Assembly (NCBI GenBank): GCA_902796945.1
Contig: CADBQR010000041.1
Location: forward strand, 1-61,631
Length of the DNA stretch: 61,631 bases
Reading direction: 5' to 3'
Source: an uncultured Acidaminococcus sp.
GTDB lineage: Bacteria; Bacillota; Negativicutes; Acidaminococcales; Acidaminococcaceae
Shown here: in pieces, positions 1 through 61,631 of the stretch
Numbering within the stretch: position 1 is the first letter of the stretch
Layout: the number at the start of each line of letters is the position of its first letter
The notes under the pieces: generated by a model
The model's database searches: none
Told to the model about the DNA's origin: nothing
Seen by the model: only the letters and a program-made list of their open reading frames with translations
Translations under genes and position numbers: made by a program

Positions 1-398
1 GCATTCTGACGAACCTGAGGATGCGCCAGGAAAATAACCGGCATCTTATCCTTCATGGCAACCTTGAAGTTCTGGCTCATAGGACGCAGCGTATCGCACA
101 GAACCGGGGTAATGATCCCGTCCAGGCCATCCAGCGTACCATCGAGCAGCATTTCCAGGGACAGCTGAGCTACCGTGCAGTAGAAGGAAGCACAGTATTC
201 CTTGGAGCGAACTTCCTGTTTGCCGTTGCAGCCCCATACACCCATGGGAACCATTCCGGCGGCATAAACCAGTTCTTCAGGAACATAGTAAGGCAGAACA
301 CCGATAGCCTTCTTGCCTTCAGCTTTATATTTGGCCAGCATGGTCTTCGGGCTGGCAGATACCTTTTTAAACTCTTCAATAAGTTCACTGATAGCCAT
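1..398 (-). CDS. hgdB: (R)-2-hydroxyglutaryl-CoA dehydratase beta subunit (partial, 3' end beyond window edge)
   Basis: Not in the ORF track. Minus-strand ATG at 398 reads MAISELIEEFKKVSASPKTMLAKYKAEGKKAIGVLPYYVPEELVYAAGMVPMGVWGCNG..., matching the HgdB N-terminus; starts 2 nt after the hgdA stop. Confidence 0.93.
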   Translation of the reverse strand, partial: MAISELIEEFKKVSASPKTMLAKYKAEGKKAIGVLPYYVPEELVYAAGMVPMGVWGCNGKQEVRSKEYCASFYCTVAQLSLEMLLDGTLDGLDGIITPVLCDTLRPMSQNFKVAMKDKMPVIFLAHPQVRQN

Positions 399-400
399 TA

Positions 401-1834
401 TTAATTCCCCTTCTTTGCGTCATTTGCTTCCATGGCTTCGACCAAGCCTTGAACACGGGTCTCATACTGAGCAGCGTTGAAGTTTCTCGGGTCAGCCTGG
501 TCACCGTCGAAACCGGCGGTCGGAATACCCAGATCCTTCGTGAAGCGACGCTGCATTTCAGGCATATAACCACTCCAAGGTTTGCAGGAACGGTTAAAGT
601 GAACCAGTACACCATCAACCTTGTTGTCGCGGATCAGGCCTTCACGCCATGCCACACCCTGTTCGATGCTGACAGAGTTAGGAGCCTTGCAATATGCTTT
701 AACGAGCCCATCCAGGTTGTCATACACAAAGCCAAAGGCAGGTGCATATACAACACCGGTGATGTTCAGGCCGTTTGCTTTAAGAGGCTTGAACAGAGCC
801 GGCAGTTTCGGCCAGCAGGGAATGCCTTCGAACATGATACGATGCTGTTCCTTGAACGGAGCCGTCGTAGTGCCTTCCTTGACATGCTGTTCCAGTTCGC
901 TGGCCAGCAGTTCGAATGCTTCAGCAGCTTCTACACGGCCACGGGCCGTAACAACGTCAGCCATATGGTTGAACAGGTCGAAGCCGTTGAACGGGGACGG
1001 TTTGTACTGCAGATAATCGCAAACCTTCAACCATGCTTTAGCGGTACGGTTAGCGTTCTGGCAGCATTGTTCAAACTTATCTTCGTCAAATTTCTTGCCG
1101 GAGATTTCTTCCATTTGACGGATTGCCGTATCCAGCTGGGAACGAATGTATTTAACGTTGGCTTCGTTTACATGATCAAATTCATTGTAAGGAACGTCGA
1201 TCATGATCAAAGGAATGTTATGACGACGGGCAATGTCTTCATACCATTTGGTCATGCAGTTGCAAATGTTGTTGCAGCACAGAACGAAGTCAGGCATAGG
1301 CATGGTCATCTGACGATACTTATGCAGGGCGTTCTGACGACGGGTCTTTTCTTCACCATCAGGAAGCGCGGCGATTTCATAGATATTATCCGTCGTAGCA
1401 TACGGTTTCATGGTCTTCGGATCCATAACGGGTTTACCGTTTTCGTCGAAGACTTTCTTGCCGTCAGCGTCTTTCATTTGTTTACCGCTGTTCGGGTTGA
1501 TGACATAATTGCCATCTTTATCCATTTTGTTGGCGCCACGATAGCCGGCAGCATAAGCCAGGGAAATACGGGCATAGCCGCAGATATCGTTATCATAGCC
1601 CAGGTCTTCAGCAGCCTGGCACATTACTTCACCGTCACGGTTAGCAGCAATGCCGGCTGCCTGGTTTTCCGGATACCCAACGTGCAGGCCGAAGGATTCA
1701 GCCAATTCGCAAGGGAATTTGGAAGAGGACCAGCCTACGGGTTCTCCTGCTTCCTTCGCTTCACGAAGTTCTCTATAAACTTTTTCTACTACGTCTCTCA
1801 AAGCCTGAACGCCAGGACTTACAACTTTCGCCAT
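401..1834 (-). CDS. hgdA: (R)-2-hydroxyglutaryl-CoA dehydratase alpha subunit
   Basis: 477 aa; motifs YPENQAA, DICGYARI, CNNICNCMTKWYE, FDGDQADPRNF; operon position hgdC-hgdA-hgdB. Confidence 0.95.
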   Translation of the reverse strand: MAKVVSPGVQALRDVVEKVYRELREAKEAGEPVGWSSSKFPCELAESFGLHVGYPENQAAGIAANRDGEVMCQAAEDLGYDNDICGYARISLAYAAGYRGANKMDKDGNYVINPNSGKQMKDADGKKVFDENGKPVMDPKTMKPYATTDNIYEIAALPDGEEKTRRQNALHKYRQMTMPMPDFVLCCNNICNCMTKWYEDIARRHNIPLIMIDVPYNEFDHVNEANVKYIRSQLDTAIRQMEEISGKKFDEDKFEQCCQNANRTAKAWLKVCDYLQYKPSPFNGFDLFNHMADVVTARGRVEAAEAFELLASELEQHVKEGTTTAPFKEQHRIMFEGIPCWPKLPALFKPLKANGLNITGVVYAPAFGFVYDNLDGLVKAYCKAPNSVSIEQGVAWREGLIRDNKVDGVLVHFNRSCKPWSGYMPEMQRRFTKDLGIPTAGFDGDQADPRNFNAAQYETRVQGLVEAMEANDAKKGN

Positions 1835-1866
1835 AGTTATCCTTCCTTCTTTTGTCAGTAAAAGCT

Positions 1867-2649
1867 TTATTTGGTAGCTTTCCGATACGCATAGAGCGCG
1901 GCGCCAAGGGCGCCATTATACTGGGCCAGGGGCGAGGTCTTGATTTCAACACCCAGGCCTTCCTGCAATGCATTGACGACACCCGTATTCTGGGCAACAC
2001 CGCCGGTCATGACCACATCCGGTACAACACCGACACGGTTTGCCAGTCCGATTACCCGGCTGGCGACGGAACGATGGATACCGGCAATGATATCAATCTT
2101 GTTTGTTCCCTTGGACAGCTGGCTGATGACTTCCGATTCAGCAAATACCGTACAGGTAGAGCTGATAGGAACGCGTTTCTTGGACTGAGCGCCCAGTTTA
2201 TCGAGGTCGCTGACCTTGACTTCCAGTACCCGGGCCATAACATCAAGGAAACGGCCAGTACCGGCAGCGCACTTATCATTCATCTGGAAATTCGTCATCG
2301 TGCCATTTTCAATGTGAATGACCTTGGCATCCTGCCCACCGATATCAATGACAGTATGTACATTCGGCCAGAGGAAATAGGCACCCATGGCGTGGCAGGA
2401 CAGCTCGCTCATCTGCTTATCCGCAATGCCTTCCAGGGAGTTACGGCCATACCCTGTTGCCAGGGTATAGGCCATTTCTTCCTTTTTCATGTGTGCATTT
2501 TCCAGGACATCGGAAATAGCGCGGCTGGGGCCGGTAGTACCGGCCCCTACGTCTACCAGGGACTTCGCCACGATATCCTTGCCATCCTTCAGGATAATGC
2601 ACTTAGATGCAGTGGAACCAATATCAATTCCGAGCGTATAGATACTCAT
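1867..2649 (-). CDS. hgdC: 2-hydroxyglutaryl-CoA dehydratase activator (ASKHA ATPase, 4Fe-4S)
   Basis: 260 aa; GIDIGSTASK, ATGYGR, DIGGQD, MNDKCAAGTGRF, STCTVFAESE. Confidence 0.96.
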   Translation of the reverse strand: MSIYTLGIDIGSTASKCIILKDGKDIVAKSLVDVGAGTTGPSRAISDVLENAHMKKEEMAYTLATGYGRNSLEGIADKQMSELSCHAMGAYFLWPNVHTVIDIGGQDAKVIHIENGTMTNFQMNDKCAAGTGRFLDVMARVLEVKVSDLDKLGAQSKKRVPISSTCTVFAESEVISQLSKGTNKIDIIAGIHRSVASRVIGLANRVGVVPDVVMTGGVAQNTGVVNALQEGLGVEIKTSPLAQYNGALGAALYAYRKATK

Positions 2650-2673
2650 TCGATAAAATCCTCCCCCAGAAAA

Positions 2674-4434
2674 TTATTTCTTCGTGAAGGTATCGAATTC
2701 TCTGATGGCTCTAGGCAGCAACATCTGATGGAACGGGCAGATAGACTTCGGATTCTGGTAAGCAGCTTCCGTGAAAGCTTCTACGTAACCGCGCAGTTTG
2801 TTGAAATCAACGATTTCGTCTACGAGGCCCAATTCAGCACAAACCTTCGGACGGGACTTGGTATGGAAAGCCTGGATCAGGTCGTTCATCTTGTCGATGG
2901 TCGGCTGCAGATCCTTGCCTGCCTTCTTATCCTTCGCCAGTCTTCTGGAGTACATGGCAACAGCAGCGGTTTCACCGTTCATTACATAGATTTCCGTAGC
3001 GGCCGTTCCAATGGAGAATGCGTTCGTATCATTGCCCTGAGGCCCGCCCAGTACATAGTGTGCAGCAGCGGAACCCTTTCTCAGGGTAATTTCGAATTGA
3101 GGAATGTTGGAAGTCTGGATGGAGTAAATCAGGGACTGACCTAAGCCAAGCAGTTCGGCCTTTTCAGCGTCATTTCCGACATCGATACCGGAAGTATCCT
3201 GGATCCAGATAATCGGCAGACGGTCTCTGCAGCAAAGAGTAACGAATTCGTTCATCTTTACCAGACCCTGACGATAGAGCTTACCGCCCAAGCCGACAGC
3301 GCCGGTCTTATATTCAGGATAGTTCATCAGCAGGCCCATGAAGTTGGCGACAACGCCGACCAGCAGGCCGTTGACCTTCGCCATACCGGTGATCATTTCA
3401 GGGCCATAGCCCTTCTTATATTCCTTGAATTCACTGTTATCGAAAAGACGGCCGATGACATTGTACATATCATAAGCTCTCTTATCGTTCAGGGGAACCA
3501 GGGAGTACAGGTCGTCGATAGGCAGGGCCGGAGCTTTCGGATCATCAACGCGGAAGAATTCCGGATTGTAGGCAGGCAGCATGCCAATATACTTTTTGAT
3601 GCCTTCCAGGACGCCTTCTTCAGAAGCATAGACTTCACGGAAGAAGCCGGTTTCGGTATAGTGGATATCGACAGCTCCAGGAGGTTCGGTCTTGCCACTC
3701 TTGGCTACGGAGTCAGCAATCTGTTCGGCCCCTTCCATATCGATATAGCCCTTCGGGCTCATACCACCAAGAATGCCGGCACCGCCGACTGCCATGTTTG
3801 CTTTTTCATGGGCAATCAGGATGGTCGGGCTGATGGAATGATAGCCGCCACCGGCAGGGTTGGTGCCATAGATTCCAACGATAACAGGGACACCCAGCTG
3901 GTTCAGTTCTGCATTGCGGAAGAACGGGGTACCACCACCACGGCGGTTCGGATAAACCTTTTCCTGTTCATCGAACTTAACACCACTGCAGTTCAGTACG
4001 TATACCAGGGGAATGTGCAGGGTCTTTGCCGTGTCAGAAGCACGGAGCAGGCATTCAGCCTGACCAGGCACCCAGGCACCGGCCAGTTTCTTGTTATCGG
4101 AAGCAACGATGACAGCCCATTTACCATTGATCCGGCCAAGGCCCTTCACAATGCTGACAGAACCGTTCTTGTTGCCTTCCGGGTTGAACAGCGTGTTCAA
4201 AGGTCTGAACGTGCCCGGTTCAACCAGCTTTTCAACGCGCTGCAGCGCGGTCAGCTGGCCGGATTCGTTCATGGATTCATCACTGCGACCGGCAGACTGA
4301 GCAGCTTTGATCAGTTCGTGAATCTCAGCTTCAATTGCTTTCAGCTGTTCTTCGTTTTCAGGATTTGCTTTTTTCAGCGGCTTGCCCACCTGGGGCAGGT
4401 GCTGAAAATATCTAGGCATAGAATAAAAGCCCAT
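2674..4434 (-). CDS. gcdA: Glutaconyl-CoA decarboxylase alpha subunit (carboxyltransferase)
   Basis: MGFYSMPRYF N-terminus and carboxyltransferase motifs (NCSGVKFDEQ, GTNPAGGGY), inside the gct/hgd operon. The ORF track uses an upstream TTG at 4440. Confidence 0.95.
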   Translation of the reverse strand: MGFYSMPRYFQHLPQVGKPLKKANPENEEQLKAIEAEIHELIKAAQSAGRSDESMNESGQLTALQRVEKLVEPGTFRPLNTLFNPEGNKNGSVSIVKGLGRINGKWAVIVASDNKKLAGAWVPGQAECLLRASDTAKTLHIPLVYVLNCSGVKFDEQEKVYPNRRGGGTPFFRNAELNQLGVPVIVGIYGTNPAGGGYHSISPTILIAHEKANMAVGGAGILGGMSPKGYIDMEGAEQIADSVAKSGKTEPPGAVDIHYTETGFFREVYASEEGVLEGIKKYIGMLPAYNPEFFRVDDPKAPALPIDDLYSLVPLNDKRAYDMYNVIGRLFDNSEFKEYKKGYGPEMITGMAKVNGLLVGVVANFMGLLMNYPEYKTGAVGLGGKLYRQGLVKMNEFVTLCCRDRLPIIWIQDTSGIDVGNDAEKAELLGLGQSLIYSIQTSNIPQFEITLRKGSAAAHYVLGGPQGNDTNAFSIGTAATEIYVMNGETAAVAMYSRRLAKDKKAGKDLQPTIDKMNDLIQAFHTKSRPKVCAELGLVDEIVDFNKLRGYVEAFTEAAYQNPKSICPFHQMLLPRAIREFDTFTKK

Positions 4435-4464
4435 GTTCAATGATCCTCCCTATTATCTCTTTTC

Positions 4465-5268
4465 TTATTTGGCTTCCGGAGCAGGAACCTTGATGAAGGC
4501 CTGGCCCGGGTCGATTTCTTCACGGATCAGTTTGATAACGGCAGGATCCGGAGCTTCCAGTTCAACAGCTCTGGATACATCCAGTTCAAAACCAGTATTT
4601 TCCAGAACGTCTTCCGGAGAAGAGGTCGGATAGTAGCCAGCCAGGTACATCCGTTTGGTCTTTTCATCAAACTTCAGGATACCACGGTCCGTAACAACCA
4701 TCTGAGGACCAACTTCACCCGGCAGGCCCAGTCTCTCACGGCCGCCAGGGCCATCGATCCAGCCAGGGCTGGTGACATAGTCAATCTTGTTCATGAAACG
4801 GCGTTTTTCATGCTGCATCATGATGATGGTGTTGGAATAGGTAGCAATGCCGTTTGCACCGCCGGAACCGGTGAAACGGGTCTTCGGATGATGATAGTCG
4901 CCGATAGAGGTGGAGTTTACGTTGCCGTACGGGTCGATCTGGGCACCGCCGATAAAGGCAATCAGACGATTTGCCTTATGCAGGTATTCGTTGATTTCGA
5001 AACCGACGAAACGGATATTCGGCCAAATGGTGCCGCAGTGAGCCATGAATCTCAGGTCGCCAACGGAACGAGGAACCTGGATCGGGGAGCAGTCCATCAG
5101 ACCACTCTCAACGATGATATGGCAATCAGGAGCATAAACTCTCTTGGCAACGCTGGCGCCGATCAGGGGAAGACCAGTACCAACGGTTACAACCTGCCCA
5201 TTTTTAATCTGCTTGGCAATGGTAACTGCCTGCATTTCCTTATTGGTATAATTCGTATAGTCAGCCAT
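4465..5268 (-). CDS. gctB: Glutaconate CoA-transferase subunit B
   Basis: MADYTNYTNKEMQAVTIAK; catalytic Glu in IIVESGL; GGAQIDPYGNVN; GSGGA. Confidence 0.96.
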   Translation of the reverse strand: MADYTNYTNKEMQAVTIAKQIKNGQVVTVGTGLPLIGASVAKRVYAPDCHIIVESGLMDCSPIQVPRSVGDLRFMAHCGTIWPNIRFVGFEINEYLHKANRLIAFIGGAQIDPYGNVNSTSIGDYHHPKTRFTGSGGANGIATYSNTIIMMQHEKRRFMNKIDYVTSPGWIDGPGGRERLGLPGEVGPQMVVTDRGILKFDEKTKRMYLAGYYPTSSPEDVLENTGFELDVSRAVELEAPDPAVIKLIREEIDPGQAFIKVPAPEAK

Positions 5269-5273
5269 CCTTA

Positions 5274-6233
5274 TTAGTCCTCCTTCGTCATGTCTACATG
5301 GTAACCCAGACCAGGAACTACTTTCAGGTTGATCAAACGGGTAGCACCCAGTTTGTTCAGATATTCATCATGATCTTTCAGATCAAAGATCCATTCTTTG
5401 CAGAATGCATCGAAGTCTTCCTGGGTCTTGGAAACGCCGTCATAAACCTTCAGGAACGGGTTATCATAGTCATACAGGCCATAGCACTGAGAAGGATGTG
5501 CACCATAAGGAGCCAGTACAACTGCGTCTACGCACATGCAGGGAATGTCGTTCTGAGTCGGATCTCTTCTGATTTCCTCATTGCTGATGATCTGTTCGCA
5601 GGTAACGATGGTATGTTTTGCCGCCATGGCAATATCGACATCCTGGAATTTACCACCCCAGATGCGAACCGTACCATCAGGAGAAGCCTGCTGAGCATGA
5701 ATGATGGCGACATCAATTTCCGGAACAGGAATGGCCAGGACCTTCTGGCTCTTGTTGAACGGGTTCTCGATTTCAACGAATTTGTCATCAGGAACCTTGT
5801 CCAGGGTCTTGCGGACTTCCTTGCTGATGCCCCATTCATCGGCCAGGCCGGAGCCCTGCATCAGGGAAACAGGCAGGAACGGCAGGCCCAGTGCGGCGGC
5901 ATGCCACATCAGGTAAACAACATCCTGAGAATAATCTTCCATGGTCAGCTTACCGGCTTCGAACCATTTTCTGAAGCGTCTGGATACGTTGGTAACACCG
6001 GAGTTTGCAGTATAGCAGTTGATATAAGCTTTGACACGACCATTCCCGATGAGCAGGTCCCAATCGCCACCGGCAGCACCGCCCAGGCCGGTCAGATCGG
6101 TAATACCCTGTCTCAGGATTTCGGATACGGCTGCATACGGTTTACGGTCCGTCGTGAATCCACCCAATGCAATGTGGTCACCACTGTGAACATACTTTGC
6201 AACAGCGTCTTTTAACGTCATTACTTTACTCAA
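5274..6233 (-). CDS. gctA: Glutaconate CoA-transferase subunit A
   Basis: TTG start after AAAGGAGG; MSKVMTLKDAV, GGFTTDRKP, APYGAHPSQCYGLYDYD. Confidence 0.96.
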   Translation of the reverse strand: MSKVMTLKDAVAKYVHSGDHIALGGFTTDRKPYAAVSEILRQGITDLTGLGGAAGGDWDLLIGNGRVKAYINCYTANSGVTNVSRRFRKWFEAGKLTMEDYSQDVVYLMWHAAALGLPFLPVSLMQGSGLADEWGISKEVRKTLDKVPDDKFVEIENPFNKSQKVLAIPVPEIDVAIIHAQQASPDGTVRIWGGKFQDVDIAMAAKHTIVTCEQIISNEEIRRDPTQNDIPCMCVDAVVLAPYGAHPSQCYGLYDYDNPFLKVYDGVSKTQEDFDAFCKEWIFDLKDHDEYLNKLGATRLINLKVVPGLGYHVDMTKED

Positions 6234-6368
6234 AGCAAAAACCTCCTTTTATAATCCATACTCTTTGCTGAAGCATGCTGAAGATCCGGAATTCTCTTCT
6301 ACCTAATAAGCCATCCCCCTTTTGAACACTCAGATTTGAATTCCGTTTGGTATGTTTCTTCATAGTAC

Positions 6369-6386
6369 AAGTGAATTATAACACAA
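6369..6386 (-). promoter_or_regulatory. Extended -10 promoter (TG-T-TATAAT) of the gct-gcd-hgd operon, overlapping a Rex-like palindrome
   Basis: Minus strand reads TTGTGTTATAATTCACTT, about 140 nt upstream of gctA in an AT-rich region. Confidence 0.55.
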
Positions 6387-6582
6387 ATAACTTTTTTTTT
6401 AAATTCAATTTTAAGGATTTGTTGTTTTTTTAACAATTTTATATGAATTCGGACAATTTTATTTCCAGAATCGCTCAAAAGCGCATCATAACTTGTTTTA
6501 TTTTACTAATTAAGAGCAAAAATTGTTAAGATACAATCTTTTTGTCCTTTTACGAAAAATAACTAAACTGAGATTTTAGCCA

Positions 6583-6613
6583 AAAACAAGGCGCCTTTAA
6601 AACAAGGCGCCTT
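6583..6613 (-). terminator. Intrinsic terminator after cca, built from a tandem 15-bp repeat
   Basis: AAAACAAGGCGCCTT twice (6583-6597, 6599-6613). The self-complementary AAGGCGCCTT units pair, followed by GTTTTTG on the minus strand. Confidence 0.7.
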
Positions 6614-6635
6614 AGTATGCAATCAGAATATAATG

Positions 6636-8090
6636 CTATTTTTGTATTTCTTTTTCTTCCTGCCTCCGCAGCCAGCCTTTACTGGCCATGAGCAGGGATT
6701 CAGGGGAATTTTCCACCGTTCCGTCCTGCACCCGGGTAAGCAGGTAGGGCATCAGGGTCCTGAGCTGCCGCCGGGTTGCCCCGATTTCCATGAGCTCCGA
6801 ACCATTCAGGTTCAGGTCGGAGGTATGCACCGGCATGGTGTAAGCCATACGGACAAGGCGGCGCCCATACATCTGGGCGTGGATCACGTCCGTCCTGGTC
6901 GCCGTTGTCGCGGCAATATCAGCAACACAGACCGCCGTAAGCTGTTTGAATGCATCCGCCATTTCCTTATTGATGCGGAACGTGCCGCTGCGGGCTTCCT
7001 TGCGGATCCAGCGCCAGGTCACGTCATCGTCCATGGCACTGACAAAGCCGAAGTGCATATGGCTGCGTACCAGCCAGGCGACCCGCCGGACCAGCTCTTC
7101 CGGCATACGAAGCCGTGTCAGGATGGCCTCCGCCATTCTGGCTCCGAGTTTTTCATGACCGTAATCCGTGGGCATGCCCTCCTGATTGACGTTTCGAACA
7201 CCGGGCCGCCCCTTGCCAACATCATGCAGCAGAATAGCCCATCCCACTTCCAGGCTGCGGTCTCCTTTATCAAGGGCACGGGCCGTATGGGTCCATACAT
7301 CATAAGGATGGTAGGAAGGATTTTGTGGAATATGGCAAAGTTCTGCCACCTCTGGCAGGATGGGAACCGCTTCATAGGTTCCATGGGCCCGGATCCGACA
7401 GCACGTCGCGGCCAATCCGCTCTGCACCATGAGATCCATCCCCCGTCCGGCATACGGACCGCAAAGCAGTTTATTCAGTTCTGTACGGACACGTTCCAGG
7501 GAAAGGCCGGAAACTCGCTCCAAATTGGCCTGAATGGCGGGAAGGATTGCTTTATCCGCATTGAATCCCAGCTGCGCGATAAACCGGCAGGCACGGAACA
7601 TGCGAAGGGCATCTTCCTGAAACCGTTTGGGAGCATTGCCCACTGTTCTCAGGACTTTCCCCCGCAGGTCATCCAAGCCATCAAAACAGTCAATCAGCCG
7701 GCCATGGGAATCAACGGCCATGGCATTGATGGTAAAGTCCCTCCGTCCCAGATCTTCCTGCAGGGTCTCACAGTACCAGACTTCCGCCGGACGATGGGAA
7801 TCGCTGCCATAGGTTTCGTTGCGATAGGAAGCAACTTCCACGGCATACCGGCCTATAAGGAGATTGACGACCCCGAAATTCTGTCCCAGTTCATCAATGA
7901 CACCGAGACCTCCCTCTTCGGCAACAATCCTGATTTCGTCGGGACGTGCATTGGTGACAATATCGTAATCATCGGGAGTCCGCCCCAGCAGAAGGTCCCT
8001 GACGGCCCCGCCAACCACGTATGCGTCAAAACCCCGCGCTTCCAGCAGGGACATGACCGTCTTCACGTACCCGGGAAAGACCAGTTCCAT
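6636..8090 (-). CDS. cca: Class II tRNA nucleotidyltransferase (CCA-adding) with HD domain
   Basis: VGGAVRD, DYD, RRDFTINAM, EDALR, HDVGKG. Start moved to MELVF because of RBS GAAAGGA. Confidence 0.85.
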   Translation of the reverse strand: MELVFPGYVKTVMSLLEARGFDAYVVGGAVRDLLLGRTPDDYDIVTNARPDEIRIVAEEGGLGVIDELGQNFGVVNLLIGRYAVEVASYRNETYGSDSHRPAEVWYCETLQEDLGRRDFTINAMAVDSHGRLIDCFDGLDDLRGKVLRTVGNAPKRFQEDALRMFRACRFIAQLGFNADKAILPAIQANLERVSGLSLERVRTELNKLLCGPYAGRGMDLMVQSGLAATCCRIRAHGTYEAVPILPEVAELCHIPQNPSYHPYDVWTHTARALDKGDRSLEVGWAILLHDVGKGRPGVRNVNQEGMPTDYGHEKLGARMAEAILTRLRMPEELVRRVAWLVRSHMHFGFVSAMDDDVTWRWIRKEARSGTFRINKEMADAFKQLTAVCVADIAATTATRTDVIHAQMYGRRLVRMAYTMPVHTSDLNLNGSELMEIGATRRQLRTLMPYLLTRVQDGTVENSPESLLMASKGWLRRQEEKEIQK

Positions 8091-8119
8091 GGAATCACAT
8101 CCTTTCAACAGCCACCTCG

Positions 8120-9520
8120 TTAAACGGGTTGGTTCAAGATGGTAAACACACCGGCCGCAAGCGCCGGATCACTTGTCAGTTTAATGGTGCAGTTGAACTC
8201 CTTTTCCATTTCCTTTACACCATGGACGCCCATCCACTCATATACGAGGGGATGCACGGAAATGACCAGGCTCCGGCTCAGGGATTGCCGTGCATAGAGA
8301 GCACGCAGGCGCCGCCGGATTTCCACATAAACGGTTTCCGGCGCTTCTACACGGCCGCTGCCCTGACACATGGGACACGTCGCATAAAGCATACCGAACA
8401 AATTACGTCTCGCCTTCATGCGGGTCATTTCCACCAGGTTCAGATGGGTCATGCCCATGACCTTGGGTTTCATTTTATCAGAGGCGAATTGCTGTCGCAG
8501 CAGGGTAAGGATCTCTTCCTGCTCCTCGGCACGGTCCATATCAATGAAATCAGCCACGATAATCCCGCCAATGTCCCGCAGCCGGAGCTGCCGGGCAATT
8601 TCCACAGCCGCTTCCCGATTCGTGGCAAGGGATGTTTCTTCCCGGTCACTTCCCTTGGCGTAGCGTCCGCTGTTCACATCAATGACCGTCATGGCTTCCG
8701 TATAGTCAAAAACCAGGTACCCGCCGCCAGGAAGCTGGACAATCCGGTCGGATATGCTCTCAATGGACTCATCCAGGCCATAAAAGGTGAAAAGGTCCTC
8801 CTCACCGCGGTAAAGAATGATCTTCACCTGGTCCAGCCCCATATCGTGAAGCAGTTCATTGACGGTATGGTACGTATTTTCATCATCTACAATGATGCTT
8901 GTAATTTCATCGGTCACATAATCCCTCAGCATACGAATGGATAGATCCAGTTCCCGATATAACAGCTGGGGACCTCTTCCCATTTTACTGCGCCGCTCCA
9001 GGATTTCCCAGTTCCTGATAAGCTGTTCCAGGTCATTTCGGATTTCCTCTTCCGAAGCCTGGGCAGCAGCGGTCCTGATGACAGCACCCATACCTGCGGG
9101 GAGCAGGAGTGCCACCATGTTCCGGAGCCGTTCCCGCATGCTCTTGCAGGTAATTTTTCGGGAAAGGGAAATTTTCCTCCCATAGGGTTCCAATACAATA
9201 TAGCGCCCCGGAAACGTGATTGCCCTTGTAATTCCAGGCCCCTTATTGCCCCGGCAATCCTTGACGACCTGAACCAGGAGCATCTGCCCCTCTGTCAGCT
9301 TCTCATCTTTTTTCAAGGTCAGGAACCCATTCTTGCCAATATTCAGATCCACAAAAGCAGCCTGAATGCCGGGCACCACATTGGCAACCCGGCCCCGGTA
9401 TACGTTCCCGACCAGGTTATCCGCTCCATGGCGTTCCACGGCATAATCCCGCAGCCTTTCATCTTCCACAAGGCCCATGCGGGTTTCCTCGGGACGAACG
9501 CTTACATAGATGGTCTTCAT
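8120..9520 (-). CDS. rng: Ribonuclease E/G family
   Basis: S1 domain (PGIQAAFVD), IDVNSG, RLRDIGGIIVADFIDM, CPMCQGSG Zn link. Confidence 0.92.
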   Translation of the reverse strand: MKTIYVSVRPEETRMGLVEDERLRDYAVERHGADNLVGNVYRGRVANVVPGIQAAFVDLNIGKNGFLTLKKDEKLTEGQMLLVQVVKDCRGNKGPGITRAITFPGRYIVLEPYGRKISLSRKITCKSMRERLRNMVALLLPAGMGAVIRTAAAQASEEEIRNDLEQLIRNWEILERRSKMGRGPQLLYRELDLSIRMLRDYVTDEITSIIVDDENTYHTVNELLHDMGLDQVKIILYRGEEDLFTFYGLDESIESISDRIVQLPGGGYLVFDYTEAMTVIDVNSGRYAKGSDREETSLATNREAAVEIARQLRLRDIGGIIVADFIDMDRAEEQEEILTLLRQQFASDKMKPKVMGMTHLNLVEMTRMKARRNLFGMLYATCPMCQGSGRVEAPETVYVEIRRRLRALYARQSLSRSLVISVHPLVYEWMGVHGVKEMEKEFNCTIKLTSDPALAAGVFTILNQPV

Positions 9521-9524
9521 GCTC

Positions 9525-10238
9525 TCAGTCCTTTATGGCTTCTTCTTCCGAAATCAAGGGTCGTTTATGACCGTTGGCATCCTCCCCATATAAATCCGTG
9601 CGGGCAATATCCGCCCTGGTAAGAGCCAGGGGAAGGCCAAAGGATCCGGACAGCAGTTCCAGGAATTCCGATGCCTTCATGCTGCCAGTTGGGGTAATCC
9701 GGATATCAAAATCAAGTTCCAGGGTTTCGCCATTCCAGGTATAGGATACAGCCGGAATATAAGCTTTGGCATCAATGACTTTATTTTTTTCCTTTCCCTT
9801 TGCTTTTCCGTGATGTTTCGTATAAGGGGCGCTTTCCGCAGCCTCATAAGCCGCAATGGCCGAAGCGGGATCAGCCCCGCAGGGGATAATGACGTGATAG
9901 GAAGCACCAGCAGCGGCGGCCATCAGTTTAGGCGCCTTATCATCAGCCAGATCAGCCCGGATAATGTGGATTCCCATGGGAAGGTTATGCCTCAGGTCTT
10001 CTACAAGACCAGCCAGGGGTCTTTTTTCCCGCAGGTAAATTTCCAGGAATTCACAGCGGCTGGTTACACCCACGCTCAGGGCAGAAGCCAGGGAAAACTT
10101 CATATGGGGATTGAAGCCCTGGGAATAGGCCACAGGAATACGGGCCCTGCGAATGGCTTTCTCCAGCGTCTTCAGGTATTCCAGATGGGAAATGAAACGG
10201 ATCCCCGATTCCTTCGTAATCTGCAGTCTCAGTTTCAT
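9525..10238 (-). CDS. Radical SAM-linked protein (TIGR03936/DUF2344-like)
   Basis: RFISHLE, AYSQGFNPH, SLASALSVG; ATGA overlap with the upstream radical SAM gene. Confidence 0.88.
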   Translation of the reverse strand: MKLRLQITKESGIRFISHLEYLKTLEKAIRRARIPVAYSQGFNPHMKFSLASALSVGVTSRCEFLEIYLREKRPLAGLVEDLRHNLPMGIHIIRADLADDKAPKLMAAAAGASYHVIIPCGADPASAIAAYEAAESAPYTKHHGKAKGKEKNKVIDAKAYIPAVSYTWNGETLELDFDIRITPTGSMKASEFLELLSGSFGLPLALTRADIARTDLYGEDANGHKRPLISEEEAIKD

Positions 10239-12097
10239 TTTTCCTTCCCCTTCCAATCAATGATCCGGACGCCCAGCTTTTGACAGACCCCGCAGCCGGT
10301 ACAGGTACTGCGGCGGCAGTCATGGGTAAGGATGGCTTCCCTGGCTTTCTCATATTCACGGTACAGGAAAGCACGGGACACTCCGCAACTCGTATGTTCC
10401 CAGGGGAATCGTTCGTTTTCATCACGGGCACGGCTGTTGTAAAAATCCATGGTCAATCCCGCTTCCTGGATGGCTTCCTTCCAGGTATCAAAGGAGAAGT
10501 ATTCCGTCCACCCGTCAAAACGGGCTCCCTTTTCCCAGGCCCGGTAAATGGCCTTGGACAGGCGTCGATCTCCCCGTGCCAGGACCCCTTCCATCAGGCT
10601 CGTCCGGGAATCGTGATATTGAAAATGAATGTTTTTCATGGACGCAAAGGCATTCTTCAAAAGCATATGCTTGCGGTCAAATTCTTCCTTTGTATTCTGT
10701 CCCACCCACTGGAACGGCGTATACGGTTTGGGCACAAAGTTCGATACACTGACAGTCACGCGGGCTCCGTAATGACCGGTAATCTTCTTATACTGCCATT
10801 GTACGGCCTGTGCCAGGTGAGCAATGGCCAGGACATCTTCATCCGTCTCGGTAGGCAGGCCAATCATAAAGTAAAGTTTAACCTGTGACCAGCCGCTTTC
10901 AAAGGCGGCACTGACCGCATCCAGCAGGTTCTGCTCGGTAACGCCTTTATTGATGACGTCCCGCATCCGCTGGCTCCCGGCCTCCGGGGCAAAGGTCAGT
11001 CCGCTCTTGCGGACCGCCTGCACTTCCTGGGCCAGCTTGACCGAAAAACTGTCAATACGCAGGCTCGGCAGGGACACACTCACTTTGTCCTCCCGGAATT
11101 CCTGCAGAAGGTCCCTGACAAGCGGTTCCAGGCAGGAATAATCCGCCGTGCTCAGGGAAAACATGGAAATTTCATTATATCCCGTAGCCGGCACTAATTC
11201 CCTGGCCAGCTGCATGGCTACTTCCGGACGGCGTTCCCGGACCGGACGGTAAATCATGCCGGCATTGCAGAAGCGACATCCCCGGCTGCATCCGCGGAAA
11301 AGCTCCAGCATGATGCGGTCATGGACCGTATCCCCATAAGGGACAATGGGATGGGTCGGATAATCCAGATCATTGATATCTTTTTCCACCCGTTTATAAA
11401 CAACCGGCGGCACTTCTTCGTACCGGGGGCGGACCTCAGCAACCGTGCCATTTTCATGGTACCGGACCATATAGAAGCTGGGAACATACACGCCCTGGAT
11501 ACGGGCAATACGGTGCAGGAATTCCTCCCTGCCGCCAGGCTTCCCTTCTTTTTTCCAGGCACGGTAGGCTTCCGTCACCTCCAGGATGATGTGTTCACCA
11601 TCACCTAGCATGCAGAAATCAAGGAAATCGGCAAGGGGCTCACTGTTAAACACACAGGGGCCGCCGGCGCAGACAAACGCGTCATCAATCTGACGGTCCC
11701 GGGCCCAGAGAGGCACCTTTCCCATATCCAGCATGTTCAGGATATTGGAATAGGACATTTCGTAAAGCAGGGTAAAACCGATCAGGTCAAAGTCGCCCAA
11801 TACCCTTGACGTTTCCAGGGAAGACAGGGGAATCCCCCGTTCCCGCATCTGGCTTTCCATATCCACCCAAGGGGCGAAAACCCTTTCGGCCTGAACTCCC
11901 CTGACGCCGTTCAACGCGGCATAGAGAATCTTGAACCCCAGATAGCTCATCCCGATTTCATAGGTATCTGGAAATGCCAGACAGAAAGAAACGTCCGTCT
12001 CTTCCTCCGGTTTGACAATGCTGCCGAATTCCATGCCCGTATAGCGGGCAGGTTTCTCAACGGCACTGAGAATATCAATGGGTAAATCTTTATGCAT
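10235..12097 (-). CDS. B12-binding radical SAM protein (TIGR03960-like)
   Basis: VEKPARY, FPDTYEIGMS, CSRGCRFC radical SAM motif, APEAGSQR, C-terminal CTGCGVC. Confidence 0.9.
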   Translation of the reverse strand: MHKDLPIDILSAVEKPARYTGMEFGSIVKPEEETDVSFCLAFPDTYEIGMSYLGFKILYAALNGVRGVQAERVFAPWVDMESQMRERGIPLSSLETSRVLGDFDLIGFTLLYEMSYSNILNMLDMGKVPLWARDRQIDDAFVCAGGPCVFNSEPLADFLDFCMLGDGEHIILEVTEAYRAWKKEGKPGGREEFLHRIARIQGVYVPSFYMVRYHENGTVAEVRPRYEEVPPVVYKRVEKDINDLDYPTHPIVPYGDTVHDRIMLELFRGCSRGCRFCNAGMIYRPVRERRPEVAMQLARELVPATGYNEISMFSLSTADYSCLEPLVRDLLQEFREDKVSVSLPSLRIDSFSVKLAQEVQAVRKSGLTFAPEAGSQRMRDVINKGVTEQNLLDAVSAAFESGWSQVKLYFMIGLPTETDEDVLAIAHLAQAVQWQYKKITGHYGARVTVSVSNFVPKPYTPFQWVGQNTKEEFDRKHMLLKNAFASMKNIHFQYHDSRTSLMEGVLARGDRRLSKAIYRAWEKGARFDGWTEYFSFDTWKEAIQEAGLTMDFYNSRARDENERFPWEHTSCGVSRAFLYREYEKAREAILTHDCRRSTCTGCGVCQKLGVRIIDWKGKEK

Positions 12098-12109
12098 AGG
12101 TACTCCTTA

Positions 12110-13222
12110 TCAGAAACGCAAAGTCTTGGGATGGGCGTGGATATTCAACAGAAGCGTTACCATCAGCATATTGGTCGTCAGGGAACTGACACCGTAGCTC
12201 ATGAAGGGCAGGGGCACACCCGTAACCGGCATGACACCACTCGTCATGCCTACATTGACCAGGATATGGAAGGTAAACATGGAAACAATCCCAACAGCCA
12301 GCAGTGTGCCAAAATCATCGGTAGCATGAATGGCGATGGAGATGCCCCGTACAATGACAATCAAATAGAGGAGCAGGATAAGGGTAACTCCAAAAAAGCC
12401 AAATTCTTCCCCCGCAACGGCAAAAATGAAGTCCGTATGGTTTTCCGGCAGGAAATTCAGCTGGCTCTGGGTACCTCCAAACAGCCCCCGTCCAAAGAAA
12501 AGACCGGAACCAATGGCAATCATGGACTGGATAACATGGTAGCCGCTGCCATAGGGTTCGAGGCCGGGATTCAGGAAGACCCGGATGCGGTTCCGCTGGT
12601 ATTCATGGAGAAGTCTCCACACGAGCGGTGCGGAGGCCAGTCCGAGGCCGCCCATGACCAGGAAATATTTGATCCGGAAGCCGCAGACAATCATCGTACC
12701 CAGGAGAATGGCGATAAAAACAAGACTGGTCCCCAAATCCGGCTGGCGCATAACCAGGAAGAAAGGAATAAAGACATAAAGGAATACGGGAATCCAGCTT
12801 TTAAAATCCGTCAGCGTATTGAGCCGTCTTTCTACAAAGGCGGACAGAGCCACAATCATGATGGCCTTGGAAAATTCGCTGGGCTGGATACTGATGGGTC
12901 CGATCTGAAGCCAGCGCTGGGCGCCCAGGGCCGATTTACCGACCAGCATCACAGCCAGCAGCATGATCAGGTTAAAGAAATAGAGCGGTCTGGCCAGATG
13001 CTTCAGGATGCGGTAATCGAACCGCATGAGATAAGCGCCCAGTAGCAGGTTGATGCCCACAAAAATGGATTGCCGCAATACAAAACTGTACCGGCGGGGG
13101 CCAGGAATATTTGCATGGGTCGCGCTGGCAATGAGAACGATTCCAATCAGGATGAGGATCATGACACTGATAAAAAGGATCATGTCCATATGTTTAAAAT
13201 ATTTTCTTGCACGTAAACGCAT
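12110..13222 (-). CDS. rodA: SEDS peptidoglycan glycosyltransferase RodA
   Basis: GAQRW, QPSEFSK, QPDLGT, LPENHTDFIF, LPFMSYG. Confidence 0.95.
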   Translation of the reverse strand: MRLRARKYFKHMDMILFISVMILILIGIVLIASATHANIPGPRRYSFVLRQSIFVGINLLLGAYLMRFDYRILKHLARPLYFFNLIMLLAVMLVGKSALGAQRWLQIGPISIQPSEFSKAIMIVALSAFVERRLNTLTDFKSWIPVFLYVFIPFFLVMRQPDLGTSLVFIAILLGTMIVCGFRIKYFLVMGGLGLASAPLVWRLLHEYQRNRIRVFLNPGLEPYGSGYHVIQSMIAIGSGLFFGRGLFGGTQSQLNFLPENHTDFIFAVAGEEFGFFGVTLILLLYLIVIVRGISIAIHATDDFGTLLAVGIVSMFTFHILVNVGMTSGVMPVTGVPLPFMSYGVSSLTTNMLMVTLLLNIHAHPKTLRF

Positions 13223-13231
13223 AACTGCTCC

Positions 13232-15055
13232 TTACCGCTTCTTAGAATTGCTGCCGCTGTTTTTCCCTGAGGACGCAGTTTTGCCTGGTTTCTTGGCACC
13301 GGGGGTCGTAAAGACATATTCCAGGATGGATTTTACGATTGGCGCTGCAGAAATGGACCCGTAGCTGCCCTGCTCCACAATGCAGACCACGACAAGGCTT
13401 GGCTGTTTCGCCGGAGCGTACGCAATGAACCAGCCATGTTCAAGGCCGTGCGGGTTTTCAGCAGTACCGGTCTTGCCGGCAACGTCCACAGGCAGGTTTT
13501 TCAGGGAAGAAGCCGTACCGCCTTCTTCAGTAACTGCCTCCAAGCCTTCCTGGACCAGGTTCAGCGTGGACTGGGAAACGGGAAGGGTTCCTTCCTCCTG
13601 CGGCTCAAACCGCTTGGCCACACTGCCGTCATCATTGATGATCTTGCTGACCAGATGCGGTTTGTACCGTTTTCCATCGGTAGCAACAGCAGCCATCATT
13701 TCCGCAATCTGCATGGGTGTTGCCAGGGTAAAGCCCTGTCCGATGGCTGTGTTGAAGGTATCCCCAAGATACCATTCCTCACCGAAGACTTTTTTCTTAT
13801 ATTCCGGCGTGGCAATAAGACCGGAAGCTTCTCCGTGAAGATCGATGCCGGTCTTCTTACCAAAACCAAAGTCTTCGGTATATTTATCCATGAGCTTGAT
13901 TCCCAGCCGGTTTCCCATTTCGTAGAAATAAACGTTATCGGAAGCCGACAGGGCGCGTTTGAAATTGATCCACCCCAGTGCTTCGCCGCCGGCATTGCGC
14001 ATATCCACAAGCCAGTGACGGCCGGAGTCGTAAATCAGCTCGTCAGGGGTTACCTTCTTTTCCTCCAGGGCAGCCGCACCCGTGACAATCTTGAAAGTGG
14101 ATCCAGGAGGATATTCACCGGCAATCGCCTTATCCGTCATCGGATGGAAAGGGTCCGTATTGATGTAGTTCCAGTTCTTTTCACTGATTCCGTTGACAAA
14201 CCAGTTGGGATCAAACCCGGGACGCGAGACAAGGGCCTTGATTTCCCCGTTGTTGGGGTCCAGTACCACCACGGCGCAGCCGCGGGCGCCAATGGCCCTG
14301 AGCTGTTTATCAACAGCGGCTTCCGTTATACGTTGCAGCTTGGCATCAATGGTAAGGACCAGCCCCTGACCCGGTTTGGGTTCCACTTTGTCCATGATCT
14401 GGACAACCCGTCCGGCAACATCAACTTCTTCCCGATAGCTGCCATCCGTTCCGCGCAGGTACTGGTCATAGAAGCTTTCCAGGCCGAACTTGCCGATGAT
14501 ATCACCGGCCTTCAGGTTATCGTAGATTCCCTGCTCAATCTCGTATTCACTGACCTCGCCAACGTAACCAAGCACGTGGACGGCCAGCTGCCGGTTCGGG
14601 TAGGTCCTCACAGGCTGTACCTCCAGCATGACATCGGGCAGGTAGCGCAGGTTTTCTTCCACACGGGCAACGACATCCGGTGGTGCGTTGCGTAACAGGC
14701 GGACCGGCTCTGCACTGCCGCCGTGAAGTTGGATGGCTTCCTTGATTTTGGGAACGGGCATATGGATCAGTTCCGAAATCCGTTCCAGGGTCTCAGCCTT
14801 ATAAGCGCTGCGGTGTGCCAGGGAAACCGTAAATCCCGGCTGGTTGTTGGCCAGTTCCTCACCATTGCAGTCATAGATAATACCACGCGGGGCAAGGATC
14901 CGGGTATACCGGGTCCGGTTGCCTTCTGCCTGGCGGCTATAGTAATTTCCACGAATGATTTGGAGATAGAACATGCGCCCAATCAGGAGGAAGATGATCA
15001 GCGCCGAGACGACCAGCATGAATTCCAGCCGATAGGCATATTTCTTGTTAAGCAC
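13232..15055 (-). CDS. mrdA: Penicillin-binding protein 2
   Basis: APRGIIYD; catalytic motifs SxxK (STFK), SDN and KTG. Confidence 0.95.
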   Translation of the reverse strand: MLNKKYAYRLEFMLVVSALIIFLLIGRMFYLQIIRGNYYSRQAEGNRTRYTRILAPRGIIYDCNGEELANNQPGFTVSLAHRSAYKAETLERISELIHMPVPKIKEAIQLHGGSAEPVRLLRNAPPDVVARVEENLRYLPDVMLEVQPVRTYPNRQLAVHVLGYVGEVSEYEIEQGIYDNLKAGDIIGKFGLESFYDQYLRGTDGSYREEVDVAGRVVQIMDKVEPKPGQGLVLTIDAKLQRITEAAVDKQLRAIGARGCAVVVLDPNNGEIKALVSRPGFDPNWFVNGISEKNWNYINTDPFHPMTDKAIAGEYPPGSTFKIVTGAAALEEKKVTPDELIYDSGRHWLVDMRNAGGEALGWINFKRALSASDNVYFYEMGNRLGIKLMDKYTEDFGFGKKTGIDLHGEASGLIATPEYKKKVFGEEWYLGDTFNTAIGQGFTLATPMQIAEMMAAVATDGKRYKPHLVSKIINDDGSVAKRFEPQEEGTLPVSQSTLNLVQEGLEAVTEEGGTASSLKNLPVDVAGKTGTAENPHGLEHGWFIAYAPAKQPSLVVVCIVEQGSYGSISAAPIVKSILEYVFTTPGAKKPGKTASSGKNSGSNSKKR

Positions 15056-15077
15056 AGTACGTCCTTCCTACAAGTCG

Positions 15078-15584
15078 TTACAGATGATAATAATAAGCAC
15101 GCCGACTGTCAAAACGACGTTTCAGCCAATGATAAAGAAGCCACATGAACGGAGCGCAAAGGAGGTTCCAGAACATGCACTTCAGCGTCAGGACCGCCAA
15201 AGGAAAAAAAGGCAGCCAGCGGCGCAAGACAATGCAGAGAAACAAATCCCGGGCCACGTTAAGAAGCAAGGTGGTCAGGGCAGACAAAACCATGAAGGTC
15301 GGCATACGGTCGGCAAAAACATTCATTCGGTTGCTTCCGATAAGAGCCCCGATGGACGCCCTCGTCACCATATGAAAGCCAAAATAACTGAACGTCACGA
15401 TATCCAGAAAGGCTCCCAGTCCCAATCCATACCCTGCAGCCTTTTTCCCGCCCTTGTCGAGTGCAAAAAGCAGGAGAAGCAAAAGAAGCAGATCCGGGGA
15501 CTGCATGGTCGAAAAAAACATGAACCAGTGATTCTGAACCGTATACAGGACCAGGTTCAGGAGCAGCCAGAGAAAGGCGTTCAT
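15078..15584 (-). CDS. mreD: Rod shape-determining protein MreD
   Basis: Hydrophobic 168 aa, PDLLL and GxxLD motifs; lies between mreC and mrdA. Confidence 0.85.
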   Translation of the reverse strand: MNAFLWLLLNLVLYTVQNHWFMFFSTMQSPDLLLLLLLLFALDKGGKKAAGYGLGLGAFLDIVTFSYFGFHMVTRASIGALIGSNRMNVFADRMPTFMVLSALTTLLLNVARDLFLCIVLRRWLPFFPLAVLTLKCMFWNLLCAPFMWLLYHWLKRRFDSRRAYYYHL

Positions 15585-16471
15585 CGACTCTTCCCTCCCT
15601 TGCTGGTCCGGATATCGGGGTCCTTCCCCTGCTGACGCAGGAAGTCGGCAAATCCAGCATAGTTTGTAATGATAAGCGCTTCTTCCAGATGCGTATAGTC
15701 CACGGATGGTACAATGGTGGCCTTTTTGGTCAGTCCGCCGGGATCCATCTGGACCTCTTCCACGGTTCCGATGACAAGACCTTCCGGGTGGTATCCCGTA
15801 TACCCACTGGTAACGATGGTATCACCAGGCAGGACATCGGCATTGCGGGCCAGGTTACGCATTTCCAGGGACAGGTCGGGGCCGGCCACACCATTGACAA
15901 TTCCCGCCGCACGGGAGTCGCCGCGCAGGTTCATTCCCCCTATACTGGAGCGTGAACTGCTGATCAGCAGCACCTTCGACATGTGCGGATAAACCGCGTC
16001 GATGATCCCAATCAGTCCGGAAGCATTTACAACGGGCATATTGACACGCAATCCATCGTCGCTCCCCTTGTCAATGAGGATGACATCCTTGAAATCGCCC
16101 AGGTCGCGACTGATGATCTTGGCCGGCATGGTTTCATATTTGGGGTGCAAATTCGTGAACTTAAGCAGTTTGGCCAGGCGTTCATTTTCAGCCTTCATGG
16201 CAATCAATTCCACATTGGTCTGCCGCAGGTCTTCATTTTCCTTTTTTAAAGCGGTATTCTCTTTTTCCAAAGCAGTCTTGGACGTAAAAAAGTCCGATAC
16301 ACCATGAATGCCCCTTGCCGCGCCGCCCACGACAAAATAAACGGGACGGGCAACGGTGGAAAGCACACTGTTGACGACCTTAAAGCGGGACAAGGCATCA
16401 AGGAGGACGCCCCCTGCCACAAGGACGGCCACGATGGTGACTGCCAGTTTGGCTTTTCGTTCCTGCATCAT
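15581..16471 (-). CDS. mreC: Rod shape-determining protein MreC
   Basis: N-terminal TM, coiled coil (ENxxL), IDKGSDDG, VTSG...PEGLVIG. Confidence 0.92.
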   Translation of the reverse strand: MMQERKAKLAVTIVAVLVAGGVLLDALSRFKVVNSVLSTVARPVYFVVGGAARGIHGVSDFFTSKTALEKENTALKKENEDLRQTNVELIAMKAENERLAKLLKFTNLHPKYETMPAKIISRDLGDFKDVILIDKGSDDGLRVNMPVVNASGLIGIIDAVYPHMSKVLLISSSRSSIGGMNLRGDSRAAGIVNGVAGPDLSLEMRNLARNADVLPGDTIVTSGYTGYHPEGLVIGTVEEVQMDPGGLTKKATIVPSVDYTHLEEALIITNYAGFADFLRQQGKDPDIRTSKGGKSR

Positions 16472-16485
16472 GCTGCTATTCTTCC

Positions 16486-17526
16486 TTACTTATCACTGCC
16501 GGCCGGCAACTGCAATTGTGTCCGCCGAAATGAATTGATATTACGGGACGCCTTTCCCGTTCCCAATACCACACAGGACAGGGCATCCTCCGCTACCAGG
16601 ACCGGCATGCCGGTTTCCCTGGCCAGGATCCGGTCCAGATTACGCAAAAGTGCGGTTCCGCCGGTCATGACAATTCCCCGGTCCATAATATCCGAGGCCA
16701 ATTCAGGTGGGGTCTGTTCCAGGGTGGTCTTGACCAGGTCAATGATTTCCCGGACAGGTTCCACCATGGCCGGCAGGATCTGATTCTGGTTCAGCGTCAG
16801 TGTCTTGGGAAGCCCTTCCACCAAATCAATGCCACGCACATCCATCGTCGCGGGGTGTTGGTTTTCCTGGAGGGTTCCAATCTCAATTTTCAGGGATTCT
16901 GCCATAGGCAGCCCAATAAGAAGATTATACTTCCGCTTGATATACTGCACAAGCGCTTCATCGATCCGGTCGCCGCCGACACGGATTGTCCTGGAAAGGA
17001 CAATGTTGCCCATGGAAATGACAGCCACTTCCGTGGTACCACCGCCCACATCGACAATCATGTTGCCCGTGGCTTCCCGGACAGGCATACCGGCCCCCAA
17101 GGCAGCGGCAATCGGTTCCTCAATCAGGAAAGCTTCCCGCGCCCCCGCTTCTGTTGCCGCATCAATGACAGCCCGGCGTTCAACGGCCGTTACACCGCTG
17201 GGAACACTGATAACAATATAAGGATGGGAAAAACTGCGTCCCCGCAAGGCTTTCTTGATAAAGGCATGCAGCATGACCTGGGCCATATCAAAGTCGGCAA
17301 TCACGCCATCCCGCAGTGGGCGAATGGTTTCCAGATAATCCGGTGTACGGCCGATCATCCGTTTGGCTGCCGAGCCAACGGCCAGGACCTTGCCCGTCAT
17401 CTTGTTGATGGCCACAACGGAAGGTTCCCGGACGATGATTCCATTTTCTTTTGTATATACCAGCGTATTGGCGGTTCCCAGATCGATCCCCATCGTGGAG
17501 GAAAAGGAACCAAACAGATCAAACAC
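16486..17526 (-). CDS. mreB: Actin-like rod shape-determining protein MreB
   Basis: GIDLGTANT, EEPIAAA, DVGGGTT, TGGTALL. Confidence 0.96.
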   Translation of the reverse strand: MFDLFGSFSSTMGIDLGTANTLVYTKENGIIVREPSVVAINKMTGKVLAVGSAAKRMIGRTPDYLETIRPLRDGVIADFDMAQVMLHAFIKKALRGRSFSHPYIVISVPSGVTAVERRAVIDAATEAGAREAFLIEEPIAAALGAGMPVREATGNMIVDVGGGTTEVAVISMGNIVLSRTIRVGGDRIDEALVQYIKRKYNLLIGLPMAESLKIEIGTLQENQHPATMDVRGIDLVEGLPKTLTLNQNQILPAMVEPVREIIDLVKTTLEQTPPELASDIMDRGIVMTGGTALLRNLDRILARETGMPVLVAEDALSCVVLGTGKASRNINSFRRTQLQLPAGSDK

Positions 17527-17543
17527 CCTTTATCCCTCTTTCT

Positions 17544-18230
17544 TTATAATAAACCCTGTTCCTTGAAACTATAATAAATTCCGTCACCAATGATAATATG
17601 GTCGAGCAGGGGTACTTCCATAGCCTTTCCTGTATCGGCCAGTTTCCGGGTCAGCCGGCGGTCCTCTCCGCTGGGTTCAGGATCCCCCGACGGGTGATTG
17701 TGATAGACCAGGATAGCCGCCGCGTGATGCAGGATTGCCGGAGCAAAGATTTCCCGCGGATGCGCCACCGTTGAATTCAGTGAACCAACGGAAATTTCTT
17801 CTATGGCAATCACTTTGCCCTTGCTGTTGAGAAAGGCAGCCATCAGATGCTCCTGCACCGCGTAGCGCAGGCGATTCATAAGCAGCCGGGCCCCCTCTTC
17901 CGGGGAATGGATATATTGTCCTTCTCCCCCGGTCGGACGGCCCAATCGCCTTCCTAACTCCAACGCAGCTACAATGACGGCAGCCCGGGCGGGACCCAGG
18001 CCAGCTACCGTCGTCAGTTCCCCGGTCCGGTGGATACGGGCCAGCCGGTTCAGCGCCGAATCGGTCCCGGTCAGTTCCCGGGCAATATCGATGGCCGACC
18101 GGCCCCGGACCCCTGCTCCGATCAAAATAGCCAGCAGTTCAGTCAGGCTGAGTACCTCAGCCCCATGTTTTATCAGACGTTCACGAGGTCTTTCCTCCTG
18201 TGCCATGTCCTTGATCATATAGTGTGTCAT
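17544..18230 (-). CDS. radC: RadC family JAB/MPN protein
   Basis: RPRERL, HPREIF, HNHPSGDPEPSGED, LDHII. Confidence 0.93.
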   Translation of the reverse strand: MTHYMIKDMAQEERPRERLIKHGAEVLSLTELLAILIGAGVRGRSAIDIARELTGTDSALNRLARIHRTGELTTVAGLGPARAAVIVAALELGRRLGRPTGGEGQYIHSPEEGARLLMNRLRYAVQEHLMAAFLNSKGKVIAIEEISVGSLNSTVAHPREIFAPAILHHAAAILVYHNHPSGDPEPSGEDRRLTRKLADTGKAMEVPLLDHIIIGDGIYYSFKEQGLL

Positions 18231-18792
18231 TGATTGTCACGTCCAGTTCTTTCAGTGCTGTGTATAATGCTGCAACCGGCAATCCTACCACATTGCTGTA
18301 GGAACCTTTGATGCTTGGAATAAAACAGGCGGCCCGCCCCTGGATACCATAGGCACCCGCCTTGTCCAGCGGTTCTCCCGAAGCGATATACCGATGGATC
18401 TGGTCCTCGTCAAGTGGATAAAAAGTAACTTCCGTTGCCGTAACGGACAGCGTTTCCTGTCCGTGGAACGCTACGTACAGACCGGTATAGACCTGATGGG
18501 TGCGGCCGCTCAGCCGTCTCAGCATGCTTGCCGCGTCGGCAGCATCCTTCGGTTTTCCCAAAATTTTCCCGTCAATGGCCACAATCGTATCTGCGGCAAT
18601 GACCAGGGTATCCGCTCCGCAGAGCGGGATCACGTTCCTTCCCTTGCGACGGGCATTTTCCCGGACCACTTCTTCCGGCGCAGCCGCGTTTTTCACTTCT
18701 TCAGCATGACTGACAAGTACAACCGGGTGAATGCCAATCTGCCGAAGCAGGTCCAGACGGCGGGGTGAACCGGACGCAAGTACAACCTGCAT
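18181..18792 (-). CDS. maf: Maf family nucleoside triphosphate pyrophosphatase
   Basis: LASGSPRR, ADTIV, GKP, DKAGAYGIQG, NVVGLP. Confidence 0.94.
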   Translation of the reverse strand: MQVVLASGSPRRLDLLRQIGIHPVVLVSHAEEVKNAAAPEEVVRENARRKGRNVIPLCGADTLVIAADTIVAIDGKILGKPKDAADAASMLRRLSGRTHQVYTGLYVAFHGQETLSVTATEVTFYPLDEDQIHRYIASGEPLDKAGAYGIQGRAACFIPSIKGSYSNVVGLPVAALYTALKELDVTINDTLYDQGHGTGGKTS

Positions 18793-18802
18793 GATAGCCT
18801 CC

Positions 18803-19072
18803 TTACAAGTGACTGAAGATCACCATCGCCAGAATCATGCCGATAATGGCCACCAAGTTGGGAGAAAAACTGAAGCCCACCATAATATGGGCAATATAAA
18901 GATCCACATCAACAGGCGGAATATTCAGCACCTGGTATTTATGGACGAGGAAGGAAGTTCCGGAGCCAAAAAACTGGGAAGCTTCCAGTGTATCCCCCAA
19001 AAGACCCCCGATGATGGCACCGGCAGCCAGGAACAGAAAAAACCAAAAATTATTTTTCGAACCAAATGTCAT
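18803..19072 (-). CDS. Small membrane protein (DUF4321-like)
   Basis: 89 aa from MTFGSK with hydrophobic segments (GAIIGGLLG); typical position upstream of maf. Confidence 0.7.
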   Translation of the reverse strand: MTFGSKNNFWFFLFLAAGAIIGGLLGDTLEASQFFGSGTSFLVHKYQVLNIPPVDVDLYIAHIMVGFSFSPNLVAIIGMILAMVIFSHL

Positions 19073-19073
19073 A

Positions 19074-19496
19074 TTAAGGCTTCCCTTCTTCTGGCAGCGC
19101 TCCTTCTGTATAATACCCGGTGATGGACCACTGGGCACCGCGATGGGATACATCCCGCCGGAACGTGCGGGCGTAATTCCAACCCAAAAGCAGCCAGATG
19201 ATCATACTGGCAACAACGGTTTGCCAGTGCGGAATCGGAAAATAAGGGGCTACTGCCCGTCCGAAGGCAGCGCCGGCCAAAAGCGTCAGGAGAGGAATTC
19301 CCTTGACAATCCACCGGCCCTTTTTCTCATCCAGTGTCTGGCGTTCCACCCGAACCCGGGCCCCCATTTTCGCTTCACATACATTCCAGCAGTCAAGGAC
19401 CCGCGGCACATGTGTTCCGGCATCAACAGCCCGTTCCACGATTACCTGGGCCCGCTGCCCTTTGACAGCCGACACTTTTCCGATGTAATAAGTCAT
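19074..19496 (-). CDS. RseC/MucC-like membrane protein
   Basis: G-x-V...A-x-V beta N-terminus, AKMGARVRV, then IPLLTLLAGA and two TM helices; RBS GGGAGGG before MTYY. Confidence 0.55.
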   Translation of the reverse strand: MTYYIGKVSAVKGQRAQVIVERAVDAGTHVPRVLDCWNVCEAKMGARVRVERQTLDEKKGRWIVKGIPLLTLLAGAAFGRAVAPYFPIPHWQTVVASMIIWLLLGWNYARTFRRDVSHRGAQWSITGYYTEGALPEEGKP

Positions 19497-19512
19497 GATT
19501 TCCCTCCCACGC

Positions 19513-20013
19513 TCATGCATTCAGGTCCAGGAACTGCTGGGGATAACGGCGCGCCAATTCCTGGATCATTCGGTCGCTGCATTTGAAAAGCAGTCCGCAC
19601 AGCTTCCTGCCCTTCCGGTAGACCAGGATCCGCTGCGGCTGCGGATCGAGCGAGGAATAACGGTGCACATAGGTTCCAATTTTCGTCTTGCGGAAAAAAC
19701 TCTTCTTGTAACAATTGCTGAAACTTTCCATATCCTTAAGTGATATGGACATACGGCGTTCCATCCCCAGCCCGAACATCACAACAATGAAATGGGAGGG
19801 AGTCAGGGTATACGAATAAGAAAAAGCACAGCGCCAAAGCCACAAAATAACGAAAAGGATGTTATATCCCCATCCCAGCAGGCTGAAACGATACAGGGCA
19901 AAGGCCTGGTATCCCTCATAGGCCCAAGACAGGGCAATCAGCAGCAGTGCCGCGTATTGCAGGGTCTTACGGCCCTCACTGACTGTGGAACTTTCCTTGA
20001 CTTCCTGAATCAA
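19513..20013 (-). CDS. Hypothetical membrane protein (2 TM plus soluble domain)
   Basis: TTG start after AAAGGAG; two hydrophobic helices followed by a basic domain; first gene of the operon. Confidence 0.65.
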   Translation of the reverse strand: MIQEVKESSTVSEGRKTLQYAALLLIALSWAYEGYQAFALYRFSLLGWGYNILFVILWLWRCAFSYSYTLTPSHFIVVMFGLGMERRMSISLKDMESFSNCYKKSFFRKTKIGTYVHRYSSLDPQPQRILVYRKGRKLCGLLFKCSDRMIQELARRYPQQFLDLNA

Positions 20014-20208
20014 CGCTCATTCTCCTTTATGACAATGGATCCGGATTCCGGCACGGGCAGGATCCATCCCTTCAATTAGTGTATATAAACTATTATATTA
20101 TAGCAAACTTTGTGTGCTTTTCATACCGTTTATCGATTTCAGGAAAAAGAAAGGGCTGATTCGTTCCGGTAACCAGCCCTGCAATAAAAGAACGTAATTA
20201 AAAGACAA

Positions 20209-20248
20209 AATACCCCGCCGCCATCCAACAGGATAGCAGCGAGGTATT
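20209..20248 (-). terminator. Intrinsic terminator after gcdB
   Basis: Minus strand AATACCTCGCTGCTATCC-TGTT-GGATGGCGGCGGGGTATT followed by TTGTCTTTT. Confidence 0.8.
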
Positions 20249-20283
20249 GGCATTGAACAGGATCTGTTCAATTAAGACCGACC

Positions 20284-21417
20284 TTATTTTGCAGGTCCAA
20301 TCATGGCAAGCATCGTACCGGCAGCAACTGCCGTACCGATAACGCCTGCTACGTTCGGGCCCATCGCATGCATCAACAGGAAGTTTCCAGGGTTGGCCTG
20401 CTGGCCGACAACCTGGGATACTCTGGCGGCCATAGGCACAGCGGATACGCCGGCACTGCCGATCAGAGGATTGGTCTTACCATGGTCAAGGATACACATC
20501 AGCTTACCAAAGATAACACCGGCAGCCGTACCACCAGCAAAAGCAACCAGGCCAAGGAAAATGATTTCCAGGGTTTGAACGGTCAGGAAGCTCTCTGCCT
20601 TCATGGTCAGGCCGGTACCGGTAGCCAGCATAATGGTAACAATATTCATCAAAGCGTTTTGTGCCGTGTCGGACAAACGACCCAGGCAGCCCGCTTCCGT
20701 AAATAAGTTACCGAGCATCAGCATACCAATCAGGGAACATACGGACGGCAGCAGCAGGGAAATGAAAATGGTGCACATAATCGGGAATACCACTTTTTCA
20801 AAGTGGGAAACCGTACGCAGCTGAGCCATCTTGATCTTACGGTCTTCCTTGGACGTGAACAGCTTCATAATCGGAGGCTGGATCAGAGGTACCAGGGACA
20901 TATAAGAGTAAGCGGCAACAGCAATGGCACCTAACAGGTGCGGAGCCATCTTACTGGCCAGATAAATGGAAGTCGGGCCGTCAGCACCGCCGATGATACC
21001 GATAGCAGCAGCTTCACGGACGTTGAATCCCAGCAGCATGGCACCGAGCAGGGCAACAAACACGCCGGCCTGGGCAGCAGCACCAAGCAGCAGGGTTTTC
21101 GGGTTGGCCAGCAGCGGGCCAAAGTCCGTCATTGCGCCTACGCCCATGAAAATCAGGGGCGGGAAGACTTCATACTTAATACCGGCCAGGATCAATTTCA
21201 TAACGCCGGGATCGGTTTCGAAACCGGTTTTAGGAATGTTGGCCAGCAGACATCCGAAGGCAATAGGGGTCAGCAAAAGCGGTTCAAAGCCCTTGACGAT
21301 TGCCAAGTAGAGCAGCACGCAGCCTACGAGCATCATAATGGCATTGCCCCCGGTAAAAGCCGTAAAGCCACTATCATTGATGATAGCGCTTATGGCCACC
21401 ACAAAAGCATCTAACAT
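20284..21417 (-). CDS. gcdB: Na+-translocating decarboxylase beta subunit
   Basis: [38 protein letters not shown]. Start MLDAF after AGGAGG. Confidence 0.93.
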
Positions 21418-21454
21418 ATTCTTACGTCCTCCTTTGGATAAGGCTGGCGTGAGA

Positions 21455-21898
21455 TTAAAGGACAACCATCACGTCGCCAGTAGCAACCGTATCGCCAGCG
21501 CTTACGCGAACATCGGATACAGTGCCGTCTTCCGGAGCCATGATTTCGTTCTGCATCTTCATAGCTTCCAGGATCAGCAGGACATCACCGGCTTCAACCT
21601 TGTCGCCGGCCTTAACGTTAACAGACAGGACCTTACCAGGCATAGGAGCTTCAACAGTAACAGAGCCGGCAGGAGCAGGGGCAGCTTCCTTCTTGGGAGC
21701 CGGAGCAGGAGCGGCAGCCGGAGCAGCAGCCGGAGCCGGAGCAGCAACAGGAGCAGCAGCAGCTACAGGGGCAGCAGCCGGAGCCGGAGCAGCAGCAGGA
21801 GCAGCGGGAGCAGCCGGAGCAGCAGCAACAGTGCCGCCAACTTCTTCTACTTCAACCTGATAAACAGTACCGTTAACGTTAACATTGAACTTTTTCAT
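21455..21898 (-). CDS. gcdC: Biotin carboxyl carrier (gamma) subunit of Na+-pumping decarboxylase
   Basis: EAMKM biotinylation motif; long Ala/Pro linker. Confidence 0.93.
21700..21830 (-). repeat. Low-complexity GCT/CCG repeats encoding the Ala-Pro linker of GcdC
   Basis: Repeated ggagcagcagcc/ggagcc units on the plus strand, translating to AAAPAAP repeats. Confidence 0.85.
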
Positions 21899-21979
21899 GA
21901 GAAAAACCCTCCTTAAAATTTTAATACCTTACTTTTTCCATGAGTCACATTTCCCGATAAATAGTCCCTCATCTATTCA

Positions 21980-22300
21980 TCAAAAGAAATGCTGAGGCAG
22001 AGCCATGGGCTCCATCTTTTTCTTGTGTTCTGCAATAGCAGCCATCAAAGCAGCGGCCACTGCATCGTCTTCATCCTGAACCATAGCCAGGACGGCTGCT
22101 ATGGCAGCCACTTTTTCCTCTTCCTGACGCTTTGCAGCTGCCGTGGAAGCGGGCTTAGCAGGGAGCGGTTTTTTGGGTTCCGCTTTCTTTTTTGTCGGGT
22201 CAATGGCATGAATCAGGACCATCAGTAACCCCAGTACAATCAACACGCCAAACACAATGGTCATGTTAATCGCCGCAATTAACCACGGGTTTTCTGTCAT
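21980..22300 (-). CDS. gcdD: Decarboxylase delta subunit (OadG-like membrane anchor)
   Basis: MTIVFGVLIVL TM helix, Pro/Lys linker, VAAIAA motif. Start MTENP after GAGGTG. Confidence 0.85.
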   Translation of the reverse strand: MTENPWLIAAINMTIVFGVLIVLGLLMVLIHAIDPTKKKAEPKKPLPAKPASTAAAKRQEEEKVAAIAAVLAMVQDEDDAVAAALMAAIAEHKKKMEPMALPQHFF

Positions 22301-22347
22301 GAACGTCACCTCACTTTCCTGTTGATGAGTAATGGTTTATATCAAAA

Positions 22348-23874
22348 TCACAGAGGAATATTACCATGTTTCTTCTTTGGTCGGTCTTCCTGCTTGGATT
22401 TTAACATACGAAGTGCTTTGATGATGGTCGGGCGGGTTGTCTTCGGCTCGATAACCATTTCCACCATACCATGCTTTGCCGCATAATAGGGCGTTGCAAA
22501 ATTACGGATATATTCTTCCGTCTTTGCTTCCACGTCATCTTCATGACGGAAAATAATCTTGGCAGCCCCCTGCGGACCCATAACGGCGATTTCTGCCGTA
22601 GGCCAGGCAATGACGTGATCGGCGCCCAGGTCCTGGGCACACATGGCCAGATAGGCACCGCCATAGGCCTTTCGCGTTACCAGGGTAATCTTGGGAACCG
22701 TGGCTTCGCAATAGGCATAAAGCATCTTGGCACCATGACGGATAATCCCGCCGTATTCCTGGTCCGTTCCCGGAAGGAATCCCGGAACATCGACGATATT
22801 GATCAAAGGAATGCCAAAGGAATCGCAGAAACGAATGAACCGGGCTGCCTTATCAGAAGCATTTATATCCAGGCAGCCTGCCATGATCCGCGGCTGGTTG
22901 GCAATAATGCCGACCGTACTGCCGTCCATTCTGGCCAGGCAGGTAATGATATTGCGGGCATACATCCGATGCGGTTCCACATATTCACCATTATCGACGA
23001 TACTGCGAATGACCTTGTACATGTCATAGGGCATATGGGACCCGTCAGGAATAATGGTATTGAGACTCTCATCCATACGGAAAGCACTGTCCCCTGTATC
23101 ATAGACCGGAGGATTCTCGCGGTTATTGGACGGCAGGAAACTCAGCAGGTAACGGATCTGTTCCAGGCAATCCGCGTCATTTTCAGCGGGGAAATCAGCG
23201 ACGCCGGACCGTGTCGTATGGGTAAAGGTGCCACCCAGGTCTTCCTGGCCGACTTCTTCGCCCGTAACGGACTTGACAACCTCCGGACCGGTAATGAACA
23301 TCTTGGAACTCCGTTTCACCATATAGATGAAATCGGTCAGGGCCGGACTGTACACTGCGCCGCCAGCACAGGGCCCCATAATGGCTGAAATCTGGGGAAT
23401 AACACCGGAGGAAAGGGTGTTCTGCTTGAACATCTTGCCGAAGCCGGCCAATGCATCCGTTGCTTCCTGAATGCGGGCACCGCCAGAATCAGCCATGCCA
23501 ACAATCGGCGCCCCGGTTTTCAGTGCCATGGCCTGTACCTTGGCAATCTTATTGGCGTGCATTTCGCCAAGACTTCCGCCTTCAACCGTAAAATCCTGGG
23601 CAAAGATAAAAACGGTCCTGCCATTTACGGTGCCATATCCGGTTACGACCCCATCGCCGGCCAGGTACTTTTTCTCCTGGCCAAAGTTGGAACAGCGGTG
23701 TTCAACAAATTTATCCAGTTCTACGAAACTTCCCTTATCAAGAAAAGCATCGATGCGTTCCCGGGCCGTCATCTTGCCGGAATCATGCTGCTTGGCAACG
23801 CGTTTGGCTCCGCCTCCTGCCTCGATCGTTTCATAACGATGCAGCATATCATCAATTTTTTCCCGTGTAGTCAA
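22348..23874 (-). CDS. mmdA: Acyl-CoA carboxyltransferase, methylmalonyl-CoA decarboxylase alpha / PccB-like
   Basis: TARERI, DSGGARIQE, GPCAGGAVYSPALTD, DVPGFLPG, RKAYGGAY, KKHGNIPL. TTG start at 23874 after GAGGAGG. Confidence 0.8.
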   Translation of the reverse strand: MTTREKIDDMLHRYETIEAGGGAKRVAKQHDSGKMTARERIDAFLDKGSFVELDKFVEHRCSNFGQEKKYLAGDGVVTGYGTVNGRTVFIFAQDFTVEGGSLGEMHANKIAKVQAMALKTGAPIVGMADSGGARIQEATDALAGFGKMFKQNTLSSGVIPQISAIMGPCAGGAVYSPALTDFIYMVKRSSKMFITGPEVVKSVTGEEVGQEDLGGTFTHTTRSGVADFPAENDADCLEQIRYLLSFLPSNNRENPPVYDTGDSAFRMDESLNTIIPDGSHMPYDMYKVIRSIVDNGEYVEPHRMYARNIITCLARMDGSTVGIIANQPRIMAGCLDINASDKAARFIRFCDSFGIPLINIVDVPGFLPGTDQEYGGIIRHGAKMLYAYCEATVPKITLVTRKAYGGAYLAMCAQDLGADHVIAWPTAEIAVMGPQGAAKIIFRHEDDVEAKTEEYIRNFATPYYAAKHGMVEMVIEPKTTRPTIIKALRMLKSKQEDRPKKKHGNIPL

Positions 23875-23958
23875 ACAATCTACCTCCTCAGGGCAAAATT
23901 CTGCTCTATTGAACCACATAAAAATTCATGCAATCGTTTCACTATTTAAAACAGAGTC

Positions 23959-23977
23959 ATTGTAACATAAATAACAG
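23959..23977 (-). promoter_or_regulatory. Extended -10 promoter (TG-T-TACAAT) of mmdA-gcdDCB, overlapping a Rex-like palindrome
   Basis: Minus strand CTGTTATTTATGTTACAAT, about 85 nt upstream of the TTG start. Confidence 0.5.
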
Positions 23978-24290
23978 GACCTGACTAGTTTTTTTCAGGA
24001 AATTCGCACCCATTCCGTCTATTTTTCATTCGCCATTCCCCAGGGATTCCAACGCCGGCTCCCAGGGATTTCCACAAGGTCCTTATTCGGTTCAAGACAG
24101 TATCCTGAGCCTTCCCTGCGCAGGCATACCGTACACCCAATGATAGCAAGAATTCTGACAGCTTGCAAGGTCAACTCCCCTGCCAAAACCGGCCGGTTTT
24201 CCCTGAAAGGCCTTAAATTCCGCCGTTTCAGGGAATTGTATGCAAATTGCCGTCAATATGATTTAACAAGTTTGTGCTTTCCGGCCGCTC

Positions 24291-25574
24291 CTACCGCTTC
24301 AGAAAGATACATCCTTCCTCCGTTCCATAACCACGCACAACATCTTCAGCGAAATTATGGCAGGTAGGCGCCCCACAGGCCCCACAGTCGAGTCCGGGCA
24401 GCCTTTCCTCCAGTGCAGTCAGTTGCTCCATTTTCTCCATTGCCGCGCCGAAATCCCCGGCAAGGGGAGGCGCCGGCTTCGCCTTCAGGGGCTTGATGTA
24501 CTGCCGGGAAGCAGGAAAACCGTCACAAACCCGGGCCGCCTGCATGGCCTCGCTCCGGTTGGCTCTTTCCCGCAGACGGCGCATGGCAATGCGCTTTTTT
24601 AAATTTTTCATGCCGACAAATTTATTGACGGCTACACAGGGACCGCCCACACAGCCGCTGCGGCAGATATAACAGCTGATGAATTTCACGTCCGGCAACT
24701 TATTGAGGGTAATCTGCTGCAGGATTTCATCCACATCGTCGGGGCCGCTTACGGAAAGACCATTGCGGCAGCCCGTGGAAAGCAGCTCTCCCTCGTCCAG
24801 CCCCCAGGCCAGCTGATAAGAAGTGCCTACAGTTGCTTCCGGCAGTTCGTTCTTTTCGTTACGAATCCGGTCAACGGCCAGGGAAAGGGGACCATAGATC
24901 GAGGACAGGGTCAGGGACCCTGTCACAGCGGTATGGGCAACATCAATGGACTGATGGATGTTGGTTCCCTTGGCCGGACAGGGCGACAGGAACCAGATTC
25001 CCACCTCTTCCGGCGCCAGGTTCAGTCGCCGGATCGTTTCACGCCGTACATAGATGGCAGCAGCTTCTGCCGGTGCCAGGACAGGCAGCACGTGGGGAAT
25101 GAGTTCCGGATAACGGGTCTGGATCAGACGCAGCACGGCCGGACAGGCGGAGGAAATGACAGGGTACGGCCCCTGATAATGCTGGAAGAAGGTTTCGATT
25201 TCCTCACTGATGTAGTCTCCCGCAAGGGGCACGTCAAAAACGCTGTCAAAACCAATTTCCCGCAGGCCCTGCCAAAGGACGGAAGCAGAAAGAGTTCCGT
25301 CAAACTGGGCATAAAAAGAAGGCGTTGCGAGGGCAATATTGACTTTATACCGTTTCAGTTCCGTCAGCGGCTCGGCCAGGGTCCTTACGGCCCGGGTCGG
25401 ACAGCAGCGAATGCATTCGCCGCAGTCAATGCAGGCATCTGAAATGATGACAGCCTTTCCGCGGCGGACACGGATGGCATGGACCAGACATTTCTTGACA
25501 CAGAGCAGGCAGCCCGTACAGCTGTCATTGTTTACCCGGACAGAATTCAAATAGGAATGTTCCACTGGTTTCAC
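24291..25574 (-). CDS. Group D-like (putative sensory) [FeFe]-hydrogenase / Fe-S protein
   Basis: N-terminal 2x[4Fe-4S] (CTGCLLCVKKC, CIDCGECIRCCP); H-cluster-like motifs SSACP, SPCPAKGTN, CYICRSGCVGG; C-terminal LPGLDCGACGAPTC...C FeS domain. Confidence 0.75.
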   Translation of the reverse strand: MKPVEHSYLNSVRVNNDSCTGCLLCVKKCLVHAIRVRRGKAVIISDACIDCGECIRCCPTRAVRTLAEPLTELKRYKVNIALATPSFYAQFDGTLSASVLWQGLREIGFDSVFDVPLAGDYISEEIETFFQHYQGPYPVISSACPAVLRLIQTRYPELIPHVLPVLAPAEAAAIYVRRETIRRLNLAPEEVGIWFLSPCPAKGTNIHQSIDVAHTAVTGSLTLSSIYGPLSLAVDRIRNEKNELPEATVGTSYQLAWGLDEGELLSTGCRNGLSVSGPDDVDEILQQITLNKLPDVKFISCYICRSGCVGGPCVAVNKFVGMKNLKKRIAMRRLRERANRSEAMQAARVCDGFPASRQYIKPLKAKPAPPLAGDFGAAMEKMEQLTALEERLPGLDCGACGAPTCHNFAEDVVRGYGTEEGCIFLKR

Positions 25575-25615
25575 CTGCTTTTCATATTGCCATGATCAAA
25601 AAGCAAAAGAGCCTG

Positions 25616-26047
25616 TCATACGCAGGAAAATCCCATAATGACCGTAGTTCCCTTTCCGACCTCGGTTTCGATCCGGAATGTATCGGATACCTTTTTCATG
25701 TTCGGCAGTCCCATACCGGCCCCGAAGCCCTTGGCCCGGATTTCTTCCGAAGCCGTTGACCAGCCTTCCTGCATGGCTTTCTCCACATCCGGGATGCCCG
25801 GCCCGTGGTCTTCAATGCGGACCGTTATGACATGCGGGGTAATGTCGGCAATGACAACGCCTCCCCCGCCATGGATCAGGCAATTGATTTCTCCTTCATA
25901 GGTACCGATAGCAATCCGCCGGACCGTCTCCGGTGCCAGGCCAAGTTTCTGCAGCAGCTCCTTAAGCGAGATGGAAGCCGCGCCGGCCCGTTCAAAATCA
26001 TCGACCTCTACAGTGTACCTCTTTTCCACGTTACCGGTTCTCCGCAT
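25616..26047 (-). CDS. Anti-sigma-factor-type Ser/Thr kinase (HATPase_c, RsbT/SpoIIAB-like)
   Basis: N box YEGEINCLIHG, D box EDHGPGI, G boxes GFGAGMGL and GKGT. Alternative GTG start at 26029. Confidence 0.85.
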   Translation of the reverse strand: MRRTGNVEKRYTVEVDDFERAGAASISLKELLQKLGLAPETVRRIAIGTYEGEINCLIHGGGGVVIADITPHVITVRIEDHGPGIPDVEKAMQEGWSTASEEIRAKGFGAGMGLPNMKKVSDTFRIETEVGKGTTVIMGFSCV

Positions 26048-26399
26048 CCTTGGCCGTACAGCCTCTCAGTCCCAACGCATACAACCGGCCGCAGGCCTCG
26101 AACATGGTGCATTTTGTATAGAGGACAGGAATATCCTTGTTTTGGGCCGCAAGAAGCACTTCCGTTTCCGGATGTTTATCGCGGACAAAAACGATGGCCG
26201 CAATATCGCTGACATCAGCGGTCCGGACAACCTGGATATTCAGCAGGCCCGTCAGCAGGACTGCCTTGTTCTTGGCGTAAGCCAGCACATCGCTCATCAT
26301 GTCGCTGCCGCAGGCCATACGGACCTCCCGCCCCATCAGTTTTTCTCCACAGGCGACCTGTGCATTCAGGGCTTCCGCTGCTTGTTTTAACGTAATCAT
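26031..26399 (-). CDS. DRTGG-domain protein
   Basis: MITLKQAAEALNAQV, GSDMMSDVLA, LLTGL...VVRTA. ATG at 26399 after AGGAGG, 30 nt behind the regulator stop. Confidence 0.8.
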   Translation of the reverse strand: MITLKQAAEALNAQVACGEKLMGREVRMACGSDMMSDVLAYAKNKAVLLTGLLNIQVVRTADVSDIAAIVFVRDKHPETEVLLAAQNKDIPVLYTKCTMFEACGRLYALGLRGCTAKDAENR

Positions 26400-26428
26400 T
26401 TGATTTCCTCCTGTCTTACTCATGTTTT

Positions 26429-29400
26429 TTATCTTCGCGTAATGCAAAACAGATTTTCCAGCTGCTGCCGTTCCCAGGTATCCCGATGCGGGTCCAGGGC
26501 CTGCAGGGCCTTGGTCGCATAACTGGACATACTGGCCGGATAATGGGCATTGATGTTCTGCGTTGGATATTGATGCTTGATGATGGCCACCGCCATGTAA
26601 ACGTAGCCCGCTTCCCGGGGATTATTCATCTTTTTGAGTTTGGCCATGGCATCGTCAAGGAATTCGATGGTTTCTTTTTCCTTTCCCTTCCGCATGGACA
26701 ACAGGGCCAGATAAGCTTCCACAATGGGGTGGCGCCAGTAGAAATTATACCGTGGGAAGAGTTCGTAGGCCTGATGGAAATACTTTTCGGCCTGTTCGTA
26801 CCGCCCCATGGCGTAACAGACGACGCCGGCGTTGCAGGAAAAAACGACCCGTGAACTGTACGCATCCTGATCCTTGGCATATTCCAGTGCTTTGTCATAA
26901 TAGTCAAGCGCTTCCTGGTAACGGCCCATACCTCGACGGATCTCGCCGAGATAATTGCAGGCGCCGGCAATATTCAGGGCATAACGGCGCTGCACACTCT
27001 GGGTTACCATGAAGGTAGAAATGGATTCCTTCAGGAGCCGTTCTGCTTCGGTAAAGTTTCCCTGCATGATCATGTTGAGTCCTTTTAAGCGAAGCAGGAT
27101 TCCCATTTCCTTGTGATAATTGCACTCATCGGCTACATTGAGGGCCAGTTCCAGGTAATTCTTCATTTCTTCCGTATTGCCAATCTGGATATCATAATAG
27201 ATCATCTGCTTGTACCCCATCAGCAGATAATCAAGATTACGCATTTCCGAGGCAATTTCAATGAGGCTCAGGATGTTTCGGACACCCTTTTCATACTCCC
27301 CGGTCCGGATGTAATGGCGCCCCATCAGATGAAGGTACGTCATTTCCAGGTCCCGCACTTCAGCCGTATCACCGTAGGTCCTGTGGATGGTGTGCATCAG
27401 TTCATCCACTTCACTGACCAGTTCATCCAGGTGAAGTTCCAGGGAAGAGCTTTTTTCCCGGTCTTCTTTCTGGCTCCCGGAAGAATCCAGCACGGGAAAC
27501 AATTCATTGCTGAAGTTCAGGTAATACATGAGGGTCTTCAGCTTATAACGCCCCATGTTCACCAGCTCACCGGACTCCTTGTAATGGTATTCCAAATGAC
27601 GGTAGATACGGATGTCCTGTGTGGAATGGGTCAGACGTTTTTCCCAGAGCCCGGCTACATAGCTGTGGAGGATCCGCCATTTTTCCTGCGAAATCTGCTG
27701 TTTTACGTACCCGCGCAGCTTTTGCTGGATGATTTCATAAAGGACTTCCGGCTGCTGGGGAATGGGTTTGATGAAATTATTTTTCTCCAGGGCTTCCAGG
27801 CTTTCCAGGACCTGCAGGTTGCTCATATGCATATATTCAGAGATCATTGCCAGCGGGGCCCCGTCGTAAAACAGGGAAATAAAATCCAGGATCTTCCGCT
27901 GATCATCTGACAAAGCCGCACAGCCGCTGCGGAAAATCGTTCTCACATTCTCCGTCAGGTTATCGGTACTTCCCGTTGTCTTCAAGGCCAGCAGGTATTC
28001 CTTTAACAGGAAAAGATTTCCTTCCGAGTCGTTCCACAGATGCTGAATGATGTCATCCGTGACCTGGATTTCCGGAACCGATGCGGCCGCAACCTGGCGG
28101 ACCTGATCCTTCGTAAGCGGCAGCAGATCAATGCTATGGAGGCGATGATACATACCGACGGAATCCTGGAATTGCTGGAACTCCTTGCTGCTGGAATTCC
28201 GGGCCGTCAGGAGGAACATGAAGTTCCGTGATTTCTGGTGCAGGATCAGGCTGCTCAAAAGGGACAGGCTGAGGGGATCCATCCACTGCACATCTTCAAA
28301 GACGAGGACCAGCTGATGGGTTTCCGAAATTGCCTCAAGGACGGAATAAAGAGTATGGAAAATCGCGTCAAACTTCAGGATTTCCTTGATTTCCCCCAAG
28401 CCGGCCTCATGTCCCTCCACCATATCAAGTTGGGGAAACAGCTTATAAAGTCGATTGGGCTCCACATCAGGAACACAGATGTGGTCCTTTTGGATCAGGT
28501 TCCGCAGTCCCTCCATAATGCCCGTCCAGGGGCGCAGGAGTATATTGCGCTCCGGCTGATAACAGTTGCTTTGAATGACCGTGACTTCCGGAGGCAGTAC
28601 CTGAAGGGCCGCATCCTTGACCAGGGTCTTACCGCTGCCGGCAGCCCCCTGAATCAGCAGGGTATCGGCATTCTGTCCCATCAGGAAACGATCCATAAAC
28701 AGATTGACTTCCTGCTGTTCCTTTTCCCGCCCCAGGATCTTTTCATCCCTGGGAATCATCACTGCCGGTTCTTCCCGATTCTGGGCAGAAGCCTGCTGCA
28801 TCATGGCCTCAATTTCCGGGGGCACACTGCTTTTCAGCTCCTCCCGGAACAATTTCTTCATTTCCTCATACAGCTCAAGGGCCTGATGCATATTTCCCTG
28901 TTCGCAATAGGACTTGAGGAGAAGAATGTAAATACTCTCGTCGTAAGGATTGTGGGCAATCAGCTGGCGCCCATAGCGGGATACCTTTGCCATATTTCCC
29001 GTCGCTACGGCCTCTTTCAATTTCTGGAACAATGCATCAAGGTAGATTCCTTCCAAACGATCCCGTTCGGTCAGGTACCAGTTCTCATATTCCGGAGAAT
29101 CCTTGATATAAAAACCCTGCAGAAAATTTCCCTGGTAGAGAGAAAGGCAATTGCCCGGGTTTTTTTCAAATTCACTGACATCAACCTTAAAATGGACCTC
29201 CGGGTTGACTTTGATGATGGCCTTTCTCGGAGAAACGAAGACATCCGTCCCCAACAGCTTTTTCGTTTCATAGATTGCGTTTCGGAGATTTTTCCGGGCT
29301 ACTGCATCCGATTTGTCACCCCACAGGATACCGCTCATTTCATCCCTCATGACCGTACCCTTGACCAGGATGTAGTACACCAAGGCATTTACTTTATTGT

Positions 29401-29476
29401 ACGGAAAAAAGACTTCTTTCCCGTCTTTTTTGATGACAGGAGCACCCAGAAAGCGCGCCTCCAAAGTACTTGCCAT
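26429..29476 (-). CDS. Large SARP-like transcriptional regulator: wHTH-BTAD, STAND/AAA ATPase, TPR repeats
   Basis: N-terminal FLG...LVYY...RDEMSGILW...ARKNLRNAIY (OmpR-like wHTH); BTAD (NPYDESIY); Walker A GAAGSGKT; Walker B LVFEDVQWMD; C-terminal TPRs (CNYLGEI...GRYQEALDYY). Confidence 0.85.
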   Translation of the reverse strand: MASTLEARFLGAPVIKKDGKEVFFPYNKVNALVYYILVKGTVMRDEMSGILWGDKSDAVARKNLRNAIYETKKLLGTDVFVSPRKAIIKVNPEVHFKVDVSEFEKNPGNCLSLYQGNFLQGFYIKDSPEYENWYLTERDRLEGIYLDALFQKLKEAVATGNMAKVSRYGRQLIAHNPYDESIYILLLKSYCEQGNMHQALELYEEMKKLFREELKSSVPPEIEAMMQQASAQNREEPAVMIPRDEKILGREKEQQEVNLFMDRFLMGQNADTLLIQGAAGSGKTLVKDAALQVLPPEVTVIQSNCYQPERNILLRPWTGIMEGLRNLIQKDHICVPDVEPNRLYKLFPQLDMVEGHEAGLGEIKEILKFDAIFHTLYSVLEAISETHQLVLVFEDVQWMDPLSLSLLSSLILHQKSRNFMFLLTARNSSSKEFQQFQDSVGMYHRLHSIDLLPLTKDQVRQVAAASVPEIQVTDDIIQHLWNDSEGNLFLLKEYLLALKTTGSTDNLTENVRTIFRSGCAALSDDQRKILDFISLFYDGAPLAMISEYMHMSNLQVLESLEALEKNNFIKPIPQQPEVLYEIIQQKLRGYVKQQISQEKWRILHSYVAGLWEKRLTHSTQDIRIYRHLEYHYKESGELVNMGRYKLKTLMYYLNFSNELFPVLDSSGSQKEDREKSSSLELHLDELVSEVDELMHTIHRTYGDTAEVRDLEMTYLHLMGRHYIRTGEYEKGVRNILSLIEIASEMRNLDYLLMGYKQMIYYDIQIGNTEEMKNYLELALNVADECNYHKEMGILLRLKGLNMIMQGNFTEAERLLKESISTFMVTQSVQRRYALNIAGACNYLGEIRRGMGRYQEALDYYDKALEYAKDQDAYSSRVVFSCNAGVVCYAMGRYEQAEKYFHQAYELFPRYNFYWRHPIVEAYLALLSMRKGKEKETIEFLDDAMAKLKKMNNPREAGYVYMAVAIIKHQYPTQNINAHYPASMSSYATKALQALDPHRDTWERQQLENLFCITRR

Positions 29477-29552
29477 GATTTCCTCCCCTTCACCATATCA
29501 TACGCGGCAGGCGGTCCGCTGACCGCCAGATTTTTCAGTCTTATGATGGAAT

Positions 29553-29581
29553 ATTATATAATAAATTTCATGATATGACAA
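29553..29581 (-). promoter_or_regulatory. Sigma70 promoter of the regulator gene
   Basis: Minus strand TTGTCA-17 nt-TATAAT (29581-29576; 29558-29553). Confidence 0.75.
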
Positions 29582-29838
29582 AATGGGAAAGAAGACGGCA
29601 GGCCATTTTTGACGCATTGGAGCCCAATTTTCCCTGAATTTTCAAAAATTGTTTTTTTATCTTTTCTTTTTTTGACGTTATTTCTGCATAATTAAAAGAA
29701 TCTGACGGCCATCGTTCGCCAATAAGGGCTACGGCCATCTGCATTCAGGAAAATGAAACGCCCACGCCCCCATCGGGCAGGAGATAAAAAGTCCCGGTCC
29801 TGGAAAGATGCGCTTCCCTTCGAACCGGAGGCAAAGAA

Positions 29839-29870
29839 AAAGAGGACAGGAAAGACATCCCATCCTCTTT
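29839..29870 (-). terminator. Intrinsic terminator after hutI
   Basis: Minus strand AAAGAGGATGGGA...TCCTGTCCTCTTT followed by TTCTTT. Confidence 0.7.
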
Positions 29871-29881
29871 ACGGATTATGA

Positions 29882-31129
29882 TCAGCAGGCACTGTGGACC
29901 AGTTTGCCCTTTTTGATGACCTTTTCTACGATATTGACGCCGGTATGGTACGGCAGGAACTTATAGGAAGGATATTGCAGAATGACCAGATCCGCCTGCT
30001 TTCCCTCCTCAATGGTTCCGATCCGGTCCGCCCGGTCCACGGCGGCAGCACCATTCAGCGTAAGGGCTGTAATGGTCTCCTCCGCGCTCATATGCATGTA
30101 AATCACCGCCAGGCCAATCATAAGTGGTACCGAGAAGGTGAACCCACTGCCGGGATTGAAATCTGTGGCCAACGCCACGGCGCAGCCAGTGTCAATCATT
30201 TCCCGGGCCCGGGCAAACGGTTCCCGCAGACAGAAAGCCGTCGTAGGAAGAAGGGTCGAAACGACCCCATTTTCCGCCATTGCCCGGATACCGGCGTCAG
30301 AAGCATGAAGCAGGTGATCCGCGCTGGTGGCGTGAAGTTCAGCGGCCAGTTCACTTCCGCCCAGGGATACGATTTCATCCGCGTGGATTTTCAGCTTAAA
30401 TCCCATTTTCCGTGCTTCCGTCAGGAGATGACGGCTTTGTTCCACGGAAAAGACGCCCTTTTCACAAAAAACATCGCAGAATTCGGCAAGCCGTTCCCGT
30501 GCCACTGTCGGCATAACCTGGTGCAGCAGGAATTCAATGAACTCATCGCCCCGGCCCTCGTACTCAGGTGGTACGGCGTGGGCTCCCAAGAAGGTAGAAA
30601 CCAGTTCAATCGGCTGGGATTCATTCAGCTTCCGCGTCACGTGGAGCTGCTTGATTTCCGTATCTTCATCCTGACCATATCCACTTTTGGCTTCCACCGT
30701 TGTCAGGCCCATGGCGAGCATTTTTTTCAGGTGGTCCATGGCATGTCGGATCAGTTCTTCTTCCGAAGCGGCGCGGGTCGCCTTCATGGTGTTTACGATA
30801 CCTCCGCCCCGGTTCATGATATCCATATAGCTCATGCCGCCCATGCGCCACAGAAACTCATCAGGACGGTAACCACCGAATACCAGATGGGTATGGGAGT
30901 CGACAAATCCGGGAAGCACGGCTTTTCCCGCAGCATCAATCCGGCAGGATTCTGGAACACCCCGGCCTATTCTATCCACGTCCCCGATGGCGCTGATCTT
31001 ACCGTCCTCTACCAGAATGGACTGGTTTTCATAAACGGAAAGCTCGGCCATTTCCCTTCCGAAATGCGCTTTCTTTCCAAGGGGTGTCACAATTTGGGCC
31101 GCATTTTCAATCAATAAAGGTTGTGTCAT
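29882..31129 (-). CDS. hutI: Imidazolonepropionase
   Basis: PGFVDSHTH, EAKSGYG, GAH, HADE, DHL, ATDFNPGS. Start MTQPLL after AAGGAG. Confidence 0.95.
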   Translation of the reverse strand: MTQPLLIENAAQIVTPLGKKAHFGREMAELSVYENQSILVEDGKISAIGDVDRIGRGVPESCRIDAAGKAVLPGFVDSHTHLVFGGYRPDEFLWRMGGMSYMDIMNRGGGIVNTMKATRAASEEELIRHAMDHLKKMLAMGLTTVEAKSGYGQDEDTEIKQLHVTRKLNESQPIELVSTFLGAHAVPPEYEGRGDEFIEFLLHQVMPTVARERLAEFCDVFCEKGVFSVEQSRHLLTEARKMGFKLKIHADEIVSLGGSELAAELHATSADHLLHASDAGIRAMAENGVVSTLLPTTAFCLREPFARAREMIDTGCAVALATDFNPGSGFTFSVPLMIGLAVIYMHMSAEETITALTLNGAAAVDRADRIGTIEEGKQADLVILQYPSYKFLPYHTGVNIVEKVIKKGKLVHSAC

Positions 31130-31176
31130 GGCAAGGACTCCTTTTCCACGGCAGAAAGCCGCTTGTACAGGGGGGA

Positions 31177-31214
31177 TAAAGCGATTGCCGCCTTCACGGG
31201 CGGCAATCGCTTTA
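31177..31214. repeat. Perfect 16-bp intercistronic hairpin between hutU and hutI
   Basis: TAAAGCGATTGCCGCC-ttcacg-GGCGGCAATCGCTTTA. Confidence 0.85.
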
Positions 31215-31236
31215 CCAGGGTTGTGAAGTTCAGGCA

Positions 31237-33285
31237 TCAGTCTTTGATTACATGTGCCTTCGGATAGACTTTGGCGACTGCCTCTTTTACCATCTGATCA
31301 TCGGCCAGATACGGAATGGTCAAGTGTCCAATACCAGCACGGGTCGCGTTGTATTCAATGGCGGTTTCCATGGCATGTTCATTGCGCGCCCAGCTGCGGC
31401 GGGCAACACCGCTCATGACATCCCAGCTCAGGGCGCTGCGGATAATTTCATCGACCCGATGGCTGCCATCCAGGACCAGGCCAAAGCCACCGTTAATGGC
31501 CTTGCCGATACCGACGCCGCCGCCATTATGGAGTGCCACCAGGCTCATGCCTCTAGCCGCGTTGCCGGCGTAGGTCTGCACAGCCATATCGGCCATGACA
31601 TTGGAGCCATCTTTGATATTGGAAGTTTCACGGAACGGGGAATCCGTACCGGATACGTCGTGATGATCGCGACCCATCATGACCGGTCCGATTTCGCCCT
31701 TACGGACCAGTTCATTGAATTTCAGGGCAATATTGACCCGGCCGATTTCATCCTGATAGAGGATACGGGCCTGGGTACCGACAACGAGCTTGTTTTTCTC
31801 GGCATCCCGGATCCAGATATAGTTATCCCGGTCCTGATAACGGCGGTTCGGATCGATACAGCTCATGGCAGCCATATCCGTCTTATGCAGGTCCTCCGGC
31901 TTGCCGCTCAGGCATACCCAGCGGAACGGGCCATAGCCATAATCAAAAAGCTGCGGTCCCATGATATCTTCCACATAGGAAGGCCAGATGAATCCATCTT
32001 TATCATCCACGCCGTTTCTGGAAATTTCCTTGACGCCGGAATCAAAGACCGCCTTCATGAAGGAGTTGCCATAATCGAAGAAATATACCCCTTTGGAGGT
32101 AATCCGCTTCAATGCATTGAAGTGGGCGTGAAGGCTCTTATCAACCAATTCATGGAAATGTTTCGGATCTTCTGCCAGCATCCGGGTCCGTTCCTCAAAC
32201 GTCAGTCCCTGTGGGCAATATCCGCCGTTATAGGCGTTGTGGCAGGAGGTCTGATCGGACACCAGGTCCACATGGATATCGTGGTCGGCAATGTATTCCA
32301 GCAGGTCTACGATGTTGCCATGGTAGGCATAGGCTTTGCCTTCCTTCCTGGCCATGGCGTCCTGGGCCAGTTTGATGACTTCCGGGATGGAATCCGATTC
32401 GCCGGAAATCCAACCCTGATCCAGGCGGGTCTTGATGCGGGATTCGTCCACTTCCGCTATGATTGCCGCACAATTGGCAATGATGGCAGCCTTGCCCTGG
32501 GCACCGCTCATACCGCCCAGGCCGGATGTTACAAACAGCTTGCCACCCAGATCGCCGTCTTCAGGAATTCCCAGCTTCATTCGGCCGGCATTCAGGATCG
32601 TGTTGAAGGTACCATGGACAATTCCCTGCGGCCCGATATACATCCAGCCGCCGGCCGTCATCTGGCCATAGTTGGCAACGCCCATCTCTTCCGCGATTTC
32701 CCAATCCCTCTGGTTATCATATTCGCCGACCATGATTCCATTCGTGATAATGACCCTTGGCGCTTCCGGCTTGGAACGGAACAACCCTACGGGATGTCCG
32801 GATTCCATGACGAGGGTCTGATCCGGCGTCATCTCTTCCAGATACCGTTTGATCAGCAAATACTGCATCCAATCGTGGCAGACGGAACCGGTTTCTCCAT
32901 AGGTCACCAGTTCATAGGGATACAGGGCCACTTCAAAATCCAGGTTATTATCAATCATGACCTGGAAAGCCTTCCCTTCCGTGCATTTCCCTTTGTATTC
33001 GTCAATCGGTTTGCCATAGATACGGCCTTCCGGGCGGAAACGATACCCATAGATGCGGCCGCGGGTAGTCAGTTCTTCCAGGAATTCAGGAATCAGTTCC
33101 GCGTGGAACTCTTCCGGAATGTAGCGCAGGGCATTTTTCAACGCCAGCTCGGTCTGTGCCGGGGTCAGGCGGAAGCCACGATCCGGGGCCCGCCGGATTC
33201 CCTCAACGAACTTTTTCTTTGGAGGCAGTCCGTCAGGAAATTCCAATTTAATTGTCATCGCCTTTGCAATGTCAGCATTTTTCAT
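31237..33285 (-). CDS. hutU: Urocanate hydratase (long form)
   Basis: 682 aa; GQMTAGGWMYIGPQGIVHGT, GLGGMSGAQ, DQTSCH, GRDHHD, HNGGGVG. Confidence 0.96.
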   Translation of the reverse strand: MKNADIAKAMTIKLEFPDGLPPKKKFVEGIRRAPDRGFRLTPAQTELALKNALRYIPEEFHAELIPEFLEELTTRGRIYGYRFRPEGRIYGKPIDEYKGKCTEGKAFQVMIDNNLDFEVALYPYELVTYGETGSVCHDWMQYLLIKRYLEEMTPDQTLVMESGHPVGLFRSKPEAPRVIITNGIMVGEYDNQRDWEIAEEMGVANYGQMTAGGWMYIGPQGIVHGTFNTILNAGRMKLGIPEDGDLGGKLFVTSGLGGMSGAQGKAAIIANCAAIIAEVDESRIKTRLDQGWISGESDSIPEVIKLAQDAMARKEGKAYAYHGNIVDLLEYIADHDIHVDLVSDQTSCHNAYNGGYCPQGLTFEERTRMLAEDPKHFHELVDKSLHAHFNALKRITSKGVYFFDYGNSFMKAVFDSGVKEISRNGVDDKDGFIWPSYVEDIMGPQLFDYGYGPFRWVCLSGKPEDLHKTDMAAMSCIDPNRRYQDRDNYIWIRDAEKNKLVVGTQARILYQDEIGRVNIALKFNELVRKGEIGPVMMGRDHHDVSGTDSPFRETSNIKDGSNVMADMAVQTYAGNAARGMSLVALHNGGGVGIGKAINGGFGLVLDGSHRVDEIIRSALSWDVMSGVARRSWARNEHAMETAIEYNATRAGIGHLTIPYLADDQMVKEAVAKVYPKAHVIKD

Positions 33286-33358
33286 AGGTCAAGCACTCCT
33301 TTTGCAGAATAAGTATGAAGGAACGGAAAACCATCTTCTCCATTGGATTTACACCATG

Positions 33359-33388
33359 ATTTTATCGATTCATCATCTGAAAAACGTC
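33359..33388 (-). promoter_or_regulatory. hut box plus -10 (hutU-hutI promoter)
   Basis: Minus strand GACGTTTTTCAG-12 nt-TAAAAT. Confidence 0.8.
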
Positions 33389-33526
33389 GAATGAAAACCG
33401 TATTTCAGTCATTTTCTCCTTCCGTAACCAGGCCGTCCTTCAGGAAAGCGTCGAAAAAACGGTCGGTTCCGTCCGAAAATCCGTCGATTCTCCCGTTTTG
33501 CTTCCCGTTCCATCGATCATGGTGGA

Positions 33527-33567
33527 AATACGGTGCCAACACAGTCCCGCTGCGAAAGCACCGTATT
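33527..33567 (-). terminator. Hairpin / probable terminator after hutH
   Basis: AATACGGTGC ... GCACCGTATT inverted repeat with an inner stem; short U tract. Confidence 0.55.
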
Positions 33568-33594
33568 CCCGTATTGTCGGTTCCGGAAAGGATA

Positions 33595-35157
33595 TCAGAA
33601 GAATCTTAAATCAACTTTTTCCTCAACCGCTTCCAGGACATCGCCATTCCTGACGACATTTGTAATTTTTTCCAGTTCCTTGAACATCTCGATATCTTTA
33701 TCGTAGGCAATGAATTGATTGCTCCTGCGGACCGCGTCATAAGCGGCCTGGGTCCCATCACCGAGCCTGAAGCCTTCGCCCTTGCGCAGGTCTATGGCCT
33801 GGCAGGCAGCGAGGAGTTCCGTTGCGATTACACGACGCACATTGTAGCAGATTTCCCCTGCTTTCCGGGCCGCCGTCGCACCCATGGAAACGAGGTCCTC
33901 CTGATTTTCACAGCTGGGAATTGAATCAACCGACGCCGGATGCGCCAGCACCTTGTTTTCACTGACAAGGGCAGCTGCTGCATATTGGGTAATCATGAAA
34001 CCGGAGTTCAAGCCGGGATGCGCAACCAGGAAGGACGGGAATCCACTGAGGGAATTGTTGATGGTCCGTTCCAGGCGGCGTTCAGAAACATTGGCAATTT
34101 CAGAAAGGCCGATGCCCAGGAAATCAAAGGGCAATGCCATCGGCTCACCATGGAAGTTTCCGCCGGAAATGACCGCTCCGTCAGGCAGGACAATCGGGTT
34201 ATCCGTAGCGGAATTGATTTCGATGTCAACCTTTTCCTTGACAAATCCCAAAGCATCCTTGCTGGCGCCGTGGATCTGGGGAACACAGCGCAGGGAATAC
34301 GGATCCTGGACCTTCAGTTCGCCCTGGTGTGTCACATAGGTACTGTTTTTTGTCAGGTTTCGGATATTGTAGGCCGTATCAAGTTGTCCACGATGCGGAC
34401 GAATCGTATGGAGCCTTTCATCAAATGCGTCAATGATGCCGCGGTTGGCTTCCAGCGTAAGGGCGGCTGCAATATCACTTTGCTTCAGGAGCAGCATGCC
34501 ATCCCACAGGGCAAACGTACCCATCGCGGTCAGGATGGGGGTCCCGTTGATAAGAGCCAGGCCTTCCTTGGCTACCAGTCTGATTGTCGGGATCCCGGCC
34601 CTGTCCATGGCTTCCCTGCCACTCATGAGCTGACCGTTATATTCGGCGTCGCCGAGGCCCAGCATGGGCAGGACCATATGAGCAAGCGGTGCCAGGTCTC
34701 CGGAAGCTCCCAGGGACCCTTTTTCCGGAATATAGGGATGAACGCCTTTATTGATCATTTCGACAAGGGTATTCAGGGTTTCCAGACGGATTCCGGAATA
34801 TCCCTTGACCAGCGCGTTGGCACGGATCAGCATGGCAGCACGGGTTACTTCCCGGGACAATGGATTGCCATACCCGCAGGAATGGGTACGGATCAGGTTT
34901 TCCTGCAGCTGGCTGCAATCCTCCTTGGAAATGGAAACACGGCACAGGGAGCCAAAACCAGTTGTCACACCGTAGACGACACGTTCATTTTCCACAATGT
35001 CATCAATCAGCGCACGGGACGCCTTGATTCGGGCAACCGCGTCGGTATCCACCCTGATTTTTGCATCATAGCGACTGACGGCTACCAGTTCTTCCAGGCT
35101 CAGGTCGTTACCGGTCAGAACAACCTCCTTGATATTCCTGACGTCTTTCAACAGCAT
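33595..35157 (-). CDS. hutH: Histidine ammonia-lyase
   Basis: YGVTTGFG, MIO-forming GSLGASGDLAPL, KEGLALING, QDPYSLRC, NQED. Start MLLK 9 nt after GAGGAGG. Confidence 0.96.
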   Translation of the reverse strand: MLLKDVRNIKEVVLTGNDLSLEELVAVSRYDAKIRVDTDAVARIKASRALIDDIVENERVVYGVTTGFGSLCRVSISKEDCSQLQENLIRTHSCGYGNPLSREVTRAAMLIRANALVKGYSGIRLETLNTLVEMINKGVHPYIPEKGSLGASGDLAPLAHMVLPMLGLGDAEYNGQLMSGREAMDRAGIPTIRLVAKEGLALINGTPILTAMGTFALWDGMLLLKQSDIAAALTLEANRGIIDAFDERLHTIRPHRGQLDTAYNIRNLTKNSTYVTHQGELKVQDPYSLRCVPQIHGASKDALGFVKEKVDIEINSATDNPIVLPDGAVISGGNFHGEPMALPFDFLGIGLSEIANVSERRLERTINNSLSGFPSFLVAHPGLNSGFMITQYAAAALVSENKVLAHPASVDSIPSCENQEDLVSMGATAARKAGEICYNVRRVIATELLAACQAIDLRKGEGFRLGDGTQAAYDAVRRSNQFIAYDKDIEMFKELEKITNVVRNGDVLEAVEEKVDLRFF

Positions 35158-35272
35158 GTTCGTCATCCTCCTCACAGACTTACAAGTTACAGGGAACAGT
35201 GCAGGGATCAAACAAAAATTTTTCAAAGGAAGCGGCCGCCTTTTTGGCAGGTAAAGGCAGCCATCCGATAAA

Positions 35273-36586
35273 TTACCCCAGGATCAGGGCACCGATGATG
35301 CCGCCGATGAACAAGGTAATATCATAAAAGATAAAGGTGGGTACACAGGTATCCCAGATATGGTTATGCTGCCCGTCGGCATTCAGGCCGGACGTCGGCC
35401 CCAATGTGGAATCGGAGGCAGGAGAACCGGCATCGCCCAAAGCGGCGGCAATACCGATCAACAGGATAATGGACCCAGTCGAGAAGCCCAGTTTATAACC
35501 CATGGGAATGTAAATAGAGGCAACAACGGGAATGGTTCCGAAGGAAGTCCCGATTCCCATCGTGATCAAAAGACCAACGGCCAACATGATAAACGCGCCG
35601 CTGAATTTCGTATTGATAATGGAAGTCGTCGCATTGACCAGGGCTTCAACCGAATGGGTTTCCCGAAGCACCTGGGCGTAGCCAGCCGCTACAAGCATGA
35701 CAAAGGCAATGAAGCCCATCATTTGAACACCGCCATCAACGTATTGGTCGACGTCCTTCCACTTGATGCCACCGGTCAGGATCATGACCAAAAGACCACT
35801 GGCGGCACCTATTGGCAGGGATTCAAAATATAACTGTCCAACAAAGGCGACCACCGCTGCAAAAAGGGCTTTCCAGCAGGCAGCCGTCATTTTCGGTTCC
35901 CCCACCGCCGTTTCATCGGAGACGCCAGTAATAGGGAGGTCCTTATATTCGCGGTCATGGGCACAGTACAGCAATATGGCCAGGACCAGGCCGACCAGCA
36001 TGGAAGCGCCGCCGATCCACATAACAGCAGAAATGTCACTGATTCCGACATTGACCTTGTTGGCTACCATCTGATCCTTGATGATCGTCATGAACAGCAG
36101 CCCAAATCCAACCGGCAGGGACACATAAGGCGCCTTCAGGCCAAAAGTCAGGGCACAGGCAACGGCCCGGCGGTCCAGTTTCATTTTATTCATGACATGG
36201 AGCAAAGGCGGAATTAAAATAGGAATGAATGCAATATGAACCGGGATCAGGTTCTGGGAAAAACAGGAGAAGAATGCAATGGTGAAACAGAAAAGGGCTT
36301 TTTTAGTACCTACGGTTTTGGCAATCTTACGGGCTGCAATATCAGCCACTCCGGAACGACCAATTGCGACAGCCAGGATTCCAAGAAGGATATAGCTCAA
36401 TGCCGTTTCCGAATTCCCTCCCATACCGGTAATCAGGGTACTGAAGGTCTTGGCAAGATCCATGCCCCCGGTCAGTCCGGCAACAACAGCGGATACAAGG
36501 ATTGCCAGCAGGACATTCATTTTGGCCAGGCATAAGGCAGACATAACAATAACGGATATTACGATTGGGTTGGTCAAAATCTCCAT
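35273..36586 (-). CDS. NhaC-like/YuiF-family permease, probable histidine transporter
   Basis: SQNLIPVHIAFIPILIPP, MGIGTSFGT, GDAGSPASDSTLGPT, DGQHNHIWDTC; co-transcribed with hutH. Confidence 0.8.
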   Translation of the reverse strand: MEILTNPIVISVIVMSALCLAKMNVLLAILVSAVVAGLTGGMDLAKTFSTLITGMGGNSETALSYILLGILAVAIGRSGVADIAARKIAKTVGTKKALFCFTIAFFSCFSQNLIPVHIAFIPILIPPLLHVMNKMKLDRRAVACALTFGLKAPYVSLPVGFGLLFMTIIKDQMVANKVNVGISDISAVMWIGGASMLVGLVLAILLYCAHDREYKDLPITGVSDETAVGEPKMTAACWKALFAAVVAFVGQLYFESLPIGAASGLLVMILTGGIKWKDVDQYVDGGVQMMGFIAFVMLVAAGYAQVLRETHSVEALVNATTSIINTKFSGAFIMLAVGLLITMGIGTSFGTIPVVASIYIPMGYKLGFSTGSIILLIGIAAALGDAGSPASDSTLGPTSGLNADGQHNHIWDTCVPTFIFYDITLFIGGIIGALILG

Positions 36587-36679
36587 GAAAAAATCTCAAC
36601 TCCTTTTTCAATTGATTACTCCGAAATCTTACGAATCATCAGGAAGCCGCCTGCCCGGTCTTCCTTTATCTACGGCCTC

Positions 36680-36709
36680 ATTGTAAAGAAAAGCTGACTG
36701 AAAAACGTC
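36680..36709 (-). promoter_or_regulatory. hut box plus -10 (permease-hutH promoter)
   Basis: Minus strand GACGTTTTTCAG-12 nt-TACAAT. Confidence 0.8.
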
Positions 36710-37211
36710 AAAATCCCTGTTGTTATCAGTTTTTCGCATTTTATGAACATCTTTTTTCTTTTGACGAAAGACAGCAATATACCCTGCTAAAGCATAAGGT
36801 TCAGTAAAAGGCTTGATTTTACGCGTTTTACAGTGAGTCCAGCAAAAAAAACATGTTAAAAAAACATACGATCTTCTTTTCTGATTCCGAATGATAAAAA
36901 TTAAATAAGTTTTATCATTTTTATCATATCGAATGATAAATTACACTTTTTGTTTAGTTCCACACTATATTCCCGTTCCTGTTCCTTCATAACGAGTCGT
37001 TTTTTTCTCTCGATTAAGGAATTACAAGCCCCTGCTTCGCCACCAGGAAAAAACGGTTGCCCTTGATTCAGGAAAGGGAAGAAACCGGCAATGACAGGCT
37101 ATCCCGTCCAGATACCCCATGAGTCCTGTAAAGCAGGGCTTTTTCTTTGGAAAAAGAATTCCTTTGCCCACAAAACAGGATATCATGCCATCGGACAGAA
37201 GAAGAACATCA

Positions 37212-37244
37212 AAAAAGAGGGTCCGGTCAAAGGACCCCCTTTTT
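37212..37244. terminator. Terminator after the cyclodeaminase gene (possibly bidirectional)
   Basis: AAAAAGAGGGTCC-ggtcaaa-GGACCCCCTTTTT. Confidence 0.7.
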
Positions 37245-37255
37245 CAACGAATCCA

Positions 37256-37876
37256 TCAGAGTTTTACTTTTCCAAGCAGCGCCTGTTCCCGGGCATCCAC
37301 CGTTTTTTCAATGGCCGCCATTTTTTCTGTCAGATCTGCCACAAAGGCTGCATCCTTGATGCTGCTCAGGTTAATCTTGACGTTCAGGAACGCGCCGCGC
37401 ACTGCGGCCCTGGCATTCATGGAAGCTACCGCGCCATCGGTTACTGCATTGGCATTGCCGCGGCAGATCACAATATCCGCCAGCTCCAGCAGACGGTTTG
37501 CCGTTTCGCCGACTTTAAAGGGCACCAACGCAGCTCCTTTGGTCGCTTCCTGAATGGCTTCATGACGCACAGCCTTTTCTTCATCGGTTCCTTTTGGCAT
37601 CTTAAAGGCGGCCATGATTTTATTGAAGGCATTGCTATCCTCATCAATCAGGGCCAGGAATTCATTTTTCAGGGACGCCGCCTTGGCAGCGACTTCCTTC
37701 ATTTCCGGTTCCGCAGAGGCGTATTTTTCCTTGCCGATGGTTAAATGGGCCACCATCTCAATCAAGGCCGCAGCAGAAGCAGCGTTCAGGGCAGCAATGC
37801 TGCCGCCACCCGGAGCGGGGGAAGAAGAACTGGTTTCCTGAATGAATGCTTCCACTGTCATTTTCTTTAATTCCAT
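37256..37876 (-). CDS. Formiminotetrahydrofolate cyclodeaminase / methenyl-THF cyclohydrolase family (FTCD_C)
   Basis: SSSPAPGGGSIAA, DEDSNAF, GNANAVTD, NVKINL. Start MELKK. Confidence 0.88.
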   Translation of the reverse strand: MELKKMTVEAFIQETSSSSPAPGGGSIAALNAASAAALIEMVAHLTIGKEKYASAEPEMKEVAAKAASLKNEFLALIDEDSNAFNKIMAAFKMPKGTDEEKAVRHEAIQEATKGAALVPFKVGETANRLLELADIVICRGNANAVTDGAVASMNARAAVRGAFLNVKINLSSIKDAAFVADLTEKMAAIEKTVDAREQALLGKVKL

Positions 37877-37962
37877 AGGGTATCCCTCGTTTCTACAATG
37901 ATCTACCATCCAATTCCCATAAAAGAAGGGCTGCTACAGGATTGTGCAACAGCCCCTATGAA

Positions 37963-39633
37963 TCAGAACAAACCGGTAATCTTACCGTTGGCGTCAATAT
38001 CCATGTTCAAGGCAGCCGGTTTCTTCGGCAGGCCGGGCATGACCATGATATTGCTTGTCTGACAGACGATGAATCCAGCGCCATTGGACACACGGACATC
38101 CTGCACCGTAATCCGGAAGTTCTTCGGAGCCCCCAGGAGTGCCGGATTGTCACTCAGGGAATACTGGGTTTTGGCTACACACACGGGCAGCTTGTCCAGT
38201 CCCCAGTCTTCCAACTGCTTGATTTGCTTTTTGGCATTCGGCGTAAAGTCAACACCGTCACCACCATAAATCTTGGTACAGATGGCCTCCAGTTTATGAG
38301 GAATCGTATCCTTCACATCATACAGTTCCACTTTCTTGGAATGGTCCTTTTCCAGCAATTCCACCAGCTTATGGGCCATGTCAATACCGCCTTCGCCGCC
38401 TTTTTCCCAGCATTCGTTGAGGGTGACTTCGACTCCATAGCTTTCACATTTCTTGAGGAGCATGTCCACTTCCGCCGGCGTATCGCTGGCAAATTTATTG
38501 ATGGCAACAAGGACGGGCAGACCAAAGCTGCGCATATTCTCGACCTGTTTAGCCAGGTTGGAGAAGCCATCACTGACAGCCTGGACATTTTCCTGATTCA
38601 GGTCGGTTTTCTTGACGCCGCCATGCATCTTAAGGGCACGAATGGTGGCAACGACAACCACCGCGTTCGGATAGAAACCGCCATAATGGCATTTGATGTC
38701 CATGAATTTTTCAGCACCCAGGTCAGCACCGAAGCCGGCTTCCGTAACAGTAATATCGCCGAGTTTCAAGGCCATCTTCGTTGCCAGCAGCGAATTGCAG
38801 CCATGGGCAATATTGGCGAAAGGCCCGCCATGAATGATTGCCGGCGTATGTTCCAGGGTCTGGACCAGGTTCGGTTTGATGGCATCCTTCATGAGAAGGG
38901 CCATGGCTCCTTCGCAGCCCAATTGATGGACATAGACAGGGTTCCCATCCAGATCGCAGCCGATGACAATCCGACCGAAACGTTCCTTCAGGTCCTGCAG
39001 GTCCTTGGCCAGGCAAAGGATTGCCATGATTTCCGAAGCAACCGTGATCATGAATCCATCCTGACGGGGGAAACCGCAGACTTTGCCGCCTAACCCGACA
39101 ACCACATTGCGGAGGGCACGGTCGTTCATATCCATCACGCGGCGCCAGGTAACCTGCCGGGAATCAATACGCAGGGCATTGCCCTGATGGATATGGTTAT
39201 CAATCATCGCCGACAACAGGTTGTTGGCAGCGGTAATGGCATGCATATCGCCGGTGAAATGGAGATTGATGTCATCCATCGGCACAACCTGTGCATATCC
39301 GCCGCCGGCAGCGCCTCCCTTGATACCAAAAACAGGACCCAGGGAAGGTTCACGCAGGGCAACGACCGCTTTTTTGCCAATCTTGTTCAAAGCCTGGACC
39401 AGACCAATACTGGTGGTCGATTTGCCTTCGCCCGCCGGAGTCGGGGTAATGGCGGTAACCAGGACCAGTTTGCCATTTGGTTTCTTTTCCAGACGTTTCA
39501 GGAGTTCCAGGGAAATCTTTGCCTTATAATGACCGTATTGTTCCAGTTCTTCCGGCAAAATATCCAATTGTTCGGCAATCTTGCCGATGGGTTCCATTAC
39601 GTTCTTTTGAGCAATCTCAATATCGCTTAACAC
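37963..39633 (-). CDS. fhs: Formate--tetrahydrofolate ligase
   Basis: [48 protein letters not shown]. Confidence 0.97.
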
Positions 39634-39771
39634 GCGCAGTTCCTCCTTGCCTAAAGGCCTATGATCTCAGGAAGCCGAGCAGGGCCGATTGGCCAGCCTT
39701 CTGTCAGTTTTTTGCAGCCGCTGGAGGCAGCCCTCCGCCCTGCTCCCAGATCCATTTATTTGAAACAGTCC

Positions 39772-40677
39772 TTAGTCCTCTGCATCCAGGAGACGCTTTT
39801 CAAGGATTTCATCCATATTGAAGTTTTCAATCTGCAGGTAATATTCAGCAGCCATGAGAAGGCTCTTCATCGGAACCGTACCGATGACTTCGCTGCCTAC
39901 GACAGGAACACCATAGCGGCGGGCTTCCATCTTGACCATTTCGAAGGCCCTGTAAACAGCCGTCTTTTCATAGTTGACAAGGTTCATGGAAACCTGGGTC
40001 TGGTTTCTTTCTTCCAATTTCAGGCCAATGGCCTTTACATAGTGCAGCCCACCGCCGATATTGCGCACCTTCTTGGCAATGGCCTGGGCGATTTCCACAT
40101 TATCCGTACCGAGGTTGACGTTGAAGGCAATCAGGGGTACCCGGGCGCCAATGGCAGAGCAGCCGGAAATGGCATTCATTTCGCAGGGGCCATAATCCGG
40201 TTTCCAGTTCGGATCCTTGATCTTTTCAAAGAAGCCTTCGTACTGGCCCTTACGGATCGTAGCCAGGTTGCGGCGTTCTTCATTGGTAGCGGCATCTTCG
40301 TACAGATAGACAGGAATGCCCATTTCACCGTAAGCCTTGCCGACATCATTGGCAATCTTGATGCATTCATCCATGGTAACGCCCATGACCGGCGTGAAAG
40401 GAACAACGTCAATAGCGCCAAACCGAGGATGGGCACCATGATGGGTTCTCATATCGATCAGGCCAATAGCAACCTTTGCCATATTGATGGCAGCTTCCGT
40501 TACGGCTTCCGGAGAACCGATGATGGTTACAACCGAACGGTTATGGTTTGGATCGAGGGAATAGTCAAGCAGGGTCAAGCCCTTGATTTTACGGGCTTCA
40601 TCCACAATCTTTTCAACTTTTTCCTTGTCGCGGCCTTCACTGAAATTCGGTACAAATTCCACTAATTTTTTAGCCAT
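39772..40677 (-). CDS. ftcD: Glutamate formiminotransferase
   Basis: VPNFSEGRD, HNRSVVT, HHGAHPRFGA, QVSMNL. Start MAKKL after GGAGG. Confidence 0.93.
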   Translation of the reverse strand: MAKKLVEFVPNFSEGRDKEKVEKIVDEARKIKGLTLLDYSLDPNHNRSVVTIIGSPEAVTEAAINMAKVAIGLIDMRTHHGAHPRFGAIDVVPFTPVMGVTMDECIKIANDVGKAYGEMGIPVYLYEDAATNEERRNLATIRKGQYEGFFEKIKDPNWKPDYGPCEMNAISGCSAIGARVPLIAFNVNLGTDNVEIAQAIAKKVRNIGGGLHYVKAIGLKLEERNQTQVSMNLVNYEKTAVYRAFEMVKMEARRYGVPVVGSEVIGTVPMKSLLMAAEYYLQIENFNMDEILEKRLLDAED

Positions 40678-40736
40678 GATGGCACCTCCATAAATTTGAC
40701 CGCTTACTGCGAAGCGGTTCATTTCAAATCGGATTT

Positions 40737-40766
40737 ATTTTATCCTCTTCACGACTGAAAAACGTC
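40737..40766 (-). promoter_or_regulatory. hut box plus -10 (ftcD-fhs-cyclodeaminase promoter)
   Basis: Minus strand GACGTTTTTCAG-12 nt-TAAAAT. Confidence 0.8.
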
Positions 40767-40810
40767 TGAAACAAAAAATACGTCCAAAATCCATTTTTTG
40801 ACTAAAATTT

Positions 40811-40840
40811 GACGTTTTTACAGTAGCATGAGGTTGAAAT
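40811..40840 (+). promoter_or_regulatory. Variant hut box plus weak -10 (divergent hutD promoter)
   Basis: GACGTTTTTACA-12 nt-TGAAAT, preceded by TTTGAC repeated at 11-bp spacing. Confidence 0.5.
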
Positions 40841-40862
40841 TTCAAGAACCGAGGTGCCTGTT

Positions 40863-41441
40863 ATGACCGTATCCATGATTCCCCGCAGCCAGGCGACTTC
40901 CACAACCTGGTCCGGCGGTACGACAACAGAATTTTTTATTTATCCAAAAGGCTCTTCCTATAAAGAGCGCCGTTTTGACGTTCGCATCAGTTCAGCCACG
41001 GTCGACCTGGAATCTTCCGACTGGACGCTGCTGCCCGGGTTCAACCGGATCATTACCCCGCTGAAGGGCGGCTTCACCTTAACCTACCAGGAAAAAGGAA
41101 CCAGCATCACATTGAAGCCATTGGAGGAAGATTTTCTCGATGGGGGCTGGCATACTCATTCCGTTGGAAAAGCCGTCGATTTCAATGTCATGTACAAAAA
41201 AGGGCTGCATGCAACCTATAGCGTCATTAAATCGTCAAAACGCTTCGGAACGGCAAAGCTACGTTTCGTATATGTCCCGTTTGTCACGGAGGAGAAACTG
41301 GCTGGCAGTACGCTGAACGGTAAGCCCCTGACTCCGGATACCCTGTACGTTTCCGACGACGGATCCGAAAAATTTGAACTGAACATCCGTCAGCCCGTCT
41401 CCCTGATCTACGTTTCCATCCATGATGATGGAAGGGATTGA
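40863..41441 (+). CDS. hutD: HutD/Ves family protein
   Basis: TTWSGGTTTE, FDVRISSATV, LPGFNR, DFNVM. ATG after GAGGTG. Confidence 0.88.
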   Translation: MTVSMIPRSQATSTTWSGGTTTEFFIYPKGSSYKERRFDVRISSATVDLESSDWTLLPGFNRIITPLKGGFTLTYQEKGTSITLKPLEEDFLDGGWHTHSVGKAVDFNVMYKKGLHATYSVIKSSKRFGTAKLRFVYVPFVTEEKLAGSTLNGKPLTPDTLYVSDDGSEKFELNIRQPVSLIYVSIHDDGRD

Positions 41442-41560
41442 TTCCTGGCTGACTTCCCGCTAAAAGGGCTGCCCATAAGGACAGTCCTTTTCTTTATATC
41501 CAGCGCGGTCCTGCTGATTAGTCAAAAAATCAAATTTATTAACCGTCCCTTTGCTTTTTG

Positions 41561-41569
41561 TGCTATAAT
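41561..41569 (+). promoter_or_regulatory. Extended -10 promoter of the 529-aa hypothetical gene
   Basis: TGCTATAAT about 70 nt upstream of ATG 41640. Confidence 0.55.
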
Positions 41570-41639
41570 AAGCAAACTATAGAAATACCATAAATTTTTA
41601 GGCAGTCTTCCCTGCCCTTTGGATAAGGATGGAAATATC

Positions 41640-43229
41640 ATGGAACCCTGGAAAGAAGAAACGAGTCTCTACACGCTGATAAAAGACCATATTGACAGGA
41701 ATGGCTTCTTCAATCCGGACCTCATTCGGGACAGGACCTTCGTGGAAAACTATCCGACCCTCTTCCGCGAACCCGGTTCGACGGATGTCTTCCTGTCCGA
41801 TATCGAACAACCGACCCAGGAAGAGGTAGGCGCACCGGTTCTTGAGGCACTGGAAGCTTACAGTGCGCACCCGAACCGGGCAATTGCCACCAATCTATAT
41901 TACAGCCTGGCAGTAACGCCTTTTGTCCTGTACAATGATTTCCTTGTCGATGTCATGTCCACACGGCCCATTCCCGGCCCGCTCTGGGAGTTATGCCTTT
42001 CCTGGCTCCACAAAGCCTTTGCGCCGGAACCCCTGAAACTGGCCATTACTGTGGCAGGCCTGCATTTATTGAACGAAGCGAACCTGAACGCTGCGGCTGC
42101 CATCAAGAAGGACCTGCTGCTGCTATCCCGTTGCGAGGAATTCACCAGTTATGTCATTTACGCATTGGAATTAGGGCACATGCTGGAAGAAGAGGATTTG
42201 TGGGATATAATGACCCATACCCGGCGTTGGGGAAGAGTCAGTGCCATGGAAACGTATAATTTCGTTACGCCGGAAGAAAAACACTGGCTCCTGTTGAACG
42301 GTTGGGATCTGGACATTGATTATCCTGCGGTTTCCCTTCTCATTTTAAAGAACAGCAATTTGCTGGAAATTTTGGATGCCCGGGAAATTTCCGACAGGGA
42401 TTTTGACGGAATGACCCACACCATTGTGGATTATGTCGATTTTCTGTTGAATTTTGAAGCCAAATCCCAGGAGATACGGGAAGAAATCGACGGGCAGATG
42501 CCGATTATCCAACTTTTCAGCCTGCTCCAGAAATTCCTTGACCAGGCCAAAAAGCATCACCGGACATTGGAACAAAATGCCGGCCTGATCAGTCTCTGGC
42601 AGGAGCTGCAGTCCATGGTTGACAACGCGAACTGGGATCATCTCAGTATGAATCAGTGCCATCTGCTCCTGGGCACCCTGGAATCCATGATCATGGAGAC
42701 CGATTGGGTCACGGAGCTTCCCCGGCGTATCCTGAAAAAAGATGGCAGCGTCAATCTGCTGGCCCTCAACATGGCCTACATCCTGAATATCGATATTCAC
42801 AGCCAGGTGTGGGACTTATTGAAAAAAGCACCGTTACGGACGGAATTGTACCCCTACCTGCTGACAACAAAAAACAAGCAGCGTCTGAACCGGATCCTGA
42901 AGTTTGCAGAAAACCACATGACCGAATACCTCCAGGTCGAGCACCTGGTCATGCCGCTCCTGGAAGGGCTCATGGAACAGCCCGGGCGGGGAGAGCGGAT
43001 TTTAGCAGAAGCACTCACCTCCCTTGATGAAGGAGCAAGGGCCAGTGCCATTGCTGTCCTTGAAAACTGGCCGGATAAGAAATGGTCCGCAGAATTGCAG
43101 ATTGCCCTCCTGAAGGCCCAAAAAATGACCCAGCAGCCTTTCCTGCAACTGCGGATCAATGAACTGATCCATCATCGTTCCCTGAACATGGAGGATTTTG
43201 CCACCGCTTTCCATAATCAATTTGAATAA
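41640..43229 (+). CDS. Hypothetical alpha-helical (HEAT/ARM-like) protein
   Basis: 529 aa, acidic and Leu-rich helices; own promoter and terminator; no catalytic motif recognised. Confidence 0.75.
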   Translation: MEPWKEETSLYTLIKDHIDRNGFFNPDLIRDRTFVENYPTLFREPGSTDVFLSDIEQPTQEEVGAPVLEALEAYSAHPNRAIATNLYYSLAVTPFVLYNDFLVDVMSTRPIPGPLWELCLSWLHKAFAPEPLKLAITVAGLHLLNEANLNAAAAIKKDLLLLSRCEEFTSYVIYALELGHMLEEEDLWDIMTHTRRWGRVSAMETYNFVTPEEKHWLLLNGWDLDIDYPAVSLLILKNSNLLEILDAREISDRDFDGMTHTIVDYVDFLLNFEAKSQEIREEIDGQMPIIQLFSLLQKFLDQAKKHHRTLEQNAGLISLWQELQSMVDNANWDHLSMNQCHLLLGTLESMIMETDWVTELPRRILKKDGSVNLLALNMAYILNIDIHSQVWDLLKKAPLRTELYPYLLTTKNKQRLNRILKFAENHMTEYLQVEHLVMPLLEGLMEQPGRGERILAEALTSLDEGARASAIAVLENWPDKKWSAELQIALLKAQKMTQQPFLQLRINELIHHRSLNMEDFATAFHNQFE

Positions 43230-43257
43230 TAACCGCTTTCTGGTTCCGACAATACAT

Positions 43258-43289
43258 AACGGGGCTGCCGCTGTTGCGGCAGCCCCGTT
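43258..43289. terminator. Bidirectional terminator between convergent genes
   Basis: AACGGGGCTGCCGC-TGTT-GCGGCAGCCCCGTT. Confidence 0.8.
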
Positions 43290-43318
43290 TATTCTTGATG
43301 GTTCAGGGGGCAAAATGA

Positions 43319-44506
43319 TTATTCATTGCCTGGCTTTTTCATGATTTCCGGCCCGTACGAGCGCACATACAGGGCAAAAGCCAGCAGCGTGACCATGGCC
43401 AGGGAAAGATAAAGGTTCCGATAACCCAGATAGGGCAGGAAAATACCCTGCAGAAATGGCCCCAGGCCGGATCCGACTTCCGAAATTGCCAGATAAGTAG
43501 ATGAAGCAATTCCCCATTTATAGTTGGGAAGAGGCCGTACCGCAATCGCCCGTGCCAGGGTATTGAAGTTTCCAAACCCAAATCCGATAAAAACCGCCGA
43601 AAGCAGAAAAACCAGGCTTGTTTCAGCCCGACTCAACAGCAAAAGACCCAGGGCAAAAGCGAAATAAGTCGGCACGACAACCCGCTGGCCCCACCGATCA
43701 TAAAGCCTTCCCATGGGAGGGCGTGAAACAATGATGACAATGGAATAAACCACGAAAAAGAGTCCGCCCGCTTCCGTCATATGGATCTGCCGCGCATAGG
43801 CAGCCATAAAACCACTCAAGCCGGAATAGGCCAGAAACATCAGGGTTCCCACAAAGGAAATCGGCAGGGCCGATTTCTCAAAAAGCCCCCGGAACCCGGA
43901 ACCAAATTTCTTCAGGTTTTCCGGCGCCACAGGCAGGTCCGGGATTGAAAAAGCGAAGAGGCTGATCAGGAGGAGCAGGCTCTGGCCCATGCAAATATGC
44001 AGAATGGCCGTAAATCCCAATTGATGGTAGAGCATGATTCCAATCATCGGGCCCACAGCCATGGCTACCATGGCACTGAGGGTAAAAGCGGACAGCCCTT
44101 CCCCCTGTCGGCTCCGGGGCAGGATATTGACGACGATGGTGGTAATGGCCGAGGAAGAAACCCCGAGGCCAATCCCGTGAAGCAGCCGCAACCCAACAAA
44201 AAATGGCGCTGAATCGACAAAATAGTAAAGGGGCATGACAAGGATATACCCAATGGTCCCCCATAAAAGCAGGCGGCGTTTACCGATTTCCTCAATATAA
44301 CGGCCCGTGAAAAGCCGGCCCACCATGGCGGCCAGAAGAAAACAGCCCGCAGCCAGCCCGGCCACCCATGGCTCGCTGTGCAGGATGTCCATGGAAAAAG
44401 GGGCGACAACCATCATCAGAAGGTAAAAAATACTATAAACCAGGAAATTCATGACCGACATAACGAGAAAAGGTCGTGTCAGATAGGATTCCCGCTTTTT
44501 TTCCAT
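43319..44506 (-). CDS. Major facilitator superfamily transporter
   Basis: About 12 TM; motif A-like GRYIEEIGKRR and GRLYDRWGQR; RLLHGIG. Start MEKK after AAGGAG. Confidence 0.9.
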   Translation of the reverse strand: MEKKRESYLTRPFLVMSVMNFLVYSIFYLLMMVVAPFSMDILHSEPWVAGLAAGCFLLAAMVGRLFTGRYIEEIGKRRLLLWGTIGYILVMPLYYFVDSAPFFVGLRLLHGIGLGVSSSAITTIVVNILPRSRQGEGLSAFTLSAMVAMAVGPMIGIMLYHQLGFTAILHICMGQSLLLLISLFAFSIPDLPVAPENLKKFGSGFRGLFEKSALPISFVGTLMFLAYSGLSGFMAAYARQIHMTEAGGLFFVVYSIVIIVSRPPMGRLYDRWGQRVVVPTYFAFALGLLLLSRAETSLVFLLSAVFIGFGFGNFNTLARAIAVRPLPNYKWGIASSTYLAISEVGSGLGPFLQGIFLPYLGYRNLYLSLAMVTLLAFALYVRSYGPEIMKKPGNE

Positions 44507-44608
44507 GGAAAACCACTCCTTCATTCCTTTGGACAAATTTTTCATTGCCGGAAAGCATTCATTATAGTACTCTTTCGCCGTTAACCGTGATTATCCTTTT
44601 AATAAAAA

Positions 44609-44632
44609 AGCTGCTGTCATAAGGCAGCAGCT
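44609..44632 (-). terminator. Terminator after the Fe-ADH gene
   Basis: AGCTGCTGTC-ATAA-GGCAGCAGCT with an A-run on the left (U tract on the minus strand). Confidence 0.7.
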
Positions 44633-44645
44633 CAGGAAATCAATA

Positions 44646-45863
44646 TTAAAAGTCAACGTCCAGGTCATAATAGCAAGCCTTGAAGAGTTTTTCCATTTCT
44701 TCCTGACTTGGCTGGCGCGGATTGGAAGGAGTGCAGGCATCCAGGATGGCTTCTGCAGCAATTTTCGGCAGTCTTTCCAGGAATACAGCCTCTGGCACAA
44801 AGCCTTCCGGTGCCGGCAGGGCATCCTTACCATAAAACCGAATGGCACTGGGGATGTTCAGTTTTTTCTGGGTATCACGGATCCAGGCAATCAGGTTTTT
44901 GATCTTTTCTTCCGTCGTCTTTCCATCCAGATGCATATAGTCGGCAATGACTCCATACCGCTCAGCGGCCGTGCTGTCCTTGGCGTTAAAGGCAATGACT
45001 TTCGGAAGGTACATGGCATTGGCAGCCCCATGGATCAGATGGGCCCCGCAATCAGCAAAAGCGGCACCGGTCTTATGAGCCATGGAGTGGACAATCCCCA
45101 GCAAGGCATTGGAAAAAGCCATTCCCGCAAGACATTGTGCATAGTGCATCTTGTCGCGTGCTTCCATGTCCCCTTCATAAGATTTGACCAGATACTTTTG
45201 GATCAGCTCAATCGCATGAATGGCCAGGGGATCCGTGAACTCACAGTTGGCCGTGGAAACATAAGCTTCCACCGCATGGGTAAAGGCATCCATGCCCGTA
45301 TGGGCAACCAGTTTCTTCGGCATTCCATGGGTCAGTTCCGGATCGACAATGGCAATATCCGGCGTTATTTCAAAGTCGGCAATCGGGTATTTGATTCCCT
45401 TTTCATAGTCCGTAATGATGGAGAAGGAGGTCACTTCCGTCGCCGTACCGGACGTAGAAGAAATGGCAACAAAATGAGCTTTCCGTCTCAGTTTGGGAAT
45501 TCCAAACACCTTTTTCATTTCTTCAAAGGTTATATCCGGGTATTCATACTTGATCCACATGGCCTTGGCAGCATCAATGGGGGATCCCCCGCCGATGGCC
45601 ACAATCCAGTCCGGTTTGAATTCTTCCATAACGGCAGCCCCTTTAAGGACCGTTTCCACGGAAGGATCGGATTCGATTCCCTCGTAGATCCGGACTTCCA
45701 TACCAGCTTCTTTCAGGTATGCTTCCGCCTTGCCCAGGGAACCATTCCGTCTGGCCGAACCGCCGCCCGTGCAAATAATGGCCCTTTTGCCTTCCAGCGT
45801 TTTCAGGACGTCCATGGCATCATACCCATGATAGATGTCTCTTGGTAATGTAAATCTTGCCAT
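44646..45863 (-). CDS. Iron-containing alcohol dehydrogenase (NADPH-butanol dehydrogenase-like)
   Basis: GGGSPIDAAK, TSGTATE, GMDAFTHAVE, HSMAH, HGAANA. Start MARF. Confidence 0.9.
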   Translation of the reverse strand: MARFTLPRDIYHGYDAMDVLKTLEGKRAIICTGGGSARRNGSLGKAEAYLKEAGMEVRIYEGIESDPSVETVLKGAAVMEEFKPDWIVAIGGGSPIDAAKAMWIKYEYPDITFEEMKKVFGIPKLRRKAHFVAISSTSGTATEVTSFSIITDYEKGIKYPIADFEITPDIAIVDPELTHGMPKKLVAHTGMDAFTHAVEAYVSTANCEFTDPLAIHAIELIQKYLVKSYEGDMEARDKMHYAQCLAGMAFSNALLGIVHSMAHKTGAAFADCGAHLIHGAANAMYLPKVIAFNAKDSTAAERYGVIADYMHLDGKTTEEKIKNLIAWIRDTQKKLNIPSAIRFYGKDALPAPEGFVPEAVFLERLPKIAAEAILDACTPSNPRQPSQEEMEKLFKACYYDLDVDF

Positions 45864-46147
45864 TCCAAAGCCTCCTTTGTTTTTACCGGCTGACAGTCGA
45901 TTCCTTCCACCTGCCCATTCCGGCATAACACGTTTACGGCCTCATTATACCATGAAATCAGCTCCGGGATTCTAAAAATTTATTGTATTTTTCGTCAATT
46001 TTGTAAAATCATGACCATCATGAATTCCTCATTCCTGATGGTCCATCCGTCAGGCGTCCAGGCATCATGAGCTGAGCCAGATACCATACCGGCTATCAAT
46101 TTTTTATAGCGAAGCAGGACAACGGACCACTCCCACCCTATAAAAAA

Positions 46148-46184
46148 CCCCCATAAGCGGGTTTTTGGATTCCTCTTATGGGGG
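46148..46184 (-). terminator. Terminator after ftsH
   Basis: CCCCCATAAG...CTTATGGGGG with an adjacent A6 run. Confidence 0.7.
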
Positions 46185-46222
46185 CACTTCATCAATATTT
46201 TTCACAGAAACTCCAGAAGCGG

Positions 46223-48118
46223 TCAGGCAGGTTGAACAGCATCAGGATTCGCTTTCTGCATGGCGTCCGACGCTGCCGGTTCCGGGTCGTCCGGATTCTG
46301 GCCTTTCAGGATTGCCATGAACTCATCGCCGGTAATGGTTTCCTTTTTTAACAGGTAAGCCGCCAGCTCATCCAGCTTTTCCCGATGGCCATTCAAAATG
46401 TCGCGGGCCTTGGCATGCGCTTTCTTCACGGTTTCAAAAACGGCCTCATCAATACGGGCTGACGTTTCAGGTGCACAACGCAGGGAAGCGTCACCGCCCA
46501 GGTAGGCATTGCTGACCGTTTCCAATGCCACCATATCAAATTCCTCCGTCATGCCGAAACGGGTAATCATGGCACGAGCCAGCTTGGTAGCCTGCTCAAT
46601 ATCATTGGAAGCTCCGCTCGTGACTTTGTTGAACACGATTTCTTCTGCAGAACGGCCACCCGTCAAAGTAACGATCTTATTGAAAAGTTCTTCCTTGGTC
46701 ATGAGGACCTTTTCTTCGGTGTCCACCTGCATGGTGTACCCTAAGGCGCCGGAAGTACGGGGAATGATCGTAATCTTGTGGACCGGGGCAGAGGCCGTCT
46801 GGCTGGCTGCAACCAGAGCATGGCCAATTTCGTGGTAGGCAATGATTTTCTTTTCATCCTGGGAAATGACAGCACCCTTACGTTGGGCACCGGCGATGAC
46901 GACCTCAACGGATTCTTCCAGGTCTTCCTGGATTACGATCTGCCGGCCCATACGGACAGCCCGCAGCGCCGCTTCGTTTACGATGTTGGCCAGTTCGGCC
47001 CCGGAGGCACCGCTCGTCGCCAGGGCAATGGCATGGTAATCCACATCCGGGGAAATCCGCACATCATGGGAATGAACTTTTAAAATGGCTTCCCGTCCCT
47101 GCAGGTCCGGTAATTCAACCGGCACCCGGCGGTCAAAGCGGCCAGGACGGAGGAGCGCTTTATCCAGTACCTCCGGACGGTTGGTAGCCGCCAGGATGAT
47201 AACCCCCTTGCTGCCATCAAAGCCATCCATTTCAGACAGCAGCTGGTTCAGGGTCTGTTCCCGTTCATCATTGCTACCAAAGGAACCATTGTCCCTTTTC
47301 TTCCCGATGGCATCGATTTCATCAATAAAGACAATGCACGGAGCTTTTTCCTGGGCCTGCTTGAACAGGTCACGGACACGGGCAGCGCCCATACCAACAA
47401 ACATTTCAATGAATTCAGATCCGGAAATGGAAAAGAAAGGAACCTTTGCTTCCCCGGCTACGGCTTTGGCCAGCAGGGTTTTACCAGTGCCAGGAGGTCC
47501 CACAAGCAGTACGCCTTTGGGCATGGTTGCGCCGATGGCATTGTAACGGGAAGGATCATGCAGAAAAGATACGATTTCCTGCAGCGCTTCCTTTGCTTCG
47601 TCCTGACCGGCCACGTCCTTGAAGGTTTTGCCAGTCTGGGCTTCTATGTATACCTTGGCATTGCTTTTGCCAAAGCTCATCATGTTGCCACCGCCCATTT
47701 TAGGGCCTAAGAAGCGCATAATCAGCTGCCCAATCACCATAAAGATCAGGAAAGGCAGGATCCAGTTATTGAAGAACTTGGAAATCGGGGACTCTTCCCG
47801 GGGCACGACCTGGGAAAATTCCACATTGGCCTTGACCAGTCGATTGACCAGTTCCGGATCATCCACCCGGCCGGTAACATAGATCTGATCCTTGCCATCC
47901 TTGTTGCACAACAGGGCAATCCGGTTCTGGTTGATTTCAACCTTGGTTGCCTTGCCTTCGTCGACCATCTTCAGGAAATTCGTATAGGTAACTTCCTGTA
48001 CCCGCGGTTTAAAAAACATCGGGGTAATGATCGTATTGATGACCAAAATGATCAAAATGGCCGCAATGTAATAATACAGGGCCCGTCTGGAATGATTCCG
48101 GTTAGGGGATTCATTCAT
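46223..48118 (-). CDS. ftsH: ATP-dependent zinc metalloprotease FtsH
   Basis: 2 TM; GPPGTGKT; FIDEID; RPGRFDR; HEIGH. Start uncertain (48118, 48124 or 48127). Confidence 0.95.
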
Positions 48119-48301
48119 TGTCATCACCTTCTTATTAAGTATCTGTTGTATCGAGAATTCACTAAATTATAGCATAGCTTACAGGGAGGTACAAATAGGG
48201 CGTCCTCCGAACAGGCAGCCTGATGATCGGCTGCGCCCTGAGAAAACCTTCCTTCCGTATCCCCCGGCCACGTTCACTGCAGTGAAGGAGAGACTCCATC
48301 G

Positions 48302-49369
48302 CTACCGCTTATTTTTCCCACCGGCCCGTTTTTCCCGGAGGTCCTGGAAAAATCGCTGACAGGGCCCGCTCAAGGGCAGGGCCGAAAGTTCATCGGCAGC
48401 AACCCAGCGATAGGAAGCATCCAAAGGAAAGGCAGGCGTTTCCGCCTCATAGGCTTCCATATACCAGATCTGATGGGAAAAAACATGCTTATGGCACCAT
48501 AGGGGAACATCCCCGAACGTACCAAAGTTTTCCCTCGCAAGAAGAAGACAGTCATTTTTTTCCGGCGCAAGAAAGGTCGGCAGCTCCCAGAGTGATGCCA
48601 GAAGGCCCTTATCCGGACGTTTATGCAGCAAAATCGCGTTTTCCTGCTGAACCAGGAGGCAGACTGCATGAAACTCCTTCTGGGGGGCTTTTTTCTTTCG
48701 CACGGGCAGTTCCGAAGCCCGATGCTGCTGAAACCCCTGGCAGTACGCGGCAAGCGGACACTGGTCACAGTGCGGATTCAGGGGAATGCAGATCAGGGCT
48801 CCAAGATCCATCAGGGCTTCGTTGAAATCCCCGGGCCGGGCAGCGGGAATCACCTTTTCGGCAAGCCCGGTAATTTTTCGTCGCCCAGCCAGGGAAAGAA
48901 CATCCTCATCAAGGGCATACAAACGTGCCAGGACGCGGAGCAGGTTGCCATCCACCGCGGGGGTTTTCTGCCCGAAGGCCATGGAGCAAATGGCTCCCGC
49001 CGTATAATCGCCGATTCCGGGCAATGTACGCAGTGCTTCCCGCGTACGCGGCAGTGTCCCGCCCCATTGCAGCAGGACTTCCCGGGCCGCCCGGTGGAGG
49101 TTTCGGGCACGGCTGTAATAACCGAGTCCCTGCCAGAGACGGAGCACCTCCTCTTCCGGAGCCCTGGCCAGTGCATCAATGGTCGGAAAACGACGCATCC
49201 ATTCAGTAAAATAAGTTTTAACGGTATCAACCCTGGTTTGCTGCAGCATGATTTCTGAAACCCATACATGATAGGGATTCCTGGGTTTTTGCTCTCTCCA
49301 GGGCAAGGCACGCCCTGTCCGGTCAAACCATTGCAGCAGCTTTTCTACCCATTTATTTCTTTCGGTCAA
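48302..49369 (-). CDS. mutY: A/G-specific adenine glycosylase
   Basis: WVSEIMLQQT, GLGYYSRARN, LPGIGDYTA, VDGN, C-x6-C-x2-C-x5-C. TTG start after GGAGG, overlapping the mutT end. Confidence 0.93.
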   Translation of the reverse strand: MTERNKWVEKLLQWFDRTGRALPWREQKPRNPYHVWVSEIMLQQTRVDTVKTYFTEWMRRFPTIDALARAPEEEVLRLWQGLGYYSRARNLHRAAREVLLQWGGTLPRTREALRTLPGIGDYTAGAICSMAFGQKTPAVDGNLLRVLARLYALDEDVLSLAGRRKITGLAEKVIPAARPGDFNEALMDLGALICIPLNPHCDQCPLAAYCQGFQQHRASELPVRKKKAPQKEFHAVCLLVQQENAILLHKRPDKGLLASLWELPTFLAPEKNDCLLLARENFGTFGDVPLWCHKHVFSHQIWYMEAYEAETPAFPLDASYRWVAADELSALPLSGPCQRFFQDLREKRAGGKNKR

Positions 49370-49838
49370 GATGAACCTCCCGGAATACCGTATCGAGGAC
49401 GGTATCCCCGTCTGCCCCGAAGGTGATCGTTCCCCGCAGCTGCTTTCCTCCCAAAACCCGGGGAACCCAGATCCGATCGGCCTGCCACATTTCATCATAA
49501 GGTAAACCCTCAAGGGAAAACCAACGCGGTTCCATCTCTTCGGAACGATTGACCGTTCCCTGCCAGGAACGTACCAGATAAACCATGCCCCCATGGGACC
49601 AACGGGCATCCGAAGGCTGATCAAAATAGAGGTCAGCCACCAGTTCGAGGCTGCTTTCCTCTGCCTCAAGTCCACATTCTTCCCATAATTCCCGGCAGGC
49701 GCATTGACGCATGGATTCCCCGGGTTCAATCTTACCGCCGAAGCCATTCCATTTCCCAAAACCCATGCCACGTTTTTTCCTGCCCAATAAAATCCGGCCC
49801 TTCCCGTCTACCGGAAAGACCAACGAAGTATCACGCAT
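49353..49838 (-). CDS. mutT: 8-oxo-dGTP diphosphatase, MTH1-like Nudix
   Basis: KKRGMGFGKWNGFGGKIE...RELWEECG Nudix box; EEMEPRWF; MWQAD. Confidence 0.8.
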   Translation of the reverse strand: MRDTSLVFPVDGKGRILLGRKKRGMGFGKWNGFGGKIEPGESMRQCACRELWEECGLEAEESSLELVADLYFDQPSDARWSHGGMVYLVRSWQGTVNRSEEMEPRWFSLEGLPYDEMWQADRIWVPRVLGGKQLRGTITFGADGDTVLDTVFREVHLDRKK

Positions 49839-50224
49839 CTTTTCTCCTTTCTGACAGGTTCCCCGCATCAAAAATATACCTTGATGGGAAGCCTCCTGTC
49901 ATAGGCAGCGCCCTGCAAAGGACACATGCCCTGATTACCTGGAAAATCCAAGATCCCGGAAACCGGCTGACTGGTTCTGCAAAATCAACATGGATACCGA
50001 TCCATCCCGTTTCTGAGAAAATTCCTGACCTTTATCATATCATAAGAAAGAGATGGATTCACCAGGAAACAGTGGATATCAAACCAGTTCTTCCAACATG
50101 GCATCCCTTCCCGGCATCAACAAGACCGTTTCAACCCTGGAAAGGAAATGGATGCGGCAGGCCTGCAAATTCACCTTGTGTAAAAATTATTAAAAATTTC
50201 GTTCTATTCATACTCTTATCTTTT

Positions 50225-50233
50225 TGGTAAAAT
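50225..50233 (+). promoter_or_regulatory. Extended -10 promoter upstream of the abgT leader
   Basis: TGGTAAAAT in an AT-rich context. Confidence 0.45.
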
Positions 50234-50325
50234 AAGAGTAATCTGAAAAAACCTGTCACCAAAGTTTTAAAGACAGGACAGGCCATTTTATAGGGCCAAT
50301 ATCGATGGTAAGGAGGGAAAGTACG

Positions 50326-50349
50326 ATGAGAATCGCAGCCTGGACATAG
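50326..50349 (+). CDS. Putative 7-aa leader peptide MRIAAWT
   Basis: TAAGGAGG (50309-50316), 9 nt, then ATG AGA ATC GCA GCC TGG ACA TAG. Confidence 0.45.
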   Translation: MRIAAWT

Positions 50350-50452
50350 CTGTTTCATGACACATTTCTTTCGTGACATTGCACTCAAATCCCAACCCGA
50401 AACACAAAAAAACAAACTTTTCTGTGCTTCAACCGAACTCAAGGAGAAAAAA

Positions 50453-52024
50453 ATGAGCAATCAAAACAAAAACACACTTCAATCCCCAACTCCAACCAAT
50501 GGTAAAAACAAAGAAATCGGAGGATTTCTTAAGGGCGTGGAAATCATTGGCAATAAACTGCCCCATCCAGCCATGCTGTTCTTCCTTCTATCTCTGGCGG
50601 TTATCCTCATTTCCCACTTTGTCGCCATGCAGGGCGTTTCCGTTACGTATTTTGATGCCCGGGCAAAGGCGGAAGTCACGAAAAAAGCAGTGTCTCTCCT
50701 GAATGCGGAAGGCCTGCGCTACATGTTTAATTCGGCAACAAAGAACTATACAGGATTTGCCCCTCTTGGTACGGTCCTTGTGGCGATGCTTGGTGTTGGT
50801 GTAGCGGAATGGTCCGGGCTTTTCAACACGACGCTGAAAAAGCTCCTCATGAATGCCAACCCAAAGTTCCTTACCCCCATTGTTCTTTTTGCCGGAATTA
50901 TGTCCAACATTGCTTCTGATGCCGGATACGTAATTGTCATCCCCATCGGGGCCCTGATCTTTGCGATGGCCGGCCGTCATCCCCTGGCCGGTATGGCCGC
51001 GGCTTTTGCCGGCGTTTCCGGAGGCTTCTCGGCAAACCTTCTGCTTGGCACTACGGATCCCCTGCTGACAGGGATCACCAACCAGGCCCTGATTGCAGCC
51101 GGCATCGATATGTCCCTGGATCCTACGTGCAACTGGTATTTCCTGGCTGCATCGACCTTCCTCCTGACCATTGTCGGAACTTTCGTTACCGATAAAATCG
51201 TGGAACCGAATCTGGGAACCTACACCGGTGAATACCGCCCTGACAATACACCCATTACCGAACTGGAAAACAAAGCCCTTCGAAATGCCGGTATTGCCCT
51301 TGTAATCTACGTAGTCATCATGGCACTTCTCATGTTCCCGGCCAATGCGGTCTTCCGTTCTGCTGAACCAAACGGTGAGCTGACCCTGAAGACCTTCATG
51401 CACGGTGGTTTGATTCCGGCCATCCTGCTGCTTTTCCTGGTTCCCGGCCTGGCTTATGGCAGGACAACCGGCAAGATCAGGACTTCCCATGATTTGGTTA
51501 CCTCCATGACGGAGGCCATGAAGTCCATGGGCGGATACATGGTCCTGGCCTTCTTTGCATCCCAGTTCATTGCTTATTTTGGAAAGACCAACCTGGGGCT
51601 CATTGTATCCTTCAAGGGTGCCGATGCTTTGGAAGCCGCCGGTCTGACAGGGCTTCCCCTGATTGTGCTTTTCATTATCCTTTCGGCCTTCCTGAACCTT
51701 TTCATGGGTTCCGCCTCGGCAAAATGGGCCATTATGGCTCCCATCTTTGTGCCCATGATGTATCGGCTTGGCCTGTCCCCGGCCCTGACCCAGGTCGCCT
51801 ATCGGATCGGTGACTCTTCCACCAACATCATCACGCCTCTCATGTCCTATTTTGCCATGATTGTCGTCTTCATGAACAAGTATGAAAAGGACGCTGGTCT
51901 GGGAACGCTCACTTCCATGATGCTGCCCTACTCCATGTCCTTCCTCCTGTTCTGGGGAATCATGATGTGCCTGTGGATGCTGGCAGGGCTGCCAGTCGGT
52001 CCCGGTGCCGGTTTGTACATCTGA
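50453..52024 (+). CDS. abgT: AbgT family transporter
   Basis: GNKLPHP, ASDAGY, GRHPLAG, CNWYF, GSASAKW, YRIGDS. Start MSNQN after AAGGAG. Confidence 0.88.
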   Translation: MSNQNKNTLQSPTPTNGKNKEIGGFLKGVEIIGNKLPHPAMLFFLLSLAVILISHFVAMQGVSVTYFDARAKAEVTKKAVSLLNAEGLRYMFNSATKNYTGFAPLGTVLVAMLGVGVAEWSGLFNTTLKKLLMNANPKFLTPIVLFAGIMSNIASDAGYVIVIPIGALIFAMAGRHPLAGMAAAFAGVSGGFSANLLLGTTDPLLTGITNQALIAAGIDMSLDPTCNWYFLAASTFLLTIVGTFVTDKIVEPNLGTYTGEYRPDNTPITELENKALRNAGIALVIYVVIMALLMFPANAVFRSAEPNGELTLKTFMHGGLIPAILLLFLVPGLAYGRTTGKIRTSHDLVTSMTEAMKSMGGYMVLAFFASQFIAYFGKTNLGLIVSFKGADALEAAGLTGLPLIVLFIILSAFLNLFMGSASAKWAIMAPIFVPMMYRLGLSPALTQVAYRIGDSSTNIITPLMSYFAMIVVFMNKYEKDAGLGTLTSMMLPYSMSFLLFWGIMMCLWMLAGLPVGPGAGLYI

Positions 52025-52100
52025 ACCGCGGTGCTTGACAGAACCAGCGGTTCAATAAAAGTAAAAAGAGGAGCTGCGAAAAACAGCGCCCTTAGAACCG

Positions 52101-52144
52101 AAGAGGGACTTTCGATTCGTGAGAATCGGAAGTCCCTCTTTCTT
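52101..52144 (+). terminator. Terminator after abgT
   Basis: AAGAGGGACTTTCGATTC-GTGA-GAATCGGAAGTCCCTCTT-TCTT. Confidence 0.75.
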
Positions 52145-52276
52145 GGTAAAATGCAGCGGCGATGAAAACTGACACCGTGGATGACAATACCCCAAAGCAG
52201 GGAAGCTTCCCAGTTTTTTGATTGCTTTTTTCATGTCTGTTTTTTATGGCCCGCAGAAAATCTCCAGCTCATCAGC

Positions 52277-52312
52277 AAACAGGGGTGCCGCAAAATTGCG
52301 GCACCCCTGTTT
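52277..52312 (-). terminator. Perfect 17-bp inverted repeat after the pxpC-like gene
   Basis: AAACAGGGGTGCCGCAA-aa-TTGCGGCACCCCTGTTT. Confidence 0.8.
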
Positions 52313-52326
52313 AGGGACGACGAAAT

Positions 52327-53292
52327 CTATACTCGTCGCTGCAAGGCTTCTTCAATCTTCGCTTTCAGCTGCTTCACATAAGCCTGTTGCCTGGCGAGGC
52401 ATTCTTCAGCCTGGGTTTGATAGATTGGCTGGAACGTCAGCATTTCACCGGGACGACACTGGGCAACACGCGGCAAATCCGCCAGAATGACCTGGCCGAT
52501 GAGGCTTCCGCATCCGACCGTATCCCCATCGGGCATGAAAATAACCGGATCCCCGTTTTCCCTGACCTGAATGCTTCCGAAACGAAGTGGTACCGGCGCC
52601 AATAAGGACCCCTTCCCAGGCTCTAATTTGATTCCTTCCAAGGGATAAAGACGTCGGTCCGACCGGGAAGAAAGCAGGTAGGAACTGCGGAAAAACGTCG
52701 CCCTGCTTGATTCCGGGACTGCGCTTTCCGCATGGCTTTCCACAACCCGCACAGGACCGTCCGGAAAAACGAAATCACCATCAATGGACCAAGGCACCGT
52801 AACAAATGAATCGTCAGGTTCCGCGCATCGCTCCATACGCCCGACGAAGGCTGCCTGGGAAGGGATAATCCGTCCAATGGCGTATTCATCCCCCTCCGCG
52901 AACGTCCTGCCCGGGCAGGAAAGCGGCAGGGAATAGCCTCCGGCCACGGCAAGATAAGTCACTCGTCCCCGAAGCGCTTTTCCAAATAAGAGGGTTCCCT
53001 TTCTTCGAATATAGACAGGCCGGTAAAAAGGCAGGGCTTTCCCATCCAACAGGACCTGACGGTGTGCTCCTGTAAGGGCAAGCGTCAGGCCAGCCGGAAC
53101 GGAAAGGGAAAGGCCGGACCCACCAATTTCCAAGGTTCCTTCTTCCGGTCGGTTTTGCACGAGCAAATTGGCAAGATGCAGGGAAACCATATCCAGGGCA
53201 CCCCCGGGGGAAGTGCCGGCGGCACGGGTCCCATACCGGCCATTGTCCTGGATTGCGGCAAGAAGCGAACCTTTTTCCACGCGTATTTTCAT
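52327..53292 (-). CDS. PxpC/KipA-like carboxyltransferase-domain protein (divergent)
   Basis: IQDNGRYG, GALD...LANLLVQN, YLAVAGG, GSIQV...GDPVIFMPD, LPRVAQCRPG. Confidence 0.75.
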   Translation of the reverse strand: MKIRVEKGSLLAAIQDNGRYGTRAAGTSPGGALDMVSLHLANLLVQNRPEEGTLEIGGSGLSLSVPAGLTLALTGAHRQVLLDGKALPFYRPVYIRRKGTLLFGKALRGRVTYLAVAGGYSLPLSCPGRTFAEGDEYAIGRIIPSQAAFVGRMERCAEPDDSFVTVPWSIDGDFVFPDGPVRVVESHAESAVPESSRATFFRSSYLLSSRSDRRLYPLEGIKLEPGKGSLLAPVPLRFGSIQVRENGDPVIFMPDGDTVGCGSLIGQVILADLPRVAQCRPGEMLTFQPIYQTQAEECLARQQAYVKQLKAKIEEALQRRV

Positions 53293-53987
53293 GGTCTGCT
53301 CCCTCCCCGTCCGGCAAAGTCGTCCTCTGGCAGTTCAAAAATGATTTTCTTTCCGACAGGGACCGACCGCCCGCCAGCAACCCGATCGGCAGGGACCTGT
53401 CCGATGACAGCCCAGGCGGCTTCCGTATCCCTCAGCGCTATGAGAACCGCCCCATCCCACAAACCGACACTGCCAGCCGGTACAGGTTTCCGTTTTCCCT
53501 CTTTTTCCCGGCAGGGTGGAATCGGACGATTTTCCTCGAAAAGGCATAGGGCATTGTCAAATCCGGCAGCATAGCTTACGTAGCACCCCTGTAAAATTAA
53601 CTTCGGTTCCAAAGGACTGTCCGGTGCAAACGAAAGCGGCAGCCGGAGAGGCTCTTCCCCATCCGTTCCGGAAGCAGTCACCACCTCTGGCAACAGCGCT
53701 TCAACATAGCTTTTCGCTTCCCGATACCCTTTTGATTCACAGGTATCCTCTGCTTTATGGGACATCGCGGAAAGGGGCAGCGGATCATAAGTAATCATCA
53801 GGCCCGTGCCAACGACTTCTGTCTCAATCAATCCGGGAAAAGGCGCTTTCCGCAGCTGCGCCTGAAGGCAGCAGGCCAGAAGAACGTTCTCCTGCGTGAG
53901 CTTTTCTCCAAACAATACAAGAAAACCGGCTTCATTCAAAGGCCGGAAGAGGACCGGCGGCAGCGGAAATTTTCCGTTTGGGGCCAT
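53289..53987 (-). CDS. PxpB/KipI-like protein (divergent)
   Basis: FRPLNEAGFLVLFG, PGLIE...LMITYDPL, VPAGSVG, WAVIGQ; ATGA overlap with the pxpC-like gene. Confidence 0.65.
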   Translation of the reverse strand: MAPNGKFPLPPVLFRPLNEAGFLVLFGEKLTQENVLLACCLQAQLRKAPFPGLIETEVVGTGLMITYDPLPLSAMSHKAEDTCESKGYREAKSYVEALLPEVVTASGTDGEEPLRLPLSFAPDSPLEPKLILQGCYVSYAAGFDNALCLFEENRPIPPCREKEGKRKPVPAGSVGLWDGAVLIALRDTEAAWAVIGQVPADRVAGGRSVPVGKKIIFELPEDDFAGRGGSRP

Positions 53988-54170
53988 ACGATTCCCACCT
54001 CCATGGGGACATTTCATGTTCACTATTGTTCCGACGCTTTCATTCGAACTCTTTTCTGACCAGAAAAGGAGCCACAGATATTTTTATTATAAGGCATTGG
54101 GACGGTTCTTGCCCATAACCTTCCAGGAATCACCGACGATTCCCTTCCAATTGTAATATTCGCAACAAAA

Positions 54171-54206
54171 ATGACTGCTGCGCAAAACAAAATGCACAGC
54201 AGTCAT
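54171..54206 (-). terminator. Terminator of the MacAB-like operon
   Basis: ATGACTGCTGCGCA...TGCACAGCAGTCAT with an adjacent A run. Confidence 0.75.
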
Positions 54207-54223
54207 AAGTAACAAATGAACAC

Positions 54224-54385
54224 TTACCAACCGAGTCTTTTGATCAGGTGAAACAGCAGGAACGATAAAAGAAGCAGCAGCGCAATGGCTTTCAGGCGAT
54301 CCTTCAGATCAAAAAGGGTCTTTGGCCGACGCAGCCAAGCCCTGAACCCATTCCATTTTTCTCCCAAAGTCGGTTCCTTACTCAT
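54224..54385 (-). CDS. Unannotated 53-aa small membrane protein
   Basis: MSKEPTLGEKWNGFRAWLRRPKTLFDLKDRLKAIALLLLLSFLLFHLIKRLGW*. ATG overlaps the permease stop (ATGAGTAA); GAGG 9 nt upstream; lies before the operon terminator. Confidence 0.6.
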   Translation of the reverse strand: MSKEPTLGEKWNGFRAWLRRPKTLFDLKDRLKAIALLLLLSFLLFHLIKRLGW

Positions 54386-55592
54386 AGCGCAGAGCCTCAA
54401 TCGGGTCTAGCAGGGCAGCTTTCTTGGCTGGATACAGGCCGAAAAAAAGGCCGATACCCACAGAAAAGAGCACCGAAATGATGGTAGCCAGGATCGATAC
54501 AACAACGGGCCAGCCGATGACCTTGGCCGCAATGACCGAAACAATGGTCCCCAGGATCATACCGGTTGTGCCACCGGTAACCCCGATGACCATGGATTCA
54601 ACAAGAAACTGCAGCAAAATATCATGATACGTGGCCCCCAGTGCCTTCCGGATCCCGATTTCGCGGGTTCGTTCGGTTACGGACACCAGCATGATGTTCA
54701 TGATCCCGATTCCACCGACGAGCAGACTGATGGCTGCCACAATAGCCAGAAGCAGGGTGATGGATCCCGTCGTTTCCTGGGCGGTCTTAATGATTTCCGC
54801 CAGGTTCCGGACAGAAAAATCATCGTCATCGCCGGTCTTGATTTTATGGCGCTGCCGGAGAAGGGCCACCACATCGGACTGCACCTGGTCAATGAGTTTC
54901 TCATTCTCACACTGGATTGTTATGTTCCGGATGTAAGTAAGACCCATCAGCCGCTGCATCGCCGTTGTCAGCGGGACAAAGACGATATCATCCTGGTCCT
55001 GCCCCATGGATGACTGGCCTTTGGAATTCAATACACCGATAACCCGGAACGGGGCTTTATTGATTCGCATGGTCTTTCCCACGGGACTGCCTTCAGGAAA
55101 AAGATTTTCAGCCACGGTCTGCCCAATGACACAGACACGGTCACGGCTTGTCATTTCTTTTTCTGTATACATACGGCCTTCGGCAATCGTATAATTCCTG
55201 ATATCGATGATATTCGGGGTCATCCCCTGGACAGAGGAGTTCCAGTTTTGGTTGCCCGCAACCAATTGGTAACTGGTCTGCACGCCAGGCGACACATACT
55301 TGATGCCGTCCACGTTTTTTTCAATGGCCTTGGCATCATCATAGGTCAGATGGGCACCGCTGCCGCTGGCAATTCGCTGTCCATTGGCGGTCCGGCCTCC
55401 GCTCATGACGATGAGCAGGTTGCTGCCCATGCTGCTGATGTTTTCCTTGACTTTCTCCTGCATGCCCAGGCCCAGGGAAACCATGGCAATGACGGCTCCG
55501 ACGCCGATGATGATTCCCAGCATCGTCAGGAAGGTCCTGAGTTTATTGGAAAGCATTCCCTCGAAAGCCATTTTGATGCACTCGCGAAGCAT
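54378..55592 (-). CDS. MacB/FtsX-like ABC transporter permease
   Basis: LRTFLTMLGIIIG, VGGIGIMNIMLVSVTERTREIGIRKALGA, LDPIEALRYE. Confidence 0.93.
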   Translation of the reverse strand: MLRECIKMAFEGMLSNKLRTFLTMLGIIIGVGAVIAMVSLGLGMQEKVKENISSMGSNLLIVMSGGRTANGQRIASGSGAHLTYDDAKAIEKNVDGIKYVSPGVQTSYQLVAGNQNWNSSVQGMTPNIIDIRNYTIAEGRMYTEKEMTSRDRVCVIGQTVAENLFPEGSPVGKTMRINKAPFRVIGVLNSKGQSSMGQDQDDIVFVPLTTAMQRLMGLTYIRNITIQCENEKLIDQVQSDVVALLRQRHKIKTGDDDDFSVRNLAEIIKTAQETTGSITLLLAIVAAISLLVGGIGIMNIMLVSVTERTREIGIRKALGATYHDILLQFLVESMVIGVTGGTTGMILGTIVSVIAAKVIGWPVVVSILATIISVLFSVGIGLFFGLYPAKKAALLDPIEALRYE

Positions 55593-55595
55593 TCC

Positions 55596-56279
55596 TCAGT
55601 CCCTCCGTTCGTCCTTGATCAACTGCCCGTCGCGGATCGTGATGATCCGCTGTGTCATATCAGCCAGTTCCGGCTCATGGGTTACCATGATGACCGTTTT
55701 TCCCATTTTATTCAGCTTTTCAAAAATATCAATGATTTCCAGCGTCGATTTCGTATCCAGATTGCCCGTTGGTTCGTCAGCCATGATAATGGCCGGATCG
55801 TTGATGAGGGCTCTTGCGATGGCGACCCGCTGCCGCTGGCCGCCACTCATTTCGTTCGGTTTATGGTAGAGGCGGGCCCCAAGACCCACGTCTTTCAAGG
55901 CCTGCTCGGCCCGTTCCGTGCGTTCCTTCAGGCCTACGCCGGCATAGACGAGGGGCAGGGCCACATTTTCCACGGCCGTCAGCTTGGACAGAAGGTTAAA
56001 ACTCTGGAAAACAAAGCCAATCCGGGCATTCCTCGTATGAGCCAGTTCATCATCTGAGTATTGGGCAATATCCTTGCCTTCCAGGATATACTGTCCCGAC
56101 GTCGGCCGGTCCAGGCATCCCAGTACATTCATCAAGGTGGATTTCCCGCTGCCTGACGGCCCTACAATCGACGTAAATTTTCCTTTTTCAAAAGATACCG
56201 TAAGATGATTCAGGGCCATTACCGTTGAATCTCCCATGGCATAGCTTTTAACAATGTCTTTCAATTCAATTACGTTCAT
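55596..56279 (-). CDS. ABC transporter ATP-binding protein (MacB/LolD-like)
   Basis: GPSGSGKST, MSGGQRQRVAIARAL, ADEPTGNLD. Confidence 0.95.
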   Translation of the reverse strand: MNVIELKDIVKSYAMGDSTVMALNHLTVSFEKGKFTSIVGPSGSGKSTLMNVLGCLDRPTSGQYILEGKDIAQYSDDELAHTRNARIGFVFQSFNLLSKLTAVENVALPLVYAGVGLKERTERAEQALKDVGLGARLYHKPNEMSGGQRQRVAIARALINDPAIIMADEPTGNLDTKSTLEIIDIFEKLNKMGKTVIMVTHEPELADMTQRIITIRDGQLIKDERRD

Positions 56280-56293
56280 GGCGTGCTTCCCCC

Positions 56294-57361
56294 TTAAATG
56301 GGAGGTCCTCCGCGTCTCTGCTGCGTCTTGATCGTTGAGGTCTTGATAATGAGGACGTCGCCAACGTTTAAGTCACCGGAAACAGCATACCGGTCTTCGC
56401 CTTCCATCAGGACTTTTACGTCAACCTCACGGGTTTCGCCGGTATTCTTATCAAGGACTTTGACATATTTCCGCGAGCCATCAGCAAAAAGGCATTTCTG
56501 GGAAATCGTCAGTGCATCATCAACTTCCCCGACAATGACCTTGGAACGGGCCGTCATCGTAGGCAGCAGTTTTCCTTCCACGTTATCCACATCCACATAG
56601 CAGGTATAGTAATTGACATTGTTGGTGGTTGTAGCACTGCGGCTGATCAACGAAATAATTCCCTTAAAGGTCTGGTCCGGATAAGCGTCGACCGTAAATT
56701 CAACGATTTGCCCATCCTTGACCTGCCCGATATCGGATTCATCAACCATCAGTTCAATCTGCATCTTATCCAGGGTTGCCACGTTCATGATGACCTGCGG
56801 CGAAGAAATACCGGATGATACAGTCTGCCCGACAGAAGTCGGCTTGCCGATGACATATCCGTCAATCGGGGAAGTAATGACCGTATCATTGGTATTGGCC
56901 ACGGCCTGTTCATAATCTGCCTTGGCATACAGGTAATTGGCTTCCGCCGTATCGAACGTGCTTTGGGAGATTGCCCCCTGCTGCAGCAAGGACAAGTCAC
57001 GGCGATACGTTGCTTCGCGGTCCACCATGGTGGCCCGCTTCATTTCCTGCGTTTTTTTCAGGGAGGTATCATCCAATTTGACCAGGACCTGGCCGGCCGT
57101 CACATGATCGTTTTCCTTGACATAAACCGCTACGATTCGCCCCGTAATCTTGGAGTTGATATCGACATTGTCCAACGCACTCAGGGCCCCGGTCGCCGAA
57201 ATCGTATGGCGGATATTTTCCCGTTTGACCTCATCGGTCCGGATCTGTGCAATGGCTTCCTTTGCCAGTTTATTTTTGTACCACATACCGCCTCCCACGG
57301 AAGCAAGGATCAGTACAGCCAGGATAATTAATGCGATTTTATGCTTCTTGAAAAAATTCAC
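56294..57361 (-). CDS. MacA-like periplasmic adaptor (membrane fusion protein)
   Basis: N-terminal TM; lipoyl/barrel-sandwich motifs (VTAGQVL, ITSPIDG); VDESDIG. GTG start preferred; ATG 57382 possible. Confidence 0.88.
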   Translation of the reverse strand: MNFFKKHKIALIILAVLILASVGGGMWYKNKLAKEAIAQIRTDEVKRENIRHTISATGALSALDNVDINSKITGRIVAVYVKENDHVTAGQVLVKLDDTSLKKTQEMKRATMVDREATYRRDLSLLQQGAISQSTFDTAEANYLYAKADYEQAVANTNDTVITSPIDGYVIGKPTSVGQTVSSGISSPQVIMNVATLDKMQIELMVDESDIGQVKDGQIVEFTVDAYPDQTFKGIISLISRSATTTNNVNYYTCYVDVDNVEGKLLPTMTARSKVIVGEVDDALTISQKCLFADGSRKYVKVLDKNTGETREVDVKVLMEGEDRYAVSGDLNVGDVLIIKTSTIKTQQRRGGPPI

Positions 57362-57634
57362 GTTTTCCCCCACCTCACTCATACGAAAATTCGAACCTTC
57401 TTTTTTGTTGCCCCATCATATCATTCAAATATGAATAATTGATGAACAAAAAGACAACAAAGCAAAATCTCCAAAACCCAGCCCTTCAGACAGGCCCGGT
57501 TGTTCCGAACCGTCCTGCACAGCAGGAATCCCCTTTGGTCCACCCCGAAACACCATCTGCCAGGCAGTCAACGTTTTCCATCACCCAGGCCATCGGCAAC
57601 CACGTTACCGGCAATGCCCTACATCTGGAAATCA

Positions 57635-58891
57635 TCAGGAACGGACCTGGCCATTTCCGTTGATCAGATATTTCGTCGTTGTCAGTTCCGGCAAGGCCAT
57701 AGGCCCGCGGGCATGCAGTTTCTGGGTACTGATACCAATTTCTGCGCCGAAGCCAAACTGGAAGCCATCCGTAAATCGTGTCGATGCGTTCACGTAGACG
57801 CAGGCTGCATCCACCACCTGCTGAAAGCGGCGTGCCGCTGCATAATCGTCGGTCACGATGGCTTCGGAATGCCCCGTACCATAACGGCGGATGTGGGCAA
57901 CGGCCTCTTCCAGGGAATCGACAATCCTGACGCTGAGGCGCAAGTCATTATATTCGGTGGCCCAATCCTTCTCCGTTGCCTTTTCCATGGCAGCCTGATA
58001 GCTGCGGGCCCGGTCGTCACCAAAGAGGGTTACATGGGCTTTTTCGTAGGCAGCCACCATGGCCGGCATAAACCGGTCCGCTATATCCTTGTGGACCAGC
58101 AGGGTTTCCATGGAATTGCATGTGCTGGGCCGATTGACCTTGGCATTCAGGGCAATGGCCACGGCCATATCCACATTGGCCCTGGCATCCACATACGTAT
58201 GGCAGACGCCGGCACCGGTTTCGATAACCGGAACCGATGCGTTTTGCACGACCGAATGGATCAGCCCGGCGCCTCCGCGGGGAATCACAACGTCCACAAG
58301 ACCGTCCAGATGAATCAGCTCGCTGACGGCTTCCCGTTCCTCGATATTGACGAACTGGACGGCCCCTTCTGGCAATCCGGCCCTGCATCCGGCCTCGATG
58401 AGGGCATCGCTCACCGCCTTATTGGATAAAATGGCTTCCCGCCCGCCTTTCAAGATAACTGCGTTACCGCTCTTGACGCAGAGGGCAATGGCATCCGCCG
58501 TGACATTGGGGCGGGCTTCATAAATGATACCAATCAGCCCCAGCGGCACGGTCACTTTCATGATGGTCAGGCCATTGGAAAGCGTGCTGCCATTTAGGAT
58601 TTTTCCCACCGGATCCGGCAGGTCCGCCACCTGACGGATCCCCTCTGCCATCTGTGCCAGTCGTTCATGGTTAAGAAGCAGCCGATCAAGGAAGGAGCTC
58701 TTCAGGTCATTTTTACGGCCCCGATCCATATCCTTTTCATTGGCCGCCAGGATCTCTTTTTCCCGGGCCATAAGTCCGTCCGCCATGGCAAGCAGGATAT
58801 CATTTTTCCTTTGCGTATTCAAGAGTCCCAGATCGACGGACGCATTCTTTGCCGCCTCCGCCTGGCTCCGGACCATACCATATTCATACAT
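57635..58891 (-). CDS. proA: Gamma-glutamyl phosphate reductase
   Basis: IYEARPNVT, PSTCNSMET, NASTRFTDG, GISTQKLHARGP. Confidence 0.96.
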   Translation of the reverse strand: MYEYGMVRSQAEAAKNASVDLGLLNTQRKNDILLAMADGLMAREKEILAANEKDMDRGRKNDLKSSFLDRLLLNHERLAQMAEGIRQVADLPDPVGKILNGSTLSNGLTIMKVTVPLGLIGIIYEARPNVTADAIALCVKSGNAVILKGGREAILSNKAVSDALIEAGCRAGLPEGAVQFVNIEEREAVSELIHLDGLVDVVIPRGGAGLIHSVVQNASVPVIETGAGVCHTYVDARANVDMAVAIALNAKVNRPSTCNSMETLLVHKDIADRFMPAMVAAYEKAHVTLFGDDRARSYQAAMEKATEKDWATEYNDLRLSVRIVDSLEEAVAHIRRYGTGHSEAIVTDDYAAARRFQQVVDAACVYVNASTRFTDGFQFGFGAEIGISTQKLHARGPMALPELTTTKYLINGNGQVRS

Positions 58892-58908
58892 GTCACTGCC
58901 TCCTTATC

Positions 58909-60036
58909 CTACATGATGACAAGATTGTCCCGATGAATGACCTCATCGGTATGGGTGTAACCAAGAATTTTCTCAATATCCCGGGTCTGGCAGCCAATGA
59001 TTTTCTTCAGGTCTTCCGTACCGTAGTTGACCAGGCCGCGAGCCAATTCATGCCTGGTTTTATCGACGACGCTGACGGTCATGCCGTTTTCAAACTCGCC
59101 TTCCACGGATACGATGCCCACCGGCAAAATACTGCAGCTTCCTTCCTGGCGGATGGCCCTGGCAAGCCCATCATCGACTACAAGGGTTCCGGCAATCTTG
59201 GCGCCAAATGCAAGCCATTGTTTCCGGAACTGCAGATGGGATACCCGGGGAATGAATAAGGTCCCCACCGGTTCGCCCCGCAGGACCCGCCGGATTACTT
59301 CCGGATCCTCACCGGAGGCAATGACCAGGCTGATGCCGGAGGAATTAGCTACCTTGGCGGCCTGGATTTTAGTGATCATGCCGCCGGTCCCGTTCTTGGA
59401 TCCGGCACCGCCGGCCATGCCTTCCAATTCAGGCGTAATTTCCGTCACTTCCGGGATCCGTTTCGCATCTGGATGGGTCTGCGGATTCGCCGTATAAAGG
59501 CCATCTACATCGGAAAGAAGGATATCCACATCGGCATCGACAATGCCCGCTACCAAAGCAGAAAGATTGTCATTGTCGCCAATCTTGAATTCATCGATGG
59601 ATACTACGTCATTTTCATTGACGACCGGAATGATGCCCCATTCGAGCAGCCGCAGGAACGTATTGCGGGAATTGGCATAATGGTGCCGGTCAAGGGTATC
59701 GGCCCGGGTCAGCAGCACCTGTGCCACGGACTGACCGTATTCAGCAAAGAAGCGTTCATAGATATGCATCAGGATACCCTGACCAACGGCCGCACAGGCC
59801 TGTTTGCCAGGAATATCCTTTGGTTTCTCAGAAAACATCAATTTACCGACACCGACCGCACCGGCACCACTGGAAACCAGGATCATCTGCTTTCCCTGGT
59901 TTTGCAGGTCAGCCATTACGCGGGCAAGTTTTTCAATTTTTTCGTAGTTGACTTTTCCGTTTGGATAGGTAATCGTACTGGATCCTACCTTGATCACGAC
60001 ACGTTTAGCCTGCACTAATTTTTCGCGTTCCATCAT
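58909..60036 (-). CDS. proB: Glutamate 5-kinase with PUA domain
   Basis: VIKVGSS, VSSGA, NENDVV, GDND, GTGGMITK. Confidence 0.96.
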   Translation of the reverse strand: MMEREKLVQAKRVVIKVGSSTITYPNGKVNYEKIEKLARVMADLQNQGKQMILVSSGAGAVGVGKLMFSEKPKDIPGKQACAAVGQGILMHIYERFFAEYGQSVAQVLLTRADTLDRHHYANSRNTFLRLLEWGIIPVVNENDVVSIDEFKIGDNDNLSALVAGIVDADVDILLSDVDGLYTANPQTHPDAKRIPEVTEITPELEGMAGGAGSKNGTGGMITKIQAAKVANSSGISLVIASGEDPEVIRRVLRGEPVGTLFIPRVSHLQFRKQWLAFGAKIAGTLVVDDGLARAIRQEGSCSILPVGIVSVEGEFENGMTVSVVDKTRHELARGLVNYGTEDLKKIIGCQTRDIEKILGYTHTDEVIHRDNLVIM

Positions 60037-60072
60037 TCCACCGCCTTACCCTTCAATCCGCTTTAATTCCAA

Positions 60073-61395
<1,323 letters not shown>

Positions 61396-61512
61396 TTAGT
61401 ATTTTATTATATAATAAATCGGATAGAAAAACTACCAAGGATCTTTCTTTCAAGGTTTTCCTGACTAAATCTTTCCATTCTGTGACGAAAAAAACAAAAC
61501 ACGAAAAAAATG

Positions 61513-61541
61513 TTGACATACTCTGGTAGTTCAAGTATAAT
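61513..61541 (+). promoter_or_regulatory. Consensus sigma70 promoter of the tRNA gene
   Basis: TTGACA (61513-61518), 17 nt, TATAAT (61536-61541), with an A-tract upstream. Confidence 0.9.
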
Positions 61542-61558
61542 AGCAAATGTTCAGTTAT

Positions 61559-61631
<73 letters not shown>

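Follow-up and report, generated by a model that had tools for sequence, protein, structure and literature searches.

The window, a stretch of 61,631 nucleotides from an uncultured Acidaminococcus sp. (contig CADBQR010000041.1), carries a hut locus made up of the following genes and control elements.

26429..29476, minus strand: regulator of 1015 aa, with an OmpR-type wHTH (~1-95), BTAD (110-227), STAND ATPase and TPR sensor (~620-1015)
29553..29581, minus strand: sigma-A promoter of the regulator gene, near-consensus (11/12 matches, 17-nt spacer), without the box
29839..29870, minus strand: terminator-like hairpin 3' of hutI, between hutI and the regulator gene
29882..31129, minus strand: hutI, imidazolonepropionase (TIGR01224), start placed by RBS
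31237..33285, minus strand: hutU, long-type urocanate hydratase (TIGR01228)
33359..33392, minus strand: hutU-hutI promoter; GACG 33388-33385, GATG 33377-33374, 9 nt, -10 TAAAAT 33364-33359, predicted start ~33352
33595..35154, minus strand: hutH, histidine ammonia-lyase (TIGR01225)
35273..36586, minus strand: Na+/H+ antiporter-family permease
36680..36713, minus strand: permease-hutH promoter; GACG 36709, GTCA 36698, 9 nt, -10 TACAAT 36685-36680, predicted start ~36673
37207..37249, minus strand: terminator-like hairpin 3' of fchA, upstream of the permease promoter
37256..37909, minus strand: fchA-like cyclodeaminase/cyclohydrolase (FTCD_C)
37963..39633, minus strand: fhs, formate-tetrahydrofolate ligase
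39772..40677, minus strand: ftcD, glutamate formiminotransferase (TIGR02024)
40737..40770, minus strand: ftcD-fhs(-fchA) promoter; GACG 40766, GTCG 40755, 9 nt, -10 TAAAAT 40742-40737, predicted start ~40730
40796..40829, plus strand: hutD promoter, re-registered; GACT 40800, GACG 40811, 9 nt, -10 TAGCAT 40824-40829, predicted start ~40836
40854..41441, plus strand: hutD (PF05962)

Given its gene context, the permease is likely the histidine importer. The sequence-only reading had drawn attention to a 12-mer, GACGTTTTTCAG, present on the minus strand at 33377-33388, 36698-36709 and 40755-40766, each copy 12 nt upstream of a -10 hexamer (TAAAAT at hutU, TACAAT at the permease gene, TAAAAT at ftcD), with identity stretching to 14 bp at two of the three; every coordinate and hexamer was verified. 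By chance, 0.008-0.021 copies of the 12-mer are expected per window and 0.27-0.73 per genome under Markov models of order 1-7. The whole genome (2.17 Mb) holds five exact copies, and 36 at one mismatch or fewer; a TAnAAT at +12 is limited to the three hut copies among the exact ones.

The 12-mer is only part of the site. The whole has the form (T)wGACG-N7-GAYG-N9(10)-TAnAAT, with repeats in direct orientation that recur every 11 bp, and of this the 12-mer takes in repeat 1, the T-rich spacer behind it and one base, the first, of repeat 2. As the conserved unit it was rejected, being exact in 6 of the 43 sites of the window and 15 Acidaminococcus loci. An inverted-repeat reading fell in the same set: the proposed CTGA...TCAG arrangement is present at hutU and the permease gene, but it is not conserved, with CTGA at that offset in 5 of the 43 sites. 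Being a direct repeat, the site does not have the form of a HutC-type palindromic operator. The variant that had been placed before hutD at 40811-40840 was in the wrong register: the true site lies 11 nt upstream, with GACT first and GACG at 40811 as the second repeat, a register matched by the orthologous hutD promoters of loci L001, L004, L010 and L015. Nor is a -35 wholly absent, as had been supposed, for a TTGACG/TTGACT-like hexamer sits 20 nt upstream of the -10, a distance too great for its normal use by sigma-A.

When the genome is ranked by a matrix built from 30 non-Negativicutes sites, the four window sites come second to fifth, the top match lying within coding sequence without a -10. 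Matches outside the hut locus were weighed as members of a wider regulon and not accepted: one on contig C107 (inside coding sequence, no -10), one on C7 (-10 two bases off), and those inspected on C118, C117 and C88. The regulon predicted for this genome is local, comprising four promoters and eight genes. Among the RNA data only two runs of one sample had a share, a small one (0.14 and 0.08), in the form of contigs that have almost no promoter coverage.

The 1015-aa protein encoded beside hutI is assembled from recognizable modules. Its BTAD matches PF03704 above the cut-off (E 6.5e-16, residues 110-227), and the profile search places AAA_16 at 247-421 and also finds TPR families, TPR_MalT scoring at its cut-off. 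Pfam Trans_reg_C gives no match in the regulator, and the N-terminal domain is recognized by its predicted fold: in the model, residues 3-93 align with DNA-binding domains of the OmpR/PhoB type at Z 8-9, and residues 1-235 as a whole match AfsR with Z 18.0 (rmsd 4.9 Å over 226 residues), followed by EmbR at 15.9 and the next match at 9.7. The regulator-family profile also matches full-length AfsR (E 8e-19). Walker A (277-284) and Walker B (390-395) lie in the STAND ATPase; across 30 diverse members G277, G280, G282 and K283 are conserved in 100% and D395 in 97%, and the best Foldseek match is PH0952 (PDB 6mfv; E 1.6e-14). Conserved residues of the TPR part include Y755, Q757, R796 and Y832. 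LuxR/GerE has no Pfam match in the protein, whose C-terminus is modelled as TPR-like helices. In its predicted wHTH, BTAD, nucleotide-binding domain and TPR, together with tandem repeats over the -35, the regulator has the attributes of a large SARP of the AfsR type, and intact Walker motifs in a modelled STAND-type fold mark it as a probable STAND NTPase. It is not a SARP in the narrow sense of actinomycete secondary-metabolite control, its context being histidine catabolism in Firmicutes.

The box and the regulator travel together. Motif discovery by EM, applied to 68 upstream regions at 32 loci outside Negativicutes, recovered the repeat as tTAGACg.TTt.T.GAcGaa.......TAtAaT, with a log-likelihood of 383 against 152-164 in three shuffles run with fewer starts. 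Conservation across genera is limited to GAC, GAY and the -10, and the spacers are free. Geometry is strict at 91 regulator loci: period 11 was seen 99 times and none of the other periods in the range 7-16 more than 4 times, while gap 9 was seen 99 times, gap 10 12 times and other gaps at most 10 times. The full-length regulator occurs in 7 of 400 Bacillota genomes, beside hutU in all seven, and the box scores at least 18 at 7/7 held-out hut loci with the regulator; among 33 hand-picked regulator-free hut loci, one reaches a score of 14 at the fixed gap and two do so at gap 9 or 10. For hutU loci lying beyond the fetched flanks in regulator-bearing genomes, a site was found in 12 of 13. Within a single family, genome G121 has both regulator and box, and G085 and G155 have neither. 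Among 121 genomes of Streptococcaceae, 20 have the regulator, and the same 20 have long-type hutU; all 20 regulator loci have two divergent sites, and five Streptococcaceae loci with short-type hutU and no regulator have no site. These counts overstate the evidence because related genomes are not independent.

Exceptions run in both directions. Locus L124 (genome G329) has GATG-N7-GACG-N9-TATAAT ahead of hutU, and the regulator was not found in its genome; conversely, the site was not found within the flanks of regulator loci L070, L080 and L087, nor at hutU of L067 and L150. Twenty loci of oral Veillonella retain the regulator without hutH, hutU or hutI nearby; a search of two of these genomes for hutU found none. 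In four Murdochiella/Levyella loci the regulator's own gene is preceded by a repeat that stands just 5 nt before TATAAT. By sequence comparison, the repeat belongs to the predicted histidine-breakdown promoters of many anaerobic Firmicutes, almost only alongside the large AfsR-like protein; because it is found almost only where that protein is encoded, the protein likely binds it.

The large regulators beside streptococcal hut clusters that the sequence-only reading had mentioned are real. BrpL of Streptococcus sanguinis (SSA_0427) is likely the orthologue of the window regulator, judged by gene order rather than by sequence: its gene adjoins hutG, hutH, permease, fhs, ftcD, hutU and hutI in the order of locus L104, and it is annotated as SARP family with BTAD and TPR (PMC5987052). 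The same account presents BrpL as a LuxR-type biofilm regulator acting via ciaR (PMC5987052), whereas no LuxR HTH was found in the window protein; the paper mentions neither hut nor a motif nor a promoter. In the SK36 brpL deletion (BHI, 3 h), which gave the only knockout data found, all nine genes SSA_0428-0436 have fold changes of 0.83-1.18 in the data drawn from that report (PMC5987052). The box promoters are probably silent in such a rich medium. For S. pyogenes in THY, the start-site table (6 of 18 supplementary files searched) lists entries in the hut region only for hutG and the probable regulator gene.

These streptococcal data bear on what the regulator does at the box. It is unlikely, but worth weighing, that the regulator represses or merely tunes these promoters, or twists a promoter with a 20-bp spacer in the manner of MerR. 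The TTGACG-like hexamer exactly 20 nt before the -10 suits such a scheme, the repeat 5 nt from TATAAT in Murdochiella/Levyella resembles autorepression, and deletion of brpL did not lower hut transcripts. The deletion did not raise them either, and the S. pyogenes table has no entry for the box promoters. Of the 50 training sites, 28 have A and 14 have T at position 2 of the hexamer, and 28 have G at its last position, so its composition is not tuned to sigma region 4; activation of the AfsR type agrees with both the SARP fold and the directly repeated site. Repeats with an 11-bp period near the -35 are also bound by OmpR-type regulators, and a response regulator of the OmpR/PhoB kind, or another factor, might bind the repeat, leaving the large protein a different role, for instance the control of biofilm and ciaR ascribed to BrpL. 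The site without a found regulator at L124 speaks for this reading, as do the 474 genes altered by brpL deletion, hut not among them, according to the published data (PMC5987052). It is rendered quite improbable by the way the box follows the regulator across many families and inside one, and by the family profile, which finds a single SARP-domain protein in the window genome; also against it, the main text of the brpL paper mentions no complementation.

It is very improbable that the likeness of the promoters reflects shared ancestry alone, as duplicated sigma-A promoters under HutP or catabolite repression with no factor site. The T-rich spacer common to three window promoters and CcpA binding to the hut promoter region in S. 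pyogenes (PMC8359418) fit this explanation; the confinement of cross-genus conservation to a few positions in otherwise free spacers, and the near absence of the pattern where the regulator is missing, do not. HutP itself points both ways. The claim that neither HutC nor HutP is present holds for the cluster, and TIGR02018 gives no HutC match above the cut-off in the window genome (85% complete); contig C137, however, carries an orphan HutP-family gene. That gene is flanked by tRNA genes, and the hutU leader contains no TAG triplets. The fhs-fchA hairpin does contain TAGs, and the corresponding gap is missing in locus L008. A scan of 73 of the 150 ORFs neighbouring hut at the 33 regulator-free control loci found HutP, sigma-54 activators or an AraC protein at 7 loci.

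The AfsR-like SARP-STAND-TPR protein encoded next to hutI likely binds the tandem repeat at the four promoters and likely activates histidine uptake and breakdown in response to a signal from the histidine pathway. Of the sequence-only reading, the idea that this protein acts through a site at fixed distance overlapping the -35 is strongly supported by comparative analysis and predicted fold, and the description of the site was wrong. By analogy to AfsR, two SARP domains would lie head-to-tail on ~-40 to -19, and the pair would offer a docking surface to sigma-A region 4, replacing a -35 misplaced by its 20-nt spacer. As in STAND proteins, the ATPase and TPR domains may hold the SARP domain inactive until a ligand, at a guess histidine or urocanate, binds the TPR sensor. 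A far-reaching extension is possible but doubtful: that metabolite-gated AfsR-like activators are the master switch of anaerobic histidine fermentation throughout Firmicutes, a case of SARP-type sigma adaptation outside actinomycetes that reads a histidine-versus-glutamate signal, and that in some gut clostridia the box also drives an acyl-CoA dehydrogenase/CoA-transferase/ETF operon possibly reducing urocanate to imidazole propionate without UrdA. A box-led CoA-transferase/acyl-CoA dehydrogenase operon is present in Flintibacter faecis.

For histidine fermentation the predicted pair supplies a candidate regulator and an exact predicted operator, both in streptococci and in gut and oral anaerobes (Acidaminococcus, Veillonella, Clostridium, Peptoniphilus, Filifactor). 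It would bring sigma-A promoters of primary metabolism within the reach of SARP-type activation, and it suggests that the primary role of BrpL in streptococci is to activate hut. A 2026 preprint reports that histidine fermentation limits imidazole propionate in the host, and that glutamate both lowers histidine use in Acidaminococcus intestini and represses transcription of hutHUI in Otoolea symbiosa; the word 'regulator' is absent from its main text (PMC13320830). A. intestini (L018) has the regulator-box system. A second homologue search, in which most matches carried no name, named no O. symbiosa or Fusobacterium protein. A literature search, with RegPrecise and most subscription journals outside its scope, returned no description of the box or of such hut control; the supplements of Ravcheev 2013 contain no hut regulon, and PMC9413887 treats HisR and T-boxes, not a regulator-box system.

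The HutR proteins of Corynebacterium and Staphylococcus are assigned to the IclR and LysR families. Together with HutC, a GntR repressor, and HutP, an RNA antiterminator, as part of one account describes them (PMC12591593), they serve the same pathway as the window regulator through unrelated folds and sites. AfsR of Streptomyces coelicolor is closer: it shares the order SARP (ODB + BTAD), nucleotide-binding domain and TPR, and its afs box spans -40 to -19 with two 11-bp direct repeats that cover a poor -35 (-38 to -33) (PMC10936776). The window repeat occupies the same place if its -10 is set at -12 to -7. Both boxes have a conserved T at -38, and AfsR residues W74, R87, T88, R94 and K95 align with W52, R65, N66, K72 and K73, in a stretch that on its own was not significant by sequence. 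The window system differs from AfsR in its host, Firmicutes with sigma-A, in its targets, primary amino-acid catabolism rather than antibiotic control, in a SARP domain only ~23% identical, and in a wGACG core unlike the afs repeat; phosphorylation modulates AfsR, and the window regulator is proposed to respond to a metabolite ligand instead. MalT binds MalT boxes through a C-terminal LuxR HTH. Like MalT and other STAND activators, and like PH0952, the window regulator has a STAND ATPase followed by a TPR sensor, but its predicted DNA-binding domain is an N-terminal SARP.

The predicted hut promoters share a direct repeat, GACG-N7-GAYG, followed by 9 nt and the -10 element. EM motif discovery without a pre-set pattern, applied to 68 upstream regions of 32 non-Negativicutes loci, returns tTAGACg.TTt.T.GAcGaa.......TAtAaT with a log-likelihood of 383, as compared to 152-164 for shuffled controls (three shuffles, fewer starts). 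Across 91 loci encoding the regulator, training loci and their kin included, the repeat period is 11 in 99 cases and any other value from 7 to 16 in at most 4, and the gap to the -10 is 9 in 99 cases, 10 in 12 and any other in at most 10; the 33 control loci yield this pattern twice.

The sequence-only reading had proposed a repeated 12-mer at a fixed 12-nt distance from the -10, and both the coordinates and a genome-wide scan bear out its three exact copies in the window:

33377-33388, minus strand: exact 12-mer, TAnAAT 12 nt downstream
36698-36709, minus strand: exact 12-mer, TAnAAT 12 nt downstream
40755-40766, minus strand: exact 12-mer, TAnAAT 12 nt downstream
window: hutI, hutU, hutH, permease, fchA, fhs and ftcD, with hutD divergent

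The 2,169,265-base genome holds five exact copies and 36 with one mismatch, and only the three hut copies have TAnAAT at +12; Markov models predict 0.008-0.021 exact copies per window. As a conserved unit the 12-mer fails: it comprises the first repeat, the T-rich spacer and the opening G of the second, and is exact in 6 of 43 Acidaminococcus sites, whose loci overlap the matrix training set. The proposed inverted CTGA copy likewise lies at its offset in just 5 of these 43. The hutD site lies in a different register, with GACT at 40800, GACG at 40811 and TAGCAT at 40824-40829, as in four orthologous promoters. Extra repeats lacking a -10 lie upstream of 22/103 sites in the same orientation and 24/103 in the opposite one (2.4 and 2.5 in shuffles); many inverted ones represent divergent promoters, the ftcD/hutD pair being the sole such case in the window.

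Named homologues place the window in the genus Acidaminococcus. A terminator-like hairpin (37926-37957, minus) separates fhs from fchA within the presumed ftcD-fhs-fchA unit; a related locus, L008, lacks this gap. DRTGG, HATPase and Fe-hydrogenase-like genes with overlapping reading frames (24291-26447, minus) immediately follow the regulator gene, with no box upstream of them. A 536-aa ORF after hutD (41619-43229, plus), without Pfam or NCBIfam matches, recurs close to hutD at three further Acidaminococcus loci, and an orphan HutP-family gene (E 1.4e-44) lies away from hut, between tRNA genes (contig C137:5782-6210).

The regulator is a 1015-aa BTAD-AAA_16-TPR protein encoded after hutI, and the genome search turned up no second SARP-domain protein. 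The regulator gene lies behind a terminator, under a consensus promoter that carries no box. For residues 1-235, the AlphaFold model (pLDDT 90.9) superposes on AfsR across 226 residues (Z 18.0, rmsd 4.9 A), followed by EmbR at Z 15.9, the next match scoring 9.7; the full-length model best matches the STAND protein PH0952 in Foldseek. Thirty diverse members conserve the Walker A/B residues as well as the recognition helix K62-Y69, the helix partly by construction because the homologue search used it; within it, N63, L64 and R65 show no variation in a phmmer-derived alignment either. Conserved polar/aromatic TPR residues (Y644, H/N657, R720, Y755, Q757, R796, Y832, W914) are candidates for lining a ligand groove, their spatial placement being putative.

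Regulator and box travel together. The regulator is present in 15/16 same-genus genomes, the one missing case being a 51% complete genome. Among 316 related loci, the 80 best were examined, and 72 of these have a hut-pathway gene within 10 kb; 20 of the 72, from oral Veillonella, have just fchA, accompanied by fhs and the permease. In a tool-drawn sample of 400 Bacillota genomes, hutU occurs in 136 and the full-length regulator in 7, always beside hutU. A matrix built from 50 pattern-anchored sites (named loci among L018-L097) scores at least 18 at all seven held-out regulator loci, which share <=76% DNA identity with training loci; 33 regulator-free hut loci, hand-chosen from ~129 (30 with long-type hutU, as in the window, and three short-type), reach 14 once with a fixed gap and twice with a gap of 9 or 10. 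One of these, L124, is the real exception: a box-like site precedes hutU by 70 nt, and its 98%-complete genome yielded no regulator. A matrix built exclusively from 30 non-Negativicutes sites puts the four window sites 2nd to 5th genome-wide. Fifteen regulator-bearing genomes lack hutU in the fetched locus; hutU is elsewhere in 13 (in one, L146, just past the flank), with a box at 12/13. Of 121 Streptococcaceae genomes, 20 have the regulator, and these same genomes are the ones with long-type hutU; each carries two divergent boxes that are nearly identical between genomes, marking them as close kin. No box occurs at five short-type hutU loci that lack the regulator. The first fixed-gap threshold found no site in 22/91 regulator loci, several being short contigs or gap-10 cases; L070, L080 and L087 are examples of regulator loci whose flanks have no site.

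At other loci, the genes led by the box include hutG, a histidine-racemase-like gene, glmL, and YfcC-type and other transporters. Three loci carry a box-led operon (gap 10) beside the regulator:

L067:13164-20496, minus strand: box-led operon
L079:15017-22865, minus strand: box-led operon
L083:3474-10966, minus strand: box-led operon

It encodes an acyl-CoA dehydrogenase, a YjiH-like transporter, a family III CoA-transferase, another acyl-CoA dehydrogenase and ETF beta/alpha. With urocanate as the putative substrate, these enzymes are candidates for making imidazole propionate independently of UrdA. No box precedes hutU in L067 and L150. A DapF-like gene is box-led in five Clostridium loci (L075:16887, L085:13703, L091:14872, L092:13437, L093:13522); the L085 protein resembles histidine racemases, under family cut-offs. 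Besides fhs, fchA and the permease, oral Veillonella (L038-L057) retain a regulator of 38% identity, and hutU was not found in the two genomes searched; their box (e.g., L044:5400-5890, minus) faces a stretch of ~500 nt between two genes for dicarboxylate symporters in which no ORF is evident. The box may be a relic promoter, or the stretch may give rise to a small RNA. One Acidaminococcus genome has a second hut-like cluster (L017:5879-16181) with a short urocanase-like gene and a distant, IS-interrupted regulator paralogue (25% identity), the gene still preceded by GACG-N7-GACT-N9-TATAAT. In Murdochiella and Levyella (L058, L063, L065, about 9932-9960; L069, 8843), a repeat 5 nt before TATAAT upstream of the regulator gene is possibly autoregulatory.

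The site, its geometry, its co-occurrence with the regulator and the domain order of the latter are observed, and the regulatory site is real. That the regulator switches on hut promoters through the box is, in our judgment, quite probable. Two SARP domains would bind head-to-tail on the direct repeat and adapt sigma to a promoter whose -35-like hexamer lies 20 nt from the -10, and a pathway metabolite may free the regulator from STAND/TPR autoinhibition. Data from Streptococcus sanguinis weigh against activation. SSA_0427, described as a LuxR-type biofilm regulator, BrpL (PMC5987052), is likely the orthologue, judging from annotation and gene order identical to that of locus L104. The reported fold changes upon brpL deletion (BHI, 3 h) are 0.98 (hutG), 0.98 (hutH), 0.83 (hutI), 0.93, 0.96, 0.96 and 0.93 (four genes between the hutH and ftcD values), 1.18 (ftcD) and 0.91 (hutU) (PMC5987052). 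At face value, deletion leaves hut unchanged, the outcome that the sequence-only reading had itself named as contradicting activation. This result argues equally against a repressor, and loss of an activator would be invisible at silent promoters. We discount it in part because in S. pyogenes CcpA binds at the divergent hut region as well as at the promoter of the regulator (PMC8359418) and because the S. pyogenes start-site map (THY), in the part available, has no start between SP119_1738 and hutG (PMC6431027), where gene order should place the other hut genes; in BHI these promoters were probably silent.

A large SARP with a tandem repeat is already a known kind. In the literature, covered in part, we found no paper linking one to histidine catabolism or describing the box, and an earlier mention is possible. 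Two AfsR SARP domains are reported to occupy a pair of 11-bp repeats (-40 to -19) that overlies a poor -35 (-38 to -33); they touch the initial 8 bp in each repeat, read T-38 and dock sigma region 4 (PMC10936776). If the -10 is taken at -12 to -7, the T conserved in the hut sites (49/50) likewise falls at -38, and their cores occupy positions 3-8 of each 11-mer.
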